A DNA stretch of 64,000 nucleotides, from NCBI GenBank assembly GCA_043756865.1, contig JAYUQG010000019.1:101467-165466 (forward strand), in the 5' to 3' direction. Made by a program: the position numbers and the translations under genes. Origin of the DNA: a bacterium (GTDB taxonomy: Bacteria; Patescibacteriota; Minisyncoccia; Phycocordibacterales; UBA6899). Of this stretch, positions 1-64,000 are shown in pieces (positions within the stretch are counted from its first letter, which is position 1; each line of letters starts with the position of its first letter). Under the pieces are notes generated by a model. The model had not been told where the DNA came from. It ran no database searches and saw nothing but the letters and a program-made list of their open reading frames with translations.

Positions 1-2
1 AT

Positions 3-2537
3 GATGGCGACAATCTCATAGACCTCGCTGACTCTAACTGTGCGCAATACAAGCCAACACTTACGGTAAAAAAACATGTTGATGGCGGTCCAATGTCTCC
101 AGAAAACTTTCTACTTCACGTAAACAGTGGAGATGGGTTTCTTGGAAGCGAAACTGGTACAAGTTTCACATATAATTCCTCTACTCAATACTCAGTCACT
201 GAAGATCAGGCAGCAGATTATGTGCCTTCATTTGATGGCTGTTCAGGAACGGTAAATGCTGGAGATGCTGCAACATGCACGGTCACAAATCATTATGACC
301 TTTGCTTGAACATAGAAGGCTATCAATCTCAGGTTCCTTCGGGACATGAACGCTCGAGTGGCAACTGTACACCTCTGAATGACACCCCACCATTATGTGA
401 AGCGAATGTTTCAACAATCACTCGCGTTTCAAACACAACTAACGTAAATGTTGGATCAGTGGGCGGTGACGATGCGGTACTTGTAGATTTTGACACGGTC
501 ACAATCGGTCAGCAGGTGCACATTGATTGGAATGCAAGTATCGCGGGTGCACAGTGGATTTGGGGCGAAAATCCAGTTGCCACTCCACAGAGTGAGCTTA
601 CTGAATCTTTCTTTGACGTTTTCACGGTTGTGGGTACTCCGACCGGTGGAACACTGGAGATTGCAGCTGATAATAGTTATGTCGTAAAATTAAACGGCAT
701 CGAAGTCGGAGCGGATATATCAGGCAATAACTACAATTCAACTGGACAGGACTTGATTACTATTCCTGCAAATAAATTTGTTGCAGGATCCAATACACTT
801 GAAATTATTGTAAAAAATTGGGCCTACGATACAACAGATCCCCAAGTAAACCCCGCAGGACTCCTTTACAGCCTTACTATCAACAAGAATTCATGCGTTC
901 CTGTTGTGGCACCGGTATGTGAGCCACAGGTGAACCTTGTAGAGAATGGTGGATTTGAAAATCCTGTACTTAACGCAACAAGCTATCAAGATGCTTGGGA
1001 TATCGTTCCATTCACGGACAGCGCACTGAAGTGGCTTGGTGAGTTTGTTACTGCAGGAGGTGCAGGACGACTCGGACTTGAGGTGCAAACCAGCGCGGCA
1101 GTCCCTTTGGCATCTCTTCCTTACTCTGGAACCCAGCTCGCAGAGCTTGATGGTGATCATCTAACGCGCATCTATCAGGATGTTATAACTATTCCCGGAC
1201 ATGACTACTCCCTTAAATATTACTTCTCACCTCGCCCCAGCCAACCAGCTTCTGAAAATATTCTCGAAGTAGCACTTGGAGGAGGTGTCGTCGACACACA
1301 CACCGGAGCAGGAGGTTCAGTAACTAGCTGGACGCCATATACCAAGACATTTGTCGCAACTGCTACTGTAACCCGTGTATCATTCGCAGATATCGGCAAC
1401 GATGACAACGGTTCGACAGGTGGAGTCGGTTCATATCTGGATGACGTCAGTTTCTCTTGCGTTGGCCCACACGTCGAAGTACCACCCACAACACCCGAGA
1501 ATACTCCTCAGCTCTGCAACGATCAGCTTGATAACGACAATGACAACCTGATTGACGGGCATGATTCGGACTGTAAACCCACACTGACGGTCACGAAGAA
1601 TGTCGTAAACAATAATGGCCTTTCAAAATCTGCATCTCAATTCAATCTGCATGTGAATGAAGACCAGTGCACCAATATTCTGGGCATGCAGTCCACTGTC
1701 CCAGTGGGAATGTATCAGGAGGGTAGCTACTGTGAAGAGTACGGACTTGAAACTCTGAACACAATTTTTGACTTCTTCTCCCCCAAGGTTGCGTTCGCAG
1801 TTGCGCAGTTGATTGCACCAGCAAGTTTTGTTGGAAACGAACAGGGTACAACCGTCTACTTTGACGAGCCATCTGATTACACCGTAACCGAAGATGCCGA
1901 TGGTCAGTACACCACAACTTACGGCGACGGTTGCACAGGCTCTATCGGCTGGGGTGAACACAAAACTTGTGTTGTCACCAACGACGACATTCAGCAAGGT
2001 GGTGGGGGGGGAGGAAGCTCATCATTCGACCACTGGGGTTGTACGAACCCTGCAGCAACCAACTTCAACTCGCTTTCCAATCGCGATGACGGCTCATGCC
2101 AGCTTCCTGGTGGAAATGGCGGAACTCCACAGGGAGAAGTCTTGGGTGCAGCAACAACAGTGTCAGAGCCAGAAATGCCTCTCCCTGCAGCATGTGCAGC
2201 GAACCCCTACCTTCTTGACTACATGAAGATGGGTAAGAAGAATGATGTAGAGCAGGTCAAACTTCTTCAGACATTCCTGAATGAATTCTTGGGTACAAAT
2301 ATCCCCGTCACAGGAATCTTCGGACCGCGCACAAAGGCTGCAGTCAAAAAACTCCAGAAGGACAATCATGCCGCAATCATCCAACCTTGGATTGACGCAG
2401 GATTTAGTGCAGCAAGCTTGAAGGAGGGGACAGGAGTCGTTTACAAGACCACCAAATACTTCATCAACAAGAAGAAGTGCGTGGAAATGACCGAGACACT
2501 TCCAAACCTTACAAATGACACAGGACTGACGAACTAA
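3..2537 (+). CDS. Large secreted cell-surface protein, 5' partial. Contains Asp-rich Ca-binding-like motifs, beta-sandwich repeats with a KPTLTVTKxVxNxxG...FxLHVN signature, and a C-terminal PG_binding_1-type domain.
   Basis: Frame 3 is open from nt 3, and the upstream residues DGDNLIDLADSNCAQYKPTLTVKKHVDGG repeat the internal motif NDNDNLIDGHDSDCKPTLTVTKNV, so the gene starts outside the window. C-terminal LPAACAANPYLLDYMKMGKKNDVEQVKLLQTFLNEFLG...GIFGPRTKAAVKKLQKD matches the peptidoglycan-binding domain 1 pattern. Low-complexity Gly/Ser/Thr linkers are present. Confidence 0.6.
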   Translation, partial: DGDNLIDLADSNCAQYKPTLTVKKHVDGGPMSPENFLLHVNSGDGFLGSETGTSFTYNSSTQYSVTEDQAADYVPSFDGCSGTVNAGDAATCTVTNHYDLCLNIEGYQSQVPSGHERSSGNCTPLNDTPPLCEANVSTITRVSNTTNVNVGSVGGDDAVLVDFDTVTIGQQVHIDWNASIAGAQWIWGENPVATPQSELTESFFDVFTVVGTPTGGTLEIAADNSYVVKLNGIEVGADISGNNYNSTGQDLITIPANKFVAGSNTLEIIVKNWAYDTTDPQVNPAGLLYSLTINKNSCVPVVAPVCEPQVNLVENGGFENPVLNATSYQDAWDIVPFTDSALKWLGEFVTAGGAGRLGLEVQTSAAVPLASLPYSGTQLAELDGDHLTRIYQDVITIPGHDYSLKYYFSPRPSQPASENILEVALGGGVVDTHTGAGGSVTSWTPYTKTFVATATVTRVSFADIGNDDNGSTGGVGSYLDDVSFSCVGPHVEVPPTTPENTPQLCNDQLDNDNDNLIDGHDSDCKPTLTVTKNVVNNNGLSKSASQFNLHVNEDQCTNILGMQSTVPVGMYQEGSYCEEYGLETLNTIFDFFSPKVAFAVAQLIAPASFVGNEQGTTVYFDEPSDYTVTEDADGQYTTTYGDGCTGSIGWGEHKTCVVTNDDIQQGGGGGGSSSFDHWGCTNPAATNFNSLSNRDDGSCQLPGGNGGTPQGEVLGAATTVSEPEMPLPAACAANPYLLDYMKMGKKNDVEQVKLLQTFLNEFLGTNIPVTGIFGPRTKAAVKKLQKDNHAAIIQPWIDAGFSAASLKEGTGVVYKTTKYFINKKKCVEMTETLPNLTNDTGLTN

Positions 2538-2560
2538 GGTTCTCTAAATCTTAGCATTCA

Positions 2561-2600
2561 AAAACCCAGCAATATGCGGGGTTTTTGGTTTTTCCTACGA
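2561..2600 (+). terminator. Rho-independent terminator downstream of the surface-protein gene
   Basis: Hairpin cccagca..tgcgggg followed by gtttttggttttt. Confidence 0.5.
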
Positions 2601-2688
2601 ACGAATAATTAAGAATTTGCTTCTATATTCGATATTATCTTGCCATTTTGCTAATCTATTGTGCATTTATTGATTTTATGCTATAATT

Positions 2689-3786
2689 ATGTGCATGTTG
2701 CAGTGGCTTAAAAATCACTTCATCCCACACGAAGCAAATGGTTTTGCTCCATACGTACTTCGCATGAAAATTGCGATGCTGTTTTTTGCCCTTATCGCAC
2801 TCATCGAACTGGTGTACCTCGCAAACACATTGTTTGTGCTTCCGAGAAGTGATTACTTTGCGGCAATTTTTGCTACTGTGCTTGTCGACCAGACAAACAA
2901 AGAACGCGATACCGCCGCACTGCGCACACTCACTTCGAATCCAAAACTCGAAATAGCAGCACAACTGAAAGCCGACGACATGGCTGCGAAAGGTTACTTC
3001 GCGCACAATGCCCCCGACGGCACCACGCCATGGCATTGGTTTGCGCAAGCGGGTTATGATTTCGCCGCCGCAGGAGAAAACCTCGCAGTGAATTTTACTG
3101 ATTCGAAGGACGTCACCGAGGCATGGATGCGCTCTCCAACGCACCGCGCAAATATCATGAGTGGTAACTACACCGAAATTGGTATTGCTACGGCGCGCGG
3201 AATGTACAAAGGAAAGGAAGCCATTTTTGTTGTTCAAAAGTTTGGCCGACCATCCATTATCGCACGCCAATTACCAAGCGCCTCAAGCACGGTAAGTACT
3301 CTTGCGAATCTTTTACCTACAACAGTTCTCGGCGCTACCACCATTACAAAGAAACCTGCTCCAACCATTACGGTGACCCGCCCAGTTTCAACACCCCAAC
3401 CTACGCCTCCAACACCCGTCATCACGGAAACTCCCAAACCACAGGCACCCATCATCACCACACTACTCCCCGTCACGACAGTGGTCGCTGGTGCGGAAGC
3501 ACTTAAGCTCCCCATAGAGAATGAGATTGTACTTCCTGAAACCGCGCCACAACAAGCAGCACCGCTTGGTTATTGGGCGAGAATATTTTCTGCACCACGG
3601 CAGTTGGTTACTTTCCTGTTCCTCGGCTTGGGGGCACTTATGCTTATTGCACTCCTCCTCAACGTATTTATTAGGGTTCGCGTCCAGCATCCACACCTCA
3701 TTCTCAATGGACTACTCTTGATTGCTGTCGTAAGCTCACTGATAATGTTAAACACCGTCATCGGTGTTACGCAGGGGGTGATTTAG
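2689..3786 (+). CDS. CAP/SCP/PR-1-like (YkwD-type) domain protein with an N-terminal TM segment, a Pro/Thr-rich linker and C-terminal TM segments
   Basis: GYFAHNAPDGTTPWHWFAQAGYDFAAAGENLAVNFTDSKDVTEAWMRSPTHRANIMSGNYTEIGIA matches the CAP-domain signature. Paralog of 40074..40682. A TGCTATAAT extended -10 lies immediately upstream, so the real start may be the second ATG at 2695 on a leaderless transcript. Confidence 0.75.
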   Translation: MCMLQWLKNHFIPHEANGFAPYVLRMKIAMLFFALIALIELVYLANTLFVLPRSDYFAAIFATVLVDQTNKERDTAALRTLTSNPKLEIAAQLKADDMAAKGYFAHNAPDGTTPWHWFAQAGYDFAAAGENLAVNFTDSKDVTEAWMRSPTHRANIMSGNYTEIGIATARGMYKGKEAIFVVQKFGRPSIIARQLPSASSTVSTLANLLPTTVLGATTITKKPAPTITVTRPVSTPQPTPPTPVITETPKPQAPIITTLLPVTTVVAGAEALKLPIENEIVLPETAPQQAAPLGYWARIFSAPRQLVTFLFLGLGALMLIALLLNVFIRVRVQHPHLILNGLLLIAVVSSLIMLNTVIGVTQGVI

Positions 3787-3817
3787 TTTATTATTTATAC
3801 TTATTTTTAGAATTTTT

Positions 3818-5017
3818 ATGCCCACAAAACAGCTTGCATTGGGGATTGGTGGAATCATCGTGGTGGCTATTATCGGATGGATTGTATTTGCTCCCAAAGA
3901 AACGGTAGCACCTGTGATTAGTGACGGCACCACTCCTATTGTCGAAGAACAACCACCAGAAGTACCCGTAACGCCATCTGCACCTACACCAAGCACGCCC
4001 GCAGGAGCAAATTCGGGCACTCCCACTCCTGTTGCAAATACTCCCACACCACTCAAAGGCAGCATGGCTCCAGAGTTTAAATTACCCTCCGGGTACACCA
4101 ATGCTGATCCATTTTTGATGCAAAGCCTAATTGGAAAGCAGGTTGTACTTGTACAATTCTGGGCGTACACGTCGGTGAATTCCATGCGCACTTTCCCATA
4201 TGTTAATCAATGGAACGAAAAATACAAACGCAAAGGACTGACCATTGTTTCTGTTCACACTCCACGATTCTCTTTCGAGAAACAAAAAGACAATGTTGAC
4301 AAAGCCGCCTTCACAAGCAACATCCTCAATCCCATTGTACTAGACAATCAATATGGCACATGGGACTCGTGGGGCAACAAACACTGGCCGACTATGTACT
4401 TGGTCGACATCAACGGACGCATTGTGTACAGCCAGAAAGGAGAAGGTAACTACGCAGCCACAGAAGCGAAAATTCAGGAGCTGCTCGTCGCACGCGCAGC
4501 AAAACTAGGTACCACCAAAGACGTGTATGCACCGTTCGAGATTCCCGGAGGAGTGCAGCCCATTGACCCCCTACTCGTCCGAAGTGCAGAAACATACTTC
4601 GGTTCTGCGCGTAACACCACTCTCGCAAACGGCACACAACTCACCGTTGGAATTCAGTACATGAAGCCTATTACTGAAATCAAACCCAATATGCTCTACC
4701 TCAAGGGAGTCTGGGACATTCAGGGTGAATATGCACGCAGTTCAACCGAGGGGTCTGGTTTCATACATCGCTATAACGCAAAGAATGCATACCTCATTTT
4801 GGGTGCGAGCGGTATAAACAAAGTGAAGGTAACACTCGATGGGAAACCACTTGGAGCTCAGGCAGGAAAAGACATCCGCGAGGAGAAAGGCGAGAGTTAC
4901 CTCTATGTATCCGACGAGCGCGTGTACGAGATTGTGAAGGGCTCAACGTACGGCGAGCACACACTCGAGGTCACCGCGGAGACCAATGCACTTCAAGTAT
5001 ACAGCCTCATGTTCTAG
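3818..5017 (+). CDS. Membrane-anchored thioredoxin-fold (TlpA/redoxin-like) protein with no cysteines (SxxS in place of CxxC) and a C-terminal extension domain
   Basis: LIGKQVVLVQFWAYTSVNSMRTFPYVNQWNEKYKRKGLTIVSVHTP...WPTMYLVDINGRIV has the redoxin-fold layout, but the CxxC position reads YTSVNS. The whole 399-aa protein contains no Cys. N-terminal TM helix followed by a Pro/Thr linker. Confidence 0.6.
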   Translation: MPTKQLALGIGGIIVVAIIGWIVFAPKETVAPVISDGTTPIVEEQPPEVPVTPSAPTPSTPAGANSGTPTPVANTPTPLKGSMAPEFKLPSGYTNADPFLMQSLIGKQVVLVQFWAYTSVNSMRTFPYVNQWNEKYKRKGLTIVSVHTPRFSFEKQKDNVDKAAFTSNILNPIVLDNQYGTWDSWGNKHWPTMYLVDINGRIVYSQKGEGNYAATEAKIQELLVARAAKLGTTKDVYAPFEIPGGVQPIDPLLVRSAETYFGSARNTTLANGTQLTVGIQYMKPITEIKPNMLYLKGVWDIQGEYARSSTEGSGFIHRYNAKNAYLILGASGINKVKVTLDGKPLGAQAGKDIREEKGESYLYVSDERVYEIVKGSTYGEHTLEVTAETNALQVYSLMF

Positions 5018-5024
5018 AGTTAGG

Positions 5025-5062
5025 ACACGCAAATAACCGCTTACAAGAGCGGTTATTTGCAT
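5025..5062 (+). terminator. Rho-independent terminator
   Basis: ataaccgc ttacaaga gcggttat followed by ttgc. Perfect 8-bp stem. Confidence 0.55.
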
Positions 5063-5095
5063 AACTCTATGAGCAATCAGTAGTATTTCAGCATG

Positions 5096-5210
5096 TGGCT
5101 TGTGTACTTCCCGCGCGAGGCGCCTACATCTAGTACGTAGCGCCCGAGATAGTGAGCCTTCGAGCGACAACGTCAAAAAGACAACGCCAGATAGCCGGTT
5201 TTTGTATTCT
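5096..5210 (+). ncRNA. Conserved intergenic element, copy A. Candidate structured RNA or 5' leader upstream of the DUF805 gene.
   Basis: About 110 nt sharing conserved blocks with 24177..24286: CCCGCGCGA(G/A)GCGCCT, AGT(G/A)AG(C/T)CTTCGAGCGACAA, and a (C/G)GG(T/C)TTTTTGT tail. A hairpin following GCGCCT carries a base change matched by a compensating change in the other copy. No ORF is conserved between the two copies. Confidence 0.3.
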
Positions 5211-5283
5211 ACAAACGCATTTGCACCTCCCACTCACCATGCTATGCTTTCGGAAGCGTTCCGTATATCAAAAGGAGAATCTC

Positions 5284-5673
5284 ATGCTCGATTGGATCAA
5301 AGCGTCCTATAGAGGACGTGTGGGAAGAAAGCACTTCGCCATGTTGTTAGTACTGCTTCTCTTGCTTACCATTGTTGCCATGCCGTTGCTTGGTGCACTC
5401 AAACACTTTGGGTTGTTCATTGGCGGGCTATTGTCCATCGTGTTTGGAGTAGTGTTTAACATCTTGACCCTACACATTTACGTGCGAAGACTGCACGACC
5501 TAGACCTGACTGGATGGCTCATACTGTTAACATTTGTTCCTGTGGTCGGACCATATGTTGGACTTGCTATGGCTGCCGGCTTGCTGTTCTGGCCGGGCGA
5601 TCGTGACGCGAACACATATGGCGCCCCGCCTAATGCAGATCGCACACTTCGTGACGTAGTGTTTCACCCTTGA
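5284..5673 (+). CDS. DUF805 (YhaI-like) family inner-membrane protein
   Basis: RRLHDLDLTGWLILLTFVPVVGPYVGLAMAAGLLFWPGD is the DUF805 hallmark (RRLHDxxxSGW). RBS aaaaggagaatctcATG. The N-terminus fits the family (YRGRVGRKHF). Confidence 0.7.
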   Translation: MLDWIKASYRGRVGRKHFAMLLVLLLLLTIVAMPLLGALKHFGLFIGGLLSIVFGVVFNILTLHIYVRRLHDLDLTGWLILLTFVPVVGPYVGLAMAAGLLFWPGDRDANTYGAPPNADRTLRDVVFHP

Positions 5674-5732
5674 TTTGAGTATTGCACACAAACCTCATGG
5701 CAACATGTGGTTTTTTTGTTAGAATATATATC

Positions 5733-6311
5733 ATGTCTACAGAACAATTGTCGGGATACGTCTCGGAAGAACGTGTGCGTGGCGTCACTGATGACGCAAT
5801 CAAAGCAGCATTACTCGAGAAAGGGTGGAAAGAAGCGGACGTCGTGGCAGCACTGGGCGTGGGAGGTGTCGGTGTTGGAGTATCTGCACATCAAGGTATG
5901 TGGAGTGGCCGCCTCGACAAAAGTGGTTATCTCAAAATCGTGCTATTAGGAGTCGGGTTTATCGCGCTTATCGTTGTAGCGGCTTTCGGTGTGGGATATA
6001 CCGCTTTTGATTATCAAGAAACCGATATAGCCAACGAAGGCACACTTTTCTATCTTGGAATATTCATTGGTGCATTGTTTTTTCTCGCGTACTCCATTGT
6101 CGGACTAGGCGCAGGAATTCGTCGACTCCACGACATCGGTCAGTCTGGGTGGTGGATATGCATTGGATTTATTCCATACTTGGGTAGCCTCCTTTCTCTC
6201 GCACTCACAATATACCTGTGCGTGAAAGACGGCGTACCCACGGCGAATCAGTGGGGTGGGGTACCAAGAAAAGACCTTACACTCTGGCAGTCATTGCGTG
6301 GCCGTGAATAA
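5733..6311 (+). CDS. Second DUF805 family membrane protein with an N-terminal soluble extension. The start is uncertain, with alternatives at 5697 (ATG) and 5682 (TTG).
   Basis: GIRRLHDIGQSGWWICIGFIPYLGSLLSLALTIYLCVKDGVP...WGGVP. A TAGAATATATA box sits directly 5' of the ATG at 5733. Confidence 0.65.
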   Translation: MSTEQLSGYVSEERVRGVTDDAIKAALLEKGWKEADVVAALGVGGVGVGVSAHQGMWSGRLDKSGYLKIVLLGVGFIALIVVAAFGVGYTAFDYQETDIANEGTLFYLGIFIGALFFLAYSIVGLGAGIRRLHDIGQSGWWICIGFIPYLGSLLSLALTIYLCVKDGVPTANQWGGVPRKDLTLWQSLRGRE

Positions 6312-6395
6312 GGGTTTTTGAGTAGTCCACAATTTATTAACAGGTTACTACCTTTTTTAAATGGCTTTGTTATAATGTTCGTACAACCAAATAGT

Positions 6396-6557
6396 GCGTT
6401 TATCGAGAGTACGGAGTAGGGAATTGGCCCGATGATACCGTCAGCAACCACCTCTGGAGAGGAGCGGTGCTAAATCCAATCCCTTATAGGGGAGATGAAT
6501 GTGGTTGGAGGAATAATGGCAACCAAAAAAGTCTTTCCCAAACGGAAGGCTTTTTTG
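6396..6557 (+). promoter_or_regulatory. SAM-I (S-box) riboswitch with a terminator-type expression platform, upstream of metK
   Basis: UUUAUCGAGAG..GGAGUAGGGAAUUGGCCCGAUGAUACC..CAGCAACC...GGUGCUAAAUCC...CCCUUAUAGGGG..GAUGAA matches the SAM-I conserved cores (GAGGGAnnGGCCCGAUGA, GCAACC, GGUGCUAAAUCC). P1 pairs UUUAUC with GAUGAA. Downstream hairpin gtctttcc..ggaaggc followed by ttttttg. A TGTTATAAT -10 lies about 20 nt upstream at 6371-6379. Confidence 0.75.
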
Positions 6558-6646
6558 TATCAATTGTAATTTAACCCAACAAGTATTCGTTCGATTCTCG
6601 GAAAGCATAAAGGTTGTGCATTATTCGTTTTTCAAATAAATAATTT

Positions 6647-7699
6647 ATGCAACGCATTCAGCAAACACACACTGTCGAGAGTGTGACCGCAGGTCATCCG
6701 GACAAAGTGTGTGACCAGATATCAGATGCCATTTTAGATGCATGCCTCACACAAGACCCGAAATCGAGAGTCGCCATTGAAAGTTTCGGTGCACACGGAC
6801 TGTTGGTTATTGGGGGCGAGCTCACGACTGACGCACGTATCGATGCATCAGCAATTGCGCGCAAAGTTTATCGCGACATCGGATACGACAACGAACTTGA
6901 AATCATCGAGCGCATTGTGACACAGTCTCCCGATATTGCGATGGGCGTGGACCAAGATGGTGCAGGCGATCAAGGTATTATGTATGGCTATGCCACAAAC
7001 GAAACTGAAGAATATCTCCCGCGTGGCATTACCCTTGTACACAAGCTTACAAAGGGACTCGAAGACTTACGGAAAAGCGGAAAAATTAACTGGCTGCGTC
7101 CTGATGGCAAGGCACAAGTGACCATTTCTGACGGCAAAGTCCGCACGGTGCTTGTGTCTACGCAACATGCTGATGGCATACAGCATAGCGAAATCCGAGA
7201 AGCCATCATCGACGAACTCATCCGGCCTATTATTGGCGACATTGGGCGCACCGAAATACTCGTGAACCCCACAGGACGCTTCGTGCAAGGCGGATTTGAG
7301 GCTGACACTGGGCTCACGGGGCGCAAGCTGATGGTAGATACCTACGGCGGACTCATAGCGCACGGTGGAGGGGCATTTTCGGGCAAAGACGCAACCAAGG
7401 TAGACCGCTCGGGTGCATACATGTGCCGCTATGTAGCGAAAAATCTCGTGGCAAACAAACTCGCGAAGGAAGCGACCGTGTCAGTTGCCTACGCCATCGG
7501 GCACCCCGAACCGCTCATGGTCGCAGCGGTTGACGAGAATGGTGAGGACCTCTTCGATGTTGTGCGCAATCGGTTTGACTTTCGTCCCAAGTCCATCATT
7601 CAGCAACTCGATTTGCGAAAACCTATTTTCGCACAAACAGCGGCTTACGGTCACTTCGGAAAGGCAGGCTTACCTTGGGAAACCGTTATACAAATATAA
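6647..7699 (+). CDS. metK: S-adenosylmethionine synthetase
   Basis: ESVTAGHPDKVCDQISDAILDACL, GDQGIMYGYATNETEEYLP, LVNPTGRFVQGGFEADTGLTGRKLMVDTYGG, HGGGAFSGKDATKVDRSGAYMCRYVAKN. Confidence 0.92.
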   Translation: MQRIQQTHTVESVTAGHPDKVCDQISDAILDACLTQDPKSRVAIESFGAHGLLVIGGELTTDARIDASAIARKVYRDIGYDNELEIIERIVTQSPDIAMGVDQDGAGDQGIMYGYATNETEEYLPRGITLVHKLTKGLEDLRKSGKINWLRPDGKAQVTISDGKVRTVLVSTQHADGIQHSEIREAIIDELIRPIIGDIGRTEILVNPTGRFVQGGFEADTGLTGRKLMVDTYGGLIAHGGGAFSGKDATKVDRSGAYMCRYVAKNLVANKLAKEATVSVAYAIGHPEPLMVAAVDENGEDLFDVVRNRFDFRPKSIIQQLDLRKPIFAQTAAYGHFGKAGLPWETVIQI

Positions 7700-7790
7700 G
7701 GATGCAGCCCAAACTCTGAAATTGTATTGAGGGGGTTGCAGTTCCTAACTGAAACAACCCCCGTACCGATTGCCTTGTCTGCAAGGCTAG

Positions 7791-7829
7791 ACACTTCGGG
7801 AAAAAGGGATTACCTTGGGAAGCCGTCAT
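7791..7829 (+). repeat. Direct duplicate of the last roughly 39 nt of metK (7651..7689), 140 bp downstream
   Basis: acacttcgggaaaaagggattaccttgggaagccgtcat versus tcacttcggaaaggcaggcttaccttgggaaaccgttat. The second copy would encode GLPWEAVIAL against GLPWETVIQI at the metK C-terminus. Confidence 0.6.
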
Positions 7830-7871
7830 TGCTCTAGATTTTGCAGAAGAAAAGAATTTTGCAGAAGAAAA

Positions 7872-7893
7872 GACCCGCGCACGCGGGTCTTTT
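7872..7893. terminator. Bidirectional rho-independent terminator between metK and the convergent membrane-protein gene
   Basis: gacccgcg cac cgcgggtc followed by tttt. Perfect 8-bp stem, preceded by a duplicated ttgcagaagaaaaga motif. Confidence 0.7.
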
Positions 7894-7898
7894 GATAT

Positions 7899-8447
7899 CT
7901 ACGAGCGAACACGTCGTGGAAAGAGTCGCCCAAGTATTGCGGCGACACTACGCTCTTTGGGAGGAAATCGATCGGGGTCACAGGCATCCAGCACGAGACA
8001 AAGCCAGAACAAAAAAAATGATAAGGTGCATGTGCCTACGTATGCGAGCACGCCAATATCGAGCGCTTTTGCTGTTGTGGTCATGGCAAACGCTCCATAG
8101 GACAACAACGGTGCAACTGCGTACATGAGCATCATCGCGCGCATATAGAAATACAGACGCGTTGCTTTCATCGGATTCACGAAGCCTTGTTGCACACGAA
8201 CACGTGCGCGCATTTCTGCTTTGTCTGCGTACCAAAATGAGAGATAGAAGAATAGCGCCACGCAAATAAGTGACAAGGTCTTTGCGACTACAGATGTTTG
8301 AAGATGCAGAATTTCAACCAACCCGACAAAGAGTACAAGAAACACTGCATATGCTCCAGAGAACAGTCTGAACCAAAAGTAGTTTGTCTTCCCCGTCAAA
8401 CGTTCGAAGCGCTGGCAAAGGCTTTCGATGAAAAGTATTAGGTACAT
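7899..8447 (-). CDS. Hypothetical polytopic membrane protein
   Basis: Multiple hydrophobic helices. The track ORF starts at a TTG at 8543. The first ATG at 8447 (MYLILFIESL...) is preferred because the longer form would overlap the divergent gene. Confidence 0.5.
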   Translation of the reverse strand: MYLILFIESLCQRFERLTGKTNYFWFRLFSGAYAVFLVLFVGLVEILHLQTSVVAKTLSLICVALFFYLSFWYADKAEMRARVRVQQGFVNPMKATRLYFYMRAMMLMYAVAPLLSYGAFAMTTTAKALDIGVLAYVGTCTLSFFLFWLCLVLDACDPDRFPPKERSVAAILGRLFPRRVRS

Positions 8448-8568
8448 ATCGAGCGAAGAAAGCTGCCTCAAGGTGCAACTCCTTTCCTTTGAAATCTCTA
8501 TATTTGATAGCACGCCCAGCACGCCTGTCAACTGCAAGCACAACCCTGATTGGTGTAGAATCTACGCT

Positions 8569-9072
8569 ATGTCAAAAAAATCACACCATGAACACGCTGC
8601 TAGGCAAAAGAAGCGTGTGATAAAAGCGAGCGCAAGTTGGGTTATAGGTGTCGCAATTGTCGCAGCTATAGTGTACTTCGTGGCCACCGCGCCTAAGGTA
8701 CCTGCAAGCGAATACCTTTCCACCACAGGATTGCACTATCATCCGCACCTCGTCATAACCGTCAATGGAGAAAACGTACCCATCCCAGCAAACATTGGGC
8801 TTGCGGGCACAGTACACAATCCCATTCACACCCACGAAACAGACAATATTGTTCATCTGGAGTTCGAAGGAAAGGTAAAGAAATCTGACACCGACCTTGG
8901 AGAGTTTTTTGCACTCTGGGGAAAGGAGTGGACAGCGACGTCATTTATGGGACTCCCCATCGATGCGACACACACACTCACGATGAAAGTTGACGGCGTT
9001 GAATCGACCGAATACGGTAATCTGTTCATGAAGGACAAGCAGGAGATAGAGCTTATCTATCAAACACTCTAA
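8569..9072 (+). CDS. Hypothetical membrane-anchored protein with a His-rich motif (HYHPHLV...HNPIHTHETD). Possible metal-binding periplasmic domain.
   Basis: MSKKSHHEHAARQKK, then a TM helix (WVIGVAIVAAIVYFVA), then a soluble domain. The start is moved from the track's 8428 to the internal ATG at 8569 to avoid overlap with the divergent gene. Confidence 0.5.
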   Translation: MSKKSHHEHAARQKKRVIKASASWVIGVAIVAAIVYFVATAPKVPASEYLSTTGLHYHPHLVITVNGENVPIPANIGLAGTVHNPIHTHETDNIVHLEFEGKVKKSDTDLGEFFALWGKEWTATSFMGLPIDATHTLTMKVDGVESTEYGNLFMKDKQEIELIYQTL

Positions 9073-9096
9073 ATAGCCTATCCAATTTCCGTATAC

Positions 9097-9127
9097 AAAA
9101 AAGAGCCGAATGTTCGGCTCTTTGTGT
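9097..9127. terminator. Bidirectional terminator
   Basis: aaaaaagagccgaa tgt tcggctctttgtg. 9-bp stem flanked by A-run and T-run. Confidence 0.65.
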
Positions 9128-10627
9128 TTAGAGTACCTTGACCGCGTACTCCGCGAGCGGGGAACGCTCAACGCGGGAGAGGGTTACATGACCGAAGTGT
9201 GACCAGCCTGAATCGCCCTTGAATCGGTCGACCAAATACGCCAATCCAGACGAAGTTTCCGTGAGATACGGGGTGTCAATCTGCCCAAGGTTTCCGAGAC
9301 AGATAATCTTCGTTCCGGGTCCCGCACGGGTCACCAATGTCTTCATCTGCTTTGGCGTCAGATTTTGCGCCTCGTCGATGATAACGAACTTGCGCAGGAA
9401 CGTACGTCCACGCCAGAAGTTCATCGCCTTGATGGAAATTTCTTTTCTCAGTTTTGACACAAGGAAAAGATTGCTGACTTCGTCTGTGGTGTTAGCACCG
9501 CCGAACTTGTTCTTCAGGCGCTTGGCCGGATCATTTTCTGTGCCCAGTGCCTCCGCAATCACCTCGAGGTTATCGTCGAGTGCACCCATCCATGCACCAA
9601 TCTTGTCTTCTTCCGTCCCAGGAAGATAGCCAATATCTTCACCGACTGGAATTGGCGCGCGAGTCATGATGATTCCGGTGTACATACCCGCACCTTTGAG
9701 GGCGAGCGCAGCCGCGATGGTGAGCAACGTCTTGCCTGTACCTGCACCGCCAAGAATGCTGACGAGGTGGATGTTCTCGTCCATCAAGAGATTCATCAGA
9801 AACAGTTGCTCAAGGTTTCGGGTGTTGATGCCGGAAACGATTTGCCGCTCGTAATTCATACAATGCTTAAAGGCAATTTTGCCGTCAGCCAAGCCGACCA
9901 CAATAGACGGACTAGGCCCCACACCATTTGCAGTGATGAGCTGGTTCAAGAAGAGCGGTGTATTACGTGGTTGTGCAATTTCGTAGCGCGCAGAGTTGAC
10001 TTCGCCGTGAGGCGGTTGCACTTGCGACAAGCTTGCCCACGCCGACGCAGGGAGTTCGGTCATACCCGTGTAGATTCCCTTGTCGGAATCAGTCTCCACC
10101 AAATCATTGGTGTAGTCTTCCGCATTGAGCCCGCGAGAGCGCGCTTTGATACGTACGTTGATGTCCTTGGTCACCAAGATCACTTCAACGTAGCGATCGT
10201 TCCGCTTCTCTTTGAGCATCCGCGCGGCGGCAATGATGTGATTGTCGGGAACCGACCGTTCGTATTCCGACAGGCGTGTCGCCGCCTCAAAGACTTCTTG
10301 CTCGGTCTGAATAAAAAGTCGGCCCATACCTTTGACGCCACCGGCGGCATGTTCGAGCGGAAGTCCTTGTTCCAGCTTCCAGTTTGCATGCTTCTTTTCC
10401 ATGAACTGAATCAACGCCTCGATAAACCGCGTGGTTTCTCGGGAATTCCGAGCGACGTCGGTCGAACCCTTCTTGTTGTTGTCGAGTTCTTCGAGTACGG
10501 TCGACGGAATGAAGATGTCGTGCTCTTTGAATCGCAGAAGGGAGGTCGGGTCGTGCATCAGCACGTTGGTGTCAAATACGAACATCTTGAGCGTGTTCCG
10601 CGCCTTGGCGGCGGGTTCTTTTTTCAT
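9128..10627 (-). CDS. PhoH-like ATPase with an N-terminal PIN domain (PhoH2/YlaK-type)
   Basis: N-terminal FVFDTNVLMHDPTSLLRFKEHDIFIPSTVLEELD is a PIN domain. LVSILGGAGTGKTLLTIAAAL is the P-loop, and DEAQNLTPKQMKTLVTRAGPGTKIICLGN is the PhoH motif. The ATG at 10627 is preferred over the GTG at 10636. Confidence 0.85.
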   Translation of the reverse strand: MKKEPAAKARNTLKMFVFDTNVLMHDPTSLLRFKEHDIFIPSTVLEELDNNKKGSTDVARNSRETTRFIEALIQFMEKKHANWKLEQGLPLEHAAGGVKGMGRLFIQTEQEVFEAATRLSEYERSVPDNHIIAAARMLKEKRNDRYVEVILVTKDINVRIKARSRGLNAEDYTNDLVETDSDKGIYTGMTELPASAWASLSQVQPPHGEVNSARYEIAQPRNTPLFLNQLITANGVGPSPSIVVGLADGKIAFKHCMNYERQIVSGINTRNLEQLFLMNLLMDENIHLVSILGGAGTGKTLLTIAAALALKGAGMYTGIIMTRAPIPVGEDIGYLPGTEEDKIGAWMGALDDNLEVIAEALGTENDPAKRLKNKFGGANTTDEVSNLFLVSKLRKEISIKAMNFWRGRTFLRKFVIIDEAQNLTPKQMKTLVTRAGPGTKIICLGNLGQIDTPYLTETSSGLAYLVDRFKGDSGWSHFGHVTLSRVERSPLAEYAVKVL

Positions 10628-10729
10628 TCGATGCACCTCTGGGTTGAGTTAAGGAACTCCTGTCATTAAACTACAACTGTTTCTAGTTTGCGCAAGGGAA
10701 AGCTGTGTTACAATAAAGCTTGCACGAAT

Positions 10730-12544
10730 ATGGAGCAAGAACCACTACAAGCAGGGAAGAGGATTCTCAAAGAAGCGGGGATACCCCACGGCGGTAAAGT
10801 ATTTCTTTTATTGCTTCCGACCATGCTTATCGCCGGAGCAATTGGCTTGGGATGGCTCGCATACTGGCTTCCGCAAACGACATACGCAGCATATACCTAT
10901 CAGGTAATTGCCGGACTTGGACTTATCGAGGCGATTATTATATCTGCAATGCTTTTTGTTATCCTTCCGGGGTATCTCCGTTTTACTGACAGTGCTAGTG
11001 AGGCCGTTAATACTACCGCCTCGAAAGGCGAGCGTTATGTCGCCGCACTTGTAGGCTCGGGGCTCGGTTTTTGGGAATACGATATAGCCAAAAGTGAAGT
11101 CTTTTTTTCAGGGAGTATGTGTGCGATGCTTGGCTATGCAGATCACGACAAAGTGAGCCCAATGAGTTTCTGGTGGGATTCCGTACATCCCGAAGACCGC
11201 GAGGGAATGAGGCGGAGCATGGAATACAGCATGGAGAAACGCACACCTGACTACTCCATCGAATACCGCATAAAAAAGTTTAATGGTGAATACATGTGGG
11301 TTGCCGATAAAGGAAAAGTGGTGGTTGACCACACAGGAACTGCAGTACAACTTGCGGGTGTTACACAGGATGTTTCTAATATCAAACGCGTGCAAGAGGT
11401 ACTCGAAAGTCGTACGCTCGAGCTAGAAGATGCCACGAACAAAATTGAGCAGGAAATTCAGAATGTGCGTAAATTCCAAAAAGCCGTTGATTCGTCCACG
11501 GAGGCTGTTTCGATTACCACCCCTGACGGCGCCATCGTGTACGTCAACCCTGCATGGTCAGTACTCAATGGATACACTGAAGCTGAGGCTCTTGGTAGAA
11601 ACCCGAAGTTACTCAAAAGCGGGGAATCGAAGCCCGAAACGTTCATCGCCATGTGGGAGAAGATTGTCGCAGGGGTTCCATTTCGCACCGAGGACGTATT
11701 CAATCGTCGCAAAGATGCTTCGACCTACCAAGGTGAACTCTCAATTTTCCCCATCCGAGAGGGGAACCAGACACTTTTCTACGTGTCGCTCTGCCAAGAC
11801 ATCACCTTGCGCAAGGAGGTTGATCGCGCGAAGACCGAATTTGTTTCACTGGCATCACATCAATTACGCACACCACTTTCCGCAATTCGCTGGTACTCGG
11901 AGATGCTACTTTCCAAATATGTGGGTGAACTTAACGACAAACAGCGTCAATATGTAAAGGAGATTTATGCAGGAAATCTACGTATGGTTGAGCTCGTCAA
12001 CGCACTATTAAATGTTTCCCGTATCGACCTTGGCACCTTTGCGGTTGAACCAGAGCCGGTTGATTTGGTTGAAATTTGCGAAAGTGTGCTTTCCGAACTC
12101 GCACCGCAAATTATCGAAAAGAAGCAGACTGTCGACAAGATATTCAACAGCGCACCAAAAACATACAGTGCGGATCAAAAACTTATTCGTATTGTATTCC
12201 AGAACTTCCTTTCAAACTCGGTAAAATATACGCAACCAGAAGGCCATATCACCGTAGAAATCAGTACACGCGATAACAACCTCTACATTCGTGTCTCAGA
12301 CAACGGGTACGGTATACCAAAGAGTCAACACGGCAAAATCTTTGAGAAGCTCTTCCGTGCCGACAACGTACGCCAAAAGGATACCGAAGGTACAGGACTC
12401 GGTATATATATCGTAAAAGCCATTGTGGAGTCCTCTGGAGGCAAGATTTGGTTCGAATCCGAGGAGAACCAAGGGACAACATTCCACGTATTGATGCCTC
12501 TATCAGGTATGCCAAAGAAATCAGGGGTAAAGGGCTTGGCATAG
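10730..12544 (+). CDS. Membrane sensor histidine kinase with two N-terminal TM helices, PAS domains, HisKA and HATPase_c
   Basis: FVSLASHQLRTPLSAIRWYSEMLL is the H-box. GTGLGIYIVKAIVESSGGKIWFESEENQGTTFHVLMPL is the G2 box. PAS-like segments precede. The track ORF begins at a TTG at 10688, and the first ATG is at 10730. Confidence 0.85.
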   Translation: MEQEPLQAGKRILKEAGIPHGGKVFLLLLPTMLIAGAIGLGWLAYWLPQTTYAAYTYQVIAGLGLIEAIIISAMLFVILPGYLRFTDSASEAVNTTASKGERYVAALVGSGLGFWEYDIAKSEVFFSGSMCAMLGYADHDKVSPMSFWWDSVHPEDREGMRRSMEYSMEKRTPDYSIEYRIKKFNGEYMWVADKGKVVVDHTGTAVQLAGVTQDVSNIKRVQEVLESRTLELEDATNKIEQEIQNVRKFQKAVDSSTEAVSITTPDGAIVYVNPAWSVLNGYTEAEALGRNPKLLKSGESKPETFIAMWEKIVAGVPFRTEDVFNRRKDASTYQGELSIFPIREGNQTLFYVSLCQDITLRKEVDRAKTEFVSLASHQLRTPLSAIRWYSEMLLSKYVGELNDKQRQYVKEIYAGNLRMVELVNALLNVSRIDLGTFAVEPEPVDLVEICESVLSELAPQIIEKKQTVDKIFNSAPKTYSADQKLIRIVFQNFLSNSVKYTQPEGHITVEISTRDNNLYIRVSDNGYGIPKSQHGKIFEKLFRADNVRQKDTEGTGLGIYIVKAIVESSGGKIWFESEENQGTTFHVLMPLSGMPKKSGVKGLA

Positions 12545-12603
12545 ATGCTAATTCTGACTTATCCCTATTCTCAGTCCTTAAAAGGTGTTACGATAATAAT
12601 TAC

Positions 12604-13008
12604 ATGGAAGACAAGAAACAGCGCACAATATTGGTACTTGAGGATGAACGGCAGCTCGCAAAGGCAGTACGGGAGGCCTTTATTGAACGGGGCTTTGACC
12701 CCATCGTTGTTTCCACTGTGGATGACGGCATCAAACAGCTGGAAAACTTAAAGACTGTAGACGTAATCTGGCTCGACCACTACCTACTAGGTACGGGCAA
12801 TGGGCTCGATTTTGTTGTACAATTAAAGAATCACGCTGAATGGAAAAACATTCCTATTTTTGTGGTTTCCAATACCGCTTCAACGACAAACATCCGCTCC
12901 TATATCCAGCTTGGCGTTTCAAACTATTACACCAAAGCTGACTACGATATCACCCAAATTATTAACGACATTGAGTACGCGCTCACACAGCAGAAACAAA
13001 ACAACTAA
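12604..13008 (+). CDS. Single-domain CheY-like response regulator receiver
   Basis: RTILVLEDERQLAKAV...VDVIWLDHYLLGTGNGLDFVVQLK...IPIFVVSN. The track ORF's N-terminus overlaps the HK gene, so the start is placed at the internal ATG. Confidence 0.75.
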   Translation: MEDKKQRTILVLEDERQLAKAVREAFIERGFDPIVVSTVDDGIKQLENLKTVDVIWLDHYLLGTGNGLDFVVQLKNHAEWKNIPIFVVSNTASTTNIRSYIQLGVSNYYTKADYDITQIINDIEYALTQQKQNN

Positions 13009-13014
13009 AACACC

Positions 13015-13404
13015 ATGCCCGGAACGATTGACAAAAAAATACTGATAGTTGAAGACGAAACACCGTTGCGCAATGCGGTCTCTGATATTCTTACCTTTGA
13101 GGGATTTACTGTATTTCAGGCAAAGAATGGTCAGGAAGGACTCGATATCTCACTCAAGGAACATCCCGACCTCATTCTCCTCGACCTCATGATGCCCGTC
13201 ATGGATGGCCTCACCATGCTCGAGAAACTCCGCCAAGACCAAGACTTCGGCAAAAGCGCTGCGGTCATACTCCTCACTAATATCAATGATCCTGAGAAAG
13301 TTGCTCAGGCCACCGAAGCAGGTTCGTATGACTTTCTTGTGAAGTCGGACTGGAACATTGAGGATGTAGTGAAGAAAATCAAAGGCAGGCTCGCAATCGA
13401 ATAG
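13015..13404 (+). CDS. Single-domain CheY-like response regulator receiver
   Basis: KILIVEDETPLRNAVSDIL...PDLILLDLMMPVMDGLTMLEKLR...AAVILLTN...YDFLVKS. Confidence 0.8.
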   Translation: MPGTIDKKILIVEDETPLRNAVSDILTFEGFTVFQAKNGQEGLDISLKEHPDLILLDLMMPVMDGLTMLEKLRQDQDFGKSAAVILLTNINDPEKVAQATEAGSYDFLVKSDWNIEDVVKKIKGRLAIE

Positions 13405-13430
13405 CTAAAAATACGGCCTTAAACGAAAAT

Positions 13431-13460
13431 TTTCCAAAGAGTCCCTTTGGGAATTTTTTG
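13431..13460 (+). terminator. Rho-independent terminator
   Basis: ttccaaag agtccc tttggga followed by attttttg. Confidence 0.6.
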
Positions 13461-13537
13461 TATCAGAATCATATTTGACACTATGTCTTATGATTAGTAA
13501 TTTGATATCCAGAGATACTGACACAAAAGGAGTGACC

Positions 13538-14173
13538 ATGCGCATCATCGGTGCCGTTCACATGCTTGGAGAAGGCTCGCTCGGAGTGCTCGCTTCCGAG
13601 TATGCAAATACAGACAACTTAACGTTGGTAATATTTTGTCCGACCAACCTCTCCCCAAGCAAAGAGGTGTCACTCTTGTTTGGTCGCGAAACAATCGAAG
13701 CGTTCTTTCAAAAAGCTACTTGGGTGAGGCCAATCACGCAAAGCGATGCAATGACGCTTCGCGTACTTGCACTTGATGAAGCAACACGGAAGGTTTATTT
13801 GACTACCAAAGAAATGCCGCATGAATTGCGCCAGCAGCAGCACCGCATGATTTCACCAAGTGAAATACCGCGCGGTGCAGTACTCTCTCCGTGGGCAGAC
13901 CACTATGCACACTTTGCCCACGTCGCAAGCCGCATGGTCGGCAGTGGCGGAATCGCACCCTCCGCAAATCACGCAACTCTTACGCTTCCCGTGGACCCAA
14001 AAACTGACTTAGTAGCGTTGCTCATGCGATTCGGCTTTAACGACGGACTGAGAGATATGCTCATTCAGGGTACTGCGCAAGCAGACCCACTAGTTGCACG
14101 ACAGCAGTTCGAGAAGATGTTTGAACTTCGCAGACGAGTAAATCGTATCAACTGGAACAAGCAAACTGCCTGA
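13538..14173 (+). CDS. Hypothetical protein
   Basis: Sigma70-like promoter (TTGACA at 13475, 17-nt spacer, TAATTT) and a strong RBS aaaaggagtgaccATG at 13538. The track ORF begins at a TTG that lies inside this promoter. Confidence 0.55.
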   Translation: MRIIGAVHMLGEGSLGVLASEYANTDNLTLVIFCPTNLSPSKEVSLLFGRETIEAFFQKATWVRPITQSDAMTLRVLALDEATRKVYLTTKEMPHELRQQQHRMISPSEIPRGAVLSPWADHYAHFAHVASRMVGSGGIAPSANHATLTLPVDPKTDLVALLMRFGFNDGLRDMLIQGTAQADPLVARQQFEKMFELRRRVNRINWNKQTA

Positions 14174-14187
14174 CGTAAACCCAGTCT

Positions 14188-14215
14188 CCCACCTACCTCG
14201 CGTAGGTGGTTTTTT
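14188..14215 (+). terminator. Rho-independent terminator
   Basis: cccacctac ctcgc gtaggtgg followed by tttttt. Confidence 0.7.
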
Positions 14216-14285
14216 CATTCCCTCTAATTTGTAATGAAAATAACACGCTTTTGCCTTACTACTTTCTAGTTGTGACTCTTGCCTT

Positions 14286-14573
14286 GTGACTAGTTACTTC
14301 CTGCTTGTTTCTTGTCTCTTGTTACTTTATACTGTTTTCACTATGTTTAAAGAATTTCTTATACGCAAACTTATTGCGTCCAAATTAAAAGACCTACCCA
14401 AAGATCAGCAGGAAAAGATTATTGCTGTCGTCACAAAGCACCCCAAGTTGTTCGAGGAGATAGCAATGAAAATCAAGAAACGCACCGACGCTGGGGCCGA
14501 GCAGATGGCTGCCACCATGACGGTTATGAAAGAGTACCAACCCCAGATTCAGAAGCTCATGAGCGAGGACTAA
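14286..14573 (+). CDS. Small hypothetical protein, possibly N-terminally TM-anchored. The start is uncertain, with a GTG at 14286 or an ATG at 14343.
   Basis: The hydrophobic N-terminus YFLLVSCLLLLYTVF is present only with the GTG start. The C-terminus is K/E-rich. Followed by the hairpin taagacccc gaga ggggtctta. Confidence 0.4.
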   Translation: MTSYFLLVSCLLLLYTVFTMFKEFLIRKLIASKLKDLPKDQQEKIIAVVTKHPKLFEEIAMKIKKRTDAGAEQMAATMTVMKEYQPQIQKLMSED

Positions 14574-14624
14574 ATTTTCCAAGTATATAAGACCCCGAGA
14601 GGGGTCTTATAATATAGAACCAAA

Positions 14625-14891
14625 ATGAATAAATACGCCCGACAACCAGACGCAGTCATTGACTTGCATGGACACACCACAAATGAAGCTGGTACAATTC
14701 TTGACACACTGTTTTCGGAAGCACATACACACGTACGTATTATTGTTGGAAAAGGAAACCGCAGTAAAGATGGTCCCATTTTGCCTAATTTTGTTAAGCA
14801 TTATCTGAATTCGCGAGATATAGACTTTAGCCAATCAAAACTTATGGATGGAGGCGAGGGGGCCCTAGAGGCATACCCATCAACACCGTAA
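14625..14891 (+). CDS. Stand-alone Smr (small MutS-related) domain protein
   Basis: AVIDLHGHTTNEAGTILDTLFSEAHTHVRIIVGKGNRSKDGPILPNFVKHYL fits the Smr pattern (LDLHG...hIIhGKG.hS...L). Confidence 0.75.
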   Translation: MNKYARQPDAVIDLHGHTTNEAGTILDTLFSEAHTHVRIIVGKGNRSKDGPILPNFVKHYLNSRDIDFSQSKLMDGGEGALEAYPSTP

Positions 14892-14927
14892 TTAAATAGT
14901 GCAAATCATGCGTGCAGGAGCACCGAT

Positions 14928-17432
14928 CTACATACCGTCCTTTCGCAACAGTGCCGCTGGGGATAGCGTCGTGAATCTTCGAGCAAAAAAGAAAGCGGTC
15001 AAAAGTGTAAATGCGAGTACCACAAGAAAAAGATATATATTTTCACCTGCAAAGTAAAAACCCGTAAAGTCAAACACGTAATAATTCAGCGCATATATTC
15101 CAATATGTGATATGAGTACAGCAAATAACCCAGAAATTACCACTACTGCACTTGATTCAATCAAGAAAAGCTTAAACAATAGCCGCATGCGAGCACCATG
15201 TGCGGTGAAAACGAGCATATCGTTCGCGCGTTCTCTCGCCGAAATTGCAAGCATTGCAATAATAAGCATAAGCCCAAGAAACAGTGCCGGTATTGCTGTA
15301 GCAACTACCGCCGCAGACAATGCAGCAACAATCTTTCGTGCCGCATCAATAATCTGTGTTGTCGGAATCGACGTAATATTGGGGTAGGTAATTGCAAGTG
15401 TATTTTGCAAAACAGGAATTTTATCACTCGGTACGTAGGCGTAACCAAAGCTTGTGCGCGGAATTTGCTCAAGTAGATCTGGACTGAAAACTAAGTAAAA
15501 AAATGGGAGACCATTGGTGGCAATGACCTCTCGAATCGAAGTCACTTTTGCTTCTATGGTGTACCCCGAAATAGTAAACTCGACAATGCTTCCCAGCTTG
15601 AGCTTTGCACGCTCGGCAAAACTTTTTTCAACTGAAACTTCTTTGGTGTGTTCAGCTCCATGCCAAACTCCCGCTATCAGCTTTTCGCCGTCGATGAGCA
15701 CTGCGGACGAAGTTATATTGAATTCGCGTCGCATTTCTTCATCCTCCGTACTCAGATTTTCCTGAATATTATACCCATCACGGGTAGTGAAGCGCGCACG
15801 CGCTGTGGAAAATTCCTTCCACGTTGTTCCCATGATACTTTTTACACCCTCAAGTTGGTCTTGTTGGACATCAATCAAGTAAATATTGGGTGCATCTGCC
15901 TTAAACTCTATGTTAAGGTTTCCAAGCATGTTCTTTTCAAGCAAAGCTATTGCAAACACGCTTGCGAGTGCCACGGTGAGTGAGGCGATTGCTGTTGTGC
16001 CAATCAAGCCCTGATGCTTTAGAAAATTCATGATACATCTCTGTGGAAATGAGAGTGAGAATCGCACGCGGTGACCGAACAATATCACGCCTCGAGATAT
16101 AAGAAATAGAACTACAAATACTCCGGTAATACTGCCGACTGCAATCAGTGCGACGTGGGCAGTTTCAGTTAAGTAGTATACAACCGCATAGAATCCGGCG
16201 AGAGTGAAAAGGAGCATGGGTAATTCCTTTGCCAATAGCACAAATCCTCCATGCTCCGAGCCATATCCATGTAACAGCATTTTTGGCTCTATCGCGAGTA
16301 CTCGCGTAAGAAATCCAAGTGCTGAGAAAAGGCAGAGGAGAAATGTAAACAGCGTAACAACAAAGACATTTTCATAAAGTGCCACCGAAGGAAGGGCACT
16401 TCCCACAAATTTTTCTGCGTATGGAAGCGCAGCATTGGCAAGTAAATTTCCTAGCATTGCTCCTACTGCGCTCGCTACGACAGCAAGAGTACTCAGTAGT
16501 GAAACAAAGAGTAGAAGAAGCTGACCTCTTGGCATACCTAAAGAGCGAATAATAGCAATCGTCTTTTGAAATGCAGCGATGAAATAGGTGAGGTTGAGTC
16601 GGATATTTACTACCACCAAAAATAGTGCGAGCACTATCATGGAGAAGAAAAAACGCTCAGCTGAGTCCAGAATGCGCAACAGTGATGTCGGTCCGTCTGC
16701 TGCTACTGAGATGCGATACTTCGGTCTTTCAAATTCGCGTTTGAGGTCTTGGGTTGCGAGCGTCCCATCGCTTGCGGTAAATGTATCAGGATACCGAATA
16801 GAAAGCATGTAGTCGGCGCGACTTTGTTTTCCATCAAGTCCTGTCCGTGCCCATCCGGCCTGAGAAATTATAAGCAAAGGTCCAAGTCGAAAGCTTCCGC
16901 CGATGCGGTCTGGTTCACTGGTGACGACATTTTGTATGAGAAACTGCTCACTTCCTATTGTGAGTTTTTCTCCAATTGCGAGATTCATGCGAACAAGCAT
17001 ATCTTCCGCAATAAATACCTCATTTTCGTTTGGGACGCTTGGGCCAGTTTCCCTGAGACCGAGTGCGCCATACAGTGGATACTGTGCATCTACCACCTTT
17101 ACTGTTACAAGCAGGCTTGAAAGGGCAGTTGTGATTTGCGGTTTGCTCGACTGCACAACAACCAGTGTGTCAGTGCGCCATGAAAGGGTTGCACCGCGTT
17201 CACGCAAAAGATTGAGTGCTGGTTGTGCGCTATCGACTGCGGTATTACTTTCGATTGTCACATCTCCGCCCAGTAGCGTACGCGACTCAGAAATGAAAAA
17301 ACGTTGCACACTGCCAATCAATCCGAGTACTGCAGCAAGAGTGAGCGCACCGAGAATGAGGCTGAAAAATGCCAGATACAAGCGTACCCCGCTCCGCCTC
17401 ATAATTCGCGGAAGAAGTGTGGTGATAATCAT
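14928..17432 (-). CDS. ABC transporter permease of the FtsX/MacB-like family with two FtsX modules (YbbP-like)
   Basis: 834 aa. Two groups of 3-4 TM helices, each following a large extracytoplasmic loop. Positioned immediately downstream of an ABC ATPase and opposite a tesA-like gene, as in the E. coli tesA / ybbA-ybbP arrangement. Confidence 0.8.
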   Translation of the reverse strand: MIITTLLPRIMRRSGVRLYLAFFSLILGALTLAAVLGLIGSVQRFFISESRTLLGGDVTIESNTAVDSAQPALNLLRERGATLSWRTDTLVVVQSSKPQITTALSSLLVTVKVVDAQYPLYGALGLRETGPSVPNENEVFIAEDMLVRMNLAIGEKLTIGSEQFLIQNVVTSEPDRIGGSFRLGPLLIISQAGWARTGLDGKQSRADYMLSIRYPDTFTASDGTLATQDLKREFERPKYRISVAADGPTSLLRILDSAERFFFSMIVLALFLVVVNIRLNLTYFIAAFQKTIAIIRSLGMPRGQLLLLFVSLLSTLAVVASAVGAMLGNLLANAALPYAEKFVGSALPSVALYENVFVVTLFTFLLCLFSALGFLTRVLAIEPKMLLHGYGSEHGGFVLLAKELPMLLFTLAGFYAVVYYLTETAHVALIAVGSITGVFVVLFLISRGVILFGHRVRFSLSFPQRCIMNFLKHQGLIGTTAIASLTVALASVFAIALLEKNMLGNLNIEFKADAPNIYLIDVQQDQLEGVKSIMGTTWKEFSTARARFTTRDGYNIQENLSTEDEEMRREFNITSSAVLIDGEKLIAGVWHGAEHTKEVSVEKSFAERAKLKLGSIVEFTISGYTIEAKVTSIREVIATNGLPFFYLVFSPDLLEQIPRTSFGYAYVPSDKIPVLQNTLAITYPNITSIPTTQIIDAARKIVAALSAAVVATAIPALFLGLMLIIAMLAISARERANDMLVFTAHGARMRLLFKLFLIESSAVVVISGLFAVLISHIGIYALNYYVFDFTGFYFAGENIYLFLVVLAFTLLTAFFFARRFTTLSPAALLRKDGM

Positions 17433-18094
17433 AAGGAAATCTCGGACACTGCGCCTTCGTTAATCAAAAGTGTCCGATCCATGAGTCTTGCTATTTCTTT
17501 GTCATGAGTAATGATCACCAGTGTGCGCGTCTTACCACTTGCAGCATCTTTGATTAGCTTGAGCACTTGCGCCCCCGTTGTGGGGTCGAGGTTTCCCGTT
17601 GGTTCATCCGCAAACAAAATTTTAGGGTCTTGTGCCAATGCTCGAGCGATGGCGACACGCTGCTCTTCTCCACCTGAGAGCATGGACGGGAGATGCGCTC
17701 CTCGGTGCGAAAGACCAACTTGAGAAAGTGCAGTAGCAGCAATTGCTCTTCCATCTTTCTGTGCAATATCGAGAGGTAACATGACGTTTTCAAGGGCAGT
17801 AAAAGAAGGGACCAGTTCAAATGACTGAAAAATTATTCCAATTTCTGTGTTGCGCAAGTGAGAAAGCTCAACCTCAGAAAGCTGTGAAATATCTTTTCCA
17901 TTAATTGCAATCACCCCTTGGTCTGCGGAGTCCATGCCAGACATGAGCGCGAGCAGTGTAGATTTCCCAGAACCTGACGGGCCAATAATTGCGACGTGCT
18001 CGCCATCAGCAATTTTGAGACTAATATCATGCAGTACGGGAATTATCGTACCTCCTTGGGTGTATGACTTTGAGACATGAGTAAGTTCGATCAT
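17429..18094 (-). CDS. ABC transporter ATP-binding protein (YbbA/LolD-like)
   Basis: [11 protein letters not shown]...[32 protein letters not shown] (Walker A). [15 protein letters not shown] (signature). [12 protein letters not shown] (Walker B). Overlaps the permease gene by 4 nt. The ATG at 18094 is preferred over the TTG at 18130. Confidence 0.9.
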
Positions 18095-18118
18095 AGAACC
18101 CCATGGTATCATCTGAGC

Positions 18119-18880
18119 ATGTCTTCTCAAAACGAAACTGCAGACACTTTTCGCTTGCTGAAATTAATGCTTAGCGTGCTCACCGTTGTGCTGCTTCTCT
18201 TTATTATTTTCATCTGGAATTCACCTAAACAGACAGCACAAACAGAGCTGGTGGCACCCAGTATCGCAACAAGTACAGTTGACACTTCTGTGCCGGCCAC
18301 CACCACCACCACCACCACCTTGCGAGACCCAGAGCTAATAATTGTTGCATTTGGGGACAGTATTACTGCGGGTTACGGCCTCGCTATTTCTGAAGCGTAT
18401 CCGCAAATTTTACAGAGTAAGCTGCGTGCAGAAAAGAAAAATGTAACTGTGGTCAATGCGGGAGTAACTGGTGAAACAAGTGCCGGTGGACTAAGGCGTG
18501 CAGAGTTCATTGTGGCACAAAAGCCCGATATTGTTATCCTCGCACTTGGTGGAAACGATGTATTGCGCGGCATACCACCTGCTTCGGTGAAAGAAAACCT
18601 TGGCGGGATAATCACCATCTTTCAGCAAGCAAATATCCGTGTCATCTTGGCGGGGATGAGAGCCCCCACTAATTTGGGGCCAACCTATGTTGCTGAGTTC
18701 GATGCAATTTACCCCGCACTTGCGCGCAAGCACTCTCTTGCTCTCGTTCCTTTTCTTCTTCAGAATGTTGCACTTGTGCCAAATATGAACCAACCCGATG
18801 GAATACACCCAAATAGTCTTGGTGTAAAAATTATCGTTGAGCAGAATATTTTGCCCGTACTACTACCGCTCCTCGACTAG
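18119..18880 (+). CDS. SGNH/GDSL-family esterase (TesA / lysophospholipase L1-like) with an N-terminal TM or signal segment
   Basis: IIVAFGDSITAGYGL (GDS block). ILALGGNDVLRG (block III). DGIHPN (block V). Divergent from the ybbA/ybbP-like pair. Confidence 0.85.
   Translation: MSSQNETADTFRLLKLMLSVLTVVLLLFIIFIWNSPKQTAQTELVAPSIATSTVDTSVPATTTTTTTLRDPELIIVAFGDSITAGYGLAISEAYPQILQSKLRAEKKNVTVVNAGVTGETSAGGLRRAEFIVAQKPDIVILALGGNDVLRGIPPASVKENLGGIITIFQQANIRVILAGMRAPTNLGPTYVAEFDAIYPALARKHSLALVPFLLQNVALVPNMNQPDGIHPNSLGVKIIVEQNILPVLLPLLD
18296..18320 (+). repeat. (CCA)n trinucleotide microsatellite of about 8 units inside the tesA-like CDS, encoding a poly-Thr run
   Basis: gccaccaccaccaccaccaccaccttg, translated ATTTTTTTL. 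Confidence 0.8.
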
Positions 18881-18903
18881 TGGCGCGCAACGGGAGATAC
18901 GCT

Positions 18904-20322
18904 CTAAACTGTTTGTATGACCAGCGCATTGGTGCCTCCTCTCCGGTCGAAGGGGATGCCAGCGACCAGCAGAAATACGTCGCCTTTTTGTGCGAGTTTT
19001 GCGCGCACGAGTTCTCTCCGCGCCAATGTAAGCGCGTCGGTGATGTTGTGTACACTTTTTGTCATACTTGCTGAAATCCCGTAGGTGAGTGCGAGCTGAC
19101 GATGTGTCTCTGCAATATGCGTTAGCGCCAATATCGGAGCACTGGGTTTGTGTCGCGACACCATGCGCGGAGTGAACCCCGATTCTGTCAGTGCGACGAT
19201 GGCCACTGCGCCTGAAGTTAGTATACTCTGTGCTACCGCTGAGGATACCGTGTCGACAACACCAATCGCCGCTCCTCGGTGCCGAACTACCTCATCCCGA
19301 TAAAGCTGACTTTGTTCCGTGTGGAGCGCAATGGAGGCCATTGTGGCAACCACATGCACAGGGTCAACCCCGATTGAGGTCTCCTGAGAAAGCATCACCG
19401 CGTCTGTGCCGTCGAAGATTGCATTTGCAACATCGTTAATTTCCGCGCGTGTGGGTGTGGATTCAGTAGTCATGGAATCGAGCATCTGTGTTGCGGTAAT
19501 TACCGTCTTTCCCGCGACGTTAGCTGCGCGGATGATACGCTTCTGAGCGAGCGGCACATCAGCGCGGTCTATCTCGACTGCCAAGTCACCCCGCGCAACC
19601 ATGACTCCTCGAGCAGCATGAATAATTTCTTCGATACGGTCCATTGCACCGCTTGTTTCAATTTTTGCAATAATCCCAGCACTGGACTTTTTCTCGATGA
19701 GTATATTGCGGAGCTTAAGTACATCCCTTTCGTGTCGCACAAACGAGAGTGCGAAAAAATCGACTCCTTGTGCTACACCGAAGTTAATATCCCGCATATC
19801 TTTTGCGCTGATTGCAGAAATGGAAAGCTTGGCGCTCGGAACATTCACCCCGCGTCGGCCACGTATCGTGCCACCAATTTCCACTCGGGTTTCGATTTCA
19901 GTACCGCGCACACGCTCTACGCAGAGCGACAGCTTGCCGTCATCCAGCAGCAAGTGCATGCCCTTACTGACTTCGCGGGGGAGTGCTTTGTAGTTCACGC
20001 TTACCATCCGTGTGTCACCGCGCATTTGTTTTGTTGTGAGTGTAAACAGCTGCCCCTTCTTGAGCGTAACCATTTCTTCAGTAAAATCGCCTATACGGAT
20101 TTTTGGGCCACTCAAGTCCAGCAATATCGCAACGTTGGCATGTTCCTTTTTTGCAGCGCTGCGCACTTCTTGTATCTGTGCAAGGTATTCTCCTTGTGTT
20201 CCATGCGAGCAGTTAATACGCGCGACATTCATTCCCGCCTTTATCATTTTGCGCATTGTAGACTCAGTCATTGTTGCAGGACCCAGCGTTGCAACAATCT
20301 TTGTTTTCTTTTGATAATTCAT
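18904..20322 (-). CDS. pyk: Pyruvate kinase
   Basis: KTKIVATLGPAT...MNVARINCSHG...LLDLSGPKIRIG...MVARGDLAVEI. Confidence 0.92.
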   Translation of the reverse strand: MNYQKKTKIVATLGPATMTESTMRKMIKAGMNVARINCSHGTQGEYLAQIQEVRSAAKKEHANVAILLDLSGPKIRIGDFTEEMVTLKKGQLFTLTTKQMRGDTRMVSVNYKALPREVSKGMHLLLDDGKLSLCVERVRGTEIETRVEIGGTIRGRRGVNVPSAKLSISAISAKDMRDINFGVAQGVDFFALSFVRHERDVLKLRNILIEKKSSAGIIAKIETSGAMDRIEEIIHAARGVMVARGDLAVEIDRADVPLAQKRIIRAANVAGKTVITATQMLDSMTTESTPTRAEINDVANAIFDGTDAVMLSQETSIGVDPVHVVATMASIALHTEQSQLYRDEVVRHRGAAIGVVDTVSSAVAQSILTSGAVAIVALTESGFTPRMVSRHKPSAPILALTHIAETHRQLALTYGISASMTKSVHNITDALTLARRELVRAKLAQKGDVFLLVAGIPFDRRGGTNALVIQTV

Positions 20323-20344
20323 CCAGCCATCATACTTTTTTATA

Positions 20345-20392
20345 TTGAATTTTCAATCGCTCATTATGCGCAATTGTACACAATCGCATAAT
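20345..20392. promoter_or_regulatory. Two palindromes in the pyk upstream region (candidate operator sites)
   Basis: attgaa tt ttcaat is a perfect 6-bp inverted repeat. attatgcg caattgtacacaat cgcataat has perfect 8-bp arms with a 14-bp spacer. The right arm overlaps a CATAAT box when read on the pyk strand. Confidence 0.35.
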
Positions 20393-21096
20393 TCGCCTCT
20401 TGACGAGTAATCTGATTGCTATGTGTAATATTTTTTTACTAAACAGGGGTTATTTGTTTTCAATGCACAGAAAAGGAGTAGGCCGAGGAAAGACAGTAGC
20501 GTTCTTACACAACCAAGGAGTTGGGCATGATTCCAATCATGCTGGATCCCAAGGGATACCCTCGGCCGATGCTTGTGTGCAGCGGTGGTATATCACTGAA
20601 TGGGGAGTGGCGCTTCGCGTTCAACAATATTGGCTGCGTTCCAATCCGCGTCGTTCAATGACACCGACAATCGGGTCAGAGTTTTCGAATTCTGTGCTGA
20701 TGATTCCTTCATGCACACCATTTCCTTGGTCAGGTCAACGCGTCCTCTCGAGTAGTTCCCTAAAGAGGGAATTGCGTGCAAGTGCGTAATACCCAACTCA
20801 AGTTTTTTTGCGGCTTTATCTATTTCACTTTTGGTTAACAAGGAGCGCATACCTAAGTCAAAATGTGCGCTTATTTTTTGAAACCGCAACGAATAACAAC
20901 ACGTTTTCTGTATGTCGCAATCATGTGGAGAGGATATATTCTATTAAACACATTGCGTCCATCGTAAGTGAGTACAATGTCTGTAATAATTTCCATTGCT
21001 AAACGGCATAAGTACTAATGGGCTCTAGGCACGCCGTATTATCTCGGAGCAGTGTAGGTGCACACGAGGTGCACAACGTGTTAAATTAAAGAAATC

Positions 21097-21885
21097 ATGA
21101 AACAAACACAAATTTACATCATACTTGGAATACTTGCACTGTTATTTATCGGACTTTTCTTGGCCATCCCAAAAGAGCCTGAACTCTCAGAGCCAAACAT
21201 AGCTGCGTGTACTAAGGAGGCGAAAATTTGTCCTGACGGTAGTGCAGTAGGACGCACGGGCACCATCTGCGCATTTGCAACGTGCCCATCATTGGCAGCT
21301 ACATCCACCCCCGATATGCCAAAAGTTGTTGCGTACGGTGACGTGATGCTGTTCGCAGGGGAGACTGCCAACTTTCCCGACGTCGCACTTACGCTACTGC
21401 GCGTAACCGAAGACAGTCGCTGTGCTACTGATGTCACTTGTATTTGGGCAGGTACACTGAAAGCAGAGTTTCAACTTGTCACCCCCCAAATGAAAAGCAC
21501 CTCTACGATTGAGCTCAACAAATCCATTACTGTAGGAGGGTTTGTAGTCTCACTTACTGGTGTAGCTCCCTATCCAAAATCTTTAACTCAAATTACCCCC
21601 GACGCTTATCGCCTCACGATGAAAGTAGAAAAGGTGGGCAGCACAAATCCAAAACCAACAGCGACATCTACTGCCCCGAAACCTACTCAAGCAGGATGTT
21701 ATGTAGGGGGTTGCTCGGGAGAAATTTGTTCCGACAAACCAGACATTGTTTCCACCTGCATGTATCGAGAAGAATACGCATGTTACCGTAGCGCCACCTG
21801 TGCGCGTCAGACTAGCGGTGCATGTGGCTGGACTGAAACTCCTGCCCTCAAGGCGTGCCTCATGAATCCGACACAAGCGCAATAA
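21097..21885 (+). CDS. Secreted or TM-anchored cysteine-rich protein with a C-terminal 8-Cys module
   Basis: N-terminal hydrophobic helix. N-proximal motif CTKEAKICPDGSAVGRTGTICAFATCPS. C-terminus GCYVGGCSGEICSDKPDIVSTCMYREEYACYRSATCARQTSGACGWTETPALKACL. Paralog of 50867..51268, with identical Cys spacing. Confidence 0.6.
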   Translation: MKQTQIYIILGILALLFIGLFLAIPKEPELSEPNIAACTKEAKICPDGSAVGRTGTICAFATCPSLAATSTPDMPKVVAYGDVMLFAGETANFPDVALTLLRVTEDSRCATDVTCIWAGTLKAEFQLVTPQMKSTSTIELNKSITVGGFVVSLTGVAPYPKSLTQITPDAYRLTMKVEKVGSTNPKPTATSTAPKPTQAGCYVGGCSGEICSDKPDIVSTCMYREEYACYRSATCARQTSGACGWTETPALKACLMNPTQAQ

Positions 21886-22069
21886 ATATTTTTTAGCGTG
21901 TTTTCAGAGCGAATACGCCAGAAAAAACACGCCGATGTGGGCGTGGTTGATAAATAAGTTGTAAGAAGGTGGTGAAGTGACCACTGGCCTAGGATGGGGC
22001 TTTCAATATAGGCGAGCATTCCATGTGCGCACAAGTCATTGAGATGTGCAGCCTCTAATTTACTAAAAA

Positions 22070-22675
22070 TTACTTTTTTCCAAACAATTTACGGAAACCC
22101 TTGAGTATTGGTCCAGCATCATTCATTTTTGTTTTCGCATCTTGGGCTGCCAAACTGGCAGTATGTCTCGCGTTGCGGTACTGGTTTACTGCTGTGGCTA
22201 GTTTTTGCGCATCACCGCTCTCAATAGCTGACGCAATTTCGGGCGTATCATACTCTCCCGTCTTACCAATCTCATCAACCATTTGCCGCACAATTCCAGG
22301 GCGTGCTTCATCGGTGCTGTACATGAGGTCACCATATAAATTTCCGACTTTTGCATCAGCGTTACGTTTTGACGCGCTTACCTCCTCTTCAGTTGGTGGG
22401 ATCTCAGATGCTGCTTCGAAATTGCTTAATATCGCTGATTTAAGGTCCCCTTCAAGCTCTGCCACTTCTTGCGCATGAGACACTTCCGCGGCTACTGCGG
22501 AATCATTCGCTTCGGCGATATTTGCTTCCATGGCGGCAGCAGCTTCTGCTTCGCCTTCCGCATTCACGTCGGCGGGAGAGGTCTCTCCGTCTTCGCCCAA
22601 CTTTTCTGTTTCTGGATTCATAAATATAATTGTAACCATAAAAGCATTTTTCGCAAGCATTTTAAAGTGCCACAT
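22070..22675 (-). CDS. Acidic Ala/Glu-rich hypothetical protein
   Basis: RBS gaggacacATG at 22675. Low-complexity acidic middle region and basic C-terminus (ILKGFRKLFGKK). Confidence 0.5.
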   Translation of the reverse strand: MWHFKMLAKNAFMVTIIFMNPETEKLGEDGETSPADVNAEGEAEAAAAMEANIAEANDSAVAAEVSHAQEVAELEGDLKSAILSNFEAASEIPPTEEEVSASKRNADAKVGNLYGDLMYSTDEARPGIVRQMVDEIGKTGEYDTPEIASAIESGDAQKLATAVNQYRNARHTASLAAQDAKTKMNDAGPILKGFRKLFGKK

Positions 22676-22729
22676 GTGTCCTCAATTCGACTGCTTGATA
22701 CTCGTCATTCGATACTCTATACTCACCCT

Positions 22730-23827
22730 ATGTCATTATCTGTAGGTATCGTGGGACTTCCCAACGTGGGGAAATCGACTCTCTTTAAAGCGCTTACGAA
22801 AAAGGCTGTGCTTATTGCGAATTACCCATTTGCAACAATCGACCCATCAGTCGGAGTCGTTGAGGTGCCCGATGAGCGCCTGAAGACGCTCAGCGATTTT
22901 TCGCATTCTAAGAAAACGGTTCCCGCCATTGTGGAATTCGTCGACATCGCGGGGCTCGTAAAGGGTGCGTCAGAAGGTGAAGGTCTCGGAAATAAATTCC
23001 TCGCAAATATCCGCGAAACTGATGCAATTGGCGAAGTGGTGCGTATTTTTGACGACTCTGACATCATCCATGTCGATGGCAAAATCGACCCACTTTCTGA
23101 CGTAATTACCATCAACCTCGAACTCACTATCGCCGACCTTCAAACCGTAGAAAAACGGACTGACTCGATAGTGCGCGATGTAAAGCGGGGCGACAAGGAC
23201 GCAGCGAAAGAACACGCAGTCTTGGTGAAGCTACTCGCTGTACTAGAAAAGGGTGAAATGGCAAGCCGTGCAGTACTCGATGCAGAAGAACGCATGGTCG
23301 CAAAAAGCTTGAATCTCATGACCATCAAGCCAATTCTCTATATCCTAAACAAAAAAGCTGGAGCGAAAAATCTCGATGAAATAAATGACGAGCGTTATCA
23401 AAAACTTATTGCCTACTTCAAGGAGAATGGTGACCAGTATGTTATTGTCGATGCAAAAATCGAAGAAGAGTTAAGTGAGTTTGAGGGGGATGAAAAGAAA
23501 ATGTTTGCCAAAGAACTCGGTGCAAAAGGAGACGGTATAGACGACCTTATTGTTGCGGCATACAAACTTCTCGGACTTATGACCTACTTCACGACAGGCG
23601 AAGACGAGACACGGGCATGGACAATCAAAGTCGGATCAACTGCACCCGTTGCAGGTATGGCCATTCATACTGATTTCAAAGAAAAGTTTATCCGTGCAGA
23701 AGTGGTCAACTGGAAGGCACTCCTCGAGGCTGGTTCTTACGGAGCGGCACGCGAAAAAGGCCTCGTGAAGACAGAAGGGAAGGAATATATCGTCAAAGAG
23801 GGGGATGTCATCGAGTTTAAGATATAA
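22730..23827 (+). CDS. ychF: Ribosome-binding ATPase YchF (Obg-family GTPase)
   Basis: MSLSVGIVGLPNVGKSTLFKALT...FATIDP...EFVDIAGLVKGASEGEGLGNKFLANIRETDAI...TYFTTGEDETRAWTI...DFKEKFIRAEV. The start is moved from the track's upstream M to the conserved N-terminus at 22730. Confidence 0.92.
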   Translation: MSLSVGIVGLPNVGKSTLFKALTKKAVLIANYPFATIDPSVGVVEVPDERLKTLSDFSHSKKTVPAIVEFVDIAGLVKGASEGEGLGNKFLANIRETDAIGEVVRIFDDSDIIHVDGKIDPLSDVITINLELTIADLQTVEKRTDSIVRDVKRGDKDAAKEHAVLVKLLAVLEKGEMASRAVLDAEERMVAKSLNLMTIKPILYILNKKAGAKNLDEINDERYQKLIAYFKENGDQYVIVDAKIEEELSEFEGDEKKMFAKELGAKGDGIDDLIVAAYKLLGLMTYFTTGEDETRAWTIKVGSTAPVAGMAIHTDFKEKFIRAEVVNWKALLEAGSYGAAREKGLVKTEGKEYIVKEGDVIEFKI

Positions 23828-23867
23828 GGTGTCTAAAAATAAACCCCGCGTATTTGCGAGGTGAGAA

Positions 23868-24104
23868 TTAGCCTTGGTTGCGAGCTCTACTTTCTTTGGG
23901 CGGCTTCTGTCTTCCCGCAATGCGCTTTGCCCAGTCGGCGAATTCACGAGCGCTGGTGTTCTGCGCGTTAGTGCTTGCGCCTTCTGCAAAGACCACTTGG
24001 ACGGGGTGCCCCTGCGCGTTTTGAGACAAACTGACGATGGTTCGCGTCGTGTTCTTCTTGTGACCCTCATACGATTTGCCTGTTTCGAGTTCAGTTACCT
24101 TCAT
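23868..24104 (-). CDS. Small hypothetical protein (78 aa) with a basic C-terminus
   Basis: ATG at 24104 preceded by gaaaggtagaac. No TM segment. No recognisable domain. Confidence 0.4.
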   Translation of the reverse strand: MKVTELETGKSYEGHKKNTTRTIVSLSQNAQGHPVQVVFAEGASTNAQNTSAREFADWAKRIAGRQKPPKESRARNQG

Positions 24105-24176
24105 GTTCTACCTTTCAGTGAATACCAGTTTGCTACGATAACTCAAAAATGTTTTCTGCACAAGGTTAAGTAAGTA

Positions 24177-24286
24177 TGGTGGCTCAATCAATACCCGCGC
24201 GAAGCGCCTGCATTGGCGCGCAGTGCAGGAAAGTAAGTCTTCGAGCGACAAATGCCAAATAGTGGGGCTTTTTGTTTGTTTATACT
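24177..24286 (+). ncRNA. Conserved intergenic element, copy B, homologous to 5096..5210
   Basis: tggtggctcaatcaataCCCGCGCGAAGCGCCTgcattggcgcgcagtgcaggaaAGTAAGTCTTCGAGCGACAAatgccaaatagtGGGGCTTTTTGTttgtttatac. Lies between two small minus-strand genes, so its functional strand is unresolved. Confidence 0.3.
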
Positions 24287-24318
24287 TTTTATCCTGCAAA
24301 TTCACGTACAAAGAAGTT

Positions 24319-24347
24319 CAGCCCACGAAACCTTGGTTTCGTGGGCT
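24319..24347. terminator. Strong hairpin. Likely terminator of the minus-strand 35-codon ORF or 3' end of element B.
   Basis: cagcccacgaaacc ttgg ggtttcgtgggctg: 12-14-bp perfect stem. On the minus strand it is followed by the U-rich tract aacttctttg. Confidence 0.55.
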
Positions 24348-24366
24348 GTATTGTCGGGGGAGATGT

Positions 24367-24474
24367 TCACTCGCCCCGCAGGTGTTCGTCAGCGTTGCCG
24401 AAGACGATGCGGCCGATGCCCATAAAGCAGAGCAAGAGGGCGGTCATGAAGAAATCCTCGATTACTTTGGTCAT
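24367..24474 (-). CDS. Small hydrophobic peptide of 35 aa, below the ORF-track length cutoff
   Basis: MTKVIEDFFMTALLLCFMGIGRIVFGNADEHLRGE. Strong SD gaaggagctgaaATG with 6-nt spacing. Its own near-consensus promoter lies upstream and the hairpin lies downstream. Confidence 0.5.
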   Translation of the reverse strand: MTKVIEDFFMTALLLCFMGIGRIVFGNADEHLRGE

Positions 24475-24511
24475 TTCAGCTCCTTCGGGTTGATGAACGA
24501 ATTACGTTTTT

Positions 24512-24558
24512 ATTATAGCATGTTCACAACTTATTGTAAATAGCTTCATTATTTACAA
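24512..24558 (-). promoter_or_regulatory. Sigma70-type promoter on the minus strand (TTACAA, 16-nt spacer, extended TGCTATAAT) with a perfect 9-bp inverted repeat overlapping the -35
   Basis: Plus-strand ttgtaaata gcttcat tatttacaa at 24534-24558. The minus-strand reading is ttacaa-N16-tgctataat at 24539..24512. Drives the 35-codon ORF. Confidence 0.5.
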
Positions 24559-24573
24559 TTGTTGATAAAAGAA

Positions 24574-24600
24574 AAAGCCCCAAGGGGCATTTGTTTTTGA
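24574..24600. terminator. Terminator-like hairpin with a T-run
   Basis: aaaaagcccc aa ggggcatttgttttt. Confidence 0.45.
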
Positions 24601-24608
24601 GAGAAGGG

Positions 24609-24818
24609 TCAGTCTTGTCGTAAGTCGTACCAGAACCAGATCGACACGATGACTGCCGAAATTCCTGAGAGGTACAGGTACCACCGAAATTCGGTCCAGA
24701 GTATGTACACCGCACTCCCAGCGAGTGCGAGCGTGCACATGAGCACCATGAGGCTTGTCAGCAACTCTACATACGGGTTGTGGCGGATCCATTCCGCCAA
24801 ATCATCTTTGCGGGACAT
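24609..24818 (-). CDS. Small membrane protein of 69 aa with two predicted TM helices
   Basis: LTSLMVLMCTLALAGSAVYILW and LYLSGISAVIVSIWFWY. RBS aggggtgtgccATG. Confidence 0.5.
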   Translation of the reverse strand: MSRKDDLAEWIRHNPYVELLTSLMVLMCTLALAGSAVYILWTEFRWYLYLSGISAVIVSIWFWYDLRQD

Positions 24819-24827
24819 GGCACACCC

Positions 24828-25025
24828 CTAGTTGTACGGCGTGTAATTGGGGTCGGACATCGCCCGCTTCGCGATGTTCTCGGCGTGATCGTCGAGCGTA
24901 CCGCCATGATCGGAATGCGTGTCCTTCTCTGGGAGCACCGGCGGCTTCCTGAAGTGGAAGTAGGCTGCCCCCGCAAGTAGGGCAATGAGTGCAATCATTC
25001 CCCACATGATGTAATGCGCGTTCAT
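24828..25025 (-). CDS. Small membrane protein of 65 aa with one TM helix
   Basis: MNAHYIMWGMIALIALLAGAAYFHF. RBS ggagaaaacATG. Tandem with the preceding small gene, with a 9-nt gap. Confidence 0.5.
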   Translation of the reverse strand: MNAHYIMWGMIALIALLAGAAYFHFRKPPVLPEKDTHSDHGGTLDDHAENIAKRAMSDPNYTPYN

Positions 25026-25233
25026 GTTTTCTCCAGTCTAAATGTTAGGTACTCGCCAAAAGTCGAAGCGGCGCTTCGCCTTGACAACTCTGAAATCTTG
25101 ATGAGTTCTATCATGTTTCATTCATGTTGTAAATAAGTACAGAGTTCAGCATGCACGTACCCGACACCAACAACTGAGATACTGCCCACACTATTGCGAA
25201 TCAAAGGTGAATTGGCATATTATGAGTAGCTAA

Positions 25234-28125
25234 ATGAAGGAATACGACCCAAGCAAAATAGAAAAGAAGTGGCAGAAAGACTGGGGCACTATGGGTGCGT
25301 TTCGCACCACAGAAGACCCCACAAAGCCAAAGTGCTATGTACTCGACATGTTTCCGTACCCCTCCGGTGACGGCTTGCACGTTGGTCACCCGAAGGGATA
25401 CATCGCGACGGATGTGTACTCACGATACAAGCACATGATGGGTCACGACATTCTTCATCCCATGGGCTGGGATGCGTTTGGGCTACCCGCAGAGCAGTAT
25501 GCTATCAAGAACAAAGTGCATCCAAGAATTGCCGTTGAGAAAAATGTTGCGCGCTTCAAAGACCAACTTTCACATCTCGGATTCAACTACGATTGGTCAC
25601 GTGAAGTGAATACCACTGACCCGAGTTTCTATAAATGGACACAGTGGATTTTTAAACAGCTGTACAAAAAAGGCCTCGCGTACGAGAGCTTTGAGCCTAT
25701 CAATTGGTGCCCCGTCGACAAGACAGGACTTTCCAATGAAGACCTTGAAAATGGGAAGTGTGAACGGTGTGGTAGTCCTGTAGAAAAAAAAGCAATCCGA
25801 CAATGGGTGCTCAAGATTACTGCGTATGCAGACCGGATGCTTGCCGATTTAGATGGACTTAACTGGCCCGAGCATATCAAGGAGAGTCAGCGCAATTGGA
25901 TTGGCAAAAGTGAAGGCGCTGAAATTGAGTTTACACTTTCGGGATTTTCCGGACAGGACGACGGAACGCACAAGGTCAAAGTATTCACCACCCGTCCCGA
26001 TACGCTCTTCGGTGCAACCTACCTCGCTATTTCAGCAGAACTCGCACGCAAGTGGCTTTCCATCGGATGGGAAACCGCCGATGCAGTCAAAAACTTTGTC
26101 GCCGAGCTTGAGCAAGAAGAAAAAGACGGGGCATTTGATTTCAAAGAAGTCGCTCTGAAAAAAGGGATAGACACGGGAATAATCGCAACTAATCCCGCAA
26201 ATGGTGCGAAGATTCCTGTCTGGATTGCGAATTACGTCCTTTCTGGCTATGGCACTGGAGCAATCATGGCCGTACCCGCGCACGACGAACGCGACAATGA
26301 GTTTGCAGCAAAGTACGGAATCCCCATTATTGACGTCATTGCCAAGAAATACGTCGGGGAAGGTATACATGCCGAGCGGACAGGCGTAGAAACGGTTACC
26401 CGAAAGGTTGTAGATCCAATACTCCGAGACAAAGAGGGTAACTTTTATCTCATCAAGGAGGACGAGGCTCATGTGCATTTCGCGGGTGGGGGAATCGATG
26501 AGGGGGAGAGTGATATAGAAGCGGCGGGACGCGAGATAACCGAAGAAACAGGATTCACTGACTTTACCATCGCAAGAAAAGTTGCTCCCTCTATTGCGTG
26601 TTTTGGATACCGCCACACGAGAAACAGAAACCAGCGCTCGCTTGGCACGACCTATGAAGTGGTACTCAACTCCGATGCGCGAGTGCACTGCGAAGTTGAT
26701 GAAGGAAAACACGAGTTGATAAAAGTGCGGGGCGAGCACATGCTCAGCACCATCACTTGGCCGCACCACCAGTATCTCTTTGCACAGTACTTAGAGAACA
26801 GCCCAGCATACACGGGGAGCGGTATACTTTTTAACTCTGGAAAATTTGACGGCATGGAGAGCGAAGAAGCCAAAGCAGCGATTACTGAGTTTGTCGGAGG
26901 AAAGCTCGTCTCACAGTACCGTTTGAAAGAATGGGTGTTTGCGCGACAACGTTATTGGGGCGAACCGTTTCCTGTTGTCTTCGACAGTGCGCGCAAACCA
27001 TATATGGTTGCAGACAGTGAACTACCAGTTGTGCTTCCCAACGTTGAGAGCTACGAACCCACCGATACGGGGGAGAGTCCGCTTGCAAATATACGCGAGT
27101 GGGTGGAAGTATGCGGGTACATCAACGCCGATAACGAATTTGTTTCCTGTGACAAAAGCGATGCGCGGGCAAGCCGTTTTGAGCGTGAGACAAATACCAT
27201 GCCACAGTGGGCAGGTTCTTCGTGGTACTACCTCCGCTATATCGACCCGACCAACGCCACGGCACTCGTTGACAAGGAAAAGGAGCGCATGTGGTCGCCT
27301 GTGGATTTTTATGTCGGTGGTGCAGAGCATGCGACACGGCATCTTATCTACGCGCGGTTTTGGCATAAATTCCTTTTTGATATTGGTGTAGTGAATTACC
27401 CCGAGCCGTTCTTGCGTTTGCAAAACGTCGGGCTCATTATGGCAGACGATGGAAGGAAAATGTCGAAACGCTACGGTAATGTCATCAACCCCGACGACGT
27501 AGTCGCGACATACGGAGCAGACTCACTACGTGTCTACGAAATGTTTATGGGGCCCTTCGACCAGTCGATTGCTTGGTCGACAGACAACATGATAGGTGCG
27601 CGCCGATTTATCGAACGAGTATGGAGGTCAGCGCAGCGGGTTAGCGCAGATGCACCGCTTGTAAAAGAAACCGAACTCTTGCTCCACCAGACTATTAAGA
27701 AAGTGGGCGAGGACATAGAAAGCTTCAGTTTTAATACGGCGATATCCCAACTCATGATACTCCAGAATCATCTCGAGAAACTCGAGCAAATTCCGAAGGA
27801 AGCATATATGACGCTGCTCAAACTCTTCGCACCTTTCGCACCCCACGTCACTGATGAGCTGTGGTCGTCTCAAGGAGAAACGGAAATACTCTACAATACC
27901 GCATGGCCAGTATTTGATGCGGAGAAGATGGTTTCAGATACACTCACAATTGCAATCCAAGTGAATGGCAAGCTTCGAGATACGTTCACAATTGCATCCG
28001 GAACCGATGAAGAATCCGTGAAAAATACCGCACTTTCCCGACCGTCAGTTGCGAAGTGGTTGGAAGGAAAAGCTCCAAAAAAAGTCATTTACGTCGCAGG
28101 TAAAATAGTCAATATTGTGTTTTAA
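25234..28125 (+). CDS. leuS: Leucyl-tRNA synthetase carrying an inserted Nudix-hydrolase-like domain (about aa 375-530)
   Basis: N-terminal PYPSGDGLHVGHPKGYIATDVYSRY (HIGH region). Editing domain. C-terminal KMSKRYGNV (KMSKS). The insertion at nt 26350-26815 contains GGGIDEGESDIEAAGREITEETGF, a perfect GX5EX7REUXEEXGU Nudix box. 963 aa, compared with about 800-880 for typical bacterial LeuS. Confidence 0.9.
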   Translation: MKEYDPSKIEKKWQKDWGTMGAFRTTEDPTKPKCYVLDMFPYPSGDGLHVGHPKGYIATDVYSRYKHMMGHDILHPMGWDAFGLPAEQYAIKNKVHPRIAVEKNVARFKDQLSHLGFNYDWSREVNTTDPSFYKWTQWIFKQLYKKGLAYESFEPINWCPVDKTGLSNEDLENGKCERCGSPVEKKAIRQWVLKITAYADRMLADLDGLNWPEHIKESQRNWIGKSEGAEIEFTLSGFSGQDDGTHKVKVFTTRPDTLFGATYLAISAELARKWLSIGWETADAVKNFVAELEQEEKDGAFDFKEVALKKGIDTGIIATNPANGAKIPVWIANYVLSGYGTGAIMAVPAHDERDNEFAAKYGIPIIDVIAKKYVGEGIHAERTGVETVTRKVVDPILRDKEGNFYLIKEDEAHVHFAGGGIDEGESDIEAAGREITEETGFTDFTIARKVAPSIACFGYRHTRNRNQRSLGTTYEVVLNSDARVHCEVDEGKHELIKVRGEHMLSTITWPHHQYLFAQYLENSPAYTGSGILFNSGKFDGMESEEAKAAITEFVGGKLVSQYRLKEWVFARQRYWGEPFPVVFDSARKPYMVADSELPVVLPNVESYEPTDTGESPLANIREWVEVCGYINADNEFVSCDKSDARASRFERETNTMPQWAGSSWYYLRYIDPTNATALVDKEKERMWSPVDFYVGGAEHATRHLIYARFWHKFLFDIGVVNYPEPFLRLQNVGLIMADDGRKMSKRYGNVINPDDVVATYGADSLRVYEMFMGPFDQSIAWSTDNMIGARRFIERVWRSAQRVSADAPLVKETELLLHQTIKKVGEDIESFSFNTAISQLMILQNHLEKLEQIPKEAYMTLLKLFAPFAPHVTDELWSSQGETEILYNTAWPVFDAEKMVSDTLTIAIQVNGKLRDTFTIASGTDEESVKNTALSRPSVAKWLEGKAPKKVIYVAGKIVNIVF

Positions 28126-28291
28126 TGTGTGAGAGTAAAAAATACCATACAAACAAAGGGTTATTTGGCAGTGGAAAAACACCTCACAAGCACTTGACAT
28201 TGTTTGTTGTAATGCTAAAACTATAAATAACCGAGTATTGGAGGGAAACTGTCAATACCTGTTAATTATTTTTCGCGTTATTTTATTTCTT

Positions 28292-29326
28292 ATGAGCACA
28301 ACGAGCATTGCATTCAAACCAAAGGTCGTCACCAAGCATTTTCTTTCTGTGCTCCCAAAGCGCGCACAGGATGTGATTGCAAAGCGCTACGGTCTAGGCA
28401 TGGAGACCAAGAAGATGACCCTCGAGGCCATCGGAGAAACATATGGCATAACGCGTGAGCGCGTACGCCAGATTGAGAACTTCGCACTCACCACGATTCG
28501 CAAGTCCGATGCCTTCAAAGAGGAGGCTCCTGCATTCGCAGAACTCCGTGAAGCAATGGTGAAACTCGGTGGACTCGTTCCCGAAGAAGACTTTCTCACG
28601 AAAGTCTCCTCCGAGAAATCAACACAAAACCACATTCACTTTCTACTCGTGCTTGGTGAGCTATTTATCAAACACAAAGAGGACGACGACTTCGGCCACC
28701 GATGGAGTACCGACCCCGAGGTCGCAGAAAAAGTGCATGATTCCCTCCGTAAACTCTACTCCTCGCTTTCCGATGAAGAACTCATCGAAGAATCAAAAAT
28801 GATTGAGAAGTTCCTGAATCATCTCAAAGATGTTTCAGAGGAATACAAGAACGAAGAAATCCTTCGCCGCTGGCTCTCACTCTCAAAAAAGATGGGCAAG
28901 AATCCATTGGGAGAGTGGGGTGTCGCGCATTCACCAAACGTCTCAGCACGCGGTGTCCGTGATTACGCATTTCTCGTACTTCGCAAGCACGGTTCACCCA
29001 TGCACTTCACTGAAGTTGCGAGCGCAATCGGTGAACACTTCGACAAGCGCGCACATGTAGCAACAACACACAACGAACTTATCAAGGACAAACGTTTCGT
29101 CCTCGTTGGCCGCGGTCTCTACGCACTCTCAGAGTGGGGTTACTCTACCGGAGTCGTACGTGACGTGATTGCAGATATTCTCAAGAAGAGCGGACCTTTG
29201 ACACGTGAGGATGTCGTCGAGAAGGTGATGCGCGAGCGCTATGTGAAGCCAAACACAATTCTCGTCAATTTACAGAACCCCAAGTACTTCAAGAAGAACA
29301 AAGAGGGGAAGTACGTGGCAGCATAA
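28292..29326 (+). CDS. Protein with an N-terminal sigma-70 region-4-like HTH and a C-terminal HARE-HTH-like domain (resembling the RNAP delta N-terminus)
   Basis: LPKRAQDVIAKRYGLGMETKKMTLEAIGETYGITRERVRQIENFAL matches the sigma r4 pattern. The C-terminus FTEVASAIGEHF...DKRFVLVGRGLYALSEWGY resembles HARE-HTH. The start is placed at the internal ATG at 28292. Confidence 0.55.
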   Translation: MSTTSIAFKPKVVTKHFLSVLPKRAQDVIAKRYGLGMETKKMTLEAIGETYGITRERVRQIENFALTTIRKSDAFKEEAPAFAELREAMVKLGGLVPEEDFLTKVSSEKSTQNHIHFLLVLGELFIKHKEDDDFGHRWSTDPEVAEKVHDSLRKLYSSLSDEELIEESKMIEKFLNHLKDVSEEYKNEEILRRWLSLSKKMGKNPLGEWGVAHSPNVSARGVRDYAFLVLRKHGSPMHFTEVASAIGEHFDKRAHVATTHNELIKDKRFVLVGRGLYALSEWGYSTGVVRDVIADILKKSGPLTREDVVEKVMRERYVKPNTILVNLQNPKYFKKNKEGKYVAA

Positions 29327-29355
29327 CAGTCACAAGACTCAAAAATCAGAAAAAA

Positions 29356-29386
29356 CTGCACCATCTTCTGATGGTGCAGTTTTTTT
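29356..29386 (+). terminator. Rho-independent terminator
   Basis: ctgcaccatc ttct gatggtgcag followed by ttttttt. Perfect 10-bp stem. Confidence 0.75.
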
Positions 29387-29471
29387 GTCAAAATCTTCAC
29401 CTTGAAATTGGTGACTTGCGTCCTCCTACTTATCCTTTGTACTCATAACTTCATGCTATATACTTGTACTT

Positions 29472-30698
29472 ATGTTTGAACCGTTCACGAGTTTTTTCAA
29501 TAAGCCCATATTTCATGTCATGGGACAGATTTATGACATGTTTGCGCTTTTGTCATTCATCTGGGGACCGATTCTCCTCGTATGGCTGGCGCAAAAACTG
29601 TGGCTGGAGTACGTCCGTATCGCGTTCATCAGAAAAAACTACGAATTTATCCTTCTTGAAATCAAGCTTCCCCGCACTATAGATAAAACCCCGATGGCGA
29701 TGGAGCTCGTACTGCAGGCACTCCATCAAGGCGGTACGGGGAACTGGTATGACCGTTGGTGGGGCGGAAAAGTAAAACCGTGGTTCTCTTTGGAGATTGT
29801 TTCCATTGAAGGAAACGTAAAATTCCTCCTACGCACTCCGTCTAAATTCAAGAAGCTTATCGAAAGCCACATCTATGCGCAGTATCCCGCCATCGAAGTG
29901 GTCGAAGTGCAGGACTACATCTCGCTCGCTCCATACATTCATGAAAAAAATGAGTGGAGTATCTGGGGCTGTGAGTTTGCGCTGACAAAACCCGATCCAT
30001 TTCCAATCAAAACCTACGTGGACTATGGTCTCGACAAAGCGGGTACAAAAGAAGAGTTCAAGAGCGATCCCATTACATCAATGATTGAGTTCTTGGGTTC
30101 GATTGGTCGCGGACAGCAAATCTGGATGCAAATATTGACGCAGGCAAATGGAGAGCGCTATGCAACACCGGGAAAGTGGTTTAGCAAGCACGACTGGAAA
30201 GATGAAGGGAAACGGCTGATAAAGGAGATACAGGCAAAGTATGCAGCCCCAGACGGCCCCAAGCCATCCAAAGGTGAGATGGAGTCCATCGCCGCGGTCG
30301 AACGCTCACTTTCAAAGATTGGATTTGATTGTGGAATTCGCGCGATTTACATTGCGAAGAAAGAAAATTTTGACCCTTCAAACATAGCCGGTATTACGGG
30401 GGCATTTCGCCAATATAGTTCACCGACGCTGAATGGCTTCAAGCCCACAAACACAACCGGATTCGATTATCCTTGGCAGGATTACCACGACATCCGACTC
30501 AATAAAAAGAAGAAGAAAATTTTTGATGCATACGTGCGACGCTCATACTTCTATGCACCATACAAGAAAAAGCCTTTTGTATTGAATAGTGAAGAGCTCG
30601 CTACGATTTATCATTTCCCTGGTGGTGTGGCGGAGACTCCAACCTTTACACGCATCGAATCACGCAAGGGCGAACCTCCTGCAAACCTCCCCATTTAA
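29472..30698 (+). CDS. Hypothetical membrane protein with one N-terminal TM segment and a large soluble domain
   Basis: ALLSFIWGPILLVWLAQKLW helix. No recognised catalytic motif. Preceded by a CATGCTATATA extended -10-like box about 12 nt from the ATG. Confidence 0.55.
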   Translation: MFEPFTSFFNKPIFHVMGQIYDMFALLSFIWGPILLVWLAQKLWLEYVRIAFIRKNYEFILLEIKLPRTIDKTPMAMELVLQALHQGGTGNWYDRWWGGKVKPWFSLEIVSIEGNVKFLLRTPSKFKKLIESHIYAQYPAIEVVEVQDYISLAPYIHEKNEWSIWGCEFALTKPDPFPIKTYVDYGLDKAGTKEEFKSDPITSMIEFLGSIGRGQQIWMQILTQANGERYATPGKWFSKHDWKDEGKRLIKEIQAKYAAPDGPKPSKGEMESIAAVERSLSKIGFDCGIRAIYIAKKENFDPSNIAGITGAFRQYSSPTLNGFKPTNTTGFDYPWQDYHDIRLNKKKKKIFDAYVRRSYFYAPYKKKPFVLNSEELATIYHFPGGVAETPTFTRIESRKGEPPANLPI

Positions 30699-30699
30699 A

Positions 30700-31707
30700 A
30701 TGGAAGAAGAGCCTGTCGATTTACGAGAACAGAAGATTACCGTCTCACGCAAACCCAAAAGAGCGCGGGCGATATTTCTCTTTGTGTTGGTCAGCGTAAT
30801 TTTTGGCGGGTTTGCCTTTCTTTGGAATGAAACACGCCCACCCACAATATTTCCAGCGAGTGTCATTGTGGAAATACCTGCAGGAACTTCAGTGCGGGGC
30901 ATAGCGGAAATACTGCAATACAACGGGATTATTCATTCACCGACACTTTTTCGAATGCTAATCATACTTTCAGGTAAAGAGTCGGGCATACAGTCCGGTG
31001 CGTACTTGTTTTCTGAGCAGATGGATTTGTCGCAAGTCACTCGCAAGATGCTCACCACGGATCGCGGAATCGAACGCATACGCCTCACGATCCCCGAAGG
31101 TCTCACTTTAAGACAAACTGCAACACTAGTCGCCAAGGGGTTACCTGCAACTTCTGAAACTGATTTCTTAGCGTTATCCAAGGGCAAAGAGGGATATCTC
31201 TTTCCTGATACATATTTTTTCTTATCAAATGCAACAACCGGTCCAGTGGCTCTCGCAATGTCAGAGAATTTCATCACGAAAACTGCTACGCTGAAACAAG
31301 AAGCAACTGAGCTAGGCAAAGAATGGTCAGATATCGTTACGATGGCGTCTATTATCGAAGAAGAGACAGTCTCTGACTTCGATCAGCGTCTCGTTTCTGG
31401 AGTACTGTGGAATCGTATTAAAATTGGCATGCGGCTTCAGGTGGACGCTTCGTTTGCATACTTACTCGGAAAACCGTCGAGTGAAATTACCGTCACCGAC
31501 CTCGAACTGGATTCGCCATATAACACGTATCGCTATGCAGGATTACCTCCCGCTCCCATCGCAAACCCTGGGCTACGCGCACTGTCTGCCGCACTGTATC
31601 CCACTGCAAATAGTTATTTATATTATCTTTCCGATGCCGATGGCGTACTTCACTATGCGAAGACCTTTGAGGAGCACAAAGCGAACAAAGAGAAGTACCT
31701 AAGATAG
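30700..31707 (+). CDS. mltG: Endolytic murein transglycosylase MltG (YceG family)
   Basis: N-terminal TM. LTIPEGLTLRQTA...ASIIEEET...LQVDASFAYLLG...YNTYRYAGLPPAPIANPG. The start ATG abuts the stop of the preceding gene. Confidence 0.85.
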   Translation: MEEEPVDLREQKITVSRKPKRARAIFLFVLVSVIFGGFAFLWNETRPPTIFPASVIVEIPAGTSVRGIAEILQYNGIIHSPTLFRMLIILSGKESGIQSGAYLFSEQMDLSQVTRKMLTTDRGIERIRLTIPEGLTLRQTATLVAKGLPATSETDFLALSKGKEGYLFPDTYFFLSNATTGPVALAMSENFITKTATLKQEATELGKEWSDIVTMASIIEEETVSDFDQRLVSGVLWNRIKIGMRLQVDASFAYLLGKPSSEITVTDLELDSPYNTYRYAGLPPAPIANPGLRALSAALYPTANSYLYYLSDADGVLHYAKTFEEHKANKEKYLR

Positions 31708-31741
31708 CCCGTGGCGTCAAATATTTGGCGGGATAAAAAAA

Positions 31742-33139
31742 ATGCGCTATGGTAGTTTCATGCAACTGCAGATCGCAAATATTTCCAAGGCGTATTTTGT
31801 CGGTGTGGGTGGAATTGGCGTTTCCGCCATCATGCGCTATTTTGCGAAACAAGGTATTACACTCGTGGGCTCCGACATTGTACTTCCGCGGGCAGGATAC
31901 CTCCCCGAAGGAACGTATTACGAGGGTCCGCACCGCGACCATGTGCCCGCTGACTCATCGGTCTTGATTTATTCTCCCGCCGTACCTGAAACCAACGTGG
32001 AGCGCGTACGCGCACGCGAAATCGGCATACCTGAACTTTCTTACCCTGAGGCGCTCGCACTGGTGACTCATCCTCACCCCACAATGGCAATTTCAGGTAC
32101 CCACGGCAAATCGACCACAACAGCTCTTGCGGGAAAACTTTTTGAGTCAGGGAAGCTTGATGCAACTGTGATTGTCGGTGCAGACGTACCCGGATGGGAC
32201 AATAATTTTCATGAGGGGAAAGGGGATATGTTTATTGTTGAAGCATGCGAATATCGTCGCCATATGATGCATCTTTCGCCACAGGCAATTGTCCTCACCA
32301 ATCTGGAGCTTGACCACCCCGACTACTACCACGACCTCGCAGATATCAAACAAGCGTTTCGGGAGTACATCGGCAAGCTCTCAGGTGAAGACTTACTCAT
32401 CATCAACAACGATGATGCGAATATTCGCGACATCACGCGCGATTTCGACGCTATCATAGTACGATTCGGCGTCGGAGGTGGGGCAGACCTTGTTGCAAAA
32501 AATATTAAGCAGCTCGAAATGGAGCAACAGTTCGATTTGGAGTGGAAAGGCACAACCATAGGCACCTTCACCACACACTTACCGGGCCTCTACAATATTT
32601 ACAACATACTTGCAGCGACCGCCCCATACCTTGCATATGGAGGACCCCAGCAGGCCATACAAGGTGTACTCAGCGCATTTTATGGAGTGGGCAGGCGCTT
32701 TGAAGTACTCGGTGAGCGTGAAGGTACAATCATCGTCTCTGACTACGCGCATCACCCCACCGCACTGCGCGCTGTCTATGACGCAGCTTCGGCACGATAT
32801 GCCGGAAAAAACATCCTCACGGTATTTCGACCGCACCACCGCGAGCGCACAATAAAACTGTTTGACCAATTTATAGAAACATTCCTCGCAATTCCGCACA
32901 CCATACTTATAGAGATATATGACGTAGCAGGAAGAGAAGAAGAAACTCCAATTAGCTCGCGCGATGTTATCACCAAGGTGCTCGAACACGACCCGAGAAA
33001 GGATATCCTATTTGCAAAAGACATGAAGGATGCAGAGGAAAAGGTGAAATCAATGGCACACCTCTTTGATGTTATCCTTATTGTAGGAGCAGGCGATGCA
33101 GACCAGCTCGCAAAAAAAATGATAACTACTAACGCATAA
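31742..33139 (+). CDS. murC: UDP-N-acetylmuramate--L-alanine ligase (Mur ligase family, MurC-like)
   Basis: YFVGVGGIGVSAIMRYFAKQGITLVGSD. MAISGTHGKSTTTALAGKLF. TNLELDHPDYY. Confidence 0.8.
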   Translation: MRYGSFMQLQIANISKAYFVGVGGIGVSAIMRYFAKQGITLVGSDIVLPRAGYLPEGTYYEGPHRDHVPADSSVLIYSPAVPETNVERVRAREIGIPELSYPEALALVTHPHPTMAISGTHGKSTTTALAGKLFESGKLDATVIVGADVPGWDNNFHEGKGDMFIVEACEYRRHMMHLSPQAIVLTNLELDHPDYYHDLADIKQAFREYIGKLSGEDLLIINNDDANIRDITRDFDAIIVRFGVGGGADLVAKNIKQLEMEQQFDLEWKGTTIGTFTTHLPGLYNIYNILAATAPYLAYGGPQQAIQGVLSAFYGVGRRFEVLGEREGTIIVSDYAHHPTALRAVYDAASARYAGKNILTVFRPHHRERTIKLFDQFIETFLAIPHTILIEIYDVAGREEETPISSRDVITKVLEHDPRKDILFAKDMKDAEEKVKSMAHLFDVILIVGAGDADQLAKKMITTNA

Positions 33140-33150
33140 CTTGTTACGTC

Positions 33151-33708
33151 ATGAAAAATCTTAAACTCGCATTTGTTGATCTTGAAACCACCGGATTAGA
33201 CCCAATGAACCACGAAGTGATCGAGATCGGAATAGTGATTGCCGAGCAAGTACAGGGTGCAAATGGAAAACAGACACTCAACTTACTCTCCGAACACAAT
33301 ATTCAACTCCTGCCCACACATATCGAGAACGCCGACCCCAAGGGTCTTGAGGTAAACAAATATTACAAACGCGACTGGAGTGCCGCCGTACCACAACAAG
33401 AAGGCCTTGCAGCAGCCGCGAAGTTATTTGGCGGGGCTGTGTTTATCGCACAGAACGTGGGTGGAGATTGGGCGTTTCTACTCAAGGCTGGTGCTGACCA
33501 CGGAGTGAAGTTTGAGGGGACGGTGCATTACCACAAGCTCGACCTTGCTTCGATGGCATTCGGGAAACTCTATCATGAGCCGAAACTCTTCAAGTTTAGC
33601 CTGCGAGAACTCACAGAATATTTCGAAGTGACAAATCAGGACGCACATACCGCACTTGCTGACGCGCGGGCGACGTACGAAGTTTGCAAAAAATTGCTGG
33701 AACTGTAG
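33151..33708 (+). CDS. DEDDh 3'-5' exonuclease (DnaQ / Pol III epsilon-like)
   Basis: FVDLETTGLDPMNHEVIEIG (Exo I). HTALADARATYEV (Exo III). Confidence 0.8.
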   Translation: MKNLKLAFVDLETTGLDPMNHEVIEIGIVIAEQVQGANGKQTLNLLSEHNIQLLPTHIENADPKGLEVNKYYKRDWSAAVPQQEGLAAAAKLFGGAVFIAQNVGGDWAFLLKAGADHGVKFEGTVHYHKLDLASMAFGKLYHEPKLFKFSLRELTEYFEVTNQDAHTALADARATYEVCKKLLEL

Positions 33709-33736
33709 GATTTCCTAAGAACAACAGGGGGCGCAG

Positions 33737-33979
33737 TTGCACGACTACAGTAGACAGAATCTCATGGGTACGTTTGATTTGAATATCGGGCGTCTGACCG
33801 ACATGCTTGCGCGTTATTTCAATCATGACGACACGTACATGCTGGTGGACTTCACGCTCCACGACGGAAGTGTTGTCGAAGGAGTTCCCATCATGAACCT
33901 CACCACCGTGTGCCTCTATGCTGGTATGCAAGTTTTCAGCGAGCAGGACGTTCTGTCACTTGCGCCCACGCCACGCTAA
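33737..33979 (+). CDS. Small hypothetical protein (80 aa)
   Basis: ORF followed directly by a strong terminator. Confidence 0.4.
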   Translation: MHDYSRQNLMGTFDLNIGRLTDMLARYFNHDDTYMLVDFTLHDGSVVEGVPIMNLTTVCLYAGMQVFSEQDVLSLAPTPR

Positions 33980-33984
33980 ATAAC

Positions 33985-34010
33985 AACATCCGCCTGAGGC
34001 GGATGTTTTG
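33985..34010. terminator. Bidirectional rho-independent terminator
   Basis: acatccgcc tga ggcggatgt followed by tttt. Confidence 0.75.
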
Positions 34011-34053
34011 TAAATGCGTTTCGCCACCAAGTAGGATAATGGTGGGCATGTGC

Positions 34054-34419
34054 TTATTGTTCGGTGGGTGCCTGCGCATTCCACGTATCAAAGATTGCGT
34101 TCACGATCGCAATGCTGATGTCCGCACGCAACAAGGACGGAGTTGCCAAGCAGATTTTCGTGATGATACCAGAAAGCGTATCGTCAGAAACGTGCTCAAT
34201 CAAAAGTTGGATATTTACCTCGGCAAAACCGTGCGTAGTCAAATGATCGAAGACCACCATGCGCACGACGTCGCCCATTTTGATTACGTCGAATGACGGA
34301 GATGTCACGAGGTATTTCTCGAATCGACTGAGGCCAGCATCAGTCATTCCTTTGTCGAGCACGTTTGTGAGGTACTGTAACTGAGCTTCAGGAGAGGCGA
34401 AAACAAGGTGGGGGATCAT
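34054..34419 (-). CDS. Hypothetical protein (121 aa)
   Basis: ORF with no identifiable motifs. Ends at the bidirectional terminator. Confidence 0.45.
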   Translation of the reverse strand: MIPHLVFASPEAQLQYLTNVLDKGMTDAGLSRFEKYLVTSPSFDVIKMGDVVRMVVFDHLTTHGFAEVNIQLLIEHVSDDTLSGIITKICLATPSLLRADISIAIVNAIFDTWNAQAPTEQ

Positions 34420-34528
34420 CAGCAGTTCTTTCTCGGTTGAATGTATGAAGTTTGCAGAAACCTAGAATAGTTTTTATTATATAAATCTTCAAATGTCAAG
34501 TGAAAAATGTTGCAAATACTGATTTTGA

Positions 34529-34972
34529 TCAACTATCGAGCGGTGATGCCTGTTGCTCTGTGAGTTCTTCTGTTGGTGCTAAACAATTTTTTATTTTCTC
34601 GATAACGTTTTCCATAGTGAAATCTGATTTGATGAGGTAGTACGATGGCTCGTCTTTTGTGACACCACCCATAATTTTGTCATCAGCACTCAGATTGGTG
34701 AGCAATATCACGGATACGTGTTTCCCATATATACCTGACGTGCGTAGTTTTGCGAGCATGGTCATACCGTCTATGATGGGCATATCAATATCAAGAAGCA
34801 CGAGGTCTGGTTTTTCTGCGAGTATGAGCGCGAGACCGCTTTCCCCGTCAAATGCTTGGAGTACACGAAATCCCGTGTCCGCAAGTGCTCCCGCGAGCGA
34901 TTTGGAGATTACATGGTCATCCTCAATGATTGCTACTTTGTATTTTTTTGCGTCAAATTTTTCCTTTGTCAT
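34529..34972 (-). CDS. Single-domain CheY-like response regulator receiver
   Basis: KVAIIEDDHVISKSL...PDLVLLDIDMPIIDGMTMLAKLR...VILLTN...YLIKS. Paralog of 13015..13404. Confidence 0.8.
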   Translation of the reverse strand: MTKEKFDAKKYKVAIIEDDHVISKSLAGALADTGFRVLQAFDGESGLALILAEKPDLVLLDIDMPIIDGMTMLAKLRTSGIYGKHVSVILLTNLSADDKIMGGVTKDEPSYYLIKSDFTMENVIEKIKNCLAPTEELTEQQASPLDS

Positions 34973-34998
34973 GAGTGTGTTTGCGTAATTGTTACGGG

Positions 34999-35400
34999 CT
35001 ATTTGTTGGTAAAATATACTCGCACTTTTTCCATAATTTCTGGAAGTGCATGTTGTGATTTCACTATGTAGTCACTGGCACCCAGGGAGAGCCCGCGCTC
35101 GACGTCGTCGTTGCTACCCAGCATCGTGAGCATAAAAACGGGAATATGCTTTGTTTTTGCATTCTTTTTGAGTGCTTCGAGCACGTCAAAACCATTTTTT
35201 TTGGGCATTAGGAGATCAAGCAAGATTAAGTTTGGCTGCTGTGCATTCGCCAATCGCAAACCATCCTCCCCGTCATATGCACAAAATGTTTCAAAGCCGG
35301 AATCGTTGAGTTCCTCAGAAAGCACTTTTGAGAGTACGGCATCGTCTTCAACGAGAAGAATTTTTATTTTAGACTCTGAATTTAATTCTATGACTTTCAT
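34999..35400 (-). CDS. Single-domain CheY-like response regulator receiver
   Basis: KILLVEDDAVLSKVLSEEL...PNLILLDLLMPKKNGFDVLEALK...IPVFMLT...ASDYIVKS. Confidence 0.8.
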   Translation of the reverse strand: MKVIELNSESKIKILLVEDDAVLSKVLSEELNDSGFETFCAYDGEDGLRLANAQQPNLILLDLLMPKKNGFDVLEALKKNAKTKHIPVFMLTMLGSNDDVERGLSLGASDYIVKSQHALPEIMEKVRVYFTNK

Positions 35401-35468
35401 GTGTTGATATTGATATTGATAGAGACGCAGCTTGCGTAGATTAATATAATGCAGGAAGTGTTGTGTGA

Positions 35469-36851
35469 CTATTGTGTCCTGTGTCCAATTTGGGGTACAA
35501 GGGCAACCGGCAATTCAACGTAAAACCTGGAACCCGCATTGTCATCGCCGTCTGCGAACGCACTCTTGTTTGTTATCCTGATCGGTGACTCAAACCAAAT
35601 CTTCCCACCCAAGAGGTATGTGGCGCGTTCCGCAATGAAAAGTCCAATACCTGTGCCGTCTGTTTTATAAAGCTTTGCATTGCTCGCCCGCACAAATTTC
35701 TCAAAAATTCTCGATTGCTCCGATATTGGAATACCAATACCCGTATCCTCAATTTCAATCCGAAACGTGTTGCTTTGTATTTTTAAGACAATAGTAATAC
35801 TCCCCCCCACTCCTGTGTACTCAATAGCGTTCGAGACGAGGCTTTGGATAATATTGTGTAATGAGTTTTTATCCGTCATCACGTGGAGTTCGTTTGGGTG
35901 ATTGTCAAAAATCAATTTCAACCCTTTCTTGTCGAGCAGTGGGCGGCATTCTTCGATATAGTTTCTAATAAAGCCAATAACCTCAATAGGTTCTTGAGAG
36001 AGTACCACTCGACCAGCTTCGATGCGTGACAAGTTCAGTAATAAATCCACCATTTCTGTGAGTCGTTTTGCAGACACATGGATATCATTCAGGTACTCTA
36101 CTCCCTTTGGCGTTAGTTTTTCTTTTTTAGTAAATCTCTCAATAACCCACTGAATACCGGTTAGGGGAGTACGAAGTTGATGTGAAGCAATTGAGATAAA
36201 TTCTCCTTTTATACGATCAAGCTCTTTTTCTTTCGTGGTATCTCGGAATACTTCAACCACGCCGATTAACTCGGTGCCCACGACGATGGGTGCGATGGTG
36301 AGTGATACCGGGAAAGATAACCCATCTTTGCGCTCAAATATCGCCGCTGTAGCAATCGCAGTTACCTGTGTTTGACCCTTAAGGATTTTTGTAGATAATC
36401 GTTCGGCATCGGGAATCCTTCTTCCGTTCTCATCCGACATATATACCATTTCAATCAGCGGTTGGCCCTTAACTTCAGACTCTCTCCAGCCCAGCATTTT
36501 CTCGAAAGCACCGTTTACCATGGTGATGTTCCCATCTCGATCAGTAGCAACGAGTCCGTCACCGATACTCGCGAGCACGGCAGCGTCCTTGGCTTTTGCT
36601 TCTATCAATTTCTCGCGCTCCTGTTCAAGGTCATCGAGTAGGTTCGTGGTAGCCTTGCGTGTACTCTTGAGCTCTTCCTGCTCACGCTCAAGATCTTCCC
36701 ATAGATTGAAGGACGCCCTGCGCAAGTCATCAAGCTCCGTGACCCGTTCGGCGAGTACTCGCGTGAGTGCGGAAACTTGCTGTTCTAGTGCACTTATTGG
36801 CGCACCAGGTGGCGACCCGATACCCTTTTTTTTCTTGTCTAATTTGGTCAT
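35469..36851 (-). CDS. Soluble sensor histidine kinase with an N-terminal coiled coil, PAS domain, HisKA and HATPase_c
   Basis: FISIASHQLRTPLTGIQWVIERF (H-box). DGTGIGLFIAERATYLLGGKIWFESP (G-box). No TM segment. The ATG at 36851 is preferred, since the track ORF starts at a TTG overlapping the upstream gene. Confidence 0.85.
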   Translation of the reverse strand: MTKLDKKKKGIGSPPGAPISALEQQVSALTRVLAERVTELDDLRRASFNLWEDLEREQEELKSTRKATTNLLDDLEQEREKLIEAKAKDAAVLASIGDGLVATDRDGNITMVNGAFEKMLGWRESEVKGQPLIEMVYMSDENGRRIPDAERLSTKILKGQTQVTAIATAAIFERKDGLSFPVSLTIAPIVVGTELIGVVEVFRDTTKEKELDRIKGEFISIASHQLRTPLTGIQWVIERFTKKEKLTPKGVEYLNDIHVSAKRLTEMVDLLLNLSRIEAGRVVLSQEPIEVIGFIRNYIEECRPLLDKKGLKLIFDNHPNELHVMTDKNSLHNIIQSLVSNAIEYTGVGGSITIVLKIQSNTFRIEIEDTGIGIPISEQSRIFEKFVRASNAKLYKTDGTGIGLFIAERATYLLGGKIWFESPIRITNKSAFADGDDNAGSRFYVELPVALVPQIGHRTQ

Positions 36852-36873
36852 TGCAAAATGTGCGGGATTATAC

Positions 36874-38073
36874 CTAGCCTTGAGTGCCGGACTTTGCCTT
36901 AAGTAGTGCAATTTCTTCTTTCAGCTCTATCATTTTGAGCTCTCGTCCCGTCATCATTTTGTTTAATTTTTCGAGTCCTTCTAGATATGCCGCAGCTTTT
37001 TTCTCAGCGAATTTTCTATCGCCGATATCTCGTATGTTGCATTGTATCATTTCTGTGCCATCAGTGAGCGGATAACGATTACTCACAAACTCAACCTGAT
37101 GTTCTAGGCCATCTTTTGACTTAATAGGGAGGTCGTCATAGCGTACATACCCTTTTGTCTGCAATTCCTCGAACATCATCTTGGCATACTTAATATCGGG
37201 AACCGCGCCGATTTCCCAGAGTTTTTTGCCAATTATTTCAGCTAGTGAGTATCCCATCAGTTCAAGTAAAAATGGGTTAGCGTCAACTATCTTTTCGGTT
37301 GCAGGGTCAATAAGCAGGACGCCATCTTTCGCGGTTTCAAAAAGTTTTCTATATTGTACTTCAGAAATAAGGAGCTTGCGTCGCACGCTTTCTTTCTCCT
37401 CCGCTGTTACTGCTAATTGTCGCGCGGTAGCCGCCAATTTGTTTCTCACGCTCTCTTTCTCCTTCGCAGCCGTCGCGAGTTTTCGGGCGGTAACTGCTAG
37501 CTTGCGTCGCACACTCTCTTTCTCGTCTGCAGTAGCCGCAAGTTTTTTTGCTTTAATATGCAGTTTTTCTGCGGTGATCGCAAGTTTGCGCCGCACACTC
37601 TCTTTTTCACCTGCCGTAACAGCAAGCTTGCGTGCAGTAACCGCAAGTTTGTTGCGCACACTCTCTTTTTCTCGAGCAGTGACGGCGAGTTGCCGTGCAG
37701 TAACGGCAAGTTTACGTCGCACGCTCTCTTTCTCCTTCGCTGTCACTGCAAGCTGTCGCGCGGTTACTGCAAGTTTACGTCGCACGCTCTCTTTCTCCTT
37801 CGCGGTCACTGCAAGCTGTCGTGCGGTTACGGCAAGTTTGTTGCGCACACTCTCTTTCTCCTTCGCGGTGACAACAAGTTTGCGTCGCACGCTCTCTTTC
37901 TCCTTCGCGGTCACTGCAAGCTGTCGTGCGGTTACGGCAAGTTTGTTGCGCACACTCTCTTTTCTCTTCGCGGTTACAACGAGCTTGCGTCGCACACTCT
38001 CTTTCTTCTCAGCTGTTACCTTGAGCTTGAGTGCGGTGCTATTTAAGGCCGTTGTGAAATTGTTTTTGTTCAT
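36874..38073 (-). CDS. Cytoplasmic protein with a tandem 21-aa repeat array (KEKESVRRKLAVTARQLAVTA, about 10 units), a PAS domain and a C-terminal coiled-coil signalling-type helix. No output domain.
   Basis: The repeat array covers aa 20-230. Then a PAS-like segment (LLIDPATEKIVDANPFLLELMGYSLAEIIGKKLWEIG). The C-terminus MTGRELKMIELKEEIALLK. Located between the ECF sigma gene and the HK gene. Confidence 0.7.
   Translation of the reverse strand: MNKNNFTTALNSTALKLKVTAEKKESVRRKLVVTAKRKESVRNKLAVTARQLAVTAKEKESVRRKLVVTAKEKESVRNKLAVTARQLAVTAKEKESVRRKLAVTARQLAVTAKEKESVRRKLAVTARQLAVTAREKESVRNKLAVTARKLAVTAGEKESVRRKLAITAEKLHIKAKKLAATADEKESVRRKLAVTARKLATAAKEKESVRNKLAATARQLAVTAEEKESVRRKLLISEVQYRKLFETAKDGVLLIDPATEKIVDANPFLLELMGYSLAEIIGKKLWEIGAVPDIKYAKMMFEELQTKGYVRYDDLPIKSKDGLEHQVEFVSNRYPLTDGTEMIQCNIRDIGDRKFAEKKAAAYLEGLEKLNKMMTGRELKMIELKEEIALLKAKSGTQG
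37375..38030 (-). repeat. Tandem 63-bp (and 42-bp variant) coding repeats of about 10 units
   Basis: cgcacgctctctttctccttcgcggtcactgcaagctgtcgtgcggttacggcaagtttgttg is reiterated with point variants. These generate the spurious plus-strand ORFs 37181..38122 and 37558..38046. Confidence 0.85.
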
Positions 38074-38087
38074 AATATTTTGGTACT

Positions 38088-38609
38088 TTATTGTTGCAAG
38101 GCAGGTTCATAGAGTAATTTAAGTTTTTCGAGTCCACGGTGTACCTGTACGGCTATGGCGTTCTTTGTTTGACCAGTACAGAGTGCAATCTCTGCAAGCG
38201 AGAGGTCTTCCACGTAGCGCATGTGCACAACCTTTTTATATCGTTCAGGTAACTGCGCTATCAAGAGCACCGCCGTCTCTCCATCTAATATGTCAAACAA
38301 CCGTGAGGAAAAACCGGTTGTTGGTTCGTATCCTTTTTCAATAAGCAAATCAAGCGAAACCGTTTTGCCTTTACGGTACTCGTCAATTACGAGATTGTTC
38401 AATACGTGGTAGAGAAAGGCCTTCATCAGGTCGATTCTCCCTCCTTTTACGAGGTATGCCCACGTTTTTAAGAATGTGTCTTGTACAAGGTCCTCACTCG
38501 TATCCCGATTGTTTGTCTTAAAGTAAGCATGAACCTTCATTCCTTTTCCGTAGTCTTGATGTGCTACGGTAAGTAACTTACGTTGTTTTATGGTTTGTAA
38601 TGGACTCAT
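38088..38609 (-). CDS. ECF-type RNA polymerase sigma factor (sigma-70 regions 2 and 4)
   Basis: DLVQDTFLKTWAYL (region 2). LPERYKKVVHMRYVEDLSLAEIALCTGQTKNAIAVQVHRGLEKLK (region 4). Confidence 0.85.
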   Translation of the reverse strand: MSPLQTIKQRKLLTVAHQDYGKGMKVHAYFKTNNRDTSEDLVQDTFLKTWAYLVKGGRIDLMKAFLYHVLNNLVIDEYRKGKTVSLDLLIEKGYEPTTGFSSRLFDILDGETAVLLIAQLPERYKKVVHMRYVEDLSLAEIALCTGQTKNAIAVQVHRGLEKLKLLYEPALQQ

Positions 38610-38728
38610 ACCTTTAGTTAGCTATTACAAGGAGCATAGTCCTCACCCATCTTAAGATGTAATAAGACAAATTTGATCAATTTTTAGATGAAAAAATGTT
38701 CTATAATTTCCTGAGAAAGTAGGGTTAT

Positions 38729-40075
38729 TTACGTATGTGCCCCAAGATAGAGCGGGTTTATTTTGAGTGACTGTGTCGTGAGTATGAAAAAATCCTTGAT
38801 CCCGGTTTCTACGGCAATATTTTTTCTAATCGCGTCGGCAATATTATAGAGCTTTTTCCAATCAAATCGCGCTTCCGCGTCCATTAGTTCAGAGATCTCA
38901 GAAAACTGCCAGTCATTCTGTGTTGCGTCGTCGTCATGAAAAATAACACGAAGTAAGCCGTATTGCCTGCTAAATTTTTGTATCTTTATCTCGCTTGCGC
39001 CGACATGGAGTATTCCATTTTCTTGATCAAACGAAGCGGTAGATACGGTTTCACCTCGTTCGACGTGTTTTGCGTCGCGTTTCATAAGGATCTTGTTCAG
39101 ATGTTCCAGCTCAGCGGTATTCGTCCGATAAAGGTCTTCGACGAGCTTAAGCTTTGTGACGTCAACGATAACACCCTGCACTGAGCGCTTCCCTTGGTAG
39201 ACAAACGGACTGGATGCTATTTCGACATCGCGCACTTCGCCACCAAGTGTGATGATTTTATACGGCACCAGCGGAGTATTGATATTTTCGGTTACCACCG
39301 CATTTATTTGCTTGCGCACTTGGTCATGAAAATCCTCGTGAATAAAATTCAGTAGAGGCTTTCCAATAATCTCTTCCATTTGCTGACATCCGAATAGTTT
39401 GACCGCGGCGGTGTTTAAGAATCGAAACGCGCCATCGTTGTGTACAAAAAGTGCGTGAGGGGAGAACTCTACGATTCTTTTATAGTGCTCCTCATTTTCT
39501 GCGATTATTCGTGCTGCATTGGCGTGTACGGAAATATCCACCCAAGAGCCAATAATTTCTGCAGTACTCTCGTCAGTGGCCTTGATATAGTTCGCACAAT
39601 CGATAAACCAATGATACGTCTCATCCTTGTGGAGCCAGCGATAGGTCATCTCAATAGCCTGCATACTTCCTTGCTCAAGTTGTATAAGCTTTTCAATAAC
39701 TTCGAGCTTGTCTCTGGGGTGTAGGCGGTCTGCCCAAAAAGTGCGGTCACGCCCAAAGTCATTGAACTCGAATCCGGTACTCTGAACGAAGTTTGGCCCC
39801 ATCCACAGCACCTCCCAGCCCCGCCTCTCGGTGTTGAATTTTTGCTTATAGAGCACCGCAGGAGGAAAATAAAATGTTTTCTGGTCCATTACCACAACCC
39901 CTTCTACTTTGTTGAGTTTTCCTTTTTTAACCATACTGGAGAGGATAGCACCTATATTTGTGAAACTATCATAAAAAATAGCCGACGACAATGAATTGCC
40001 TTGTGCGGGCACTGTCTTAAGAAAGTCTTTGTATTTCTTAAGAGTGGTACGGAATACGATTTGTTGTATGAACAT
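38729..40075 (-). CDS. Tandem PAS/PAC-domain protein without an output domain. The start is uncertain, with an internal ATG around 39934 possible.
   Basis: Two PAS-like blocks (MQAIEMTYRWLHKDETYHWFIDCANY... and HALFVHNDGAFRFLNTAAVKLFG...VPYKIITLGGEVRDVEI). The annotated 5' end overlaps the start of the divergent CAP gene. Confidence 0.6.
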   Translation of the reverse strand: MFIQQIVFRTTLKKYKDFLKTVPAQGNSLSSAIFYDSFTNIGAILSSMVKKGKLNKVEGVVVMDQKTFYFPPAVLYKQKFNTERRGWEVLWMGPNFVQSTGFEFNDFGRDRTFWADRLHPRDKLEVIEKLIQLEQGSMQAIEMTYRWLHKDETYHWFIDCANYIKATDESTAEIIGSWVDISVHANAARIIAENEEHYKRIVEFSPHALFVHNDGAFRFLNTAAVKLFGCQQMEEIIGKPLLNFIHEDFHDQVRKQINAVVTENINTPLVPYKIITLGGEVRDVEIASSPFVYQGKRSVQGVIVDVTKLKLVEDLYRTNTAELEHLNKILMKRDAKHVERGETVSTASFDQENGILHVGASEIKIQKFSRQYGLLRVIFHDDDATQNDWQFSEISELMDAEARFDWKKLYNIADAIRKNIAVETGIKDFFILTTQSLKINPLYLGAHT

Positions 40076-40682
40076 GCAACGAAAAGTGTTGAGTCACGGA
40101 ACAGCATATGGTGGGACACTCTTTCACCGCGCAATCATTATACTTGGTATATGCACAATGTTTGTAAGTGTTTTGCTTTTACACACAAACGTAGCAAGTG
40201 CCAGAACCGTGTACCAAACGCCCGATATTGACGCAGTCGACACACGCGACGGTTTTTCCCCGTTACACACTATTACTGTGGAGGAATTACTTGACCTCAC
40301 AAACAAGGATCGCGTGGATGCTGGACTTCCTGTGCTTACAATAAATCAGGAGCTCGTTAATTCGTCTGAACTTAAGGTAAAAGATATGGCAACGAGGGGG
40401 TACTTTGCTCACGTGACACCGGAAGGGAAAAGTCCATGGTATTGGTTTGCTTTGGCAGGATATAACTATCACTCAGCCGGCGAGAATCTTGCAGTAGATT
40501 TTATTGGTTCTTCCGCGATAGAAGATGCGTGGATGAAGTCACCAAGCCACCGAAAAAATATCCTGAACTCGAAATATACAGAAATTGGAATCTCACTTTC
40601 ATCAGGTTACTTCAAGGGTCGCCACACCATCTTTGTTGTTGAGCATTTTGGAAACCGACGGACGAGCCACTTTCAATTCTAA
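40074..40682 (+). CDS. CAP/SCP/PR-1-like (YkwD-type) domain protein with a signal peptide or N-terminal TM
   Basis: GYFAHVTPEGKSPWYWFALAGYNYHSAGENLAVDFIGSSAIEDAWMKSPSHRKNILNSKYTEIGIS. Paralog of 2689..3786. Confidence 0.75.
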   Translation: MQRKVLSHGTAYGGTLFHRAIIILGICTMFVSVLLLHTNVASARTVYQTPDIDAVDTRDGFSPLHTITVEELLDLTNKDRVDAGLPVLTINQELVNSSELKVKDMATRGYFAHVTPEGKSPWYWFALAGYNYHSAGENLAVDFIGSSAIEDAWMKSPSHRKNILNSKYTEIGISLSSGYFKGRHTIFVVEHFGNRRTSHFQF

Positions 40683-40869
40683 ATAATGTCGTAGCAGGAA
40701 TTTGCCCAAATGCATAAACGGGGTACAGTAAATGCAGAGGAAGGTCTGCAATGAAATGGGTCCCCACATGCTGGTAGCAATGTTGCTCAACAGAAAGGCA
40801 AAACACGCATATATTACACTCTTTCAACACACACTGTAATCAATTGGCTCCTGAAACGGCGATACGTAC

Positions 40870-41460
40870 ATGGATACCGCAAACACAAACACCGGGCATG
40901 GGCATAAACAAGAGGGGTCAGATTTTTTTGATCGCTTATGGGAAGAGAGCTGGACGCTCATCAAGACGGTTGTTGATGTCGTCAGAGAGCCCATGTTGAT
41001 ACTTGATAAAGAACTTCGCGTGATGGCGGCAAACGAGTCGTTCTACCGTACGTTTCAAGTGGAACAAAAAGACACTGAGGGCAAGATCGTGTATGAATTA
41101 GGAGACGGACAGTGGGGAATACCTGCGCTCCGCAAGCTTCTCGAAGATATTCTCCCCAAAAATACATTTTTTAAGGGCTTTGAGGTCGCTCATGATTTCC
41201 CGTCCATCGGACGCAAGGTCATGATACTGAATGGTCGGCAGATTCACTGCAAAGAGAACTCTACTTCAAAACTCTATTCGCCGATTATTTTGTTGGCACT
41301 GGAAGATGTCACTGATATGATGATGATTGCACAAAAGCTCGCAAATCACACAAATCAATTTGAAGAAAAAATAAGCGAACGAACACAATACACGGAAATG
41401 CAAATCAATAAATTAGAAAAAGAAATCAATGAGTTAAAAATGAAATCACAAAACTCCTGA
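40870..41460 (+). CDS. PAS-fold protein with a C-terminal coiled coil
   Basis: ILDKELRVMAANESFYRTFQVEQKDTEGKIVYELGDGQWGIPALRKLLEDI. C-terminus EKISERTQYTEMQINKLEKEINELKMK. Confidence 0.5.
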   Translation: MDTANTNTGHGHKQEGSDFFDRLWEESWTLIKTVVDVVREPMLILDKELRVMAANESFYRTFQVEQKDTEGKIVYELGDGQWGIPALRKLLEDILPKNTFFKGFEVAHDFPSIGRKVMILNGRQIHCKENSTSKLYSPIILLALEDVTDMMMIAQKLANHTNQFEEKISERTQYTEMQINKLEKEINELKMKSQNS

Positions 41461-41499
41461 TTAATCACTTAGCCGCTTAATTTATCATAAAAAATATAT

Positions 41500-42759
41500 A
41501 TGAAAATAATTCACACATCAGCACGTTTCTCAGTTTTAGTAGTTGGACTCATGCTTGGCTTTGCGGGACCAGTCGCTGTCTTTGCCGCAAGTCCTGCAGC
41601 TATCAATCTCGGCGCGGCAGGTAATTATGCTATCCTTGCAAAAACAGGTATCTCAACAACGGGCGCAACCGCAGTAGTCGGAGACCTTGGTATTAGCCCT
41701 GCTGCCTCAACGTACATTACGGGATTTGCACTCACTCTCCCTTCAGCGAGTGCATATTCAACCTCCGCGCTTGTCACTGGGAAGGTGTATGCACCAGGAT
41801 ACGCTGATCCGACTACGTCGAACCTGACAACAGCGGTGCTTGATATGCAAAATGCATATACTGATGCAATGGGGCGCGCAGCGGGCGTCACGGAGCTCGG
41901 AGCAGGCAATATTGGAGGACTCACCCTTACGTCAGGTGTCTACAAGTGGGGAACAGGAGTTCTTGTGCCTACAAACGTGACGCTTTCAGGCAGCGCAAAC
42001 GATGTATGGATTTTCCAAATCGCGCAAAACCTTAATCTGAGTTCAGGTGTGCAAATAGTGCTTTCGGGCGGTGCACAGGCGAGCAATGTCTTCTGGGCAG
42101 TTGCAGGTCAGACGACGCTTGGCACAACTGCGGTCATGAACGGAACCGTGCTTGATCAAACGGCAATTGTGTTGAATACCGGAGCAGTGTTAAATGGACG
42201 CGCGCTTGCTCAAAGCGCAGTGACACTTGATGCAAGCACGGTGACCCTCTCAAGTGCATCTGCAGTACCGGCTGTGCCAGCAACTCCTGCGACTCCCGCA
42301 GTGCCAACCGTCACACCTCCCGTATCGGCGACACCTGCTACTCCTGCAGTTTCAAGCAGTGGCGGAAGTTCAGTTTCATCACAAAGTGGAGTTGCCCCTG
42401 TTTCGGAAGAAGCAAAGGCACGTATGCAAGTGCAGATCGCAGAGCTTTCCGTCACACTTGAAGCACTTCGTGCCCAACGCACAATGCCTGCAGCTTCTGC
42501 ATTTGGACAACAAGTGCGCTCCATCGCGACTGACTTCAAAGTGGGAAGCAGGGGAGCAAACGTGAGTGTACTTCAGCGGTTCCTCATGGAACAGGGTAAG
42601 GGTTCTGCCGCTCGCGCACTTGCTACTCATGGTTCCACAACATACTTTGGTCCGCTCACGCGAGCCGCACTCGCAGAGTTTCAAGCAAGCGTCGGTATCA
42701 GCCCCGCACTTGGCAACTTCGGCCCTATTACTAGAGCATATGTCAGCACGCATTTCTAA
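41500..42759 (+). CDS. Secreted DUF3494 (ice-binding-like fold) protein with a Pro/Thr/Ala linker and a C-terminal PG_binding_1 domain
   Basis: Signal peptide. AINLGAAGNYAILAKTGISTTGATAVVGDLGISPAA...NVFWAVAGQTTLGTTAVMNGTVLDQTAIVLNTGAVLNGRALAQSAVTL. C-terminus GANVSVLQRFLMEQG...YFGPLTRAALAEFQASVGI. Confidence 0.75.
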   Translation: MKIIHTSARFSVLVVGLMLGFAGPVAVFAASPAAINLGAAGNYAILAKTGISTTGATAVVGDLGISPAASTYITGFALTLPSASAYSTSALVTGKVYAPGYADPTTSNLTTAVLDMQNAYTDAMGRAAGVTELGAGNIGGLTLTSGVYKWGTGVLVPTNVTLSGSANDVWIFQIAQNLNLSSGVQIVLSGGAQASNVFWAVAGQTTLGTTAVMNGTVLDQTAIVLNTGAVLNGRALAQSAVTLDASTVTLSSASAVPAVPATPATPAVPTVTPPVSATPATPAVSSSGGSSVSSQSGVAPVSEEAKARMQVQIAELSVTLEALRAQRTMPAASAFGQQVRSIATDFKVGSRGANVSVLQRFLMEQGKGSAARALATHGSTTYFGPLTRAALAEFQASVGISPALGNFGPITRAYVSTHF

Positions 42760-42783
42760 TCATTGTTCGATAACGCACATCTT

Positions 42784-44580
42784 ATGAATTACAAAAACAA
42801 ATTATTGACCTCGCTTGGTATTGCACTGCTCGTTGTGGTGTCAGGTCCACAGATTGCGAGTGCGGCATCAACTCCGTCACTCGGTACAGCTGGCACGTAC
42901 AGTATTCTCTCCAGCACTTTTACTCGTAATATTGCGGTAACAACCATTACTGGAAACCTTGGGTACACCACCTTAAGTGGTGGGGGGTCACACACGGTCA
43001 ATGGTATTACCAATACTCCTGCTCCTGCTCAATCGGGGATAGACCAGAATAGTGCATCAACTACTCTTGCTTCAGAGCCATGCACATTTACTTTTGCACC
43101 AGGAGCGATTGACCTCTCGACGGATACCACGCACGGTCCAATAGGAGTTTATACACCAGGAGTCTACTGTACTGCAGCATCGAGTGCCGCTTCAATCGGG
43201 ACAGCAGGGTTGACTCTCTCTGGCGCAGGAACTTATATTTTTAGGATCTTTGGCGCGCTCACTTCAGCAGCAAACTCGCAAGTCAGACTAGCTAATGGGG
43301 CATCATCGTGTGACGTTTTCTGGTCTCCCGCAGCTGCGACAACCCTTGGGGCAAATACCATATTCGTGGGTACGGTTATTGATGATGCAGGTATTACTGT
43401 TGGCAATACCACCTCATGGTTTGGACGAGCCTTGGCATTTGGTGGAACTGTAACGACTGACACAGATATTATTAACTCGTCTTGTATTACTGGCGCGTTC
43501 CCGAGCGCAGTACCTATTGCCACTATCAATGTTGTTAAAGTGGTCGTGAATGATGGCGGTGGAACTAAAACCGTTGCAGACTTTCCGCTCTTCGTTAACG
43601 GTACGCCGGTTTCTTCGGGTGTGACCAATACTTTTCCCGCACCTGCTCCTCGGTATCAGATCTCCGAAACGTACGATTCTTCAAAGTACTCACAGAGCTT
43701 CTCCGGTGATTGTGGCTTAAATGGTGGAATGAGCCTTGTCCCGGGTGACAACAAGTTCTGCATCATCACGAACAACGACATAAAAGCACCCATTGTTCCT
43801 GTTGTTCCGCCATTGATCAAGGTATTGAAGGTGGCCAGCCCCCTTTCCCTCCCGCTCGGCCCTGGACCAGTTACGTACACCTATACGGTCAAGAATATTG
43901 GAACGGTCCCAGTGACCAACGTCACGATGGTCGGTGACACCTGCGCTCCGATCATTTTAGTCGCCGGTGACGTAAATGCCGACTCAAAGATCGATGTGGG
44001 TACGACATGGACGTTTCGCTGCACCACAACACTCGCGAAAACACACACAAACACCGTCGTTGCGACTGGATGGGCGAATGGCATTTCCGCAGTTGATATT
44101 GCAAGTGCCACTGTTGTTGTTGGTGCACCAATAGTGCCACCACTGATACACATTACAAAGACTCCAAGTCAGTTCACACTTGGGGTCGGTGGGGGATTTG
44201 TAACATACACCAAAATGGTCCATAACCCTGGGACGGTCCCGCTTGCCAATGTTCGCCTCACGGACAATGACTGCAACCCAATTTCTGGCCCCTTCGGTGA
44301 CGCAAATAAGAACAGCCTACTTGACCCAAGTGAGTCATGGGCATACGCCTGCCGAACGAATCTCAGTAAAACAACAACTAACACTGTTTTTGTAACTGGC
44401 GAAGCCAATGGCCTGATCGCAAGAGACTTCGCGATTGCAACTGTCGTTGTTGCTGTGCCAAAATTGCCAAATACGGGAATCGCTCCTGATGAGCAAAACA
44501 TTCTATGGCCAATCTTGATTGGACTCTCCGTCTTTGCTGTGGGACTGCTCTCCATAGTTGGAATAAAAAAGGCACTATAG
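42784..44580 (+). CDS. Secreted DUF3494-like protein with three beta-sandwich repeats (VxNDGGGTxxxxDFxLxVNG type) and a C-terminal LPNTG sortase signal
   Basis: Signal peptide. SLGTAGTYSILSSTFTRNIAVTTITGNLGYTT...DVFWSPAAATTLGANTIFVGTVID. Repeats INVVKVVVNDGGGTKTVADFPLFVNG. C-terminus KLPNTGIAPDEQNILWPILIGLSVFAVGLLSIVGIKKAL (LPXTG, hydrophobic stretch, basic tail). The start is placed at the ATG at 42784, since the track begins at a TTG. Confidence 0.75.
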   Translation: MNYKNKLLTSLGIALLVVVSGPQIASAASTPSLGTAGTYSILSSTFTRNIAVTTITGNLGYTTLSGGGSHTVNGITNTPAPAQSGIDQNSASTTLASEPCTFTFAPGAIDLSTDTTHGPIGVYTPGVYCTAASSAASIGTAGLTLSGAGTYIFRIFGALTSAANSQVRLANGASSCDVFWSPAAATTLGANTIFVGTVIDDAGITVGNTTSWFGRALAFGGTVTTDTDIINSSCITGAFPSAVPIATINVVKVVVNDGGGTKTVADFPLFVNGTPVSSGVTNTFPAPAPRYQISETYDSSKYSQSFSGDCGLNGGMSLVPGDNKFCIITNNDIKAPIVPVVPPLIKVLKVASPLSLPLGPGPVTYTYTVKNIGTVPVTNVTMVGDTCAPIILVAGDVNADSKIDVGTTWTFRCTTTLAKTHTNTVVATGWANGISAVDIASATVVVGAPIVPPLIHITKTPSQFTLGVGGGFVTYTKMVHNPGTVPLANVRLTDNDCNPISGPFGDANKNSLLDPSESWAYACRTNLSKTTTNTVFVTGEANGLIARDFAIATVVVAVPKLPNTGIAPDEQNILWPILIGLSVFAVGLLSIVGIKKAL

Positions 44581-44664
44581 TCCGTCGATCTGTTTGCAAA
44601 TGAAGAAAAAAGAGAGCCAGATAAATTTGTCTGGCTCTTACGGCACGGCAAATATTAGAAATCT

Positions 44665-45543
44665 ATGAAATCAAAAAACATATTTGGGCAGATGTTGCTC
44701 ATTGTCAGCCTTATCAGCCTTGGAGTGTTTGCGACAGCCCCAACTTTAGTGTTAGCCTCCACATTCATAACAAACCTCCAACTGGGCAGCAATGAGGCCG
44801 GTGTAAAAGATCTGCAAATGCTCTTGAACATGAGCACTGACACACAAGTTGCAGTAGTGGGTGCCGGATCACCGGGTAATGAAACAACATACTTCGGACA
44901 AGCAACAAAAGCTGCGGTTATTAAATTCCAAAACAAATATGCCCTAGAGATTCTTACGCCAGCTGGCTTAACTAAGGGCACCGGCTTTGTCGGTAAACTC
45001 ACTCGCGTAAAGTTGGGCATGATGAACAGACCAGTACAGCTGATTGAAAACGTCGTCATGCTCCCCAAACAAGAACCTGTAAGTATCGGGTTGCCGACGC
45101 GACTCAAAATTCCCTCACTCGCCATCGACACTTCTTTCGAGTTTGCCGGTCTTACGCCAGAGGGAGCAATGGATGCGCCGAAGGGTCCTACTGCTGTGGC
45201 GTGGTTTAAACTCGGTCCGCGACCAGGAGATGCGGGCAGTGCTGTAATTTCCGGACACTATGGCTGGAAAAATAGCATACCTGCGGTATTTGATAATTTG
45301 CACACGTTGGTAAAAGGAGACAAACTCTACGTTCTCGATGAACGCGGGGCGACCACTACTTTCATCGTGCGCGAATTGCGAACCTACGGGGCGCAAGACG
45401 ATGCCTCGGACGTGTTTGGTTCTAGTGACGGGAAGTCACATCTAAATCTCATTACCTGTAAGGGAATTTGGAACAAGAATGAAAAAAGTTACTCGGAGCG
45501 ACTCGTCGTATTTGCTGATAAAAATATAGATGAGAGTTTGTAG
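44665..45543 (+). CDS. Sortase (transpeptidase) with an N-terminal TM segment and a PG_binding_1 domain
   Basis: [20 protein letters not shown]...[17 protein letters not shown] is a PG-binding domain. Catalytic region AVISGHYGW...[17 protein letters not shown]...HLNLITCKG (TLXTC-type Cys). Confidence 0.8.
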
Positions 45544-46056
45544 AGAGTAAAACCTGACTCAACATAAGCTTGTTTTCTTGCTTCTCTAGAAGGGTGAGCG
45601 GATGCTTCTTTGTTCCTTTTGTCGATGCACGCATTGGGGTGTTGTTTTTCGATACAGCGAAATCCCGTATACCCACACACCAACTAATCGGTGGAATAGC
45701 GAGGAAGAGCGGTTCCTTGTTGGTCAGCTGCTTGTCATGTCACCTTCCTGCTTTGGTGGAAGACATCCAGAGGTTGCGGTTCGTGTTTAGCTGAGGATAC
45801 ATGCGCATTCGCGAGGTAGGCGAGGCTTCTCCAGTTTTGGATAGACAAAGTATCCAGCGTATCTGTGGCGGAACGGACAGACTGCCCACTGGAGTGAATA
45901 TGCGACCACCGCGATAAGAAGTGTGAGCACAACCCAGGAAAAATAAGAGTCCGGATAATTACCTCATCATGCTCAAATTTCGTTGTTTGTCCAAGTAGTC
46001 TGGGAAGTTTTTACCATACTTGAGACACCTGCTCGAGCATGTTAGTCTGGGCGCAC

Positions 46057-47163
46057 ATGGGCCAGCAGAAACAGAAAGTATTTGTCGGAATGTCGGGTGG
46101 GGTAGACTCATCTGTATCTGCGGCGCTCCTACTGGAACAAAACTACGAAGTGGTGGGAGTGTTCATCAAGGTGTGGCAGGCTGATTTTCTTCCATGCACT
46201 TGGAGAGAAGAGCGTCGCGAGGCAATGCGCGCTGCAGCACACCTCGAAATTCCATTTCTCACGCTTGACCTTGAAAAGGAATACAAGGAAGAAGTGGTGG
46301 ACTACATGATACGTGAATACGGTGCAGGACGTGTGCCGAATCCGGACGTTATGTGCAACAAGCATGTGAAGTTTGGTGCGTTTCTCGACTTCGCAAAAAA
46401 GAACGGCGCTGATTGTATCGCGACCGGCCACTATGCACGCATCACACATGTACAAAGTCCGTCTTTGTACACTCTGCTTGCGGGGACAGATAAAGAGAAA
46501 GACCAGTCTTACTTCTTGTGGACACTGGCGCAAGCACAGTTGCAACACACACTTTTCCCTGTTGGTCACCTCAAGAAGCCTGATGTACGCGCACTAGCAA
46601 AAAAATTTGGCCTCCCTAATGCAGAAAAGAAAGACAGCCAAGGGCTCTGCTTTATGGGCGCAGTGGATATGAAAGAATTTTTGAAACACTACCTTGATAC
46701 AAAACCCGGCAAGGTGCTCGGTGCGGGCGGTACGGTAATGGGGGAGCATGACGGAGCGATGCTCTACACCATCGGGCAACGTCATGGTTTTCATACTACA
46801 AAACATACAGCAGACGCAGACCCCCTTTTCGTACTTTCCAAAGATATCGCAGCAAACACCATCACCGTGGGCAACCATGCGGAAAGCGTTTCTGCGGGTG
46901 CACACGAAGTCACCGTAGATGAAATTAATGACCCGTCGCTTACACTGCGCCGAGCAAGTGCCTCTGGAGAAATTATTTCTGCTCGCATTCGCTATCGTGG
47001 CGGCCTTTTTGACACGCAAGTGCATCTCACAACAGCAACAACAGCTCGGATAGTATTTTCACAGCCAGTTGAAGATATCGCCACAGGTCAGTCTATTGTG
47101 TTTTATCTTGGAGACGCGTGTGTTGGCGGTGGAGTTATTGCGCATGTTAGGGCTCGTACGTAA
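46057..47163 (+). CDS. mnmA: tRNA-specific 2-thiouridylase
   Basis: KVFVGMSGGVDSSVSAALL (PP-loop). ADCIATGHYARI. GLCFMG. Confidence 0.9.
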   Translation: MGQQKQKVFVGMSGGVDSSVSAALLLEQNYEVVGVFIKVWQADFLPCTWREERREAMRAAAHLEIPFLTLDLEKEYKEEVVDYMIREYGAGRVPNPDVMCNKHVKFGAFLDFAKKNGADCIATGHYARITHVQSPSLYTLLAGTDKEKDQSYFLWTLAQAQLQHTLFPVGHLKKPDVRALAKKFGLPNAEKKDSQGLCFMGAVDMKEFLKHYLDTKPGKVLGAGGTVMGEHDGAMLYTIGQRHGFHTTKHTADADPLFVLSKDIAANTITVGNHAESVSAGAHEVTVDEINDPSLTLRRASASGEIISARIRYRGGLFDTQVHLTTATTARIVFSQPVEDIATGQSIVFYLGDACVGGGVIAHVRART

Positions 47164-47330
47164 ATAGCTTCCTCAGATGGGGTGGAGTGCGCCCCGAATA
47201 CGGACACTGCAACCGAGCAAAATGTTAAATCATACTGTAAGTATGGTGCGAAATTTTGTGACCGAGTAGTGACTGTAATCGGGGATGCAGTGCGCGTCAG
47301 ATGGGGGAGTTATTTACGTACGAGCCCTTA
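47148..47330. repeat. Element bounded by 20-bp perfect inverted repeats (agggctcgtacgtaaata / tatttacgtacgagccct). The left arm is the last codons plus stop of mnmA.
   Basis: Arms at 47148-47167 and 47311-47330. The roughly 143-bp interior contains the direct sub-repeats tcagatgggg(t/g)g(ag). Confidence 0.6.
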
Positions 47331-47369
47331 GCTTGCAGTAGACGCGGTACATGCCGTATCATTATGTAA

Positions 47370-47852
47370 ATGGATAACAAGCATATCAGTAGAGACTTGT
47401 TAATTGTGCTTAGTATCGTACTCGCGGGAGCCGCCCTGTTGTACATGTATACACCCGAGGAGGAATCACCCACAGCAACCACACTCGAGAATTCAAACTT
47501 AACAACCCAAGAACCAACTATGCAAGAATCAGATCTTAAAGTCGAAGTTACAAAGCAAGGAGCAGGCGAGCCTGCGGTGAATGGAAAAACACTACTTGTG
47601 CACTACACGGGAACACTGCAGGACGGGACAGTCTTTGATTCGAGTATTCCACGAGGACAGCCGTTCCCCGTAAACTTGGGATCTGGAGAGGTTATTCGTG
47701 GATGGGAGCTTGGTCTCCTCGGCATGAAAGTGGGAGAAGAACGCACGCTGACAATCCCCCCTGAATTGGGCTATGGCAAGGATGGTTTTCCGGGAGTGAT
47801 TCCACCGAACGCAACGCTCATATTTACCGTATCGCTCCTTGGTATCAAATAA
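47370..47852 (+). CDS. FKBP-type peptidyl-prolyl cis-trans isomerase, N-terminally membrane-anchored
   Basis: GKTLLVHYTGTLQDGTVFDSS...PFPVNLGSGEVIRGWELGLLGMKVGEERTLTIPPELGYG...IPPNATLIFTVSLLGI. Confidence 0.88.
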   Translation: MDNKHISRDLLIVLSIVLAGAALLYMYTPEEESPTATTLENSNLTTQEPTMQESDLKVEVTKQGAGEPAVNGKTLLVHYTGTLQDGTVFDSSIPRGQPFPVNLGSGEVIRGWELGLLGMKVGEERTLTIPPELGYGKDGFPGVIPPNATLIFTVSLLGIK

Positions 47853-47857
47853 ACGCC

Positions 47858-48307
47858 ATGACAAAGTGGATTCTCATTATTGTGGTACTTATCTCGGGCG
47901 GCATCATGGGATACCTGTATGTTGATTTACAGCGCATGGAACAAAACATCACAACGTTGCCCGCTCCTGATGCACCGAATACCATTCGTATCGTCCACGC
48001 ATTCAAAGATGGAGTACATCGCTTTTCAGGGCAAATAAAACTTCCACACTCCTGCTATGCAGTACAAACGAACGCACTAAGAGACCCCGTAAACGCACCA
48101 CTTGAGCTGACTATTGCAGTTACCACCAAGAACAATTTGCTTGAGCAGGCAATATGTTCACAAATCACCACCCGATATCCGATCGAGGTTATTGCCGAAG
48201 CGCCAGAAAATGTGGTCAGCACTCTTCGTATTGACGATGTAGAACACCCCGTACGATTTGTGGAATCGACTTGGCAAAGCAGCGGTGGTGCCACAATGTC
48301 ACAATGA
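47858..48307 (+). CDS. Hypothetical membrane-anchored protein
   Basis: N-terminal TM (WILIIVVLISGGIMGYLYV), then a soluble domain. Confidence 0.5.
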   Translation: MTKWILIIVVLISGGIMGYLYVDLQRMEQNITTLPAPDAPNTIRIVHAFKDGVHRFSGQIKLPHSCYAVQTNALRDPVNAPLELTIAVTTKNNLLEQAICSQITTRYPIEVIAEAPENVVSTLRIDDVEHPVRFVESTWQSSGGATMSQ

Positions 48308-49155
48308 AGTCCGTCTATATTATTAAAATGTCCGGAGAGAAGGAGCTCTGGGACCCACGTAAACTTGAGCGTTCGTTACGCGCCGCAAAAGCAAACACCA
48401 AGCTCACGGGTGAGATACTGTCTCACATAGAAAAAGATCTCCGCGACGGCATGCGCACAGAAGATATCTACACACATGCATTTGTGTTACTCAAAGAATA
48501 CGACCGGCCAGCGGCAGCACAATACAGCCTGCGTAAAGCAATTATGCAGCTCGGACCGTCGGGCTTTCCGTTTGAGCGATTTGTCGCACAAATTTTAGCC
48601 GCGCAGGGGTTTCAAACAAAAGTGGGGACGCTGGTGCGAGGAGCTTGTGTAGAACACGAGGTTGATGTCGTGGCAGAAAAGGAAGATGAGCGTATTCTTG
48701 TCGAAGCAAAGTTTCATAATTCGCCTGAAACCAAGTCTGACGTGAAGGTGGCACTCTATGTGCATGCGCGTTTTCAGGATATTCAGAAGCGCATTGAAAG
48801 CCAAGGAGACAATAGGCACTTCAACCGTGCATGGCTCATCACTAATACGAATTTCACTTCACAGGCTATTCAATACGGAAGCTGTGCGGGACTCTCGCTC
48901 ACGGGATGGAACTATCCCAAAGGCCGCACACTGCAAGACTTAATTCAATCTACCCAAACACACCCAGTCACCTGTCTCACCACCCTTTCCGACCCTCAAA
49001 AGAACCGCCTACTTGAAAGTGGGGTGATTCTTTGTACCGATGTCATGAAGAATACCGAGACACTTCGGCGCATCGGGGTGAGCAACTCAAACATCAACGC
49101 TGTCGTCAAGGAGGGCGCACTACTTTGCCCGCTACCCGAGGTCGTGCCCGATTAG
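48304..49155 (+). CDS. ATP-cone domain protein fused to an Mrr-cat-like restriction-endonuclease-fold domain
   Basis: YIIKMSGEKELWDPRKLERSL...IEKDL fits the ATP-cone pattern. Central GFPFERFVAQILAAQGFQTKVGTLVRGACVEHEVDVVAEKEDERILVEAKFH resembles the Mrr-cat (D-ExK) core. ATGA start/stop overlap with the previous gene. Confidence 0.6.
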   Translation: MKSVYIIKMSGEKELWDPRKLERSLRAAKANTKLTGEILSHIEKDLRDGMRTEDIYTHAFVLLKEYDRPAAAQYSLRKAIMQLGPSGFPFERFVAQILAAQGFQTKVGTLVRGACVEHEVDVVAEKEDERILVEAKFHNSPETKSDVKVALYVHARFQDIQKRIESQGDNRHFNRAWLITNTNFTSQAIQYGSCAGLSLTGWNYPKGRTLQDLIQSTQTHPVTCLTTLSDPQKNRLLESGVILCTDVMKNTETLRRIGVSNSNINAVVKEGALLCPLPEVVPD

Positions 49156-49193
49156 GTTTGCTGATAACGCTTCAACAAGTATAATTCCTACAT

Positions 49194-49709
49194 ATGGAAC
49201 TCTTTGCAGTATCAGAGTGGGAGATTATTACACGTCTGACCGTTGCAGTCATTCTCGGTCTCTTGGTTGGAGCAGAACGCTCGCGTGTGGGAAAGCGTGC
49301 CGGTATGCGTACTTATGCACTTGTTTCACTTGGTGCCGCGCTTTTTATTGCAGTCGCGGGTATGGTGTCGTTTAAATATGCAGATACGTTTGTGTTTGAC
49401 CCGCTTCGCGTTGCTTCGCAGGTGGTGGTGGGAATTGGATTTTTGGGTGCAGGCGTTATTTTTGTGCAACGACAAGTTTTAACCGGTCTTACTACCGCTG
49501 CGGGACTTTGGGTTGTCGCTGGCATTGGCGCGGCGTGTGGCTACGGACTCTATGTCATTGCGGCATACGTTACATTTCTCACATTGGTTATTTTTGAAGT
49601 CCTTTGGTACGTCGAAGAGCGGTTTGTGCGTACAGCGCGTACGGAACTCGAAGAAGGATTTATCCAAAGCGCACGCCACCACCGCCAGCATTTTGAAGAC
49701 GAAGGATAA
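49194..49709 (+). CDS. MgtC/SapB family membrane protein
   Basis: LTVAVILGLLVGAERSRVGKRAGMRTYALVSLGAALF. Confidence 0.8.
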   Translation: MELFAVSEWEIITRLTVAVILGLLVGAERSRVGKRAGMRTYALVSLGAALFIAVAGMVSFKYADTFVFDPLRVASQVVVGIGFLGAGVIFVQRQVLTGLTTAAGLWVVAGIGAACGYGLYVIAAYVTFLTLVIFEVLWYVEERFVRTARTELEEGFIQSARHHRQHFEDEG

Positions 49710-49756
49710 ATTCGGTAGCTATTTATTTGCCCCCAATCAGTTGTAATTCATATAAC

Positions 49757-50632
49757 ATGCAGCCAACAAAACAAAAAATTAGAAAAGCCATCATCGCCGT
49801 CGCAGGAAGTGGAACGCGTTTTCTTCCCGCAACAAAAGCACAACCAAAGGAAATGCTTCCTATTGTAGACAAACCTATTGTGCAATATGTCGTAGAGGAA
49901 CTTGTAGAATCCGGCATCGAAGATATTATCCTCGTCACCAAGTGGGACAAGAAAACGCTTGAAGACCATTTCGACCGCTCGTTTGAGCTTGAACACTCGC
50001 TAGAGCAAGCAGGGAAGCTCAAGGTGCTCGGTGAGATACGGAAAATTTCATCCATGGCGAACTTCATTTATGTACGCCAAAAGGGCCCGTATGGAAACGG
50101 CACACCAATCCTCTCGGCCGCAAGTCTCTTGCACGGAGAACCGTTTGTGTTTGCGTGGGGCGACGACCTTGTCCTTTCTAAGACGCCGTTCACAAAAAAA
50201 CTTATTGAGAACTATTATACGCACGGCGCACCCGTCATTGGTGTGCAAAAGGTTCCCAAAAGTCATGTTGACCGATATGGGATTGTGAAACTCAAGGCGG
50301 GCACGCGCGAAATGGAACACGTTGTCGAGAAGCCACACATAGATAAAGCACCATCACAACTCGCGCAATTTGGAAGAATGGTACTTACACCAGAAATCGT
50401 AGCAATTCTGGGCGAAACAAGGCTTGGAAAAGGCGGCGAACTTTGGGTGACGGATGCTATCAGCGAGTATGTCAAACGGGGCGGAAAATTCATGGTTGAG
50501 GAAGTCGAAGACGGTAAGTGGCTCACCACTGGTGACCCACTCAACTACCTGAAGGCGATGATTGACTACGCACTCGAACGCGAAGATATCGGTGACGACT
50601 TCCGCAAGCACCTGAAAGGGCTTGCACTCTAG
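49757..50632 (+). CDS. galU: UTP--glucose-1-phosphate uridylyltransferase
   Basis: KAIIAVAGSGTRFLPATKAQPKEMLPIVDKPIVQYVVEE. The start is placed at the ATG at 49757, since the track begins at a TTG. Confidence 0.88.
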   Translation: MQPTKQKIRKAIIAVAGSGTRFLPATKAQPKEMLPIVDKPIVQYVVEELVESGIEDIILVTKWDKKTLEDHFDRSFELEHSLEQAGKLKVLGEIRKISSMANFIYVRQKGPYGNGTPILSAASLLHGEPFVFAWGDDLVLSKTPFTKKLIENYYTHGAPVIGVQKVPKSHVDRYGIVKLKAGTREMEHVVEKPHIDKAPSQLAQFGRMVLTPEIVAILGETRLGKGGELWVTDAISEYVKRGGKFMVEEVEDGKWLTTGDPLNYLKAMIDYALEREDIGDDFRKHLKGLAL

Positions 50633-50642
50633 CTCGCGTCCC

Positions 50643-50822
50643 AAGGGCTCTTCCATTAATAACTTACCTGTCTCGCTTCCATATTTACCCCATCTTCAAC
50701 TTTTCTTCAATCTCAAAATCTTCATCGTAACTCGGCTACGTTTCAGCTTTTGCTCAATCAGCAAAGTCGAATCTGTAGCAAATCTGAAACCGAGTCCAAG
50801 CAAGTTATTAATGGAAGTGCCC
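50643..50822. repeat. Element of about 180 bp bounded by 26-bp near-perfect terminal inverted repeats, enclosing nested hairpins
   Basis: gggctcttccattaataacttacctg at 50643-50668 against caagcaagttattaatggaagtgccc at 50797-50822, with 23 of 26 positions complementary. An internal imperfect inverted repeat pairs actcggctacgtttcag with ctgaaaccgagt, and a smaller one pairs ttttgct with agcaaag. Confidence 0.6.
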
Positions 50823-50866
50823 TAAGAATTACTGATATACTGGAGAGACGAAACTGCATACTGCTT

Positions 50867-51268
50867 ATGGAACAATACGCAAACAAAAAATATTATGGGC
50901 CGCTGGGTGCAATGCTTGTACTCCTCGTGGTTTTTGTGCTCTCGGGGATACTTTTCTTTACGCCAAGCAAAACCCCACCAAGTCCGGTGGTCACCCCCAC
51001 TGCAACAACTACCGCACCCACAGACGACATCGCAACGGCAACACCCGTCGTCGTGGAAAGCGATGACCTGAATATTAAAAAGGCACCAAAGTGCGTTATT
51101 TCCGGCTGTAGTGCGCAAATTTGCGGGGAAACAGAGATGATGTCCTCGTGTGAGTATCGCGAAATCTATCAATGCTACAAAACCGCACGCTGTGAACGCA
51201 ATACGAACGGACAGTGTGGCTGGGTAGAAGACAGTACGCTGCGCGGGTGTCTCGATTCTTATCAATAG
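50867..51268 (+). CDS. Secreted or TM-anchored cysteine-rich protein sharing the 8-Cys C-terminal module with 21097..21885
   Basis: N-terminal TM (LGAMLVLLVVFVLSGILFF). Pro/Thr linker. C-terminus KCVISGCSAQICGETEMMSSCEYREIYQCYKTARCERNTNGQCGWVEDSTLRGCL. The start is moved to the ATG after the inverted-repeat element. Confidence 0.6.
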   Translation: MEQYANKKYYGPLGAMLVLLVVFVLSGILFFTPSKTPPSPVVTPTATTTAPTDDIATATPVVVESDDLNIKKAPKCVISGCSAQICGETEMMSSCEYREIYQCYKTARCERNTNGQCGWVEDSTLRGCLDSYQ

Positions 51269-51277
51269 TTATCGCTC

Positions 51278-52723
51278 ATGGGTGCTCTACTAAAAAAATT
51301 CGGCAAGTTGTTGTTGGTTGTCATAGTATTCACGGGGTCATATCAATGGTGGAAACCCACTCCGGACTTTCTTTTAGTTGCCGATCGCACATACCTCGTC
51401 CCGGAGCGTGGCGTCACATTCTATGCAGACACAACATTCGTCGACGGAGAGGGCAAGCGGCAAATGCAGCAACAGATTTGGGACCGAGTATTCACGCTTA
51501 TCGATAACGCAGAACACTATATTCTTGCCGATGTTTTCTTGTTTAATAACTTCCAAGGAAAGACCCCAGAAACACACCGCGCCCTTTCTGGTGAGTTGGC
51601 GCAGAAACTTATAGAAAGTCGCGCAGCAAATCCCCATATTGCAATCACACTTGTGACGGACCCAATCAACACCGTGTATGAGGGAGTGGTGACTCCGAGC
51701 ATGGATGCGCTCCGCAAAGCAGGAATTGCAATCGTCGAAACAAATCTTATTCCACTTCGCGACTCAAACTTGTTGTGGAGTTCCATCTGGCGACCGTTTT
51801 TTTCTTGGTTTGGAAATTCCACTGAGGGTGGATGGCTTCCTCACCCATTTCAGGCTGACGGACCTAAAGTCTCATTGCGTTCATGGGCTGCATTACTCAA
51901 CTTTAAAGCGAATCACCGCAAGATTATTGTCGCTGACCAGCCAGATGGGAAAATGGTGACCTTTGTGACATCTGCAAATCCTCACGATGGGTCTAGCGCG
52001 CACGGCAATGTTGCACTGGAGGTTGACGACTCCATATGGAAAAGCGTAACTGAAAGCGAAAACTTGGTTGCACGTCTTCGTGACGGAGGTGTCGTGAATT
52101 ATGATGCAGGTAAAATCAAAGACGAAACAGGACTCATTACTGTGCAGCTTCTTCGCGAACAAGCTATTAAAACCAAAGTGCTCGAAACACTCAAGGGGGC
52201 GAGGCGAGGCGACTCTTTCCAACTTGCGATGTTCTACTTGAGTGACCGTACGATTATAAACAGTCTTATTGATGCGGCGAATTCCGGAGCGGATATTCGC
52301 GTCATACTTGACCCCAACAGAGATGCGTTCGGATTTGAAAAGAATGGAATACCAAATCGACCAGTTGCAAAAGAACTCGTAAGACGCTCGGGGGGAGATA
52401 TTAAAATTCGCTGGTGCGACACACACGGAGAGCAGTGCCACGCAAAACTATTTATGGGAACCACGGCAACCTCAAGTTTTATGATTGTTGGGTCTGCGAA
52501 CTTTACGCGAAGAAATCTCGATAACCACAATCTCGAAGCATCTATTATCGCTTCCGCCCCAGAGCAATTTTCGGCGCGCACTGATGCCCTCGCATATTTT
52601 AACAACATATGGGAAAACAAGGGCGGCACGTTCACGGTGGAGTATGGAAATTACGAGGACACCACATGGTGGAAATCTCCCATATACCGAATGCAGGAAC
52701 GTTCGGGTATATCATCCTTCTAA
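51278..52723 (+). CDS. Phospholipase D-family protein with two HKD motifs (cardiolipin-synthase-like) and an N-terminal TM
   Basis: NHRKIIVAD...FVTSANPHD. HAKLFMGTTATSSFMIVGSANFTRRN. Confidence 0.8.
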   Translation: MGALLKKFGKLLLVVIVFTGSYQWWKPTPDFLLVADRTYLVPERGVTFYADTTFVDGEGKRQMQQQIWDRVFTLIDNAEHYILADVFLFNNFQGKTPETHRALSGELAQKLIESRAANPHIAITLVTDPINTVYEGVVTPSMDALRKAGIAIVETNLIPLRDSNLLWSSIWRPFFSWFGNSTEGGWLPHPFQADGPKVSLRSWAALLNFKANHRKIIVADQPDGKMVTFVTSANPHDGSSAHGNVALEVDDSIWKSVTESENLVARLRDGGVVNYDAGKIKDETGLITVQLLREQAIKTKVLETLKGARRGDSFQLAMFYLSDRTIINSLIDAANSGADIRVILDPNRDAFGFEKNGIPNRPVAKELVRRSGGDIKIRWCDTHGEQCHAKLFMGTTATSSFMIVGSANFTRRNLDNHNLEASIIASAPEQFSARTDALAYFNNIWENKGGTFTVEYGNYEDTTWWKSPIYRMQERSGISSF

Positions 52724-52800
52724 TATCTACCCATAGAGGTGCAGCTAGAATAACAGTGAAATTTTGAGGCTTCACATGAAGTGCTATATACTCTCTGTAT

Positions 52801-53505
52801 ATGAGATTACTTATCAAATTGTCGGGAGAAAGCTTAAGTGCCACAACTCGTGAGGGCGACCGACGGTATGACGAAGCGACCCTCGGGAGTATCGTCGCAC
52901 AAATAAAATCACTACAGGAGGCAAAGCATCAAGTCGCGCTTGTCGTCGGAGGAGGAAATCTTTTTCGTGGACACGAACTCACGGGGAAACTTTCTATCGA
53001 ACGCCCGACCGCCGACTACATCGGAATGCTCGCCACAGTGCAGAACGCGCTCGTGTTACGAGACTATTTTATTTCAAAAGGAGTAGAAACTCGTGTCTCA
53101 TCTGCAATAACTATGCCCCAAATCTGTGAAGGATACATGCCGCGGCGCGCACTCCGACACCTCGAGAAGGGTCGGGTGGTTATTTTTGCCGCAGGACTGG
53201 GTGTGCCGTACTTCACTACTGACTCCACCTCTGTACAACGCGCGCTTGAAATGAAAGCGGACTTACTCGTCATGGCAAAAAATGGAGTAAATGGACTATA
53301 TACGGGTGACCCTGACACCGACCCAAAAGCAGAGTTCATAAAAAGAATTACTGCGGCAGAAGTGCTGGAGAAGAACCTCAAGGCTGCAGACCAGTCCGCA
53401 ATCGCTCTTGCGAAAGAACACAATCTCACCATTAAAATTGTCGGTGTGCCGGACATCGCACATGCCCTTGATGCTTCTATCGGCTCAATTATTTCACCAA
53501 ACTAA
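52801..53505 (+). CDS. pyrH: UMP kinase
   Basis: LIKLSGESL...ALVVGGGNLFRG...RVVIFAAGLGVPYFTTDSTSVQRALEMKADLLVMAKNGVNGLYTGDP. Confidence 0.92.
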   Translation: MRLLIKLSGESLSATTREGDRRYDEATLGSIVAQIKSLQEAKHQVALVVGGGNLFRGHELTGKLSIERPTADYIGMLATVQNALVLRDYFISKGVETRVSSAITMPQICEGYMPRRALRHLEKGRVVIFAAGLGVPYFTTDSTSVQRALEMKADLLVMAKNGVNGLYTGDPDTDPKAEFIKRITAAEVLEKNLKAADQSAIALAKEHNLTIKIVGVPDIAHALDASIGSIISPN

Positions 53506-53510
53506 ATACT

Positions 53511-53945
53511 ATGCCAAAAGCACAAGAATCAAAACCGACGTCTGATTATACGCCAGAGTATATGCCCACCAAAGAAACGCAGCGCGCAATATATCTCGCT
53601 GGCCTGCATGATATGGAAACGTACCTAGGGGGGCTTGAAAAGAAAATAATGGGCGACATTGAAGGTGCGCTCCCAACAATTGGTGCGGTTGAGCTTGCGC
53701 CACTTATCAAGCGTGCGCGAACAATTATTCATGAACTCTCAAGCGACGAACATATCGTAGGAGAGCTTGAATTAGCACTCAGCACAGAACTCAATGATGT
53801 CACGCAAGATATAGCTTTCAAAACAACACAGTGGGCTAGGCAACAAAACGAGAGGGTTGTCGGTGCGATTTTTGGCAATGAACCAGTGACGACTGAATCT
53901 TCGGTCGTTATTCCGCCGGATTGGGATAAAGAAGCGAAACAATAA
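53511..53945 (+). CDS. Hypothetical protein, located where frr usually follows pyrH
   Basis: No similarity to the ribosome recycling factor consensus. Acidic helical protein. Confidence 0.5.
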   Translation: MPKAQESKPTSDYTPEYMPTKETQRAIYLAGLHDMETYLGGLEKKIMGDIEGALPTIGAVELAPLIKRARTIIHELSSDEHIVGELELALSTELNDVTQDIAFKTTQWARQQNERVVGAIFGNEPVTTESSVVIPPDWDKEAKQ

Positions 53946-53949
53946 CAAT

Positions 53950-54489
53950 ATGGACGAAGCAGCAGAGCACATTATGCAAGGTGGAGTGGGAGTTCTCCCT
54001 ACTGATACACTTTACGGACTCGTAGGTTCAGCGCTCGACCCCGACGCGGTTGACCGTATATTTCACCTGAAAGAGCGTGACCCGAAAAAACCGCTTATTG
54101 TGTTGATTTCTCAATTTGATCAACTCGAACAATTCGGTGTCGTGATTTCGGAAAGTATGCGTACGCAACTCGAACAATATTGGCCCGGACCATATTCAAT
54201 TATTCTTCCTATCGTTGACGAGCAATTTGAATACATCGACAGGGGAGAAATGGCGATTGCATTTCGTATGCCGGATAACTCCGAATTATGTAACCTTATC
54301 GACACCACCGGTCCGATTGTTGCACCTTCTGCAAATCCCGAAGGAAGACCACCTGCAAGAAATGTTGCTGAAGCGAAAGCGTATTTTGGCACTGACGTCG
54401 ACTTCTACGTCGAAGGTGATGACCTCGACGGCCCACCGTCAACCCTGATTGCACTCGATGGAGATTCGGTGAACACCTTACGCGGTTAA
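53950..54489 (+). CDS. tsaC: L-threonylcarbamoyladenylate synthase (YrdC/TsaC family)
   Basis: GGVGVLPTDTLYGLVGSALDPDAVDRIFHLKERDPKKPLIVL...GPIVAPSANPEG. Confidence 0.85.
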   Translation: MDEAAEHIMQGGVGVLPTDTLYGLVGSALDPDAVDRIFHLKERDPKKPLIVLISQFDQLEQFGVVISESMRTQLEQYWPGPYSIILPIVDEQFEYIDRGEMAIAFRMPDNSELCNLIDTTGPIVAPSANPEGRPPARNVAEAKAYFGTDVDFYVEGDDLDGPPSTLIALDGDSVNTLRG

Positions 54490-54597
54490 CAATCCACTAT
54501 TCTACTTTTTGAAGTTTCGTGAGCCTCGCTATTCTAAAAGGCGAGCAAATATTGTCATAATTTTGTGAAATTTGAGGAAATCGCTATAATCTCCTTT

Positions 54598-56418
54598 ATG
54601 TTAACTTCATCCGAAATTCGTTCGCGATTTCTCGCTTTTTTCAAAAAACGCGGACATGCAATCATTCCGAGTGCATCACTGGTTCCACTCAATGATCCGT
54701 CGGTGCTTTTTAACACTGCAGGTATGCAGCCTTTGGTTCCATATCTGCTGGGCGAACCACACCCAGCAGGAGTTCGTCTTGCTGACTCACAAAAGTGTGT
54801 CCGCACCCAGGACATCGAGGAAGTGGGGGACAACACTCACGACACATTCTTTGAAATGCTTGGAAACTGGTCGCTTGGTGACTACTTCAAGAAGGAGGCA
54901 ATAGAGTGGAGTTATGAATTCCTCACATCAAAAGACGAAGGGCTCGGGCTCGACCCAAACAGACTTTACATAACTGTATTTGGTGGCAATCAGGACGCGC
55001 CAAAAGACGATGAGGCATATGCGACCTGGAAAGCTATTTTTGACACGGCTGGCATAAATGGTGAGCACATCTATTGGATGGATGGCGACCTCGCAAAAAA
55101 GAACTGGTGGAGTGCGGGCGAAAATGGACCTTGCGGTCCAGACACTGAAATGTTTTACGACGTCACCGGTAAGCTCAATGAGGGCATGACACGCGATGAA
55201 TATTTGGCAGCAGACGACAAGCAGCAGGTTGTCGAGATTTGGAACGATGTTTTTATGGAGTACCTCAAAGAGGGTGGGGTGGTCACAGGCAAACTGAAAA
55301 AACAGAATGTAGATACTGGTTCGGGCCTCGAGCGCATCGTCATGGTGGTCCAAGGAAAAGACAATATTTTTGCAACTGACATGTTCTCTGGAATGATGAA
55401 AATCATTGCCGACAACACAACCACATATGAAGAGCGCGCAGCGCGTATTGTTGCTGACCACGTTCGCACATCGATATTCATAATTGCCGACGGGGTCACA
55501 CCATCAAATACCGATCAAGGGTACATTTTGCGAAGACTCTTACGTCGTGCAGTGCGCTACTCAGACGTCCTTGGACTCAAGGGGGGATTTGATGTGCTCA
55601 TCGATGAGGTGTCGAAAACATATGAGGGGGTATATGAAAATGTTTCCGCCAATCTCACGCAGATAAAAAAGGAGGTTAAGGACGAGGAGGAACGATTCCG
55701 AAAAACCATTAGCGCTGGAATGAAAGAATTTGAACGTTTTTCAAAGAACGGCTCTATTTCAGGCATGGATGCATTTCTTCTACTAACCACGTACGGTTTT
55801 CCGTTTGAACTCACCAAGGAACTTGCACAGGAAAGGGGAATTTCTGTTCACGAAGAGCTTGTATTTCATCAAAAAATCAAAGAGCACCAAGACCTCTCCC
55901 GTGCGGGAGCGGCGCAGAAGTTTGCGGGAGGCCTCGCCGACCATTCAGTAGAAACAGTGCGCCTGCACACCGCGCACCATTTGCTGCTACGTGCGCTTCA
56001 GATTGTACTTGGTCCCGAAGTGCACCAGCGTGGTTCCAACATCACGGCTGAGCGACTGCGCATTGACTTCGCATATCCACAAAAAATGACCGATGAACAG
56101 AAAAGTGAAGTAGCGCGTATCGTAAACGAGAGAATCACAGAAGATCTGCCCGTCCTGCGCACTGAAATGAGTCTTGAAGATGCGGAGAAACTCGGAGCGG
56201 AACACGAATTCGGCGCAAAATACCCCGAGCGTGTTTCTGTATATTCTGTCGGACCGAAAGATGCATCACAGGAGAACCCGCAATACGACAAGCGTTTTTC
56301 GATTGAATTCTGTGGTGGCCCTCATGTCACCCACACCGGTGAACTTTCTAAATTCCACATCCTAAAAGAAGAGGCTGTTGCACAAGGTGTGCGCCGCATA
56401 AAAGCAGTGCTCGAATAG
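54598..56418 (+). CDS. alaS: Alanyl-tRNA synthetase, compact form lacking the C-Ala domain. Catalytic core plus an editing-like HxxxH...CGGTH region.
   Basis: SSEIRSRFLAFFKKRGHAIIPSASLVPLNDPSVLFNTAGM. FFEMLGNWSLGDYFK. C-terminus HTAHHLLLRALQ...FCGGPHVTHTG...GVRRIKAV. Total about 606-617 aa, compared with about 870 in typical bacteria. Confidence 0.88.
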   Translation: MLTSSEIRSRFLAFFKKRGHAIIPSASLVPLNDPSVLFNTAGMQPLVPYLLGEPHPAGVRLADSQKCVRTQDIEEVGDNTHDTFFEMLGNWSLGDYFKKEAIEWSYEFLTSKDEGLGLDPNRLYITVFGGNQDAPKDDEAYATWKAIFDTAGINGEHIYWMDGDLAKKNWWSAGENGPCGPDTEMFYDVTGKLNEGMTRDEYLAADDKQQVVEIWNDVFMEYLKEGGVVTGKLKKQNVDTGSGLERIVMVVQGKDNIFATDMFSGMMKIIADNTTTYEERAARIVADHVRTSIFIIADGVTPSNTDQGYILRRLLRRAVRYSDVLGLKGGFDVLIDEVSKTYEGVYENVSANLTQIKKEVKDEEERFRKTISAGMKEFERFSKNGSISGMDAFLLLTTYGFPFELTKELAQERGISVHEELVFHQKIKEHQDLSRAGAAQKFAGGLADHSVETVRLHTAHHLLLRALQIVLGPEVHQRGSNITAERLRIDFAYPQKMTDEQKSEVARIVNERITEDLPVLRTEMSLEDAEKLGAEHEFGAKYPERVSVYSVGPKDASQENPQYDKRFSIEFCGGPHVTHTGELSKFHILKEEAVAQGVRRIKAVLE

Positions 56419-56615
56419 AGCATCCTGACTCCAAAGTGCTAAAAGAAGTGCCACTTTCTGAGGTGACGCATTTCGTACGTTATGTGTCTCCACGCAAGCT
56501 GCGCGAGGAGTGCAAAGAATCAAGGCGGTACTCGAATAATCAAACGAATGTTTTGACATATTCGTGGTTACTCTGTATAACACAGGTGGATTCACACTCA
56601 TAGCAAAGGGTTTAT

Positions 56616-57014
56616 ATGGGCAAACTGAAGAATCTCGCAGGTGCAGTAGAAACAATCATGGGCGATATCACCGACGCACTCAGAACTCTGCAGAATAAAG
56701 AATTGCCAAATTGCAGTGTCATTTACGTCGGAGAGGACTGCGAGATCGAGGAAGCGCAAGTGCTCGCTTCATCAGGCACGAAGAGCAAACCGCGTCCGCG
56801 CTTACTCTTGCGAGGCGACCGAATCGTTTTTGCCTCAGGCAATGACTTGGCCGTCACCATTGAGTGCAGACACAAACTGACTTCTGGGGATACGCAGAGA
56901 GATGTGCTGCTCATTAGTGCTAAGGAATGGCTTGACCTTGTGCGTATGGCAACGCACGACTGGAAAAATCAAAAAGCGCTTGCCACACTGCACAAGCGCC
57001 AAGGTCACGCGTAA
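56616..57014 (+). CDS. Hypothetical protein (132 aa)
   Basis: ORF only. The 3' end overlaps the N-terminal extension of the next track ORF. Confidence 0.4.
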   Translation: MGKLKNLAGAVETIMGDITDALRTLQNKELPNCSVIYVGEDCEIEEAQVLASSGTKSKPRPRLLLRGDRIVFASGNDLAVTIECRHKLTSGDTQRDVLLISAKEWLDLVRMATHDWKNQKALATLHKRQGHA

Positions 57015-57072
57015 ATCGACAACCCACAGTTTTGTGGGTTTTTGTTTGGCCTACAAATGGTATAATTTATCA

Positions 57073-58266
57073 ATGCGTTTATTGCAGAGGAAACAAAAAG
57101 CGGGGCAACACTTCATTATCATTTTTGACATTGGGAGTGCATCAATTGGTGGTGCTTTCGCAAGTGTCGACGGTTCACGTATTCCTGAAATTATTTTTAC
57201 CACAAGAAGGGATATTCCATTTCAGGAAAAACTCAACTTCCAACGATTTCTTGACTCCATGATTAAAACACTGGAGGAAATGTTTGTATCCATGCAAAAA
57301 GCGGGGGGTGGGGTCCGCGTAAGCCGCGCTTTCTGCGTACTGGCATCACCATGGTATGCATCTCAAACACGTCTTGTGCACTATGAGCAGCCTGCGCCCT
57401 TTACCGTCACCGAGAAGGGCTTGAGCAAGCTTATTCAGAAGGAAATCGACCTGTTTCGCGACTCCAAGCTTTTCTCTCGCTCCAAGGTAGGTGATGCACT
57501 TCCGGAAATAATGGAGTCCAAAAACATTCAAATGAAACTGAATGGCTATGAAGTGCAGACGCCATTCGGCAAAAAAGCGTCCGAGCTGGAGGTCGCCCTC
57601 TATATCAGCATGATTCCCGCAAATATTCATCGCTCGATTAATGAATCAATTGTAAAATTTTGGCACACTCCGACTGTGCACTTTTCTTCTTTTTCTTTCT
57701 GCGCCTTCGATACTATTCGTGACATATTTACTGACGAGTCATCTTTCCTCTTTATGGATATTTCCGGAGAGGTTACCGATATCTCCCTCGCGAAAGACAA
57801 CGTACTACTGGAATCCATCTCATTTCCCGCCGGAAAAAACATGCTCATCCGCGCGCTGGTGAAGGGAATGAAGTCCACTCCAGCGGTCGCTATTTCAGAA
57901 ATGAACCTCTATCTTGAGGGCAAAGCTACCCGCGAACACGCAAAACAGGTTGAGGAGATCCTCAACGAGGAAAGCAAAGAATGGTTATTATTCTTTGAGG
58001 ACGCCCTATCACAGTTTGCTACGGAATTCCCCATTCCCCGCACTATCTTCTATACGGCTGACGATTCTGTGACAAAATGGTTTGAAGGTGCTCTCCACGA
58101 TGCAAATTTTTCTAGATTTTCTCAGGAAGAAGGGCAATTTATGATTCGCTCACTGGGTAATACCTTCCTCAATAAGTTTGTCCAAGTAGATGAACCAAAC
58201 TTCCAAGACCCATTCCTCGCCATTGAAACTATCTTTGCGAATAAGTTCACCAATCTGGTAAAATAA
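57073..58266 (+). CDS. Actin-like ATPase (ASKHA fold, PilM/FtsA-like)
   Basis: HFIIIFDIGSASIGGAFASVDG resembles the phosphate-1 motif of FtsA/PilM. A TGGTATAAT box ends 7 nt before the ATG at 57073, suggesting a leaderless start. Confidence 0.5.
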   Translation: MRLLQRKQKAGQHFIIIFDIGSASIGGAFASVDGSRIPEIIFTTRRDIPFQEKLNFQRFLDSMIKTLEEMFVSMQKAGGGVRVSRAFCVLASPWYASQTRLVHYEQPAPFTVTEKGLSKLIQKEIDLFRDSKLFSRSKVGDALPEIMESKNIQMKLNGYEVQTPFGKKASELEVALYISMIPANIHRSINESIVKFWHTPTVHFSSFSFCAFDTIRDIFTDESSFLFMDISGEVTDISLAKDNVLLESISFPAGKNMLIRALVKGMKSTPAVAISEMNLYLEGKATREHAKQVEEILNEESKEWLLFFEDALSQFATEFPIPRTIFYTADDSVTKWFEGALHDANFSRFSQEEGQFMIRSLGNTFLNKFVQVDEPNFQDPFLAIETIFANKFTNLVK

Positions 58267-58272
58267 ACCCAC

Positions 58273-59814
58273 ATGGCTAAATATCTCATTCAAGACATCA
58301 TTCCTAAGGAAAAAAAACGCATTACAAAGACCATCACGTCGACGGCTCACACCGTGCACAAGCGCGGCCCCAGACCAAGCCTGCCGACTCATGAGACTCT
58401 GGTACACCCCGAGGAGCACCGTACACCACTCCATCATGTTGTGCCCCCCCCTAACGAAATAGATGCGACGCCCGAAGACCCGCGCACTATTATTTCTCGG
58501 GAGATCGAGAAAGCAGAAGTTTACACACCCACGACACTTTTAACCCACAAAGAGCTAGAGACGCCCAAATTATCCAGTGAGGGTGAATGGCCATACAACA
58601 ACCCCAGAGGAACAACAAATTCATTTGTACACAAAATTGACACTGATGATGATACCAAAGGATTCTGGGGTAGCTGGATACCATGGATTGTTATTTCGGC
58701 TATCATCCTAATAGGTGCCGCTTTTGCATTTAATGCCTTTGCGCAATCGTCAATCTCAGTCATTCCAAAACGTGACATCATTCCGATGGACCAGATGTTG
58801 AGTGCATCGAAAACACCCGCAGAGGGAGCATTGGGATTTGCGGTGATGAAAATCGCCTCAAGCGAAACGCGCGAGGTCGCTGCCACGGGGGAAAAAGCGG
58901 TTACCGCAAAAGCATCAGGACGCATTGTCATTTACAATGAACAAACCACTACCCAACGACTTATCAAGAACACGAGGTTCCAAAGTCCGTCAGGAAAAAT
59001 TTACCGCATAAATGAGTCCATAAACGTTCCCAAGGCCACAGTAAAATCAGGCAAAGCAGCACCTGGCACCTTTGAAATTACAGTGTACGCAGACGAAGCT
59101 GGAACAGAGTACAACTCTGAGCCTGTTGACTTTACTGTTCCAGGACTCAAGGGGTCAGCAATTTACGAGAAGGTCTATGCGCGATCCAAGGGTCCACTCA
59201 CTGGTGGTGCGTCGGGTACAATCAAGTCTGTTTCTGATGCAGATCTCAAGCAGGCAGGAGAGGACTTACGTATCCAACTTGAAACAGCACTTCGGACCAA
59301 GGCACGAGGTGACCTCGCGCCGAGCCAAATTGCTTATGACGGGGGAATAGTCCTCAAGCTGAGCCAAGCAGCCCTATCTAAGGCACCCGCCTCCAGTGCA
59401 GAGAAAGCTGTCGTTGCGAGCGACGGAGAAATTTATCTTGTCACCTTTGACCGCGAGTCGCTCACCAAGGCAATTATGCGCACTTTGGTACCAACGTATG
59501 CCGGTGAGCCTATTGTTATCAAAAATCTTGAATCATTTAGCATCACAATTGCCAAAATGACGGCCGAGGAGCTCTGGAGCAAGGATGAACTTGAGTTTTT
59601 CATCAAAGGAACACCCGAGGTTGAGTGGGTTATTAACACTGCGGAAATCACCAACGCACTGCTTGGCACCCCAAAAGACAGCTTTAATGCCACTCTTTCA
59701 AAATTCAAGACAATTGAACGAGCGAAAGCCAACGTGAGACCACGCTGGAAAAGTGTATTTCCTAGTGAACCCGAGCAAATTACCGTCGAAATCGTTGAAT
59801 CTATTCCCAAATAA
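58273..59814 (+). CDS. Hypothetical bitopic membrane protein. Cytoplasmic N-terminal domain of about 140 aa and extracytoplasmic domain of about 350 aa.
   Basis: Single TM (WIPWIVISAIILIGAAFAFNAF). Follows the actin-like ATPase gene with a 6-nt gap. Confidence 0.5.
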   Translation: MAKYLIQDIIPKEKKRITKTITSTAHTVHKRGPRPSLPTHETLVHPEEHRTPLHHVVPPPNEIDATPEDPRTIISREIEKAEVYTPTTLLTHKELETPKLSSEGEWPYNNPRGTTNSFVHKIDTDDDTKGFWGSWIPWIVISAIILIGAAFAFNAFAQSSISVIPKRDIIPMDQMLSASKTPAEGALGFAVMKIASSETREVAATGEKAVTAKASGRIVIYNEQTTTQRLIKNTRFQSPSGKIYRINESINVPKATVKSGKAAPGTFEITVYADEAGTEYNSEPVDFTVPGLKGSAIYEKVYARSKGPLTGGASGTIKSVSDADLKQAGEDLRIQLETALRTKARGDLAPSQIAYDGGIVLKLSQAALSKAPASSAEKAVVASDGEIYLVTFDRESLTKAIMRTLVPTYAGEPIVIKNLESFSITIAKMTAEELWSKDELEFFIKGTPEVEWVINTAEITNALLGTPKDSFNATLSKFKTIERAKANVRPRWKSVFPSEPEQITVEIVESIPK

Positions 59815-59970
59815 GAATGAATAATTCATGACTCGACAAGTTGCCATGACTATGTCTAAATTTGTATTTTTAGATGACTTTGGGCTTAAGCAAATCTCAT
59901 CCACACATTTTGGCACAAACGGGGTTGACCGACCTTGTAGCCTTTGCTAGTATCTGGAAACCTTTTTGAC

Positions 59971-60192
59971 ATGAGTGAAGACAAGACAAAAGATGCCCAG
60001 CAGATCATAGGAACGATAACGGAAGCGTTGCCGAATACTATGTTCAGAGTTAAAGCAGAGAACGGCCAAGAATTACTTGCCTATCTTTCTGGAAAAATGC
60101 GTATCCATCGTATTAAGGTCTTGGTGGGTGATAAGGTGTCGCTTGAAGATAATCCATACGGAGGAAAGCTCCGAATCGTCAAGCGAATGTAA
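59971..60192 (+). CDS. infA: Translation initiation factor IF-1
   Basis: GTITEALPNTMFRVKAENGQELLAYLSGKMRIHRIKVLVGDKVSLE. Confidence 0.92.
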   Translation: MSEDKTKDAQQIIGTITEALPNTMFRVKAENGQELLAYLSGKMRIHRIKVLVGDKVSLEDNPYGGKLRIVKRM

Positions 60193-60265
60193 GTAGTTCT
60201 ATAAATGTGGAATGATCTCGTGTGGTTTTTAGGCCACGACGAGAATTGTTTTTATTCTATCTATC

Positions 60266-60379
60266 ATGCGCGTAAAAGCATCCGTAAAAAAAATTTGTGC
60301 GAAATGTAAATCCGTTCGTCGACACGGGGTTCTTTATGTCATTTGCGCAAATCCGCGCCATAAGCAGAAGCAGGGCTAA
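60266..60379 (+). CDS. rpmJ: 50S ribosomal protein L36. 37 aa, so absent from the ORF track.
   Basis: [37 protein letters not shown] matches the L36 consensus MKVRASVKKIC..CK...R.G...VIC.NPKHKQRQG. Confidence 0.9.
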
Positions 60380-60390
60380 TTTTTTTCATC

Positions 60391-60771
60391 ATGCGTATCC
60401 TTGGTATCACCGTTCCGGAAAATAAGCAGTTGTGGGTAGGACTCACAGTCTTTTATGGCATTGGTTTCACTACCGCAAAGAAGATCCTCAAAGAAGCAGG
60501 GGTGCCCGAGACAAAAAAGCCGGCTGAAATTTCAACCGACGAAGAGACAAAAATCAGAAAGCAGATCGAGGGTATGAAAATCGAAGGAGATCTGAAGCGT
60601 GAGAAGATTGCAAATATCAAGCGCCTCAAGGATATCAAGTCATACCGTGGCATGCGTCACGCACGAGGACTACCAGCTCGAGGTCAACGCACGAAGACCA
60701 ACTCACGTACCGTGCGTGGTAACGTGCGCAAGACGATGGGTAGCGGTCGTCGTAAGCTCGAGAAGAAATAA
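60391..60771 (+). CDS. rpsM: 30S ribosomal protein S13
   Basis: MRILGITVPENKQLWVGLTVFYGIG...YRGMRHARGLPARGQRTKTNSRT. Confidence 0.93.
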   Translation: MRILGITVPENKQLWVGLTVFYGIGFTTAKKILKEAGVPETKKPAEISTDEETKIRKQIEGMKIEGDLKREKIANIKRLKDIKSYRGMRHARGLPARGQRTKTNSRTVRGNVRKTMGSGRRKLEKK

Positions 60772-60803
60772 TCACCTGTAATTAACAACGTAAGCAACGC
60801 ACA

Positions 60804-61238
60804 ATGGGTAAGAAACGAATAGTCAAAAAAGCAGGGGGTAGTGTCGACCAAGGATTGAAAGCTCGGTCACTTTCGCGTGTTCCCAAAAAGAAGATTACGC
60901 ATGCCGTCTTGCACATCCAGTCAACATACAACAACACCATCGTGTCGCTTTCGGACACTGAGGGCAGGGTGCTCATGTGGTCTACATCAGGCTCACTCGG
61001 CTTTAACGGCGCCAAGAAGGGTACTCCATTCGCAGCTGCGAAAATAGGGGAGCTTCTTGCAGAGAAGGCCCAGCTTATGGGACTCAAGTCGGTTGATGCG
61101 ATAGTCAAGGGCGTAGGGAGTGGACGCGAGTCAGCCATACGCGCGTTTATCGCAAAGGGGGTCGAAATCCAGTCAATCAAAGACAAGACACCAGTTCCAC
61201 ACAACGGTCCTCGACCAAAGAAACCTCGACGCATTTAA
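60804..61238 (+). CDS. rpsK: 30S ribosomal protein S11
   Basis: AVLHIQSTYNNTIVSLSDTEGRVLMWSTSGSLGFNGAKKGTPFAA...GVGSGRESAIRA. Confidence 0.93.
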   Translation: MGKKRIVKKAGGSVDQGLKARSLSRVPKKKITHAVLHIQSTYNNTIVSLSDTEGRVLMWSTSGSLGFNGAKKGTPFAAAKIGELLAEKAQLMGLKSVDAIVKGVGSGRESAIRAFIAKGVEIQSIKDKTPVPHNGPRPKKPRRI

Positions 61239-61256
61239 TTATTTCAAGAAGAACAT

Positions 61257-61883
61257 ATGTCTGATCCAAAATGTAAAATTTGCCGACGTGCGGGTGAAAA
61301 ACTCTTCTTGAAGGGAGATAAATGCTTTACCCCAAAGTGTATTTTTGAAAAACGCCCCACACCTCCGGGCAAGCCAATCAGCGAGCGCAAGCACCGCAGT
61401 ATGGTCACTGAATATGGTATTCAACTCAAGGAGAAGCAGAAAATTCGCAATGTCTACGGTGTTTCGGAAAGGCAGTTCCGTGCATACGTAAAGAAGGCCA
61501 GCGAAGAGAAGGGTTCTCCTGTTGACCACTTATTCGAGCACCTCGAGCGCAGACTCGACAATGTCGTATTCAGACTCGGACTCGCTGCAAGTCGCACGCA
61601 AGCACGCCAGATGGTATCTCATGGGCACTTTGTCATCGGAAAGCGCAAGATCACCATCCCATCCTATCGCGTATCAGAGGGAGAAGTAATCATTGTGCGC
61701 GAAGGAAGCCGCACCTCACCACTTTTCACTGGTGCACAGGAGAAACTCACAAAGAACCCTTCTCCAACGTGGATAAGTGTTGACCCTGTCAAACTCTCTG
61801 CCGAAATTAAAGGGGCACCAAAATTTGACCGAAACCTGCTTTCATTTAATGTTCAGACGGTCATCGAGTTCTATAGTCGCTAG
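61257..61883 (+). CDS. rpsD: 30S ribosomal protein S4
   Basis: CKICRRAGEKLFLKGDKCFTPKC zinc ribbon. S4 domain VVFRLGLAASRTQARQMVSHGHFVIGKRKITIPSYRV. Confidence 0.93.
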   Translation: MSDPKCKICRRAGEKLFLKGDKCFTPKCIFEKRPTPPGKPISERKHRSMVTEYGIQLKEKQKIRNVYGVSERQFRAYVKKASEEKGSPVDHLFEHLERRLDNVVFRLGLAASRTQARQMVSHGHFVIGKRKITIPSYRVSEGEVIIVREGSRTSPLFTGAQEKLTKNPSPTWISVDPVKLSAEIKGAPKFDRNLLSFNVQTVIEFYSR

Positions 61884-61951
61884 CAGTATCGGTTCGAATG
61901 TTGTATAATTTTTGAAGTTTACGTTGTTATTAAGCCATAATCGCAATCGCC

Positions 61952-62926
61952 ATGCCTGACTATAATGTCGCCCTGCCATCGAAGCCGAAGCCCGTCCACG
62001 AAGAAGGGTCGATGGGTGTCTATGAAATCGAAGGTCTGTATCCTGGTTACGGACACACGCTAGGAAATTCTTTGCGCCGCATCATATTGTCTTCCTTGCC
62101 GGGAGCTGCTATGACGTCGCTCAAAATTGACGGTGTATTGCATGAGTTTTCAACTGTTGAAGGCATGAAGGAGGATGTCATAACATTCATCCTCAACCTG
62201 AAGAAGGTTCGCCTCAAGATGCATGCCGATGAGCCTCAGACAATCACACTTTCAATCAAGGGCGCTCAAAAGGTCACCGCAAGCGACATCAAGAATGGGG
62301 GACAAGTAGAGGTGCTCAACCCAGACCAATTCATCTGCGAGATGACCGATAAAAATGCTTCGCTTGAAGTAGAAATGAAGGTAGAGATGGGCTTGGGGTA
62401 CCTCGCAAAGGAGGCGATTCAGAAAGAGAAGGTGGAAATTGGAAGCATTGCACTTGATGCAGCATTTACACCTATTCGCCGGGTGAACTACGAAGTAGAG
62501 ACAATGCGTGTCGGTGACCGGACAGACTACAACCGTCTCAAGATTACTATTGAGACAGACGGCACACTCACACCTCGTGCAGCAATAGAGAACGCGATTG
62601 AGATTATGATTCACCAGCTCAAAGCTATCGTCGGATTCAAGGAAGAGGAACTCATCAAAGAAGAGGCTCCCATGGAAATGACCGCGGAAGAGGCTGGGCT
62701 TGAAACAGATGGTGAGGTTGATACAGAGTTTTTAAAGACTCGTATTGACTCACTCGACCTTTCTGCACGCACACAAAACGCACTTACTACCGCAAACATT
62801 CGCACCGTGGGTGGCTTGGTCCGCAAGAAGGAAGAGGATCTCTTGGGACTCGATGGTCTTGGTGAGAAGGGTCTTCAGGAAATCAGGCGCGCACTTTCGA
62901 ATTTTGGAGTTACCTTAAAGCAATAA
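61952..62926 (+). CDS. rpoA: DNA-directed RNA polymerase subunit alpha
   Basis: GYGHTLGNSLRRIILSSLPGAAMTSLKIDGVLHEFSTVEGMKEDV. C-terminal domain LDLSARTQNALTTANIRTVGGLV. Confidence 0.93.
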   Translation: MPDYNVALPSKPKPVHEEGSMGVYEIEGLYPGYGHTLGNSLRRIILSSLPGAAMTSLKIDGVLHEFSTVEGMKEDVITFILNLKKVRLKMHADEPQTITLSIKGAQKVTASDIKNGGQVEVLNPDQFICEMTDKNASLEVEMKVEMGLGYLAKEAIQKEKVEIGSIALDAAFTPIRRVNYEVETMRVGDRTDYNRLKITIETDGTLTPRAAIENAIEIMIHQLKAIVGFKEEELIKEEAPMEMTAEEAGLETDGEVDTEFLKTRIDSLDLSARTQNALTTANIRTVGGLVRKKEEDLLGLDGLGEKGLQEIRRALSNFGVTLKQ

Positions 62927-62948
62927 TAGTCATTTATTCACTACGCGC

Positions 62949-63308
62949 ATGAGACACCACAACAAAAACAAGAAGTTCGGCAGACAAAAGGGGGAGCGAG
63001 AGGCGTTGATGCGCTCCTTGGTGGTTTCGCTTATTACGCACGAAAAGATCATGACGACCGAAGCTAAGGCAAAAGCACTTCGCCCCGCCATTGAGAAGAT
63101 GGTCACTCGCGCGCGCGGAGGTGCGATTGCCGATGTGCGCCTCATCAAATCTCGCCTCAACAACAATACTGCTATTGCGAACAAGCTCGTGAAAGAGATA
63201 GCACCAAAGTATAAAGATGCAAAGGGAGGTTATACTCGTATCACCAAGCTCGGCGCACGAAGCGGACGAGGAGATGCGAGCCCACTTGCAACCATTGAAT
63301 TTATTTAA
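62949..63308 (+). CDS. rplQ: 50S ribosomal protein L17
   Basis: MRHHNKNKKFGRQKGEREALMRSLVVSLITHEKIMTTEAKAKALRP. Confidence 0.93.
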   Translation: MRHHNKNKKFGRQKGEREALMRSLVVSLITHEKIMTTEAKAKALRPAIEKMVTRARGGAIADVRLIKSRLNNNTAIANKLVKEIAPKYKDAKGGYTRITKLGARSGRGDASPLATIEFI

Positions 63309-63334
63309 TCACTATTCTCACCAAAAGAACCACC

Positions 63335-63679
63335 ATGGAACACGTCATTGATGCAAAAGGAAAAGCGCTGGGACGCGTCGCGAGCGAGGCGGCAAGTATC
63401 CTTTTGGCGAAGAATACAACTACGGTAAAGAAGAACGCGGTCGCTAATGTGACGGTGCGTGTCAAAAACGCATCTGGACTTTCTATTACCGAGAAGAAAC
63501 TGGTACAAAAGAAGTACCACAGCCACAGTGGATACTTGGGATCGGACCGTTCTCTTTCGCTTAAACACATTATCGAGAAGAAAGGACACGGAGAGGCAAT
63601 CAAGCGTGCAGTGAGGGGAATGCTTCCCACAAATACACTTCGCGACAAACGACTCAAACATTTAATTATCGAGGATTAA
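63335..63679 (+). CDS. rplM: 50S ribosomal protein L13
   Basis: IDAKGKALGRVASEAASILLAK...KKYHSHSGYLG...AVRGMLPTNTLRDKRLKHL. Confidence 0.9.
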   Translation: MEHVIDAKGKALGRVASEAASILLAKNTTTVKKNAVANVTVRVKNASGLSITEKKLVQKKYHSHSGYLGSDRSLSLKHIIEKKGHGEAIKRAVRGMLPTNTLRDKRLKHLIIED

Positions 63680-63683
63680 TCAT

Positions 63684-64000
63684 ATGACCACAGCAACGAA
63701 ACCAAAGGTAGCAAAGAAAGGTGATGTGTACATGGAAGCAGTAGGCCGCAGAAAAACGGCGATTGCACGTGTGCGAGCTTCTATTGCAACAAAAAACTCT
63801 GTCACTGTTAACGATCGCACCATCGAAGTGTATTTTGGTACACGTGAACTCCGCGCAATTGTCATGGCGCCCTTGGATCGCGAGGGCTTTCCTGGAAAGT
63901 ATTCCATCTCTGCAAAGGTCTCAGGAGGAGGTGTGCATGCACAGGCAGAAGCTATCCGTCACGGTCTCTCACGTATTCTCGTAAAAGAAGATGCGCTCCA
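63684..64000 (+). CDS. rpsI: 30S ribosomal protein S9, 3' partial at the window edge
   Basis: YMEAVGRRKTAIARVRA...YFGTRELRAIVMAPL...ISAKVSGGGVHAQAEAIRHGLSRIL. Confidence 0.9.
   Translation, partial: MTTATKPKVAKKGDVYMEAVGRRKTAIARVRASIATKNSVTVNDRTIEVYFGTRELRAIVMAPLDREGFPGKYSISAKVSGGGVHAQAEAIRHGLSRILVKEDAL

Follow-up and report, generated by a model that had tools for sequence, protein, structure and literature searches.

The stretch of DNA analysed here, 64,000 nt of a single contig (the window), contains an intergenic element of about 110 nt that stands upstream of a tandem pair of DUF805 genes and has a second copy elsewhere in the window. Its position raises the question of whether it acts on the genes behind it, as a cis-regulatory leader or riboswitch, or is a unit in its own right. 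The initial annotation of the window leant towards the former, and offered an independently transcribed small RNA as the alternative. Comparison of the two copies with each other and with related loci points to the second kind of answer. It is firmly shown that the element is a real, conserved, non-coding one, and that it is restricted to one uncultured lineage. Our tentative reading, and the one that we prefer, is that it is an independent unit, probably belonging to a family of small RNA genes.

Two diverged copies in the window

Both copies are where the initial annotation had placed them, on the plus strand, with limits that go slightly beyond those it had given: 5090–5212 for copy A and 24173–24283 for copy B. 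A gapped alignment of the two gives 61 identities over 87 positions (70%), with a longest identical run of 13 nt. When copy A was compared by the Smith–Waterman method with all 250-nt tiles of both strands of the window, copy B scored 29, against a background maximum of 14 and mean of 8.8, so the similarity is far above chance. The other searches agree with the alignments, in that copy A is matched by nhmmer over 5090–5209 and by a covariance model over 5108–5172, and copy B is likewise recovered by both. Two blocks, block 1 (CCCGCGCGARGCGCCT; 5110–5125 and 24194–24209) and block 2 (CTTCGAGCGACAA; 5158–5170 and 24239–24251), have exact matches at these positions and nowhere else in the window. 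A longer consensus, AGTRAGYCYTCGAGCGAC, is also confined to copies A and B, although two matches were reached in 2 of 100 shuffles. No third copy was found in the 64-kb window, either with nhmmer --max or with a covariance model of the core (R1) run with its filters off. A row of weak covariance-model matches corresponds to a tandem array with a 63-nt unit (21 aa; 105 nt on another reading) at 37373–38037 on the minus strand, inside the ORF of a PAS-domain protein (36874–38073).

The layout of the element is best described for copy A. The GC-rich block 1 (CCCGCGCGAGGCGCCT, 5110–5125) includes at 5112–5120 the 5′ strand of a potential helix, P1, and is followed by a variable apical hairpin, P2 (CUAC/GUAG, 5124–5140), whose counterpart in copy B is CCUGCAUUG/CAGUGCAGG at 24207–24229. 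The best-conserved part comes next, at 5146–5196, and consists of the purine-rich GAGATAGTGAG, block 2, two tandem 14-nt units (GACAACGTCAAAAA, 5166–5179, and GACAACGCCAGATA, 5180–5193) and then GCC. In copy B the corresponding part (GGAAAGTAAGTCTTCGAGCGACAAATGCCAAATAG, 24228–24262) has a single unit. A run of T residues follows in each case, TTTTTGT at 5199–5205 after copy A and its counterpart at 24269–24281 after copy B.

The initial annotation had proposed a scan against Rfam to exclude known families, and neither copy turned out to belong to one. With Rfam 15 applied to the whole window at the gathering threshold, a SAM riboswitch at 6397–6501 was the single match; at E ≤ 10, the regions 5000–5320 and 24100–24400 gave only chance matches on the neighbouring terminator hairpins. 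The SAM-I riboswitch itself (RF00162, 57.4 bits, E 1.2e-10, plus strand) lies about 145 nt upstream of metK (6647–7699), which is an ordinary, known arrangement, and in the spacer after metK an 18-nt sequence (ATTTTGCAGAAGAAAAGA) is perfectly duplicated in tandem (7838–7873). Scans of the related loci L121, L123 and L039, described below, likewise gave no family for the element, and ARAGORN detected no relic of a tRNA or tmRNA. We also compared the element by eye with sigma-54 and ECF promoters, with the attC sites of integrons, with the CR-I box of RNase P (cf. AGGAAAGU in copy B) and with a guanidine-III-like sequence; the spacing or motifs that define these are missing, and none has an Rfam match here.

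The two copies lie on the same strand and 19 kb apart, as the attL and attR direct repeats bounding an integrated element would. We regard this as extremely improbable, since the interval contains housekeeping genes (metK, pyruvate kinase, PhoH, YchF, an ABC transporter, response regulators and a histidine kinase) and no integrase, the repeats have no long identical core at their 70% identity, and relatives carry single copies.

The element at the DUF805 locus and in relatives

Downstream of copy A are genes for two DUF805 proteins, at 5284–5673 and about 5733–6311. The first ATG (5284) is 73 nt beyond position 5210; the initial annotation had put the distance at 70 nt. Orthologues of the DUF805 gene were collected at 59–78% identity and their contigs were read; the organism's relatives derive from groundwater and similar metagenomes. 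Synteny extends to all orthologous loci, with first the thioredoxin-like gene, whose reading frame ends ...LQVYSLMF*, and its terminator hairpin, then the promoter, the 5′UTR and the DUF805 gene. In the window the thioredoxin-like gene occupies 3818–5017 and its intrinsic-terminator hairpin, symmetrical with perfect 13-nt arms, 5029–5060, 30 nt to the left of copy A; equivalent hairpins are present in the orthologous loci. An alignment of seven loci (A7) displays a −35 element TTGCAC/TTGCGT, a 16-nt spacer and an extended −10 element catgNTAnnCT, followed by a conserved 5′UTR of about 40 nt, AAGCGTTCCTCGATACACGAAAGGGAAT. The corresponding features of the window are TTGCAC, 16 nt, TG-n-TATGCT at 5221–5248 and a 5′UTR at 5255–5283, directly before the ATG at 5284, all of them on the plus strand and downstream of copy A. 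This arrangement places copy A outside the DUF805 mRNA that the conservation of promoter and 5′UTR predicts.

It follows that a leader or riboswitch of the DUF805 pair, as initially proposed, is a very improbable identity for the element. The first DUF805 gene does share the strand of copy A and begins a short way downstream, and in three of the six informative orthologous loci the element is present at some point of this intergenic region. However, the conserved promoter and 5′UTR intervene between element and gene, the element is missing from three orthologous loci (L035, L036 and L037) and inverted beyond the terminator in a fourth (L123), copy B has no gene downstream on its own strand, and neither covariation nor an Rfam match even at E ≤ 10 speaks for a structured leader. 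If the DUF805 genes do have a cis-regulatory element, their 5′UTR is the better candidate for it. In this 5′UTR (AAGCGTTCCTCGATACACGAAAGGGAAT; window, L034–L037, L121 and L123), UUCC can pair with the Shine–Dalgarno sequence GGAA/GGAG, so a hairpin that sequesters the ribosome-binding site may form.

Two of the related loci supplied homologues of the element. The first, at 336–413 on the plus strand of L121 (nhmmer E 1e-5 with the two-copy profile, 8e-14 with a four-copy HMM; L122 is identical to L121), lies where copy A does and points the same way. It is without the apical hairpin, which has been deleted, and its tandem 14-nt units, CAACGCCAGATAGC and CAGCGCCAGATAGC, match the GACAACGTCAAAAA and GACAACGCCAGATA pair of copy A. 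This copy abuts the −10 element, so that TAGCCA occupies the −35 position. The second homologue, at 172–245 on the minus strand of L123 (E 2e-7 and 2e-18, respectively), is intact and inverted; it follows the upstream gene's stop codon and precedes the terminator of that gene. On the promoter side of that terminator is a mirror arm and then ACAGATACC, which together resemble a forward copy with an internal deletion. As a result of the two inverted copies of block 1 (GACGCCGTGCGCACA ... TGTGCGCACGGCGTC), the terminator of the thioredoxin-like gene gains a 15-bp outer stem at 228–284 of L123, and the extended stem has a predicted energy of −59.8 kcal/mol (z −7.4). Neither homologue is followed by a T-run.

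The spacers of L035, L036 and L037, of 117–130 nt, contain no element and are filled entirely by terminator, promoter and 5′UTR. A matrix of DUF805 protein identities pairs the window with L034, L035 with P0006, L036 with L121 and L037 with L123. The closest pairs, L036/L121 (83% identity) and L037/L123 (87%), each comprise one locus with and one without the element, so presence and absence differ even between the nearest relatives. In all there are four distinct copies, three of which come from one preferentially sampled intergenic region.

The proximity of the element to the DUF805 promoter might also mean that its DNA is itself bound by a protein, as an upstream regulatory site or iteron-like array would be, with the tandem 14-nt units GCGACAACGCCAGATAG as candidate binding sites. 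We consider this distinctly unlikely, though not negligibly so. Conservation does reside in primary sequence and not in pairing, both copy A and the L121 copy carry the 14-nt units as direct repeats, and a unit of the latter itself provides the −35 position. The distance from the GATAGCC end to the DUF805 −10 element is 46 nt in the window, 25 nt in L123 and 4 nt in L121, and steps of 21 nt would preserve the helical face, although this spacing is drawn from three values. On the other hand, the intact L123 copy lies beyond the terminator and it is the promoter-proximal one that has decayed, copy B presents its opposite end to the neighbouring promoter, and the conserved part, some 45 nt long, lacks dyad symmetry. 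In the window the core shows no regulon-like recurrence, the motif being absent upstream of the other genes.

Copy B is in a quite unrelated setting, between the promoter of a divergent gene of 78 aa and the terminator of a convergent 35-aa ORF. The former is a predicted one (TTGTGC, 17 nt, TATCGT; 24135–24163, minus strand) and the latter is a hairpin at 24319–24348, 36 nt to the right of copy B. In L039, where the 78-aa protein is 79% identical, the homology to the window ends exactly at the −35 element, 10 nt from copy B, and a different non-coding unit takes the place of the copy. That unit, on the minus strand of L039 at 500–700, comprises a small hairpin, a strong terminator AAAAGCCCCCCTCCGAGGGGGCCTTTTGTTTT and a perfect DnaA-box-like TTATCCACA, along with TTGCGC, 16 nt, TATATT, which resembles a promoter; a 78-aa ORF called over it on the opposite strand looks spurious. 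The closest metagenomic relative, L083, has neither copy B nor the L039-type unit at this site. Between ychF and leuS the window has small ORFs of 78, 35, 69 and 65 aa (23868–25025, minus strand) with no Pfam domain above threshold, and L083 has a single ORF of 76 aa, which marks the region as variable.

More distant relatives lack the element as far as it was searched for. No copy was found by nhmmer, by a fuzzy pattern or by covariance model R1 in 80 metagenomic loci centred on LeuRS (1.17 Mb; LeuRS 34–78% identical). The leucyl-tRNA synthetase of the window (25234–28125, plus strand) contains an inserted NUDIX domain beside its editing domain (residues 391–481, Pfam E 2.8e-8), and the peptide ITWPHHQY, from the part with the insert, was among the patterns of the metagenome scan, so relatives may share the insertion. 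Among genome contigs the pattern GCGCGARGCGCC-N20-45-CTTCGAGCGAC had 32 matches, all in GC-rich unrelated taxa and several within a recurring coding motif; these are chance matches, since their similarity is limited to the pattern itself (nhmmer E ≥ 0.05). A stricter pattern had no match in metagenome contigs, and the first pattern had none in viral contigs. The 17-nt core GCGRCAACGCCAGMTAG matched viral contigs 14 times, with no similarity outside the pattern, and these matches too are attributed to chance.

For now, the main value of the comparison is a negative but useful one, namely that the association with DUF805 genes is positional and not regulatory. The element should therefore stay off lists of riboswitch candidates.

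Conservation of sequence, fold and arrangement

What the four copies have in common is primary sequence, mainly AGTRAGYCYTCGAGCGACAAYGCCAGATAG. The shared part comprises block 1, which is GC-rich, and most notably the 3′ half of the element, AGRAAWAGYRAGYCYTCGAGCGACAA(n)YGCCAGATAG. Pairwise local identities are 70% for A and B, 74% for A and L121, 78% for A and L123 and 80% for L121 and L123, and the remaining spacer sequence cannot be aligned between loci. Element copies from different genomes are 73–80% identical, whereas between these genomes identity at fourfold-degenerate sites in the neighbouring DUF805 gene is no more than 32–40%, which is saturation. The element is hence conserved above neutral expectation, as genes for trans-acting small RNAs are expected to be. 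Identity of the core in the face of saturated neutral sites implies either retention by selection or recent movement. A recent burst is unlikely, because A and B within one genome are as diverged as copies across genomes; this divergence argues for long-term retention and against a recent burst.

The conserved sequence does not appear to encode a protein. The initial annotation had stated that the copies share no reading frame, and this part needs correcting, as matched frames (A+1/B+2 and A−1/B−0) are open through both copies, on both strands. Its rejection of a coding repeat nevertheless stands: the frame pairs all score alike (48, 48, 46, 42 and 39), so there is no coding signal despite the open frames. 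That the element descends from a duplicated piece of a protein gene, or is a small ORF missed in annotation, is accordingly a highly improbable reading. The spacings of the blocks differ by 3 nt between the copies, and three copies share an in-frame TAG after ...SSDNAR, as a coding sequence might. However, A and B shift frame ahead of this TAG, a stop interrupts the frame of the L123 copy 12 codons before it, there is neither a start codon nor a Shine–Dalgarno sequence, and the differences are not concentrated at third positions. A concatenate of the six-frame peptides had no match at E ≤ 10 among 5.8 billion proteins.

The fold, in contrast to the sequence, shows no statistically supported conservation. 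Copies A and B can fold as an extended hairpin, with a basal P1 (CGC-G-CGARG / CUUCG-A-GCG), the variable apical P2 and, on the 3′ side, a purine-rich internal loop GAWAGURAG. Of the four copies, A and B alone form helix P1, and their single-sequence fold z-scores are weak (−0.8 and −2.4). The L121 copy folds in another basal register (z −2.8), and the L123 copy has no such hairpin (z +0.9 and +0.4 on the two strands). The matched base-pair change that had been noted in the hairpin after GCGCCT is real (CUAC/GUAG vs CUGC/GCAG), but the suggestion of covariation did not survive the addition of two homologues. In the four-copy alignment 77.1% of the cells of P1 and P2 are paired, against 75.0% after shuffling, and 127 of 500 shuffles did at least as well, a comparison that with four sequences has little power. 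A failure of further homologues to covary was the outcome that the initial annotation had itself named as refuting a structured RNA, and on those terms the structural claim fails. The element evidently tolerates inversion, loss of the apical hairpin and tandem duplication of the 14-nt unit.

Such rearrangements are what would be expected of a small dispersed repeat of the REP/BIME, BOX or ERIC type, or of a decayed MITE, a hairpin-prone module that spreads or is duplicated among spacers near terminators and has no dedicated function. This is possible but, in our judgement, unlikely. The layout of the former class, an imperfect palindrome that is intergenic, modular and found in either orientation, is seen here. 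All copies adjoin terminator hairpins, copies A and B and that of L121 can themselves form long imperfect hairpins, both orientations occur, the inverted pair of L123 flanks a terminator, and the family includes an internal deletion and tandem 14-nt units. The patchy presence among the closest pairs of relatives (L037 vs L123 and L036 vs L121) fits as well. Against this, the 64 kb hold only two copies and the 1.17 Mb of more distant relatives not one, no transposase was found among the window proteins scanned, and the similarity of 70% within one genome gives no sign of a recent burst. Retention beyond the saturation of neutral sites exceeds what an unselected repeat would be expected to show, and the copies have neither terminal inverted repeats nor a target duplication. 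As to a MITE or other IS-derived element in particular, an inverted-repeat search of the copies and their flanks returned only the internal hairpins and the neighbouring terminators, the flanks share no duplication, and two copies at 70% identity in 64 kb are not the several near-identical copies of such an element.

A possible small RNA family and its relation to known systems

A family of small RNA genes fits best with three features taken together: the sequence constraint over 30–45 nt, the independence from neighbouring genes and the existence of two old paralogues. The independence is illustrated by L123, where the intact copy is inverted across the terminator and the forward copy on the promoter side is internally deleted, and by copy B at its unrelated locus. 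On this reading A and B would be old paralogues of a lineage-specific non-coding element of about 75–110 nt, a self-contained unit housed in intergenic spacers beside terminators and promoters. Its function would be that of a small, independently transcribed regulatory RNA, in which the conserved stretch would stay unpaired and contact a target or a protein, the GC-rich hairpin being a replaceable structural module.

The direction of transcription that such a gene would have is less readily read from the copies. A plausible forward promoter, TTGCAT, 18 nt, TAGTAT, precedes copy A at 5057–5086 and is found at copy A alone. No promoter-like site is common to the copies on either strand, and a consensus scan turned up no such site close to A or, on the plus strand, ahead of B. 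The T-runs at the ends of A and B, the two copies that have them, are not preceded by good hairpins (−3.9 and −9.1 kcal/mol). On the opposite strand a strong terminator lies in the path of A and of the L121 and L123 copies, though not of copy B; there are −10-like hexamers on this strand, with no −35 element, and transcription from it would place the conserved stretch at the 5′ end. Thus, neither the forward- nor the reverse-strand picture fits all four copies.

In wider terms, the copies may represent an undescribed family of small regulatory RNAs, or of RNA or DNA modules that bind a protein, in an uncultured lineage with small genomes. Such a family would have been kept for longer than synonymous signal lasts, with a working part of 30–45 nt, and would still function when shifted, inverted or duplicated near terminators; we put this forward as a possibility, and with considerable doubt. 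Should the element indeed work as a small RNA or protein-binding module, it would rank among the very few regulatory non-coding elements defined in this poorly known lineage, and its conserved 30–45-nt core would offer a direct handle on targets or partners. The case also illustrates how the terminator-proximal spacers of compact genomes are rebuilt fast while a short core is preserved.

The position of copy A invites comparison with the DUF805 and DUF805b RNA motifs, which are reportedly candidate structured RNAs located upstream of DUF805 genes. The main text of Weinberg et al. 2017, to which these motifs are attributed, does not name them. Like them, the element is non-coding and upstream of a DUF805 gene. 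It differs in that neither copy has an Rfam 15 match at E ≤ 10, in that it lies upstream of the DUF805 promoter and not in the 5′UTR, and in that several orthologues are without it.

The dispersed intergenic repeats of other bacteria, such as REP/BIME and ERIC of enterobacteria and BOX and RUP of Streptococcus pneumoniae, offer a second comparison. The element resembles them in being about 100 nt long, intergenic and hairpin-prone, in occurring in either orientation beside terminators, in its modular build (tandem sub-units and inverted pairs) and in its patchy presence among relatives. It has no sequence similarity to any of them, and it differs in the very small number of copies in the sequence available and in having no terminal repeats. 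Repeats of the REP/BIME, BOX or ERIC type number tens to hundreds in a genome; the sequence read here amounts to 64 kb of the source genome and about 9 kb of close relatives. Its copies, moreover, are strongly diverged and yet have been kept past the saturation of neutral sites.

The closest parallel to the reading that we prefer is provided by OmrA/OmrB and the Qrr family, paralogous trans-acting bacterial sRNAs that combine a conserved unpaired region with variable stems. The present element differs from these in that no common promoter or intrinsic terminator was found and no sequence or covariance-model relation links it to any Rfam family, and it is known from sequence alone. Likewise, though, it has two diverged paralogues per genome, located in intergenic regions that bear no relation to each other, has a long conserved block beside a variable hairpin, is independent of the orientation of the flanking genes and is conserved beyond neutral sites.

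What the first reader, a model, noticed from the sequence alone, without database searches (positions are those of the whole stretch)
26350..26815. Leucyl-tRNA synthetase with an embedded Nudix hydrolase domain
An uninterrupted 963-aa LeuS ORF carries a roughly 155-aa insertion between the end of the editing region (HDERDNEFAAKYGIPIIDVI) and the leucyl-specific/KMSKS region (LFNSGKFDG...KMSKRYG). The insertion contains a textbook Nudix box, GGGIDEGESDIEAAGREITEETGF, fitting GX5EX7REUXEEXGU with both catalytic glutamates. A Nudix pyrophosphohydrolase inside an aminoacyl-tRNA synthetase could hydrolyse misactivated aminoacyl-adenylates, Ap4A or other nucleotide by-products. I am not aware of this fusion being described.
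Basis: partly seen in the sequence, partly recalled or inferred. Interest (0 to 1): 0.7.

Follow-up and report, generated by a model that had tools for sequence, protein, structure and literature searches.

The report
Nudix hydrolase inside LeuS editing domain
The essential leucyl-tRNA synthetase of this candidate-phyla-radiation (Patescibacteria) bacterium carries a complete, apparently active Nudix pyrophosphatase domain inside its proofreading domain; the design is shared by many relatives but is not described in the literature I could search.

Summary

One correction: the insert replaces an 11-residue loop inside the CP1 editing domain. It does not lie between the editing domain and the KMSKS region, and the leucine-specific domain is absent.

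The fusion is not unique. 90 of the 120 closest LeuS, all those with source names being Patescibacteria lineages, carry a Nudix at the same loop. G419, E434, E437 and E438 are invariant in all 90. HIGH, KMSK and the editing motifs are also intact.

Insert-less orthologs sit in the same gene neighbourhood, so this is the housekeeping LeuS. Insert and core histories are decoupled (core 82% identical, insert 24%), so the module was swapped or regained. Related LeuS carry up to three Nudix domains, plus alpha/beta-hydrolase, HAD or ASCH inserts at other loops.

The substrate is unresolved. Profiles lean weakly towards RppH/Ap4A-hydrolase-type enzymes, which fits clearance of dinucleoside polyphosphates made by synthetases. 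No paper describing the fusion was found.

The parts
25234..28125 (+). leuS: 963-aa bacterial-type leucyl-tRNA synthetase, including the stop codon
   Evidence: ORF. TIGR00396 scores 929 bits against a 548 cut-off. E 4e-187 to T. thermophilus LeuRS 1h3n. Same synteny (YchF - LeuS - Sigma70_r4/HARE-HTH - ... - Mur ligase - RNase_T) as insert-less orthologs.
25378..25389 (+). HIGH motif (HVGH, aa 49-52) of the synthetic site
   Evidence: H49, G51 and H52 are present in every sequence that covers the site (89 of 90 with the insert, one gapped; 30 of 30 without); V50 in 87 of 90 and 28 of 30.
25909..26919 (+). CP1 editing domain (about aa 226-562), interrupted by the Nudix insert; boundaries approximate
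   Evidence: Pfam PF13603, 189 bits in two stretches, the first covering aa 220-372 = profile 1-143 of 185. Mapping to Tth CP1 224-417. The CP1+Nudix model has pLDDT 90.6 and pTM 0.85.
25987..26004 (+). Threonine-rich editing motif TTRPDT (aa 252-257)
   Evidence: T252, T253, R254, D256 and T257 are invariant in all 120 LeuS.
26278..26295 (+). Editing-site motif AHDERD (aa 349-354)
   Evidence: A349, H350, D351, R353 and D354 are invariant in all 120 LeuS.
26347..26805 (+). 153-aa Nudix domain insert (aa 372-524) replacing an 11-residue CP1 loop
26488..26556 (+). Nudix box GGIDEGESDIEAAGREITEETGF (aa 419-441)
   Evidence: Exact regex match. Among 90 orthologs: G419 90, E425 72 (+10 D), R433 77 (+11 K), E434 90, E437 90, E438 90, G440 88.
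26608..26640 (+). Basic loop Y459-R-H-T-R-N-R-N-Q-R-S469 downstream of the box; candidate substrate or polyphosphate-binding determinant
   Evidence: Position 463 is K in 86 and R in 3 of 90 (R in the query). N466 is 77 of 90. Position 459 is aromatic (F 52, Y 30). The same H-x-K-x-x-N signature occurs in stand-alone relatives. Its role is inferred.
26349..26368 (+). First copy of an imperfect 20-nt direct repeat at the start of the insert (encodes KYVGEGI)
   Evidence: 70% identical to 26808-26827, spacing 459 nt = insert length. 4 of 8 residues match at protein level. Enrichment across homologs is only weak.
26808..26827 (+). Second copy of the direct repeat, immediately after the insert (encodes AYTGSGI, the native CP1 loop motif)
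   Evidence: Insert-less LeuS have a single Y-[VT]-G-x-G here, e.g. CYVGEGPLVNSG in P0052.
27457..27468 (+). KMSK motif (aa 742-745)
   Evidence: Invariant in all 120 LeuS. Only 11 residues separate NVGL from KMSK, so there is no leucine-specific domain.

Best explanation
The housekeeping LeuS of this Patescibacteria (Paceibacteria-type) bacterium is a bifunctional enzyme. A complete, catalytically competent Nudix pyrophosphohydrolase domain is spliced into a surface loop of the CP1 editing domain and packs against it. The synthetic and editing sites stay intact.

Shown here:
- The fold is Nudix.
- The metal-binding and catalytic residues are invariant across 90 diverged orthologs, while the rest of the insert drifts to about 25% identity.
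- The gene is the positional ortholog of insert-less LeuS.
- The module recurs at several LeuS loops.

Inferred:
- The domain hydrolyses nucleotides joined through a polyphosphate chain. Dinucleoside polyphosphates such as Ap4A/Ap_nN are the most likely substrates.
- Synthetases make these compounds when enzyme-bound aminoacyl-adenylate reacts with ATP or another nucleotide.
- Placing the hydrolase on the synthetase would destroy the by-products at their source, in cells with tiny genomes and a nucleotide supply dependent on salvage.
For: - Identity and fold.
- Catalytic residues invariant in 90 of 90 (G419, E434, E437, E438) and near-invariant (R433, G440, E425).
- LeuS is functional: HIGH, KMSK, TTRxDT and AHDxRD are invariant with or without the insert.
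- Orthology by synteny: insert-less LeuS lie in the same YchF - LeuS - Sigma70_r4/HARE-HTH - DUF8128 - Mur ligase - RNase_T context.
- Defined packing on CP1: the two-domain model has pTM 0.85.
- Repeated association: 47 of 130 nearest 50%-identity cluster representatives in an exhaustive search are synthetase-embedded, all with LeuS-type CP1 where that region is present, carrying 1-3 Nudix copies at several sites.
- A conserved, strongly basic loop (R460, H461, K/R463, N466, R468) suits a polyphosphate chain (inference).
- Synthetases are a main Ap4A source and Nudix enzymes degrade it (PMC10148737).
Against: - The aromatic residue 18 positions after the box is F in 52 and Y in 30 of 90. It is therefore not the conserved Tyr that I recall as the Ap_nA-hydrolase signature.
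- The same Nudix family also exists as stand-alone proteins and fused to unrelated partners (Ham1, GNAT/M17 peptidase, an RNA-polymerase-like protein). Other hydrolases (HAD, alpha/beta-hydrolase, ASCH) are also inserted in LeuS. Both facts fit a generic hitch-hiking house-cleaning role as well as a LeuS-specific one.
- 30 of 120 close LeuS do without the insert.
- From memory, LeuRS is not among the strongest Ap4A producers.
Confidence: 0.4

Rival explanations
1. Generic house-cleaning passenger. The Nudix domain sanitises the nucleotide pool or salvages nucleotides (non-canonical NTPs, NDP-X) and has no mechanistic link to leucylation. LeuS is simply a large, essential, constitutively expressed protein with insertion-tolerant loops, and it carries small hydrolases in streamlined genomes.
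For: - LeuS of the same clade also carries HAD_2, Ser_hydrolase (alpha/beta) and ASCH domains at other loops.
- The Nudix family occurs stand-alone, in tandem arrays, and fused to Ham1/ITPase, GNAT + M17 peptidase and an RNA-polymerase-like protein.
- Modules are swapped or lost freely.
- MutT and NudI models are also hit by 17-24 of 42 inserts.
Against: - In the exhaustive search, the synthetase-embedded relatives that retain the CP1 region are all LeuS-type. No IleRS or ValRS was seen.
- Up to three copies accumulate in one LeuS.
- The confident inter-domain packing (pTM 0.85) is more than a loose tether would give.
- Position-specific recurrence at the CP1 loop across four divergent subtypes suggests selection for that location.
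Confidence: 0.3
2. RNA-end enzyme. An RppH-like pyrophosphohydrolase or decapping domain uses LeuS as a tRNA/RNA-binding platform. It would remove 5' pyrophosphate or Np4A/NAD-type caps from tRNA-Leu or other RNAs.
For: - RppH and YtkD are the most frequently hit curated families (37 and 31 of 42 inserts).
- Weak Nudt16-like (decapping) Pfam hits appear in relatives.
- CP1 contacts the acceptor end of tRNA, next to the 5' end (established LeuRS structural knowledge, from memory).
Against: - All hits are far below cut-offs and centred on the Nudix box.
- Mature tRNAs normally carry a 5' monophosphate.
Confidence: 0.12
3. Pre-transfer editing (one of the first reader's suggestions). The Nudix domain hydrolyses misactivated aminoacyl-adenylates released from the synthetic site.
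For: Only the location inside the editing domain and the general logic of quality control.
Against: - Nudix enzymes cleave pyrophosphate linkages. An aminoacyl-adenylate is an acyl-phosphate, and I know of no Nudix precedent for it.
- The CP1 post-transfer editing site is fully conserved, so nothing needs compensating.
- 30 close orthologs lack the insert with identical editing motifs.
- Nudix copies also sit at loops outside CP1.
Confidence: 0.06
4. Non-catalytic structural or regulatory module (a nucleotide sensor or RNA-binding Nudix fold, like the MutY C-terminal domain or mitoribosomal L46).
For: Nudix folds without catalysis exist and appear among the structural hits (MutY, MRP-L46).
Against: Those examples have lost the Nudix box. 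Here E434, E437, E438 and G419 are invariant in 90 of 90, while the surrounding sequence falls to about 25% identity. That is the signature of selection on catalysis.
Confidence: 0.04

Closest known systems
RppH/NudH and plant/bacterial-type Nudix Ap4A hydrolases (e.g. lupin 1f3y, Aquifex 3i7u, E. coli RppH 7sp3)
   Same: Nudix alpha/beta/alpha fold, canonical box, and best sequence-profile matches. Both are small single-domain polyphosphate-nucleotide hydrolases of about 150 aa.
   Different: Only 13-22% identity over the listed Foldseek matches. Scores are far below NCBIfam equivalog cut-offs (22.9-23.3 against 116-118 bits for the query). It has its own downstream signature (aromatic-x-H-x-K-x-x-N). 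It is embedded in another enzyme rather than free-standing. Its substrate is untested.
Enterococcus faecalis MutT/nudix family protein, PDB 2azw (structural-genomics target, function unknown)
   Different: 17-18% identity, stand-alone, uncharacterised. It gives no functional transfer.
Canonical bacterial LeuRS (E. coli 4aq7, T. thermophilus 1h3n/2byt)
   Same: Same catalytic core, ZN1, CP1 editing domain with all editing residues, anticodon-binding and C-terminal domains.
   Different: A 153-aa Nudix domain replaces an 11-residue CP1 loop, and the leucine-specific domain next to KMSKS is deleted.
Synthetases carrying an extra enzymatic domain, e.g. NCBIfam NF040702 'isoleucine--tRNA ligase, N-acetyltransferase domain-containing'
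   Same: A class Ia synthetase fused to an unrelated small-molecule enzyme domain. The family exists as a curated model and was weakly hit through the synthetase core.
   Different: Different synthetase and different domain (GNAT). How that domain is attached to IleRS was not examined here. No curated NCBIfam model for a Nudix-bearing LeuS was returned.
Bifunctional Nudix fusions such as NadM-Nudix (NMN adenylyltransferase/ADP-ribose pyrophosphatase, PRK05379)
   Same: A Nudix domain fused to an adenylate-forming or nucleotidyl-transfer enzyme. 3-4 of 42 inserts weakly hit these models.
   Different: From memory, those are end-to-end fusions with ADP-ribose specificity. Here the ADPRase-type proline is absent and the domain is inserted internally.

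Membership tests
Bacterial leucyl-tRNA synthetase (TIGR00396 leuS_bact) | Whole-protein score above the curated equivalog cut-off | tested here: met
   929.1 bits against a 548.4 cut-off, in two stretches split by the insert.
Bacterial leucyl-tRNA synthetase (TIGR00396 leuS_bact) | Class I signature motifs HIGH and KMSKS | tested here: met
   HVGH at aa 49-52 and KMSK at aa 742-745; KMSK is invariant in all 120 relatives and H49, G51 and H52 in every sequence covering the site.
Bacterial leucyl-tRNA synthetase (TIGR00396 leuS_bact) | CP1 editing domain with the threonine-rich motif and the conserved Asp of AHDxRD | tested here: met
   PF13603 scores 189 bits. TTRPDT (252-257) and AHDERD (349-354) are invariant.
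Bacterial leucyl-tRNA synthetase (TIGR00396 leuS_bact) | Leucine-specific domain preceding KMSKS (present in E. coli and T. thermophilus; not universal) | tested here: not met
   Query 737-742 spans Tth 579-637. All 120 relatives have 11 residues there. This is a lineage trait and does not bar membership.
Nudix hydrolase superfamily (Pfam PF00293) | Score above the Pfam gathering threshold | tested here: met
   34.3 bits (whole protein) and 36.8 bits (insert segment) against 21.1.
Nudix hydrolase superfamily (Pfam PF00293) | Nudix box GX5EX7REUXEEXGU with the metal-binding glutamates | tested here: met
   aa 419-441 match exactly. E434, E437 and E438 are 90 of 90 among orthologs.
Nudix hydrolase superfamily (Pfam PF00293) | alpha/beta/alpha sandwich fold | tested here: met
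Nudix hydrolase superfamily (Pfam PF00293) | Metal-dependent pyrophosphohydrolase activity | not testable with these tools
   Needs an enzyme assay.
RppH (RNA pyrophosphohydrolase, NCBIfam PRK00714 equivalogs) | Score above the curated equivalog cut-off | tested here: not met
   Query scores 22.9-23.3 bits against cut-offs of 116-118. The best E-value among 42 family members is 4e-12, and for the query the match is limited to the region around the Nudix box.
Nudix Ap_nA hydrolases | Tyrosine 16-18 residues downstream of the Nudix box (signature recalled from Dunn et al. 1999; from memory) | tested here: inconclusive
   The query has Y459, 18 residues after F441. Across 90 orthologs the position is F in 52 and Y in 30, so it is aromatic but not a conserved Tyr.
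Nudix ADP-ribose pyrophosphatases | Proline about 15-16 residues downstream of the box (recalled signature) | tested here: not met
   Positions 456-457 are C/F in the query and A/V/C or W/G/F in the family. P452 is 11 residues downstream and is not conserved (17 of 90).
NADH pyrophosphatase (NudC) and CoA pyrophosphatase Nudix subfamilies | SQPWPFPxS motif downstream (NudC); NuCoA motif upstream of the box (CoAse) (recalled signatures) | tested here: not met
   Neither motif is present in the insert sequence, by direct reading of the translation. Only 8 of 42 inserts weakly hit the NAD(+) diphosphatase model.
Intein / mobile protein-splicing element | Cys/Ser at the insert's N-terminus, a C-terminal His-Asn followed by Cys/Ser/Thr, and Hint-domain blocks | tested here: not met
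   The insert starts KKYVGEG and ends ...LENSP|AYTGSG. Pfam finds only NUDIX in the segment.

The most novel reading that the evidence does not exclude
In Paceibacteria-type CPR bacteria, LeuS is a modular scaffold. Interchangeable hydrolase cassettes are inserted at four defined loops and exchanged between lineages independently of the synthetase core. The cassettes seen are one to three Nudix domains, an alpha/beta serine hydrolase, a HAD phosphatase and ASCH. The CP1-embedded Nudix would be functionally coupled to aminoacylation, degrading Ap_nN alarmones or cap precursors made by the synthetase itself, or processing the end of its RNA substrate. That would make this the first synthetase with a built-in nucleotide-by-product hydrolase.
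Probability: 0.25. Interest if true: 0.8.

Novelty: new variant of a known kind. Interest (0 to 1): 0.6.

Why it matters
Aminoacyl-tRNA synthetases are the classical source of Ap4A and related dinucleoside polyphosphates. Whether those compounds are signals or damage products is still debated.

A synthetase that has acquired and kept a catalytically intact Nudix pyrophosphatase, swapped versions of it, and sometimes carries up to three copies would be a natural experiment on that question. It can be tested directly with one recombinant protein.

The finding also shows that the CP1 editing domain tolerates a whole extra enzyme in one loop. It shows that ultra-small CPR genomes pack accessory hydrolases into essential translation proteins. 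This matters for annotation, because these genes are labelled only 'leucine--tRNA ligase'. It also matters for understanding CPR nucleotide economy and for engineering domain insertions into synthetases.

Tried and rejected
- A word-indexed homolog search with the insert alone found nothing. The exhaustive HMMER search was needed.
The single-sequence scan gave 20 Patescibacteria MAG loci.
- The AFDB50 fold library was unavailable.
- Taxonomy from rRNA or tRNA was not possible. The window has no tRNA, and the only Rfam gathering-level hit is a SAM riboswitch.
- Rosetta-stone test: three insert-less orthologs have no Nudix gene within 6 kb of leuS. Gene neighbourhood therefore gives no support for a functional link.
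- Recent horizontal insertion is rejected, because insert GC and GC3 match the rest of the gene.
- Assembly chimera is rejected, because identical genes occur in two independent runs and 90 orthologs exist.
- Intein or mobile splicing element is rejected, because the junction residues and Hint domain are absent.
- The target-site-duplication idea (20-nt repeat exactly bracketing the insert) is kept only as a lead. Across homologs the boundary similarity is weak (mean 1.36 of 8 against 0.50 for controls; 3 of 137 control windows equal or exceed it).
- Apparent fusions of the same Nudix family to RNA polymerase (P0186) and to Ham1 plus a synthetase N-terminus (P0181) were checked. P0186 sits among many small unannotated ORFs, which looks phage-like. 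P0181 contains only about 80 residues of synthetase. Neither is used as strong evidence.
Full report
**1. The observation.** The window holds an uninterrupted ORF at 25234..28125 (+) encoding 963 aa. It is a bacterial leucyl-tRNA synthetase: TIGR00396 scores 929 bits against a cut-off of 548, matched in two pieces. E is 4e-187 to T. thermophilus LeuRS 1h3n. Pfam finds the class I catalytic domain, the LeuRS editing domain PF13603 in two stretches, the anticodon-binding domain, and NUDIX PF00293 at aa 391-481. NUDIX scores 34.3 bits against a gathering cut-off of 21.1. The Nudix box G419...F441 (window 26488-26556) fits GX5EX7REUXEEXGU exactly. The identical protein is encoded on contigs from two independent sequencing runs. 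The insert's GC and GC3 are within the range of the rest of the gene.

**2. Where the insert sits.** The HMMER alignment to T. thermophilus LeuRS maps query 1-371 to Tth 1-364 and query 525-737 to Tth 376-579. So 153 residues (aa 372-524, window 26347-26805) replace an 11-residue loop. T. thermophilus CP1 spans residues 224-417, and Pfam's editing-domain profile is interrupted at position about 143 of 185. The insertion is therefore inside the editing domain. The segment after it (LFNSGKFDG...) is the C-terminal part of CP1. The leucine-specific domain is in fact absent: query 737-742 spans Tth 579-637, and all 120 closest relatives have only 11 residues between NVGL and KMSK.

**3. Is it a real Nudix domain?** An AlphaFold2 model of aa 366-534, built with a 42-sequence alignment of orthologous inserts, is very confident (mean pLDDT 95.5, pTM 0.88).
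- Foldseek finds 493 PDB matches at E<=1e-3. The listed top 50 are all Nudix-fold proteins.

**4. Conservation and distribution.** A search with the whole protein returned LeuS from Patescibacteria. Source names include Patescibacteria group, Parcubacteria, Nomurabacteria and Vogelbacteria, and Lloydbacteria for an insert-less relative. A species-genome scan added Adlerbacteria, Taylorbacteria, Paceibacterota/Paceibacteria and MAGs labelled 'uncultured Saccharibacteria'. In a MAFFT alignment of the best 120, 90 carry an insert of at least 100 aa at exactly this loop and 30 (800-998 aa) do not. Among the 90:

| Position | Count (of 90) |
|---|---|
| G419 | 90 |
| G420 | 83 |
| E425 | 72 (+10 D) |
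| R433 | 77 (+11 K) |
| E434 | 90 |
| E437 | 90 |
| E438 | 90 |
| G440 | 88 |

Outside the box, the conserved positions are R390 (79), position 463 (K in 86, R in 3), N466 (77), L478 (83) and E489 (71, +16 D). Position 459 is aromatic. Most of the remaining insert drifts to 22-30% identity. Invariant catalytic residues on a fast-evolving background indicate selection on catalysis.

**5. The host enzyme is the working LeuS.** H49, G51 and H52 of the HIGH motif are present in every sequence that covers it. KMSK and the key residues of the CP1 motifs TTRxDT and AHDxRD are invariant in all 120 sequences, whether or not the insert is present. The Nudix domain therefore adds to post-transfer editing and does not replace it. 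Three insert-less orthologs lie in the same gene order as the window: YchF - LeuS - Sigma70_r4/HARE-HTH protein - DUF8128 - (YceG) - Mur ligase - RNase_T. The Nudix-bearing gene is thus the positional ortholog of ordinary leuS, not a paralog. A model of CP1 plus the insert (aa 222-565) has pLDDT 90.6 and pTM 0.85, and the five models agree. This suggests a defined packing of the two domains rather than a loose tether.

**6. The module is mobile on an evolutionary scale.** Core identity and insert identity are decoupled.

| Homolog (vs the query) | Core identity | Insert identity |
|---|---|---|
| P0103 | 82% | 24% |
| P0005 | 77% | 28% |
| P0003 | 77% | 60% |
| P0010 | 64% | 61% |

Over 4005 pairs the Spearman correlation is 0.07. 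Four insert subtypes can be recognised by the motif after the box: RHTKxKNQ (the family the query's insert groups with; the query itself reads RHTRNRNQ), AHSK, HKDENR and AYSK. On a neighbour-joining tree of the core they are interleaved with each other and with insert-less LeuS (the tree has no support values). The loop has therefore seen repeated replacement, loss or re-acquisition. In the query, a 20-nt imperfect direct repeat brackets the insert exactly (26349-26368 and 26808-26827, spacing 459 nt). It encodes KYVGEGI and AYTGSGI, where insert-less LeuS have a single Y-[VT]-G-x-G. This looks like a duplicated target. The signal across homologs is weak (1.36 against 0.50 matches of 8), so I report it only as a lead.

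**7. Beyond this loop.** An exhaustive HMMER search of 1.84 billion cluster representatives with the insert gave 131 hits.
- 47 of the 130 analysed locally carry synthetase parts. All 42 that include the CP1 region have LeuS-type CP1.
- Their architectures are N-E-x-C, N-x-E-x-C, N-x-x-E-x-C, N-E-x-x-C and N-x-x-E-C. A single LeuS can hold up to three Nudix domains, some of them before CP1.
- Longer LeuS among the 120 carry further inserts at three other positions in query numbering: about 235-243 (HAD_2 or an unassigned insert), about 584 (Ser_hydrolase, alpha/beta fold) and about 640-646 (a second Nudix, or ASCH).
- The same Nudix family also exists as stand-alone proteins of 158-183 aa with the H-x-K-x-x-N signature, as a tandem array (P0137), and as a Nudix + alpha/beta-hydrolase protein outside LeuS (P0200).
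- Fusions to Ham1 (P0181), GNAT/M17 peptidase (P0167) and an RNA-polymerase-like protein in a phage-like context (P0186) were seen once each. I treat these cautiously.

**8. What it probably does.** It is shown that this is an intact Nudix active site on a functional synthetase. The substrate is inferred. Three observations lean towards polyphosphate-linked nucleotides of the Ap_nN/RppH type:
- The family profile's top PDB hits are lupin Ap4A hydrolase (1.5e-10) and, tied, the uncharacterised 2azw (1.6e-10).
- 37 of 42 inserts weakly match RppH models and 31 of 42 match YtkD.

The conserved loop after the box is strongly basic (R460, H461, K/R463, R468), as expected for binding a polyphosphate chain. 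Synthetases are a main source of Ap4A and Nudix enzymes degrade it (PMC10148737). My best explanation (confidence 0.4) is therefore clearance of dinucleoside polyphosphate by-products in cis.

The evidence is weak. All curated-family scores are far below cut-off, structural scores are flat across specificities, and the Ap_nA tyrosine signature (recalled from memory) is only an F/Y aromatic here. Signatures recalled for ADP-ribose, NADH and CoA subfamilies are absent.

The main rival (0.3) is a generic house-cleaning passenger with no coupling to leucylation. The other hydrolase inserts and the non-LeuS fusions favour it. An RNA-end (RppH-like) role gets 0.12. A non-catalytic role gets 0.04.

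**9. Comparison and novelty.** The host is a member of bacterial LeuRS, and the insert is a member of the Nudix superfamily. The insert is not a member of RppH, MutT, NudE or any other curated equivalog. Synthetases with appended enzymatic domains are known; for example, NCBIfam has a model for IleRS with a GNAT domain. Four full-text searches and two papers read gave no description of a Nudix domain in LeuRS or any synthetase. The architecture is nonetheless abundant in public protein collections, where it is named only 'leucine--tRNA ligase'. I rate it a new variant of a known kind. It is well supported as an entity, unresolved in function, and interesting mainly because it makes the synthetase-Ap4A relationship directly testable and reveals LeuS as an insertion scaffold in CPR bacteria.

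Noticed in passing
window 6397-6501 (+): SAM (S-box) riboswitch, 57.4 bits against a gathering score of 44.4. It lies upstream of the 350-aa ORF at 6647-7699. It is the only Rfam gathering-level hit in the window; no tRNA genes were found.
   Followed up: no
window 27442-27468 (aa 737-745); alignment of P0001-P0120: The leucine-specific domain that precedes KMSKS in E. coli and T. thermophilus LeuRS is absent. Only 11 residues separate NVGL from KMSK in all 120 Patescibacteria LeuS examined.
   Followed up: partly
P0048, P0084, P0090, P0096, P0106 (site ~584); P0010, P0029, P0031, P0038, P0051, P0086, P0035 (site ~640-646); P0074, P0075, P0095 (site ~640-646); P0077, P0090 (site ~235-243): Related LeuS carry further domains at three other loops. 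Pfam-confirmed examples are a Ser_hydrolase (alpha/beta) domain (P0048, P0090), a second Nudix (P0010, P0031; P0035 has a Nudix only at this site), an ASCH domain (P0074) and a HAD_2 phosphatase (P0077). The other listed proteins share the same insertion sites and precomputed Pfam annotation. P0095 and the ~235-243 insert of P0090 have no domain assignment.
   Followed up: partly
P0139, P0142, P0148, P0161, P0128 (hits): Some LeuS have two or three Nudix domains. This includes tandem pairs between the catalytic core and CP1, and in P0161 no Nudix at the CP1 loop at all.
   Followed up: partly
P0132 and P0200 (hits): These translations have W where invariant G is expected (WGWIEEW for GGGIEEG). 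That suggests they come from lineages that read UGA as glycine (code 25, Gracilibacteria/Absconditabacteria) and were translated with UGA read as Trp. If so, the LeuS-Nudix design extends to those lineages.
   Followed up: no
window 26349-26368 and 26808-26827: An imperfect 20-nt direct repeat exactly brackets the Nudix insert (spacing 459 nt = 153 codons). It duplicates the native Y-x-G-x-G-I loop motif and may be a scar of the insertion event. The signal across homologs is weak.
   Followed up: partly
L024 3307-6414 (P0186); L023 4001-5530 (P0181); P0167: The same Nudix family is fused to other partners: two Nudix domains plus RNA polymerase Rpb1 domains 4/5 on a contig of small unannotated ORFs (phage-like); Ham1/ITPase + Nudix + the first ~80 residues of a class I synthetase; and GNAT + Nudix + GNAT + M17 aminopeptidase.
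   Followed up: partly
window 22469-33708; L026, L027, L028: Gene order is conserved around leuS in this lineage: YchF - LeuS - Sigma70_r4/HARE-HTH protein - DUF8128 - YceG - Mur ligase - RNase_T. In the window, the ~1 kb between 30698 and 31742, where YceG is expected, holds only a 128-aa minus-strand ORF.
   Followed up: no
window 23828-25233: The spacer between ychF and leuS is about 1.4 kb, with only short ORFs that have no family hit. The same spacer is about 0.3-0.5 kb in three relatives (L026-L028). No Rfam family reaches its gathering score there.
   Followed up: no

Follow-up and report, generated by a model that had tools for sequence, protein, structure and literature searches.

An ECF sigma factor with a conserved short PAS neighbour, a soluble PAS kinase and receiver-only proteins at a Patescibacteria locus

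The 64-kb stretch of DNA analyzed here (the window) contains five co-directional minus-strand ORFs, all of which were located as reported in a preliminary description of the sequence. In the order of transcription, they encode an ECF-type sigma factor, a protein with a repeat array and a PAS domain (repeat/PAS protein), a soluble histidine kinase (HK1) and two receiver-only response regulators (RR1 and RR2). The intergenic gaps, read from the sequence, are 14, 22, 68, and 26 nt, respectively, which agrees with the tight packing described earlier. The overlap reported between the repeat protein and the kinase proved to be an artefact of a TTG-extended kinase ORF starting at position 36911; from the likely ATG start at 36851 the gap is 22 nt, and the resulting kinase length of 460 aa fits those of its orthologs (423 and 458 aa). 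The features of this region are as follows.

34529..34972, minus strand: RR2, receiver-only response regulator (147 aa; Response_reg only by Pfam; REC_C family paralog, as scored against paralogs)
34999..35400, minus strand: RR1, receiver-only response regulator (133 aa; Response_reg only by Pfam)
35469..36851, minus strand: HK1, soluble histidine kinase (460 aa from ATG 36851; coiled coil, PAS, HisKA and HATPase_c by Pfam)
36874..38073, minus strand: repeat/PAS/C-terminal-helix protein (399 aa; PAS at residues 237-359 by Pfam and NCBIfam)
36889..36981, minus strand: C-terminal helix motif LEKLNKMMTGRELKMIELKEEI, conserved among stand-alone PAS proteins
37373..38037, minus strand: heptad-based tandem repeat array (11 KESVR(R/N)KL units and LAVTAxx heptads; TRF and unit spacing)
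38088..38609, minus strand: ECF-type sigma factor (173 aa; sigma-2 and sigma-4 without sigma-3; Pfam and NCBIfam)
38650..38657, no strand assigned: palindrome TCTTAAGA, 5' of the sigma gene, possible operator (pattern search)
38729..39934, minus strand: PAS_3-PAS protein (401 aa from M48; the maximal ORF reaches 40075; Pfam; gene calls of L081 and L082)

The HMM search (Pfam, NCBIfam) recovered all domains anticipated in the preliminary description, namely sigma regions 2 and 4, PAS, HisKA and Response_reg, as well as HATPase_c. Residues 27-81 of the sigma factor correspond to Sigma70_r2 (29.6 bits against a cutoff of 24) and residues 116-163 to Sigma70_r4_2 (44.9 bits against a cutoff of 25.7), and the linker between them measures about 34 residues, with region 3 (PF04539) not found by Pfam at E <= 0.01. 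The protein scored 52.3 bits against the NCBIfam model TIGR02937, sigma70-ECF (cutoff 42.9), and remained far under the cutoffs of all the specific NCBIfam sigma models; by its domain composition, it belongs to the ECF (group 4) branch of the sigma-70 family. With 2050 homologs at about 65% identity and family matches in 508 stretches of GTDB species-representative genomes, this sigma represents, as judged by sequence comparison, a highly conserved, Patescibacteria-wide family. The PAS_3-PAS gene directly upstream is a clade-specific insertion according to the gene calls of L081 and L082, and the C-terminal domain of its product (about 100 aa) has no Pfam match and only 5 homologs. The palindrome TCTTAAGA has only two further copies in the window, at 40015-40022 and 40036-40043, both 5' of the PAS-PAS gene; these sites are also kept in the sister contig (L081), and the palindrome is a possible candidate operator.

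No recognizable conventional anti-sigma is encoded beside sigma, either in the window or in 74 related loci (designated by L numbers), where the gene downstream of sigma differs almost everywhere and nothing is conserved at this position, a few copies of the PAS196 gene described below being found there. In the window, just 14 nt follow the sigma gene, leaving no NepR-type short anti-sigma next to it, and no protein of the cluster matched an anti-sigma Pfam family at E <= 0.01. Pfam revealed no class I anti-sigma (ASD/ZAS) domain, and neither a STAS antagonist nor an RsbW-like anti-sigma kinase occurs in the cluster, whose sole HATPase_c sits in a full HisKA kinase. The highest hydropathy among the cluster proteins over 19-residue windows (1.89) falls inside the kinase PAS core, and none of the five proteins has a window resembling a membrane helix. 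The repeat protein, as previously stated, has no membrane segment and no ZAS or RsrA-like motif, and PAS196 is also devoid of a membrane-helix-like segment; an HxxxCxxC zinc motif is impossible in both of them, because each contains a single Cys. The PhyR sigma-like domain was correctly reported as absent, RR1 and RR2 matching Response_reg only.

The composition described for the repeat/PAS protein, a long repeat array followed by a PAS domain and a C-terminal helix, was reproduced by TRF, unit spacing and Pfam. In the array, TRF detected periods of 63 and 105 nt, with matches reaching 93%, and the array's 11 KESVR(R/N)KL units lie 14, 21 or 28 residues apart, so that it is heptad-based; it is predicted to form a coiled coil. 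The same repeats constitute the kinase N-terminus in L003, L010, L052, L075 and L092, and the array of the sister contig consists of 9 units versus 11 here. The C-terminal helix motif LEKLNKMMTGRELKMIELKEEI, which belongs to no Pfam family, ends the stand-alone PAS proteins P0320, P0361 and P0285 and is also present in L028 and L062. Orthologs of the repeat/PAS protein in L028 and L092 head a kinase operon and are not located downstream of sigma. The ortholog and kinase genes overlap by 4 nt (ATGA) in L028, an arrangement usually tied to translational coupling, and are separated by a 120-nt gap in L092. From these arrangements we infer that the repeat/PAS protein serves the adjacent kinase as an accessory sensor and does not act as an anti-sigma.

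HK1 carries HisKA (59.5 bits) and HATPase_c (83.7 bits) domains (Pfam) and the H-box SIASHQLRTPL, and its orthologs in L028 and L092 scored 331 bits on the core and 322 bits, respectively. The two receivers matched Response_reg with 84 and 63 bits (Pfam), and their translations contain the acceptor Asp, Thr and Lys motifs LLDLLMP, MLT and IVK in RR1 and LLDIDMP, LLT and LIK in RR2. In L028 and L092, HK1 is followed by RR1 orthologs, RR1 being the only receiver co-conserved with HK1. In these two other genomes, the orthologous accessory-kinase-receiver trios adjoin sigma and PAS196; in L092, sigma, PAS196, the accessory PAS protein, HK1, RR1 and a second kinase form a single cluster. HK1 orthologs occur in three arrangements only, and most sigma-adjacent kinases elsewhere are orthologs of a different system, present in this window at 10688-13404. 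The order sigma-repeat/PAS-HK-RR-RR, whose conservation across relatives had been raised in the preliminary description, is confined to this genome and one sister contig.

Outside the span flagged in that description, 2.2 kb from sigma, lies a gene for a short PAS protein of 196 residues, designated PAS196. It is preceded by a putative ECF-type promoter and followed by genes of surface proteins.

20981..21012, plus strand: second strong promoter motif match (PWM 24.9 bits), 5' of 21097-21885
40834..40865, plus strand: ECF-type promoter motif cTGTAATc-N-aaACGGCg (PWM 22.3 bits; shuffled-window maximum 17.6)
40870..41460, plus strand: PAS196 short PAS protein
41500..45543, plus strand: two Ice-binding-like surface proteins (41500-42759 and 42784-44580) and a sortase (44692-45543) (Pfam; L082 gene calls)

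Homologs of PAS196 number 2440, with about 70% identity, and all are about 190 aa long among the matches listed. In a comparison with about 80 related genomes, the gene is found within 3 kb of sigma in 57 of 79 loci, and 72 of the 79 contain at least one of PAS196 and a related kinase; both occur together in only four, PAS196 in most loci adjoining sigma with no kinase within 8 kb, and in about a quarter of loci PAS196 was not found within 8 kb of sigma. PAS196 is usually divergent from sigma and not co-transcribed with it (divergent within 500 nt in 43 of 74 loci), and a reciprocal look-up from two PAS196 homologs (L083 and L086) again retrieved a divergent sigma. In L018 and L028, PAS196 lies directly downstream of sigma (gaps of 31 and 10 nt, respectively), in the classic order of sigma and anti-sigma genes. 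The AF2 model of PAS196 (pLDDT 81) comprises a helix (residues 15-37), a PAS core (42-146) and a C-terminal helix of 48 residues (148-195), and its best fold matches were short LOV proteins, NifL and FixL (Foldseek), with 11-20% identity to short LOV proteins and NifL. PAS196 was not filed as a LOV protein, because the flavin-adduct Cys motif GxNCRFLQ is absent from both its sequence and the family consensus; it has no resemblance to any known anti-sigma domain. The signalling-helix signature LExK(L/V)xERTxxLE, which also precedes kinase PAS domains, is found in its C-terminal helix, and PAS196 could therefore dock on a kinase instead of sigma. Overall, PAS196 is a candidate soluble anti-sigma-like regulator.

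The ECF-like motif TGTAAT-N16-CG(G/T)C was defined from 62 sites in 43 loci and lies 5' of sigma in 33 and of PAS196 in 31 of the 43, although these two counts are circular because the promoter matrix was trained on sigma- and PAS196-proximal sites. The independent evidence consists of matches before other genes and of the distance-decay curve, with 0.77 motifs per kb within 1 kb of sigma versus 0.01 per kb at 6-8 kb; shuffled loci yielded 1 match in 1.03 Mb. The spacer is invariant, and in 24 of 31 PAS196 sites 9 nt separate CGKC from the ATG. Motif-bearing genes near sigma encode peptidoglycan-binding secreted proteins (18 loci), Ice-binding-like proteins (12), receivers (9) and small membrane stress-type proteins. 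The motif also precedes REC-HK2-REC operons in L003, L026, L027, L030, L054, L056, L066 and L069, as well as, in L028 and L092, the genes of the accessory-PAS and RR1 orthologs. We infer that the sigma factor recognizes TGTAAT-N16-CG(G/T)C.

In the window, two matches were obtained with the PWM. The match at 40834..40865 is immediately 5' of PAS196, the last C of CGGC being followed by 9 nt and then by the PAS196 ATG, and the match at 20981..21012 precedes the gene of a 262-aa membrane-anchored, Cys-rich secreted protein (21097-21885). Because they are co-directional, the PAS196, Ice-binding-like and sortase genes probably constitute one sigma-dependent operon; in L083 and L086, these genes come after PAS196 in an identical order. 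The PWM gave no match before the sigma or kinase genes of the window, and sigma autoregulation is consequently not visible there. In L046, L052, L075 and L076, the sigma gene is also without its own-type promoter and is preceded instead by GTTAA-N6-GTTAA repeats, with a 222-aa OmpR-type DNA-binding regulator encoded divergently from it.

Taken as a whole, there is about an even chance that the locus represents one configuration of a sigma/PAS196 module that occurs throughout Patescibacteria and is coupled to PAS kinases and receivers, and this module points to an undescribed way of sigma control in tiny-genome Patescibacteria. In the proposed mechanism, PAS196 would be a signal-sensing regulator of sigma activity, acting as a soluble dimeric anti-sigma-like protein, and, with sigma driving PAS196 expression, a negative feedback loop would close. 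The repeat/PAS protein would serve as a trans-acting accessory sensor of HK1, probably docking via coiled coils, and HK1 would phosphorylate RR1 and perhaps RR2. Since both receivers lack an output domain, they would have to act by contacting other proteins, most economically PAS196 or sigma, which would amount to a speculative PhyR-less partner switch. In this clade, the sigma gene appears to have lost its own-type promoter and to be placed now between the PAS-PAS and kinase genes, which would couple sigma supply to that operon. The earlier proposal that an ECF sigma is controlled via a kinase and receivers without a conventional anti-sigma is retained insofar as cytoplasmic PAS kinases and receiver-only proteins are repeatedly associated with this sigma family, but not as regards the repeat/PAS protein as a substitute for the anti-sigma.

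In the original form of that proposal, the repeat/PAS protein stands in the anti-sigma position and regulates sigma, the kinase and two receivers driving a partner switch on it. Its gene is indeed co-directional with sigma at a distance of 14 nt, the product is soluble and helical with a PAS sensor, and the sister contig keeps the gene order. However, the position is specific to this genome and that one contig, the L028 and L092 orthologs head a kinase operon, and in the 74 loci the gene downstream of sigma is, apart from the few PAS196 copies, unrelated to the repeat/PAS protein. Moreover, the array forms a kinase N-terminus elsewhere and varies in copy number between sister genomes, so that a sensor stalk fits better than a sigma-binding surface, and regulation of sigma by this protein is very doubtful. 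The location of repeat arrays at the N-terminus of relatives' kinases, together with the overlap of the TTG-extended kinase ORF with the end of the repeat gene, could also indicate that the repeat/PAS gene arose artefactually from an assembly error or a frameshift and represents a truncated kinase N-terminus. A frameshift product, considered already in the preliminary description, was ruled out by the separate ortholog genes (4-nt ATGA overlap in L028, 120-nt gap in L092) and by the stand-alone proteins sharing the C-terminal motif; HK1 has, in addition, its own N-terminal coiled coil and PAS domain and a length that fits its orthologs, which leaves the artefact with a negligible probability.

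The remaining alternatives concern PAS196 itself. The signature shared by its C-terminal helix and kinase N-terminal helices, the fusion of a PAS196-type PAS into the accessory protein of L028 and L092, the PAS196-like protein directly before the kinase in L062 and the receivers without output domains would all favour a scheme in which PAS196 and the repeat/PAS protein were both auxiliary kinase sensors acting by coiled-coil pairing, with a phosphorylated receiver-only protein controlling sigma directly and no anti-sigma involved. Such a scheme is nevertheless rather unlikely, given that in most loci PAS196 adjoins sigma without a kinase within 8 kb (both in only 4 of 79) and that its identity of about 70% is far above that of kinase sensor regions. 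It is quite improbable that sigma has no post-translational regulator and is controlled by synthesis alone, PAS196 and the kinases being mere regulon members. Depending on the genome, synthesis would then be governed mostly by autoregulation, in some cases by the OmpR-type regulator, and here by the upstream PAS-PAS protein or a housekeeping promoter. This would agree with the sigma-type promoter before PAS196 and kinase operons, as expected of targets, with the OmpR-type regulator divergent from sigma in four loci and with the restriction of the TCTTAAGA palindromes in the window to sites 5' of the sigma and PAS-PAS genes. On the other hand, positive autoregulation of a sigma without a brake is unusual in ECF systems. 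The near-universal sigma/PAS196 pairing and the sigma-then-PAS196 operons (L018 and L028) likewise exceed what is expected of ordinary target genes, and undetected soluble anti-sigma variants are likely among ECFs (Casas-Pastor 2021, PMC7826278).

In the strongest version of the preferred reading, PAS196 would be the first representative of a novel class of soluble anti-sigma factors, in which a ligand-sensing short PAS dimer sequesters the ECF sigma and is displaced by a phosphorylated receiver-only protein, providing a PhyR-less switch across hundreds of Patescibacteria species that governs sortase-dependent surface proteins; this version is tentative and, on balance, somewhat unlikely. If it is true, the surface proteins so governed may matter for host attachment. 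Patescibacteria have very small genomes with few regulators, and, to our knowledge, almost nothing is known about transcription control in them; a full-text literature search for ECF sigma or sigma factors together with names of this lineage yielded nothing relevant. The module offers testable handles, namely a sigma/PAS pair at 65-70% identity with sigma in 508 stretches, a clean predicted promoter motif with leaderless-type spacing, and a regulon predicted to comprise surface proteins that are sortase-linked, Ice-binding-like or peptidoglycan-binding. If PAS196 acts on sigma directly, the ECF repertoire would gain a new anti-sigma of the sensor type; otherwise, the module would still define a conserved envelope regulon in an uncultivated lineage.

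Among known systems, the alphaproteobacterial general stress response comprises the EcfG (ECF15) sigma, the anti-sigma NepR, the anti-anti-sigma PhyR, PAS/LOV kinases and single-domain receivers (MrrA, SdrG). It shares with the present module an ECF sigma linked to cytoplasmic PAS kinases and receiver-only proteins, the solubility of the regulators, and feedback loops arising from the sigma's own promoter in front of regulator genes. In contrast, no PhyR (a receiver with a sigma-like domain) and no NepR-like peptide are found here, the role of regulator is proposed for a 190-aa PAS dimer, the module belongs to Patescibacteria and the predicted regulon consists of surface/envelope proteins instead of general stress genes. 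With the short LOV proteins PpSB1-LOV and SBW25-LOV, PAS196 has in common an N-cap helix, a PAS core, a long C-terminal helix and the lack of an effector, but it differs from them in having no flavin-adduct Cys motif, and its identity to them and to NifL is 11-20%. NifL, a PAS protein that binds a transcription activator directly and thereby inhibits it, is a precedent for PAS196 as an inhibitor, although the target here would be an ECF sigma of the sigma-70 family and not a sigma-54 activator. The sigma-B partner switch of Bacillus (RsbW, RsbV and the PAS-phosphatase RsbP) is similar in concept, with a soluble anti-sigma relieved by a cascade that includes a PAS sensor; the present system, however, has no STAS protein, RsbW-type kinase or PP2C phosphatase, and its sigma is of the ECF type and not of group 3.

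The ECF32, ECF39, ECF234 and ECF246 groups are transcribed under the control of two-component systems (Casas-Pastor 2021, PMC7826278). A two-component system near an ECF sigma without a conventional anti-sigma is also seen here, and the four loci with the OmpR-type regulator fit this pattern; both receivers of the window, in contrast, lack DNA-binding domains, the OmpR-type protein being restricted to those four loci, and the most conserved neighbour of sigma is a PAS-only protein and not a two-component system. In Azospira suillum, the PAS-only protein PcrP is encoded beside the kinase PcrS and the regulator PcrR and is genetically required together with both (PMC3884062). This is a precedent from genetics for kinase systems with a PAS-only protein as third component. 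Both cases have a separate PAS protein encoded alongside a histidine kinase and response regulator. PcrP and PcrS, however, are membrane-bound, and PcrR is an activator of the sigma-54 type; here, all proteins are soluble and the receivers have no output domain. The PcrP/PcrS/PcrR island also holds an ECF sigma/anti-sigma pair (PMC3884062).

All five minus-strand open reading frames reported in the preliminary description are present as described, and Pfam searches bore out its reading of the third gene as a kinase (PAS-HisKA-HATPase_c) and of the last two as stand-alone, receiver-only proteins. The features of the cluster discussed below are as follows:

38088-38609, minus strand: sigma factor of 173 aa with Sigma70_r2 and Sigma70_r4_2, region 3 being absent (Pfam, NCBIfam)
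36874-38073, minus strand: repeat/PAS gene of 399 aa, with a PAS domain at residues 237-359
37373-38037, minus strand: repeat array of 11 units, whose counterpart in the sister contig L081 (3225-3884) has 9 units
34999-35400, minus strand: first receiver (RR1)
34529-34972, minus strand: second receiver (RR2)

The sigma factor scores above the cutoff of the NCBIfam sigma70-ECF superfamily model. From the sigma gene to RR2, the intergenic gaps measure 14, 22, 68, and 26 nt; the genes are packed as tightly as claimed, but the overlap between the repeat/PAS gene and the kinase was an artefact of a TTG-extended ORF. Read from the ATG at 36851, the kinase (HK1) consists of 460 aa and is similar in size to its orthologs. 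No transmembrane segment or zinc-finger anti-sigma motif was found in any protein of the cluster by Pfam, hydropathy or sequence, in agreement with the initial claim.

The sigma factor has 2050 homologs with about 65% identity. In GTDB species-representative genomes, 508 stretches were confirmed as matches; the 80 loci kept carry, with few exceptions, the labels Paceibacterota, Parcubacteria or Patescibacteria, and ORFs were called in them and searched with the proteins of the window. The ECF-repeat/PAS-HK-RR-RR neighbourhood did not emerge as a conserved unit, since the position downstream of sigma is occupied by dozens of unrelated families across 74 loci, and no conserved small anti-sigma gene lies 3' of sigma in any of them. 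The conserved neighbour is instead a homolog of PAS196, a short PAS protein encoded beyond the five-gene span (40870-41460, plus strand), which lies at most 3 kb from sigma in 57 of 79 loci. The two genes are usually divergent with a spacer of 200-240 nt (43 of the 74 loci with enough flank), and a reverse look-up from two PAS196 homologs again retrieved a divergent sigma gene; PAS196 stands 3' of sigma in loci L018 and L028 (31 and 10 nt, respectively). In the clade of the window, PAS196 and sigma are separated by two inserted genes, one encoding a CAP-domain protein and the other a PAS_3-PAS protein (38729-39934); this order is shared by the sister contig L081, with a 90% identical sigma.

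PAS196 itself has 2440 homologs with about 70% identity, all of about 190 aa among the matches listed. In its AlphaFold2 model (37 homologs in the alignment, pLDDT 81), the PAS core (residues 42-146) is preceded by an N-cap helix (15-37) and followed by a C-terminal helix of 48 residues (148-195). Residues Y59, Q63, Y75, Q81, W82, H108, N121, and R123 are invariant. Among solved structures, its fold comes closest to those of effector-less short LOV proteins, NifL and FixL; the LOV cysteine motif is absent from PAS196, which is therefore not a LOV protein.

Alignment of 62 sites from the sigma/PAS196 divergent spacers of 43 loci yielded a common motif, TGTAAT followed by CGGC or CGTC (CGKC), with a spacer of 16 nt after GTAAT in 62 of 64 sites; it has the shape of an ECF promoter. 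It occurs 5' of sigma in 33 of the 43 loci and 5' of PAS196 in 31, in 24 of which exactly 9 nt separate CGKC from the ATG, implying a leaderless or nearly leaderless PAS196 mRNA. Because the motif precedes the sigma gene itself, we infer that it is read by this sigma factor. The core-motif matrix gives one match in 1.03 Mb of shuffled loci, and in the real loci the motif clusters near sigma, with 0.77 matches per kb at distances up to 1 kb from the gene and 0.01 at distances of 6-8 kb. Matches 5' of sigma and PAS196 are circular, as the matrix was trained on those sites, and those located 1-3 kb from sigma are independent. Behind the latter lie genes for secreted proteins that bind peptidoglycan (18 loci), for Ice-binding-like proteins (12 loci), for receivers (9 loci), and for two families of small membrane proteins of about 119 aa (8 loci) and 82 aa (6 loci), which by eye look similar to YggT-like and transglycosylase-associated/GlsB-like proteins.

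Further elements were seen in the spacers of loci L001-L080. The sigma promoters carry an extra TGTAATA exactly 11 bp 5' of the -35-like copy, and a TGTAATA-N4-TGTAATA pair is often found mid-spacer between sigma and PAS196. Instead of a second TGTAATA, the PAS196 promoters have a conserved ATAGCGAA just 5'.

Shuffled sequence reached at most 17.6 bits, and no more than two sites in the window score higher; they are listed here with the gene behind the stronger one:

40834-40865, plus strand: sigma-type promoter of 22.3 bits, directly 5' of PAS196 at the canonical 9-nt spacing
20981-21012, plus strand: sigma-type promoter of 24.9 bits, the strongest in the window
21097-21885, plus strand: Cys-rich secreted protein of 262 aa, membrane-anchored, with a Cys-rich C-terminus

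Closely spaced behind PAS196, in the same orientation, come two Ice-binding-like genes and then a sortase gene; loci L083 and L086 show this order as well. The stronger match lies 85 nt 5' of the secreted-protein gene, whose product is a probable regulon member encoded far from sigma. No sigma-type promoter was detected 5' of the window's sigma, PAS-PAS, repeat/PAS, kinase or receiver genes; a lone TGTAATA is located 16 nt 5' of the ATG of sigma. Scans of the window for consensus sigma-70 promoters and terminators gave results at chance level.

The repeats of the repeat/PAS protein are genuinely in tandem: the DNA shows periods of 63 and 105 nt with matches of up to 93%, and the protein has 11 KESVR(R/N)KL units spaced at multiples of seven residues. 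Orthologs of the protein are encoded in L028 and L092 (P0320 in the latter), directly 5' of orthologs of HK1 (core scores of 331 and 322 bits) and RR1; in them a PAS196-type PAS replaces the repeats, and their second PAS is retained, as is the terminal motif LEKLNKMMTGRELKMIELKKEI. The same terminal motif is present in other stand-alone PAS proteins, P0361 (186 aa) and P0285 (408 aa). These separate orthologs and stand-alone homologs show that the gene is genuine and rule out a frameshift, by which it would have been a truncated N-terminal extension of the kinase. The array is mobile, however: kinases in L003, L010, L013, L049, L066, L004, L052, L075, and L092 have it at their N-terminus. In such kinases the number of units starts at about 2 and goes far higher. 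As unit number varies between sister genomes and between kinases, the predicted coiled-coil stalk expands and contracts rapidly. Most simply, the repeat/PAS protein can be read as assisting the kinase as an accessory sensor; PcrP, acting with PcrS and PcrR, offers a genetic precedent for a third component of a kinase system (PMC3884062). BLASTP found no significant similarity between the repeat/PAS protein and PAS196 of the window, excluding close paralogy; the two are linked only via hybrid proteins in L028, L062, and L092.

Kinases recur beside sigma in several arrangements. In L092, a single cluster contains PAS196, the accessory PAS gene, the HK1 and RR1 orthologs, another receiver, and a repeat-bearing second kinase with its receiver, sigma being divergent from the rest; sigma-type promoters precede sigma, the accessory PAS gene and the RR1 ortholog. 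The L028 cluster is similar. A REC-kinase-REC operon runs divergently from sigma in at least 14 other loci, often with a sigma-type promoter. These operons, including the sigma-adjacent kinases of the L003 type considered as candidate orthologs of HK1, score as orthologs not of that kinase but of another system in the window:

10688-13404, plus strand: second two-component system, with the kinase HK2 (10688-12544) and receiver-only genes at 12448-13008 and 13015-13404

The N-terminus of HK2 has two hydrophobic, possibly transmembrane segments; PAS_3, PAS, HisKA, and HATPase_c come after them. In L046, L052, L075, and L076, sigma lies divergent to the genes for an OmpR-type DNA-binding regulator and a repeat/PAS kinase; it is without its own type of promoter and is preceded instead by TTGACT and GTTAA-N6-GTTAA direct repeats, suggesting that sigma was switched here to control by the two-component system. 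Gene content, domain composition, the conserved sigma/PAS196 pairing, the common promoter motif with its concentration around sigma, and the repeated kinase linkage are direct observations; across genomes the tie of sigma to PAS kinases is robust, with wiring that differs from one to another. The interpretation given in the preliminary description is upheld in part, and its centre moves to a partner, PAS196, outside the five genes.

In the proposed mechanism, PAS196 would act as a sensor controlling sigma and, being itself sigma-dependent, would create a feedback loop; HK1 would be modulated by the repeat/PAS protein, and the receivers would act through protein contact on PAS196 or sigma. The main rival has PAS196 targeting the kinases and not sigma, and the C-terminal helix of PAS196 does share the LExKxxERTxxLE signature of the kinases' N-terminal helices. 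A second rival places sigma under purely transcriptional control. With PAS196 as the sensor of sigma, the alphaproteobacterial EcfG/NepR/PhyR system would be the nearest in working, although its defining features are lacking here, with no PhyR and no NepR; the system does not fit class I anti-sigma factors or RsbW/RsbV systems either. The re-classification of ECF sigma factors reports two-component neighbours in a few groups only (ECF15, 246, 32, 234, and 39), considers undetected soluble anti-sigma variants likely, and makes no mention of Parcubacteria or PAS domains in its main text (PMC7826278). Literature searches retrieved no paper on ECF sigmas in Parcubacteria, Patescibacteria or CPR, on PAS-type anti-sigma factors, or describing the sigma/PAS196 module. 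On wholly comparative evidence, the module appears to be a new form of ECF regulation.

The DNA between sigma and PAS196 contains further features:

38732-39148, minus strand: conserved C-terminal module of the PAS-PAS protein, about 100 aa
38650-38657, 40015-40022, and 40036-40043: palindrome TCTTAAGA, the only three copies in 64 kb
40068-40682, plus strand: CAP-domain secreted-protein gene

The PAS-PAS module follows the pattern IKIQKFSxQY...DWQFSEISEL...KKLYNxAxxIxKKI...GIKDFFxxTTQSxKIN; it has no Pfam match and only five detectable homologs, in uninformative contexts. Some of these five lie in mobile- or defence-looking DNA. Its AlphaFold2 model (pLDDT 45) was left out of the fold search, and a winged helix is a guess from the secondary-structure pattern. 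Every copy of TCTTAAGA is 5' of sigma or the PAS-PAS gene, and all are kept in L081; three copies per 64 kb are not rare by count (10 of 100 shuffles reach three), and it is their clustering that suggests a candidate operator. The start of the CAP gene overlaps head to head with the maximal PAS-PAS ORF, which reaches beyond Met48 (39934) to 40075, and the 130 nt from the CAP start to Met48 of the PAS-PAS protein, being more conserved with L081 at the DNA level than the CAP coding region, are probably regulatory. Elsewhere, the 64-kb window contains no tRNA genes and one SAM riboswitch (S box, RF00162; 6397-6501, plus strand), which scores 57.4 bits, above the gathering score.
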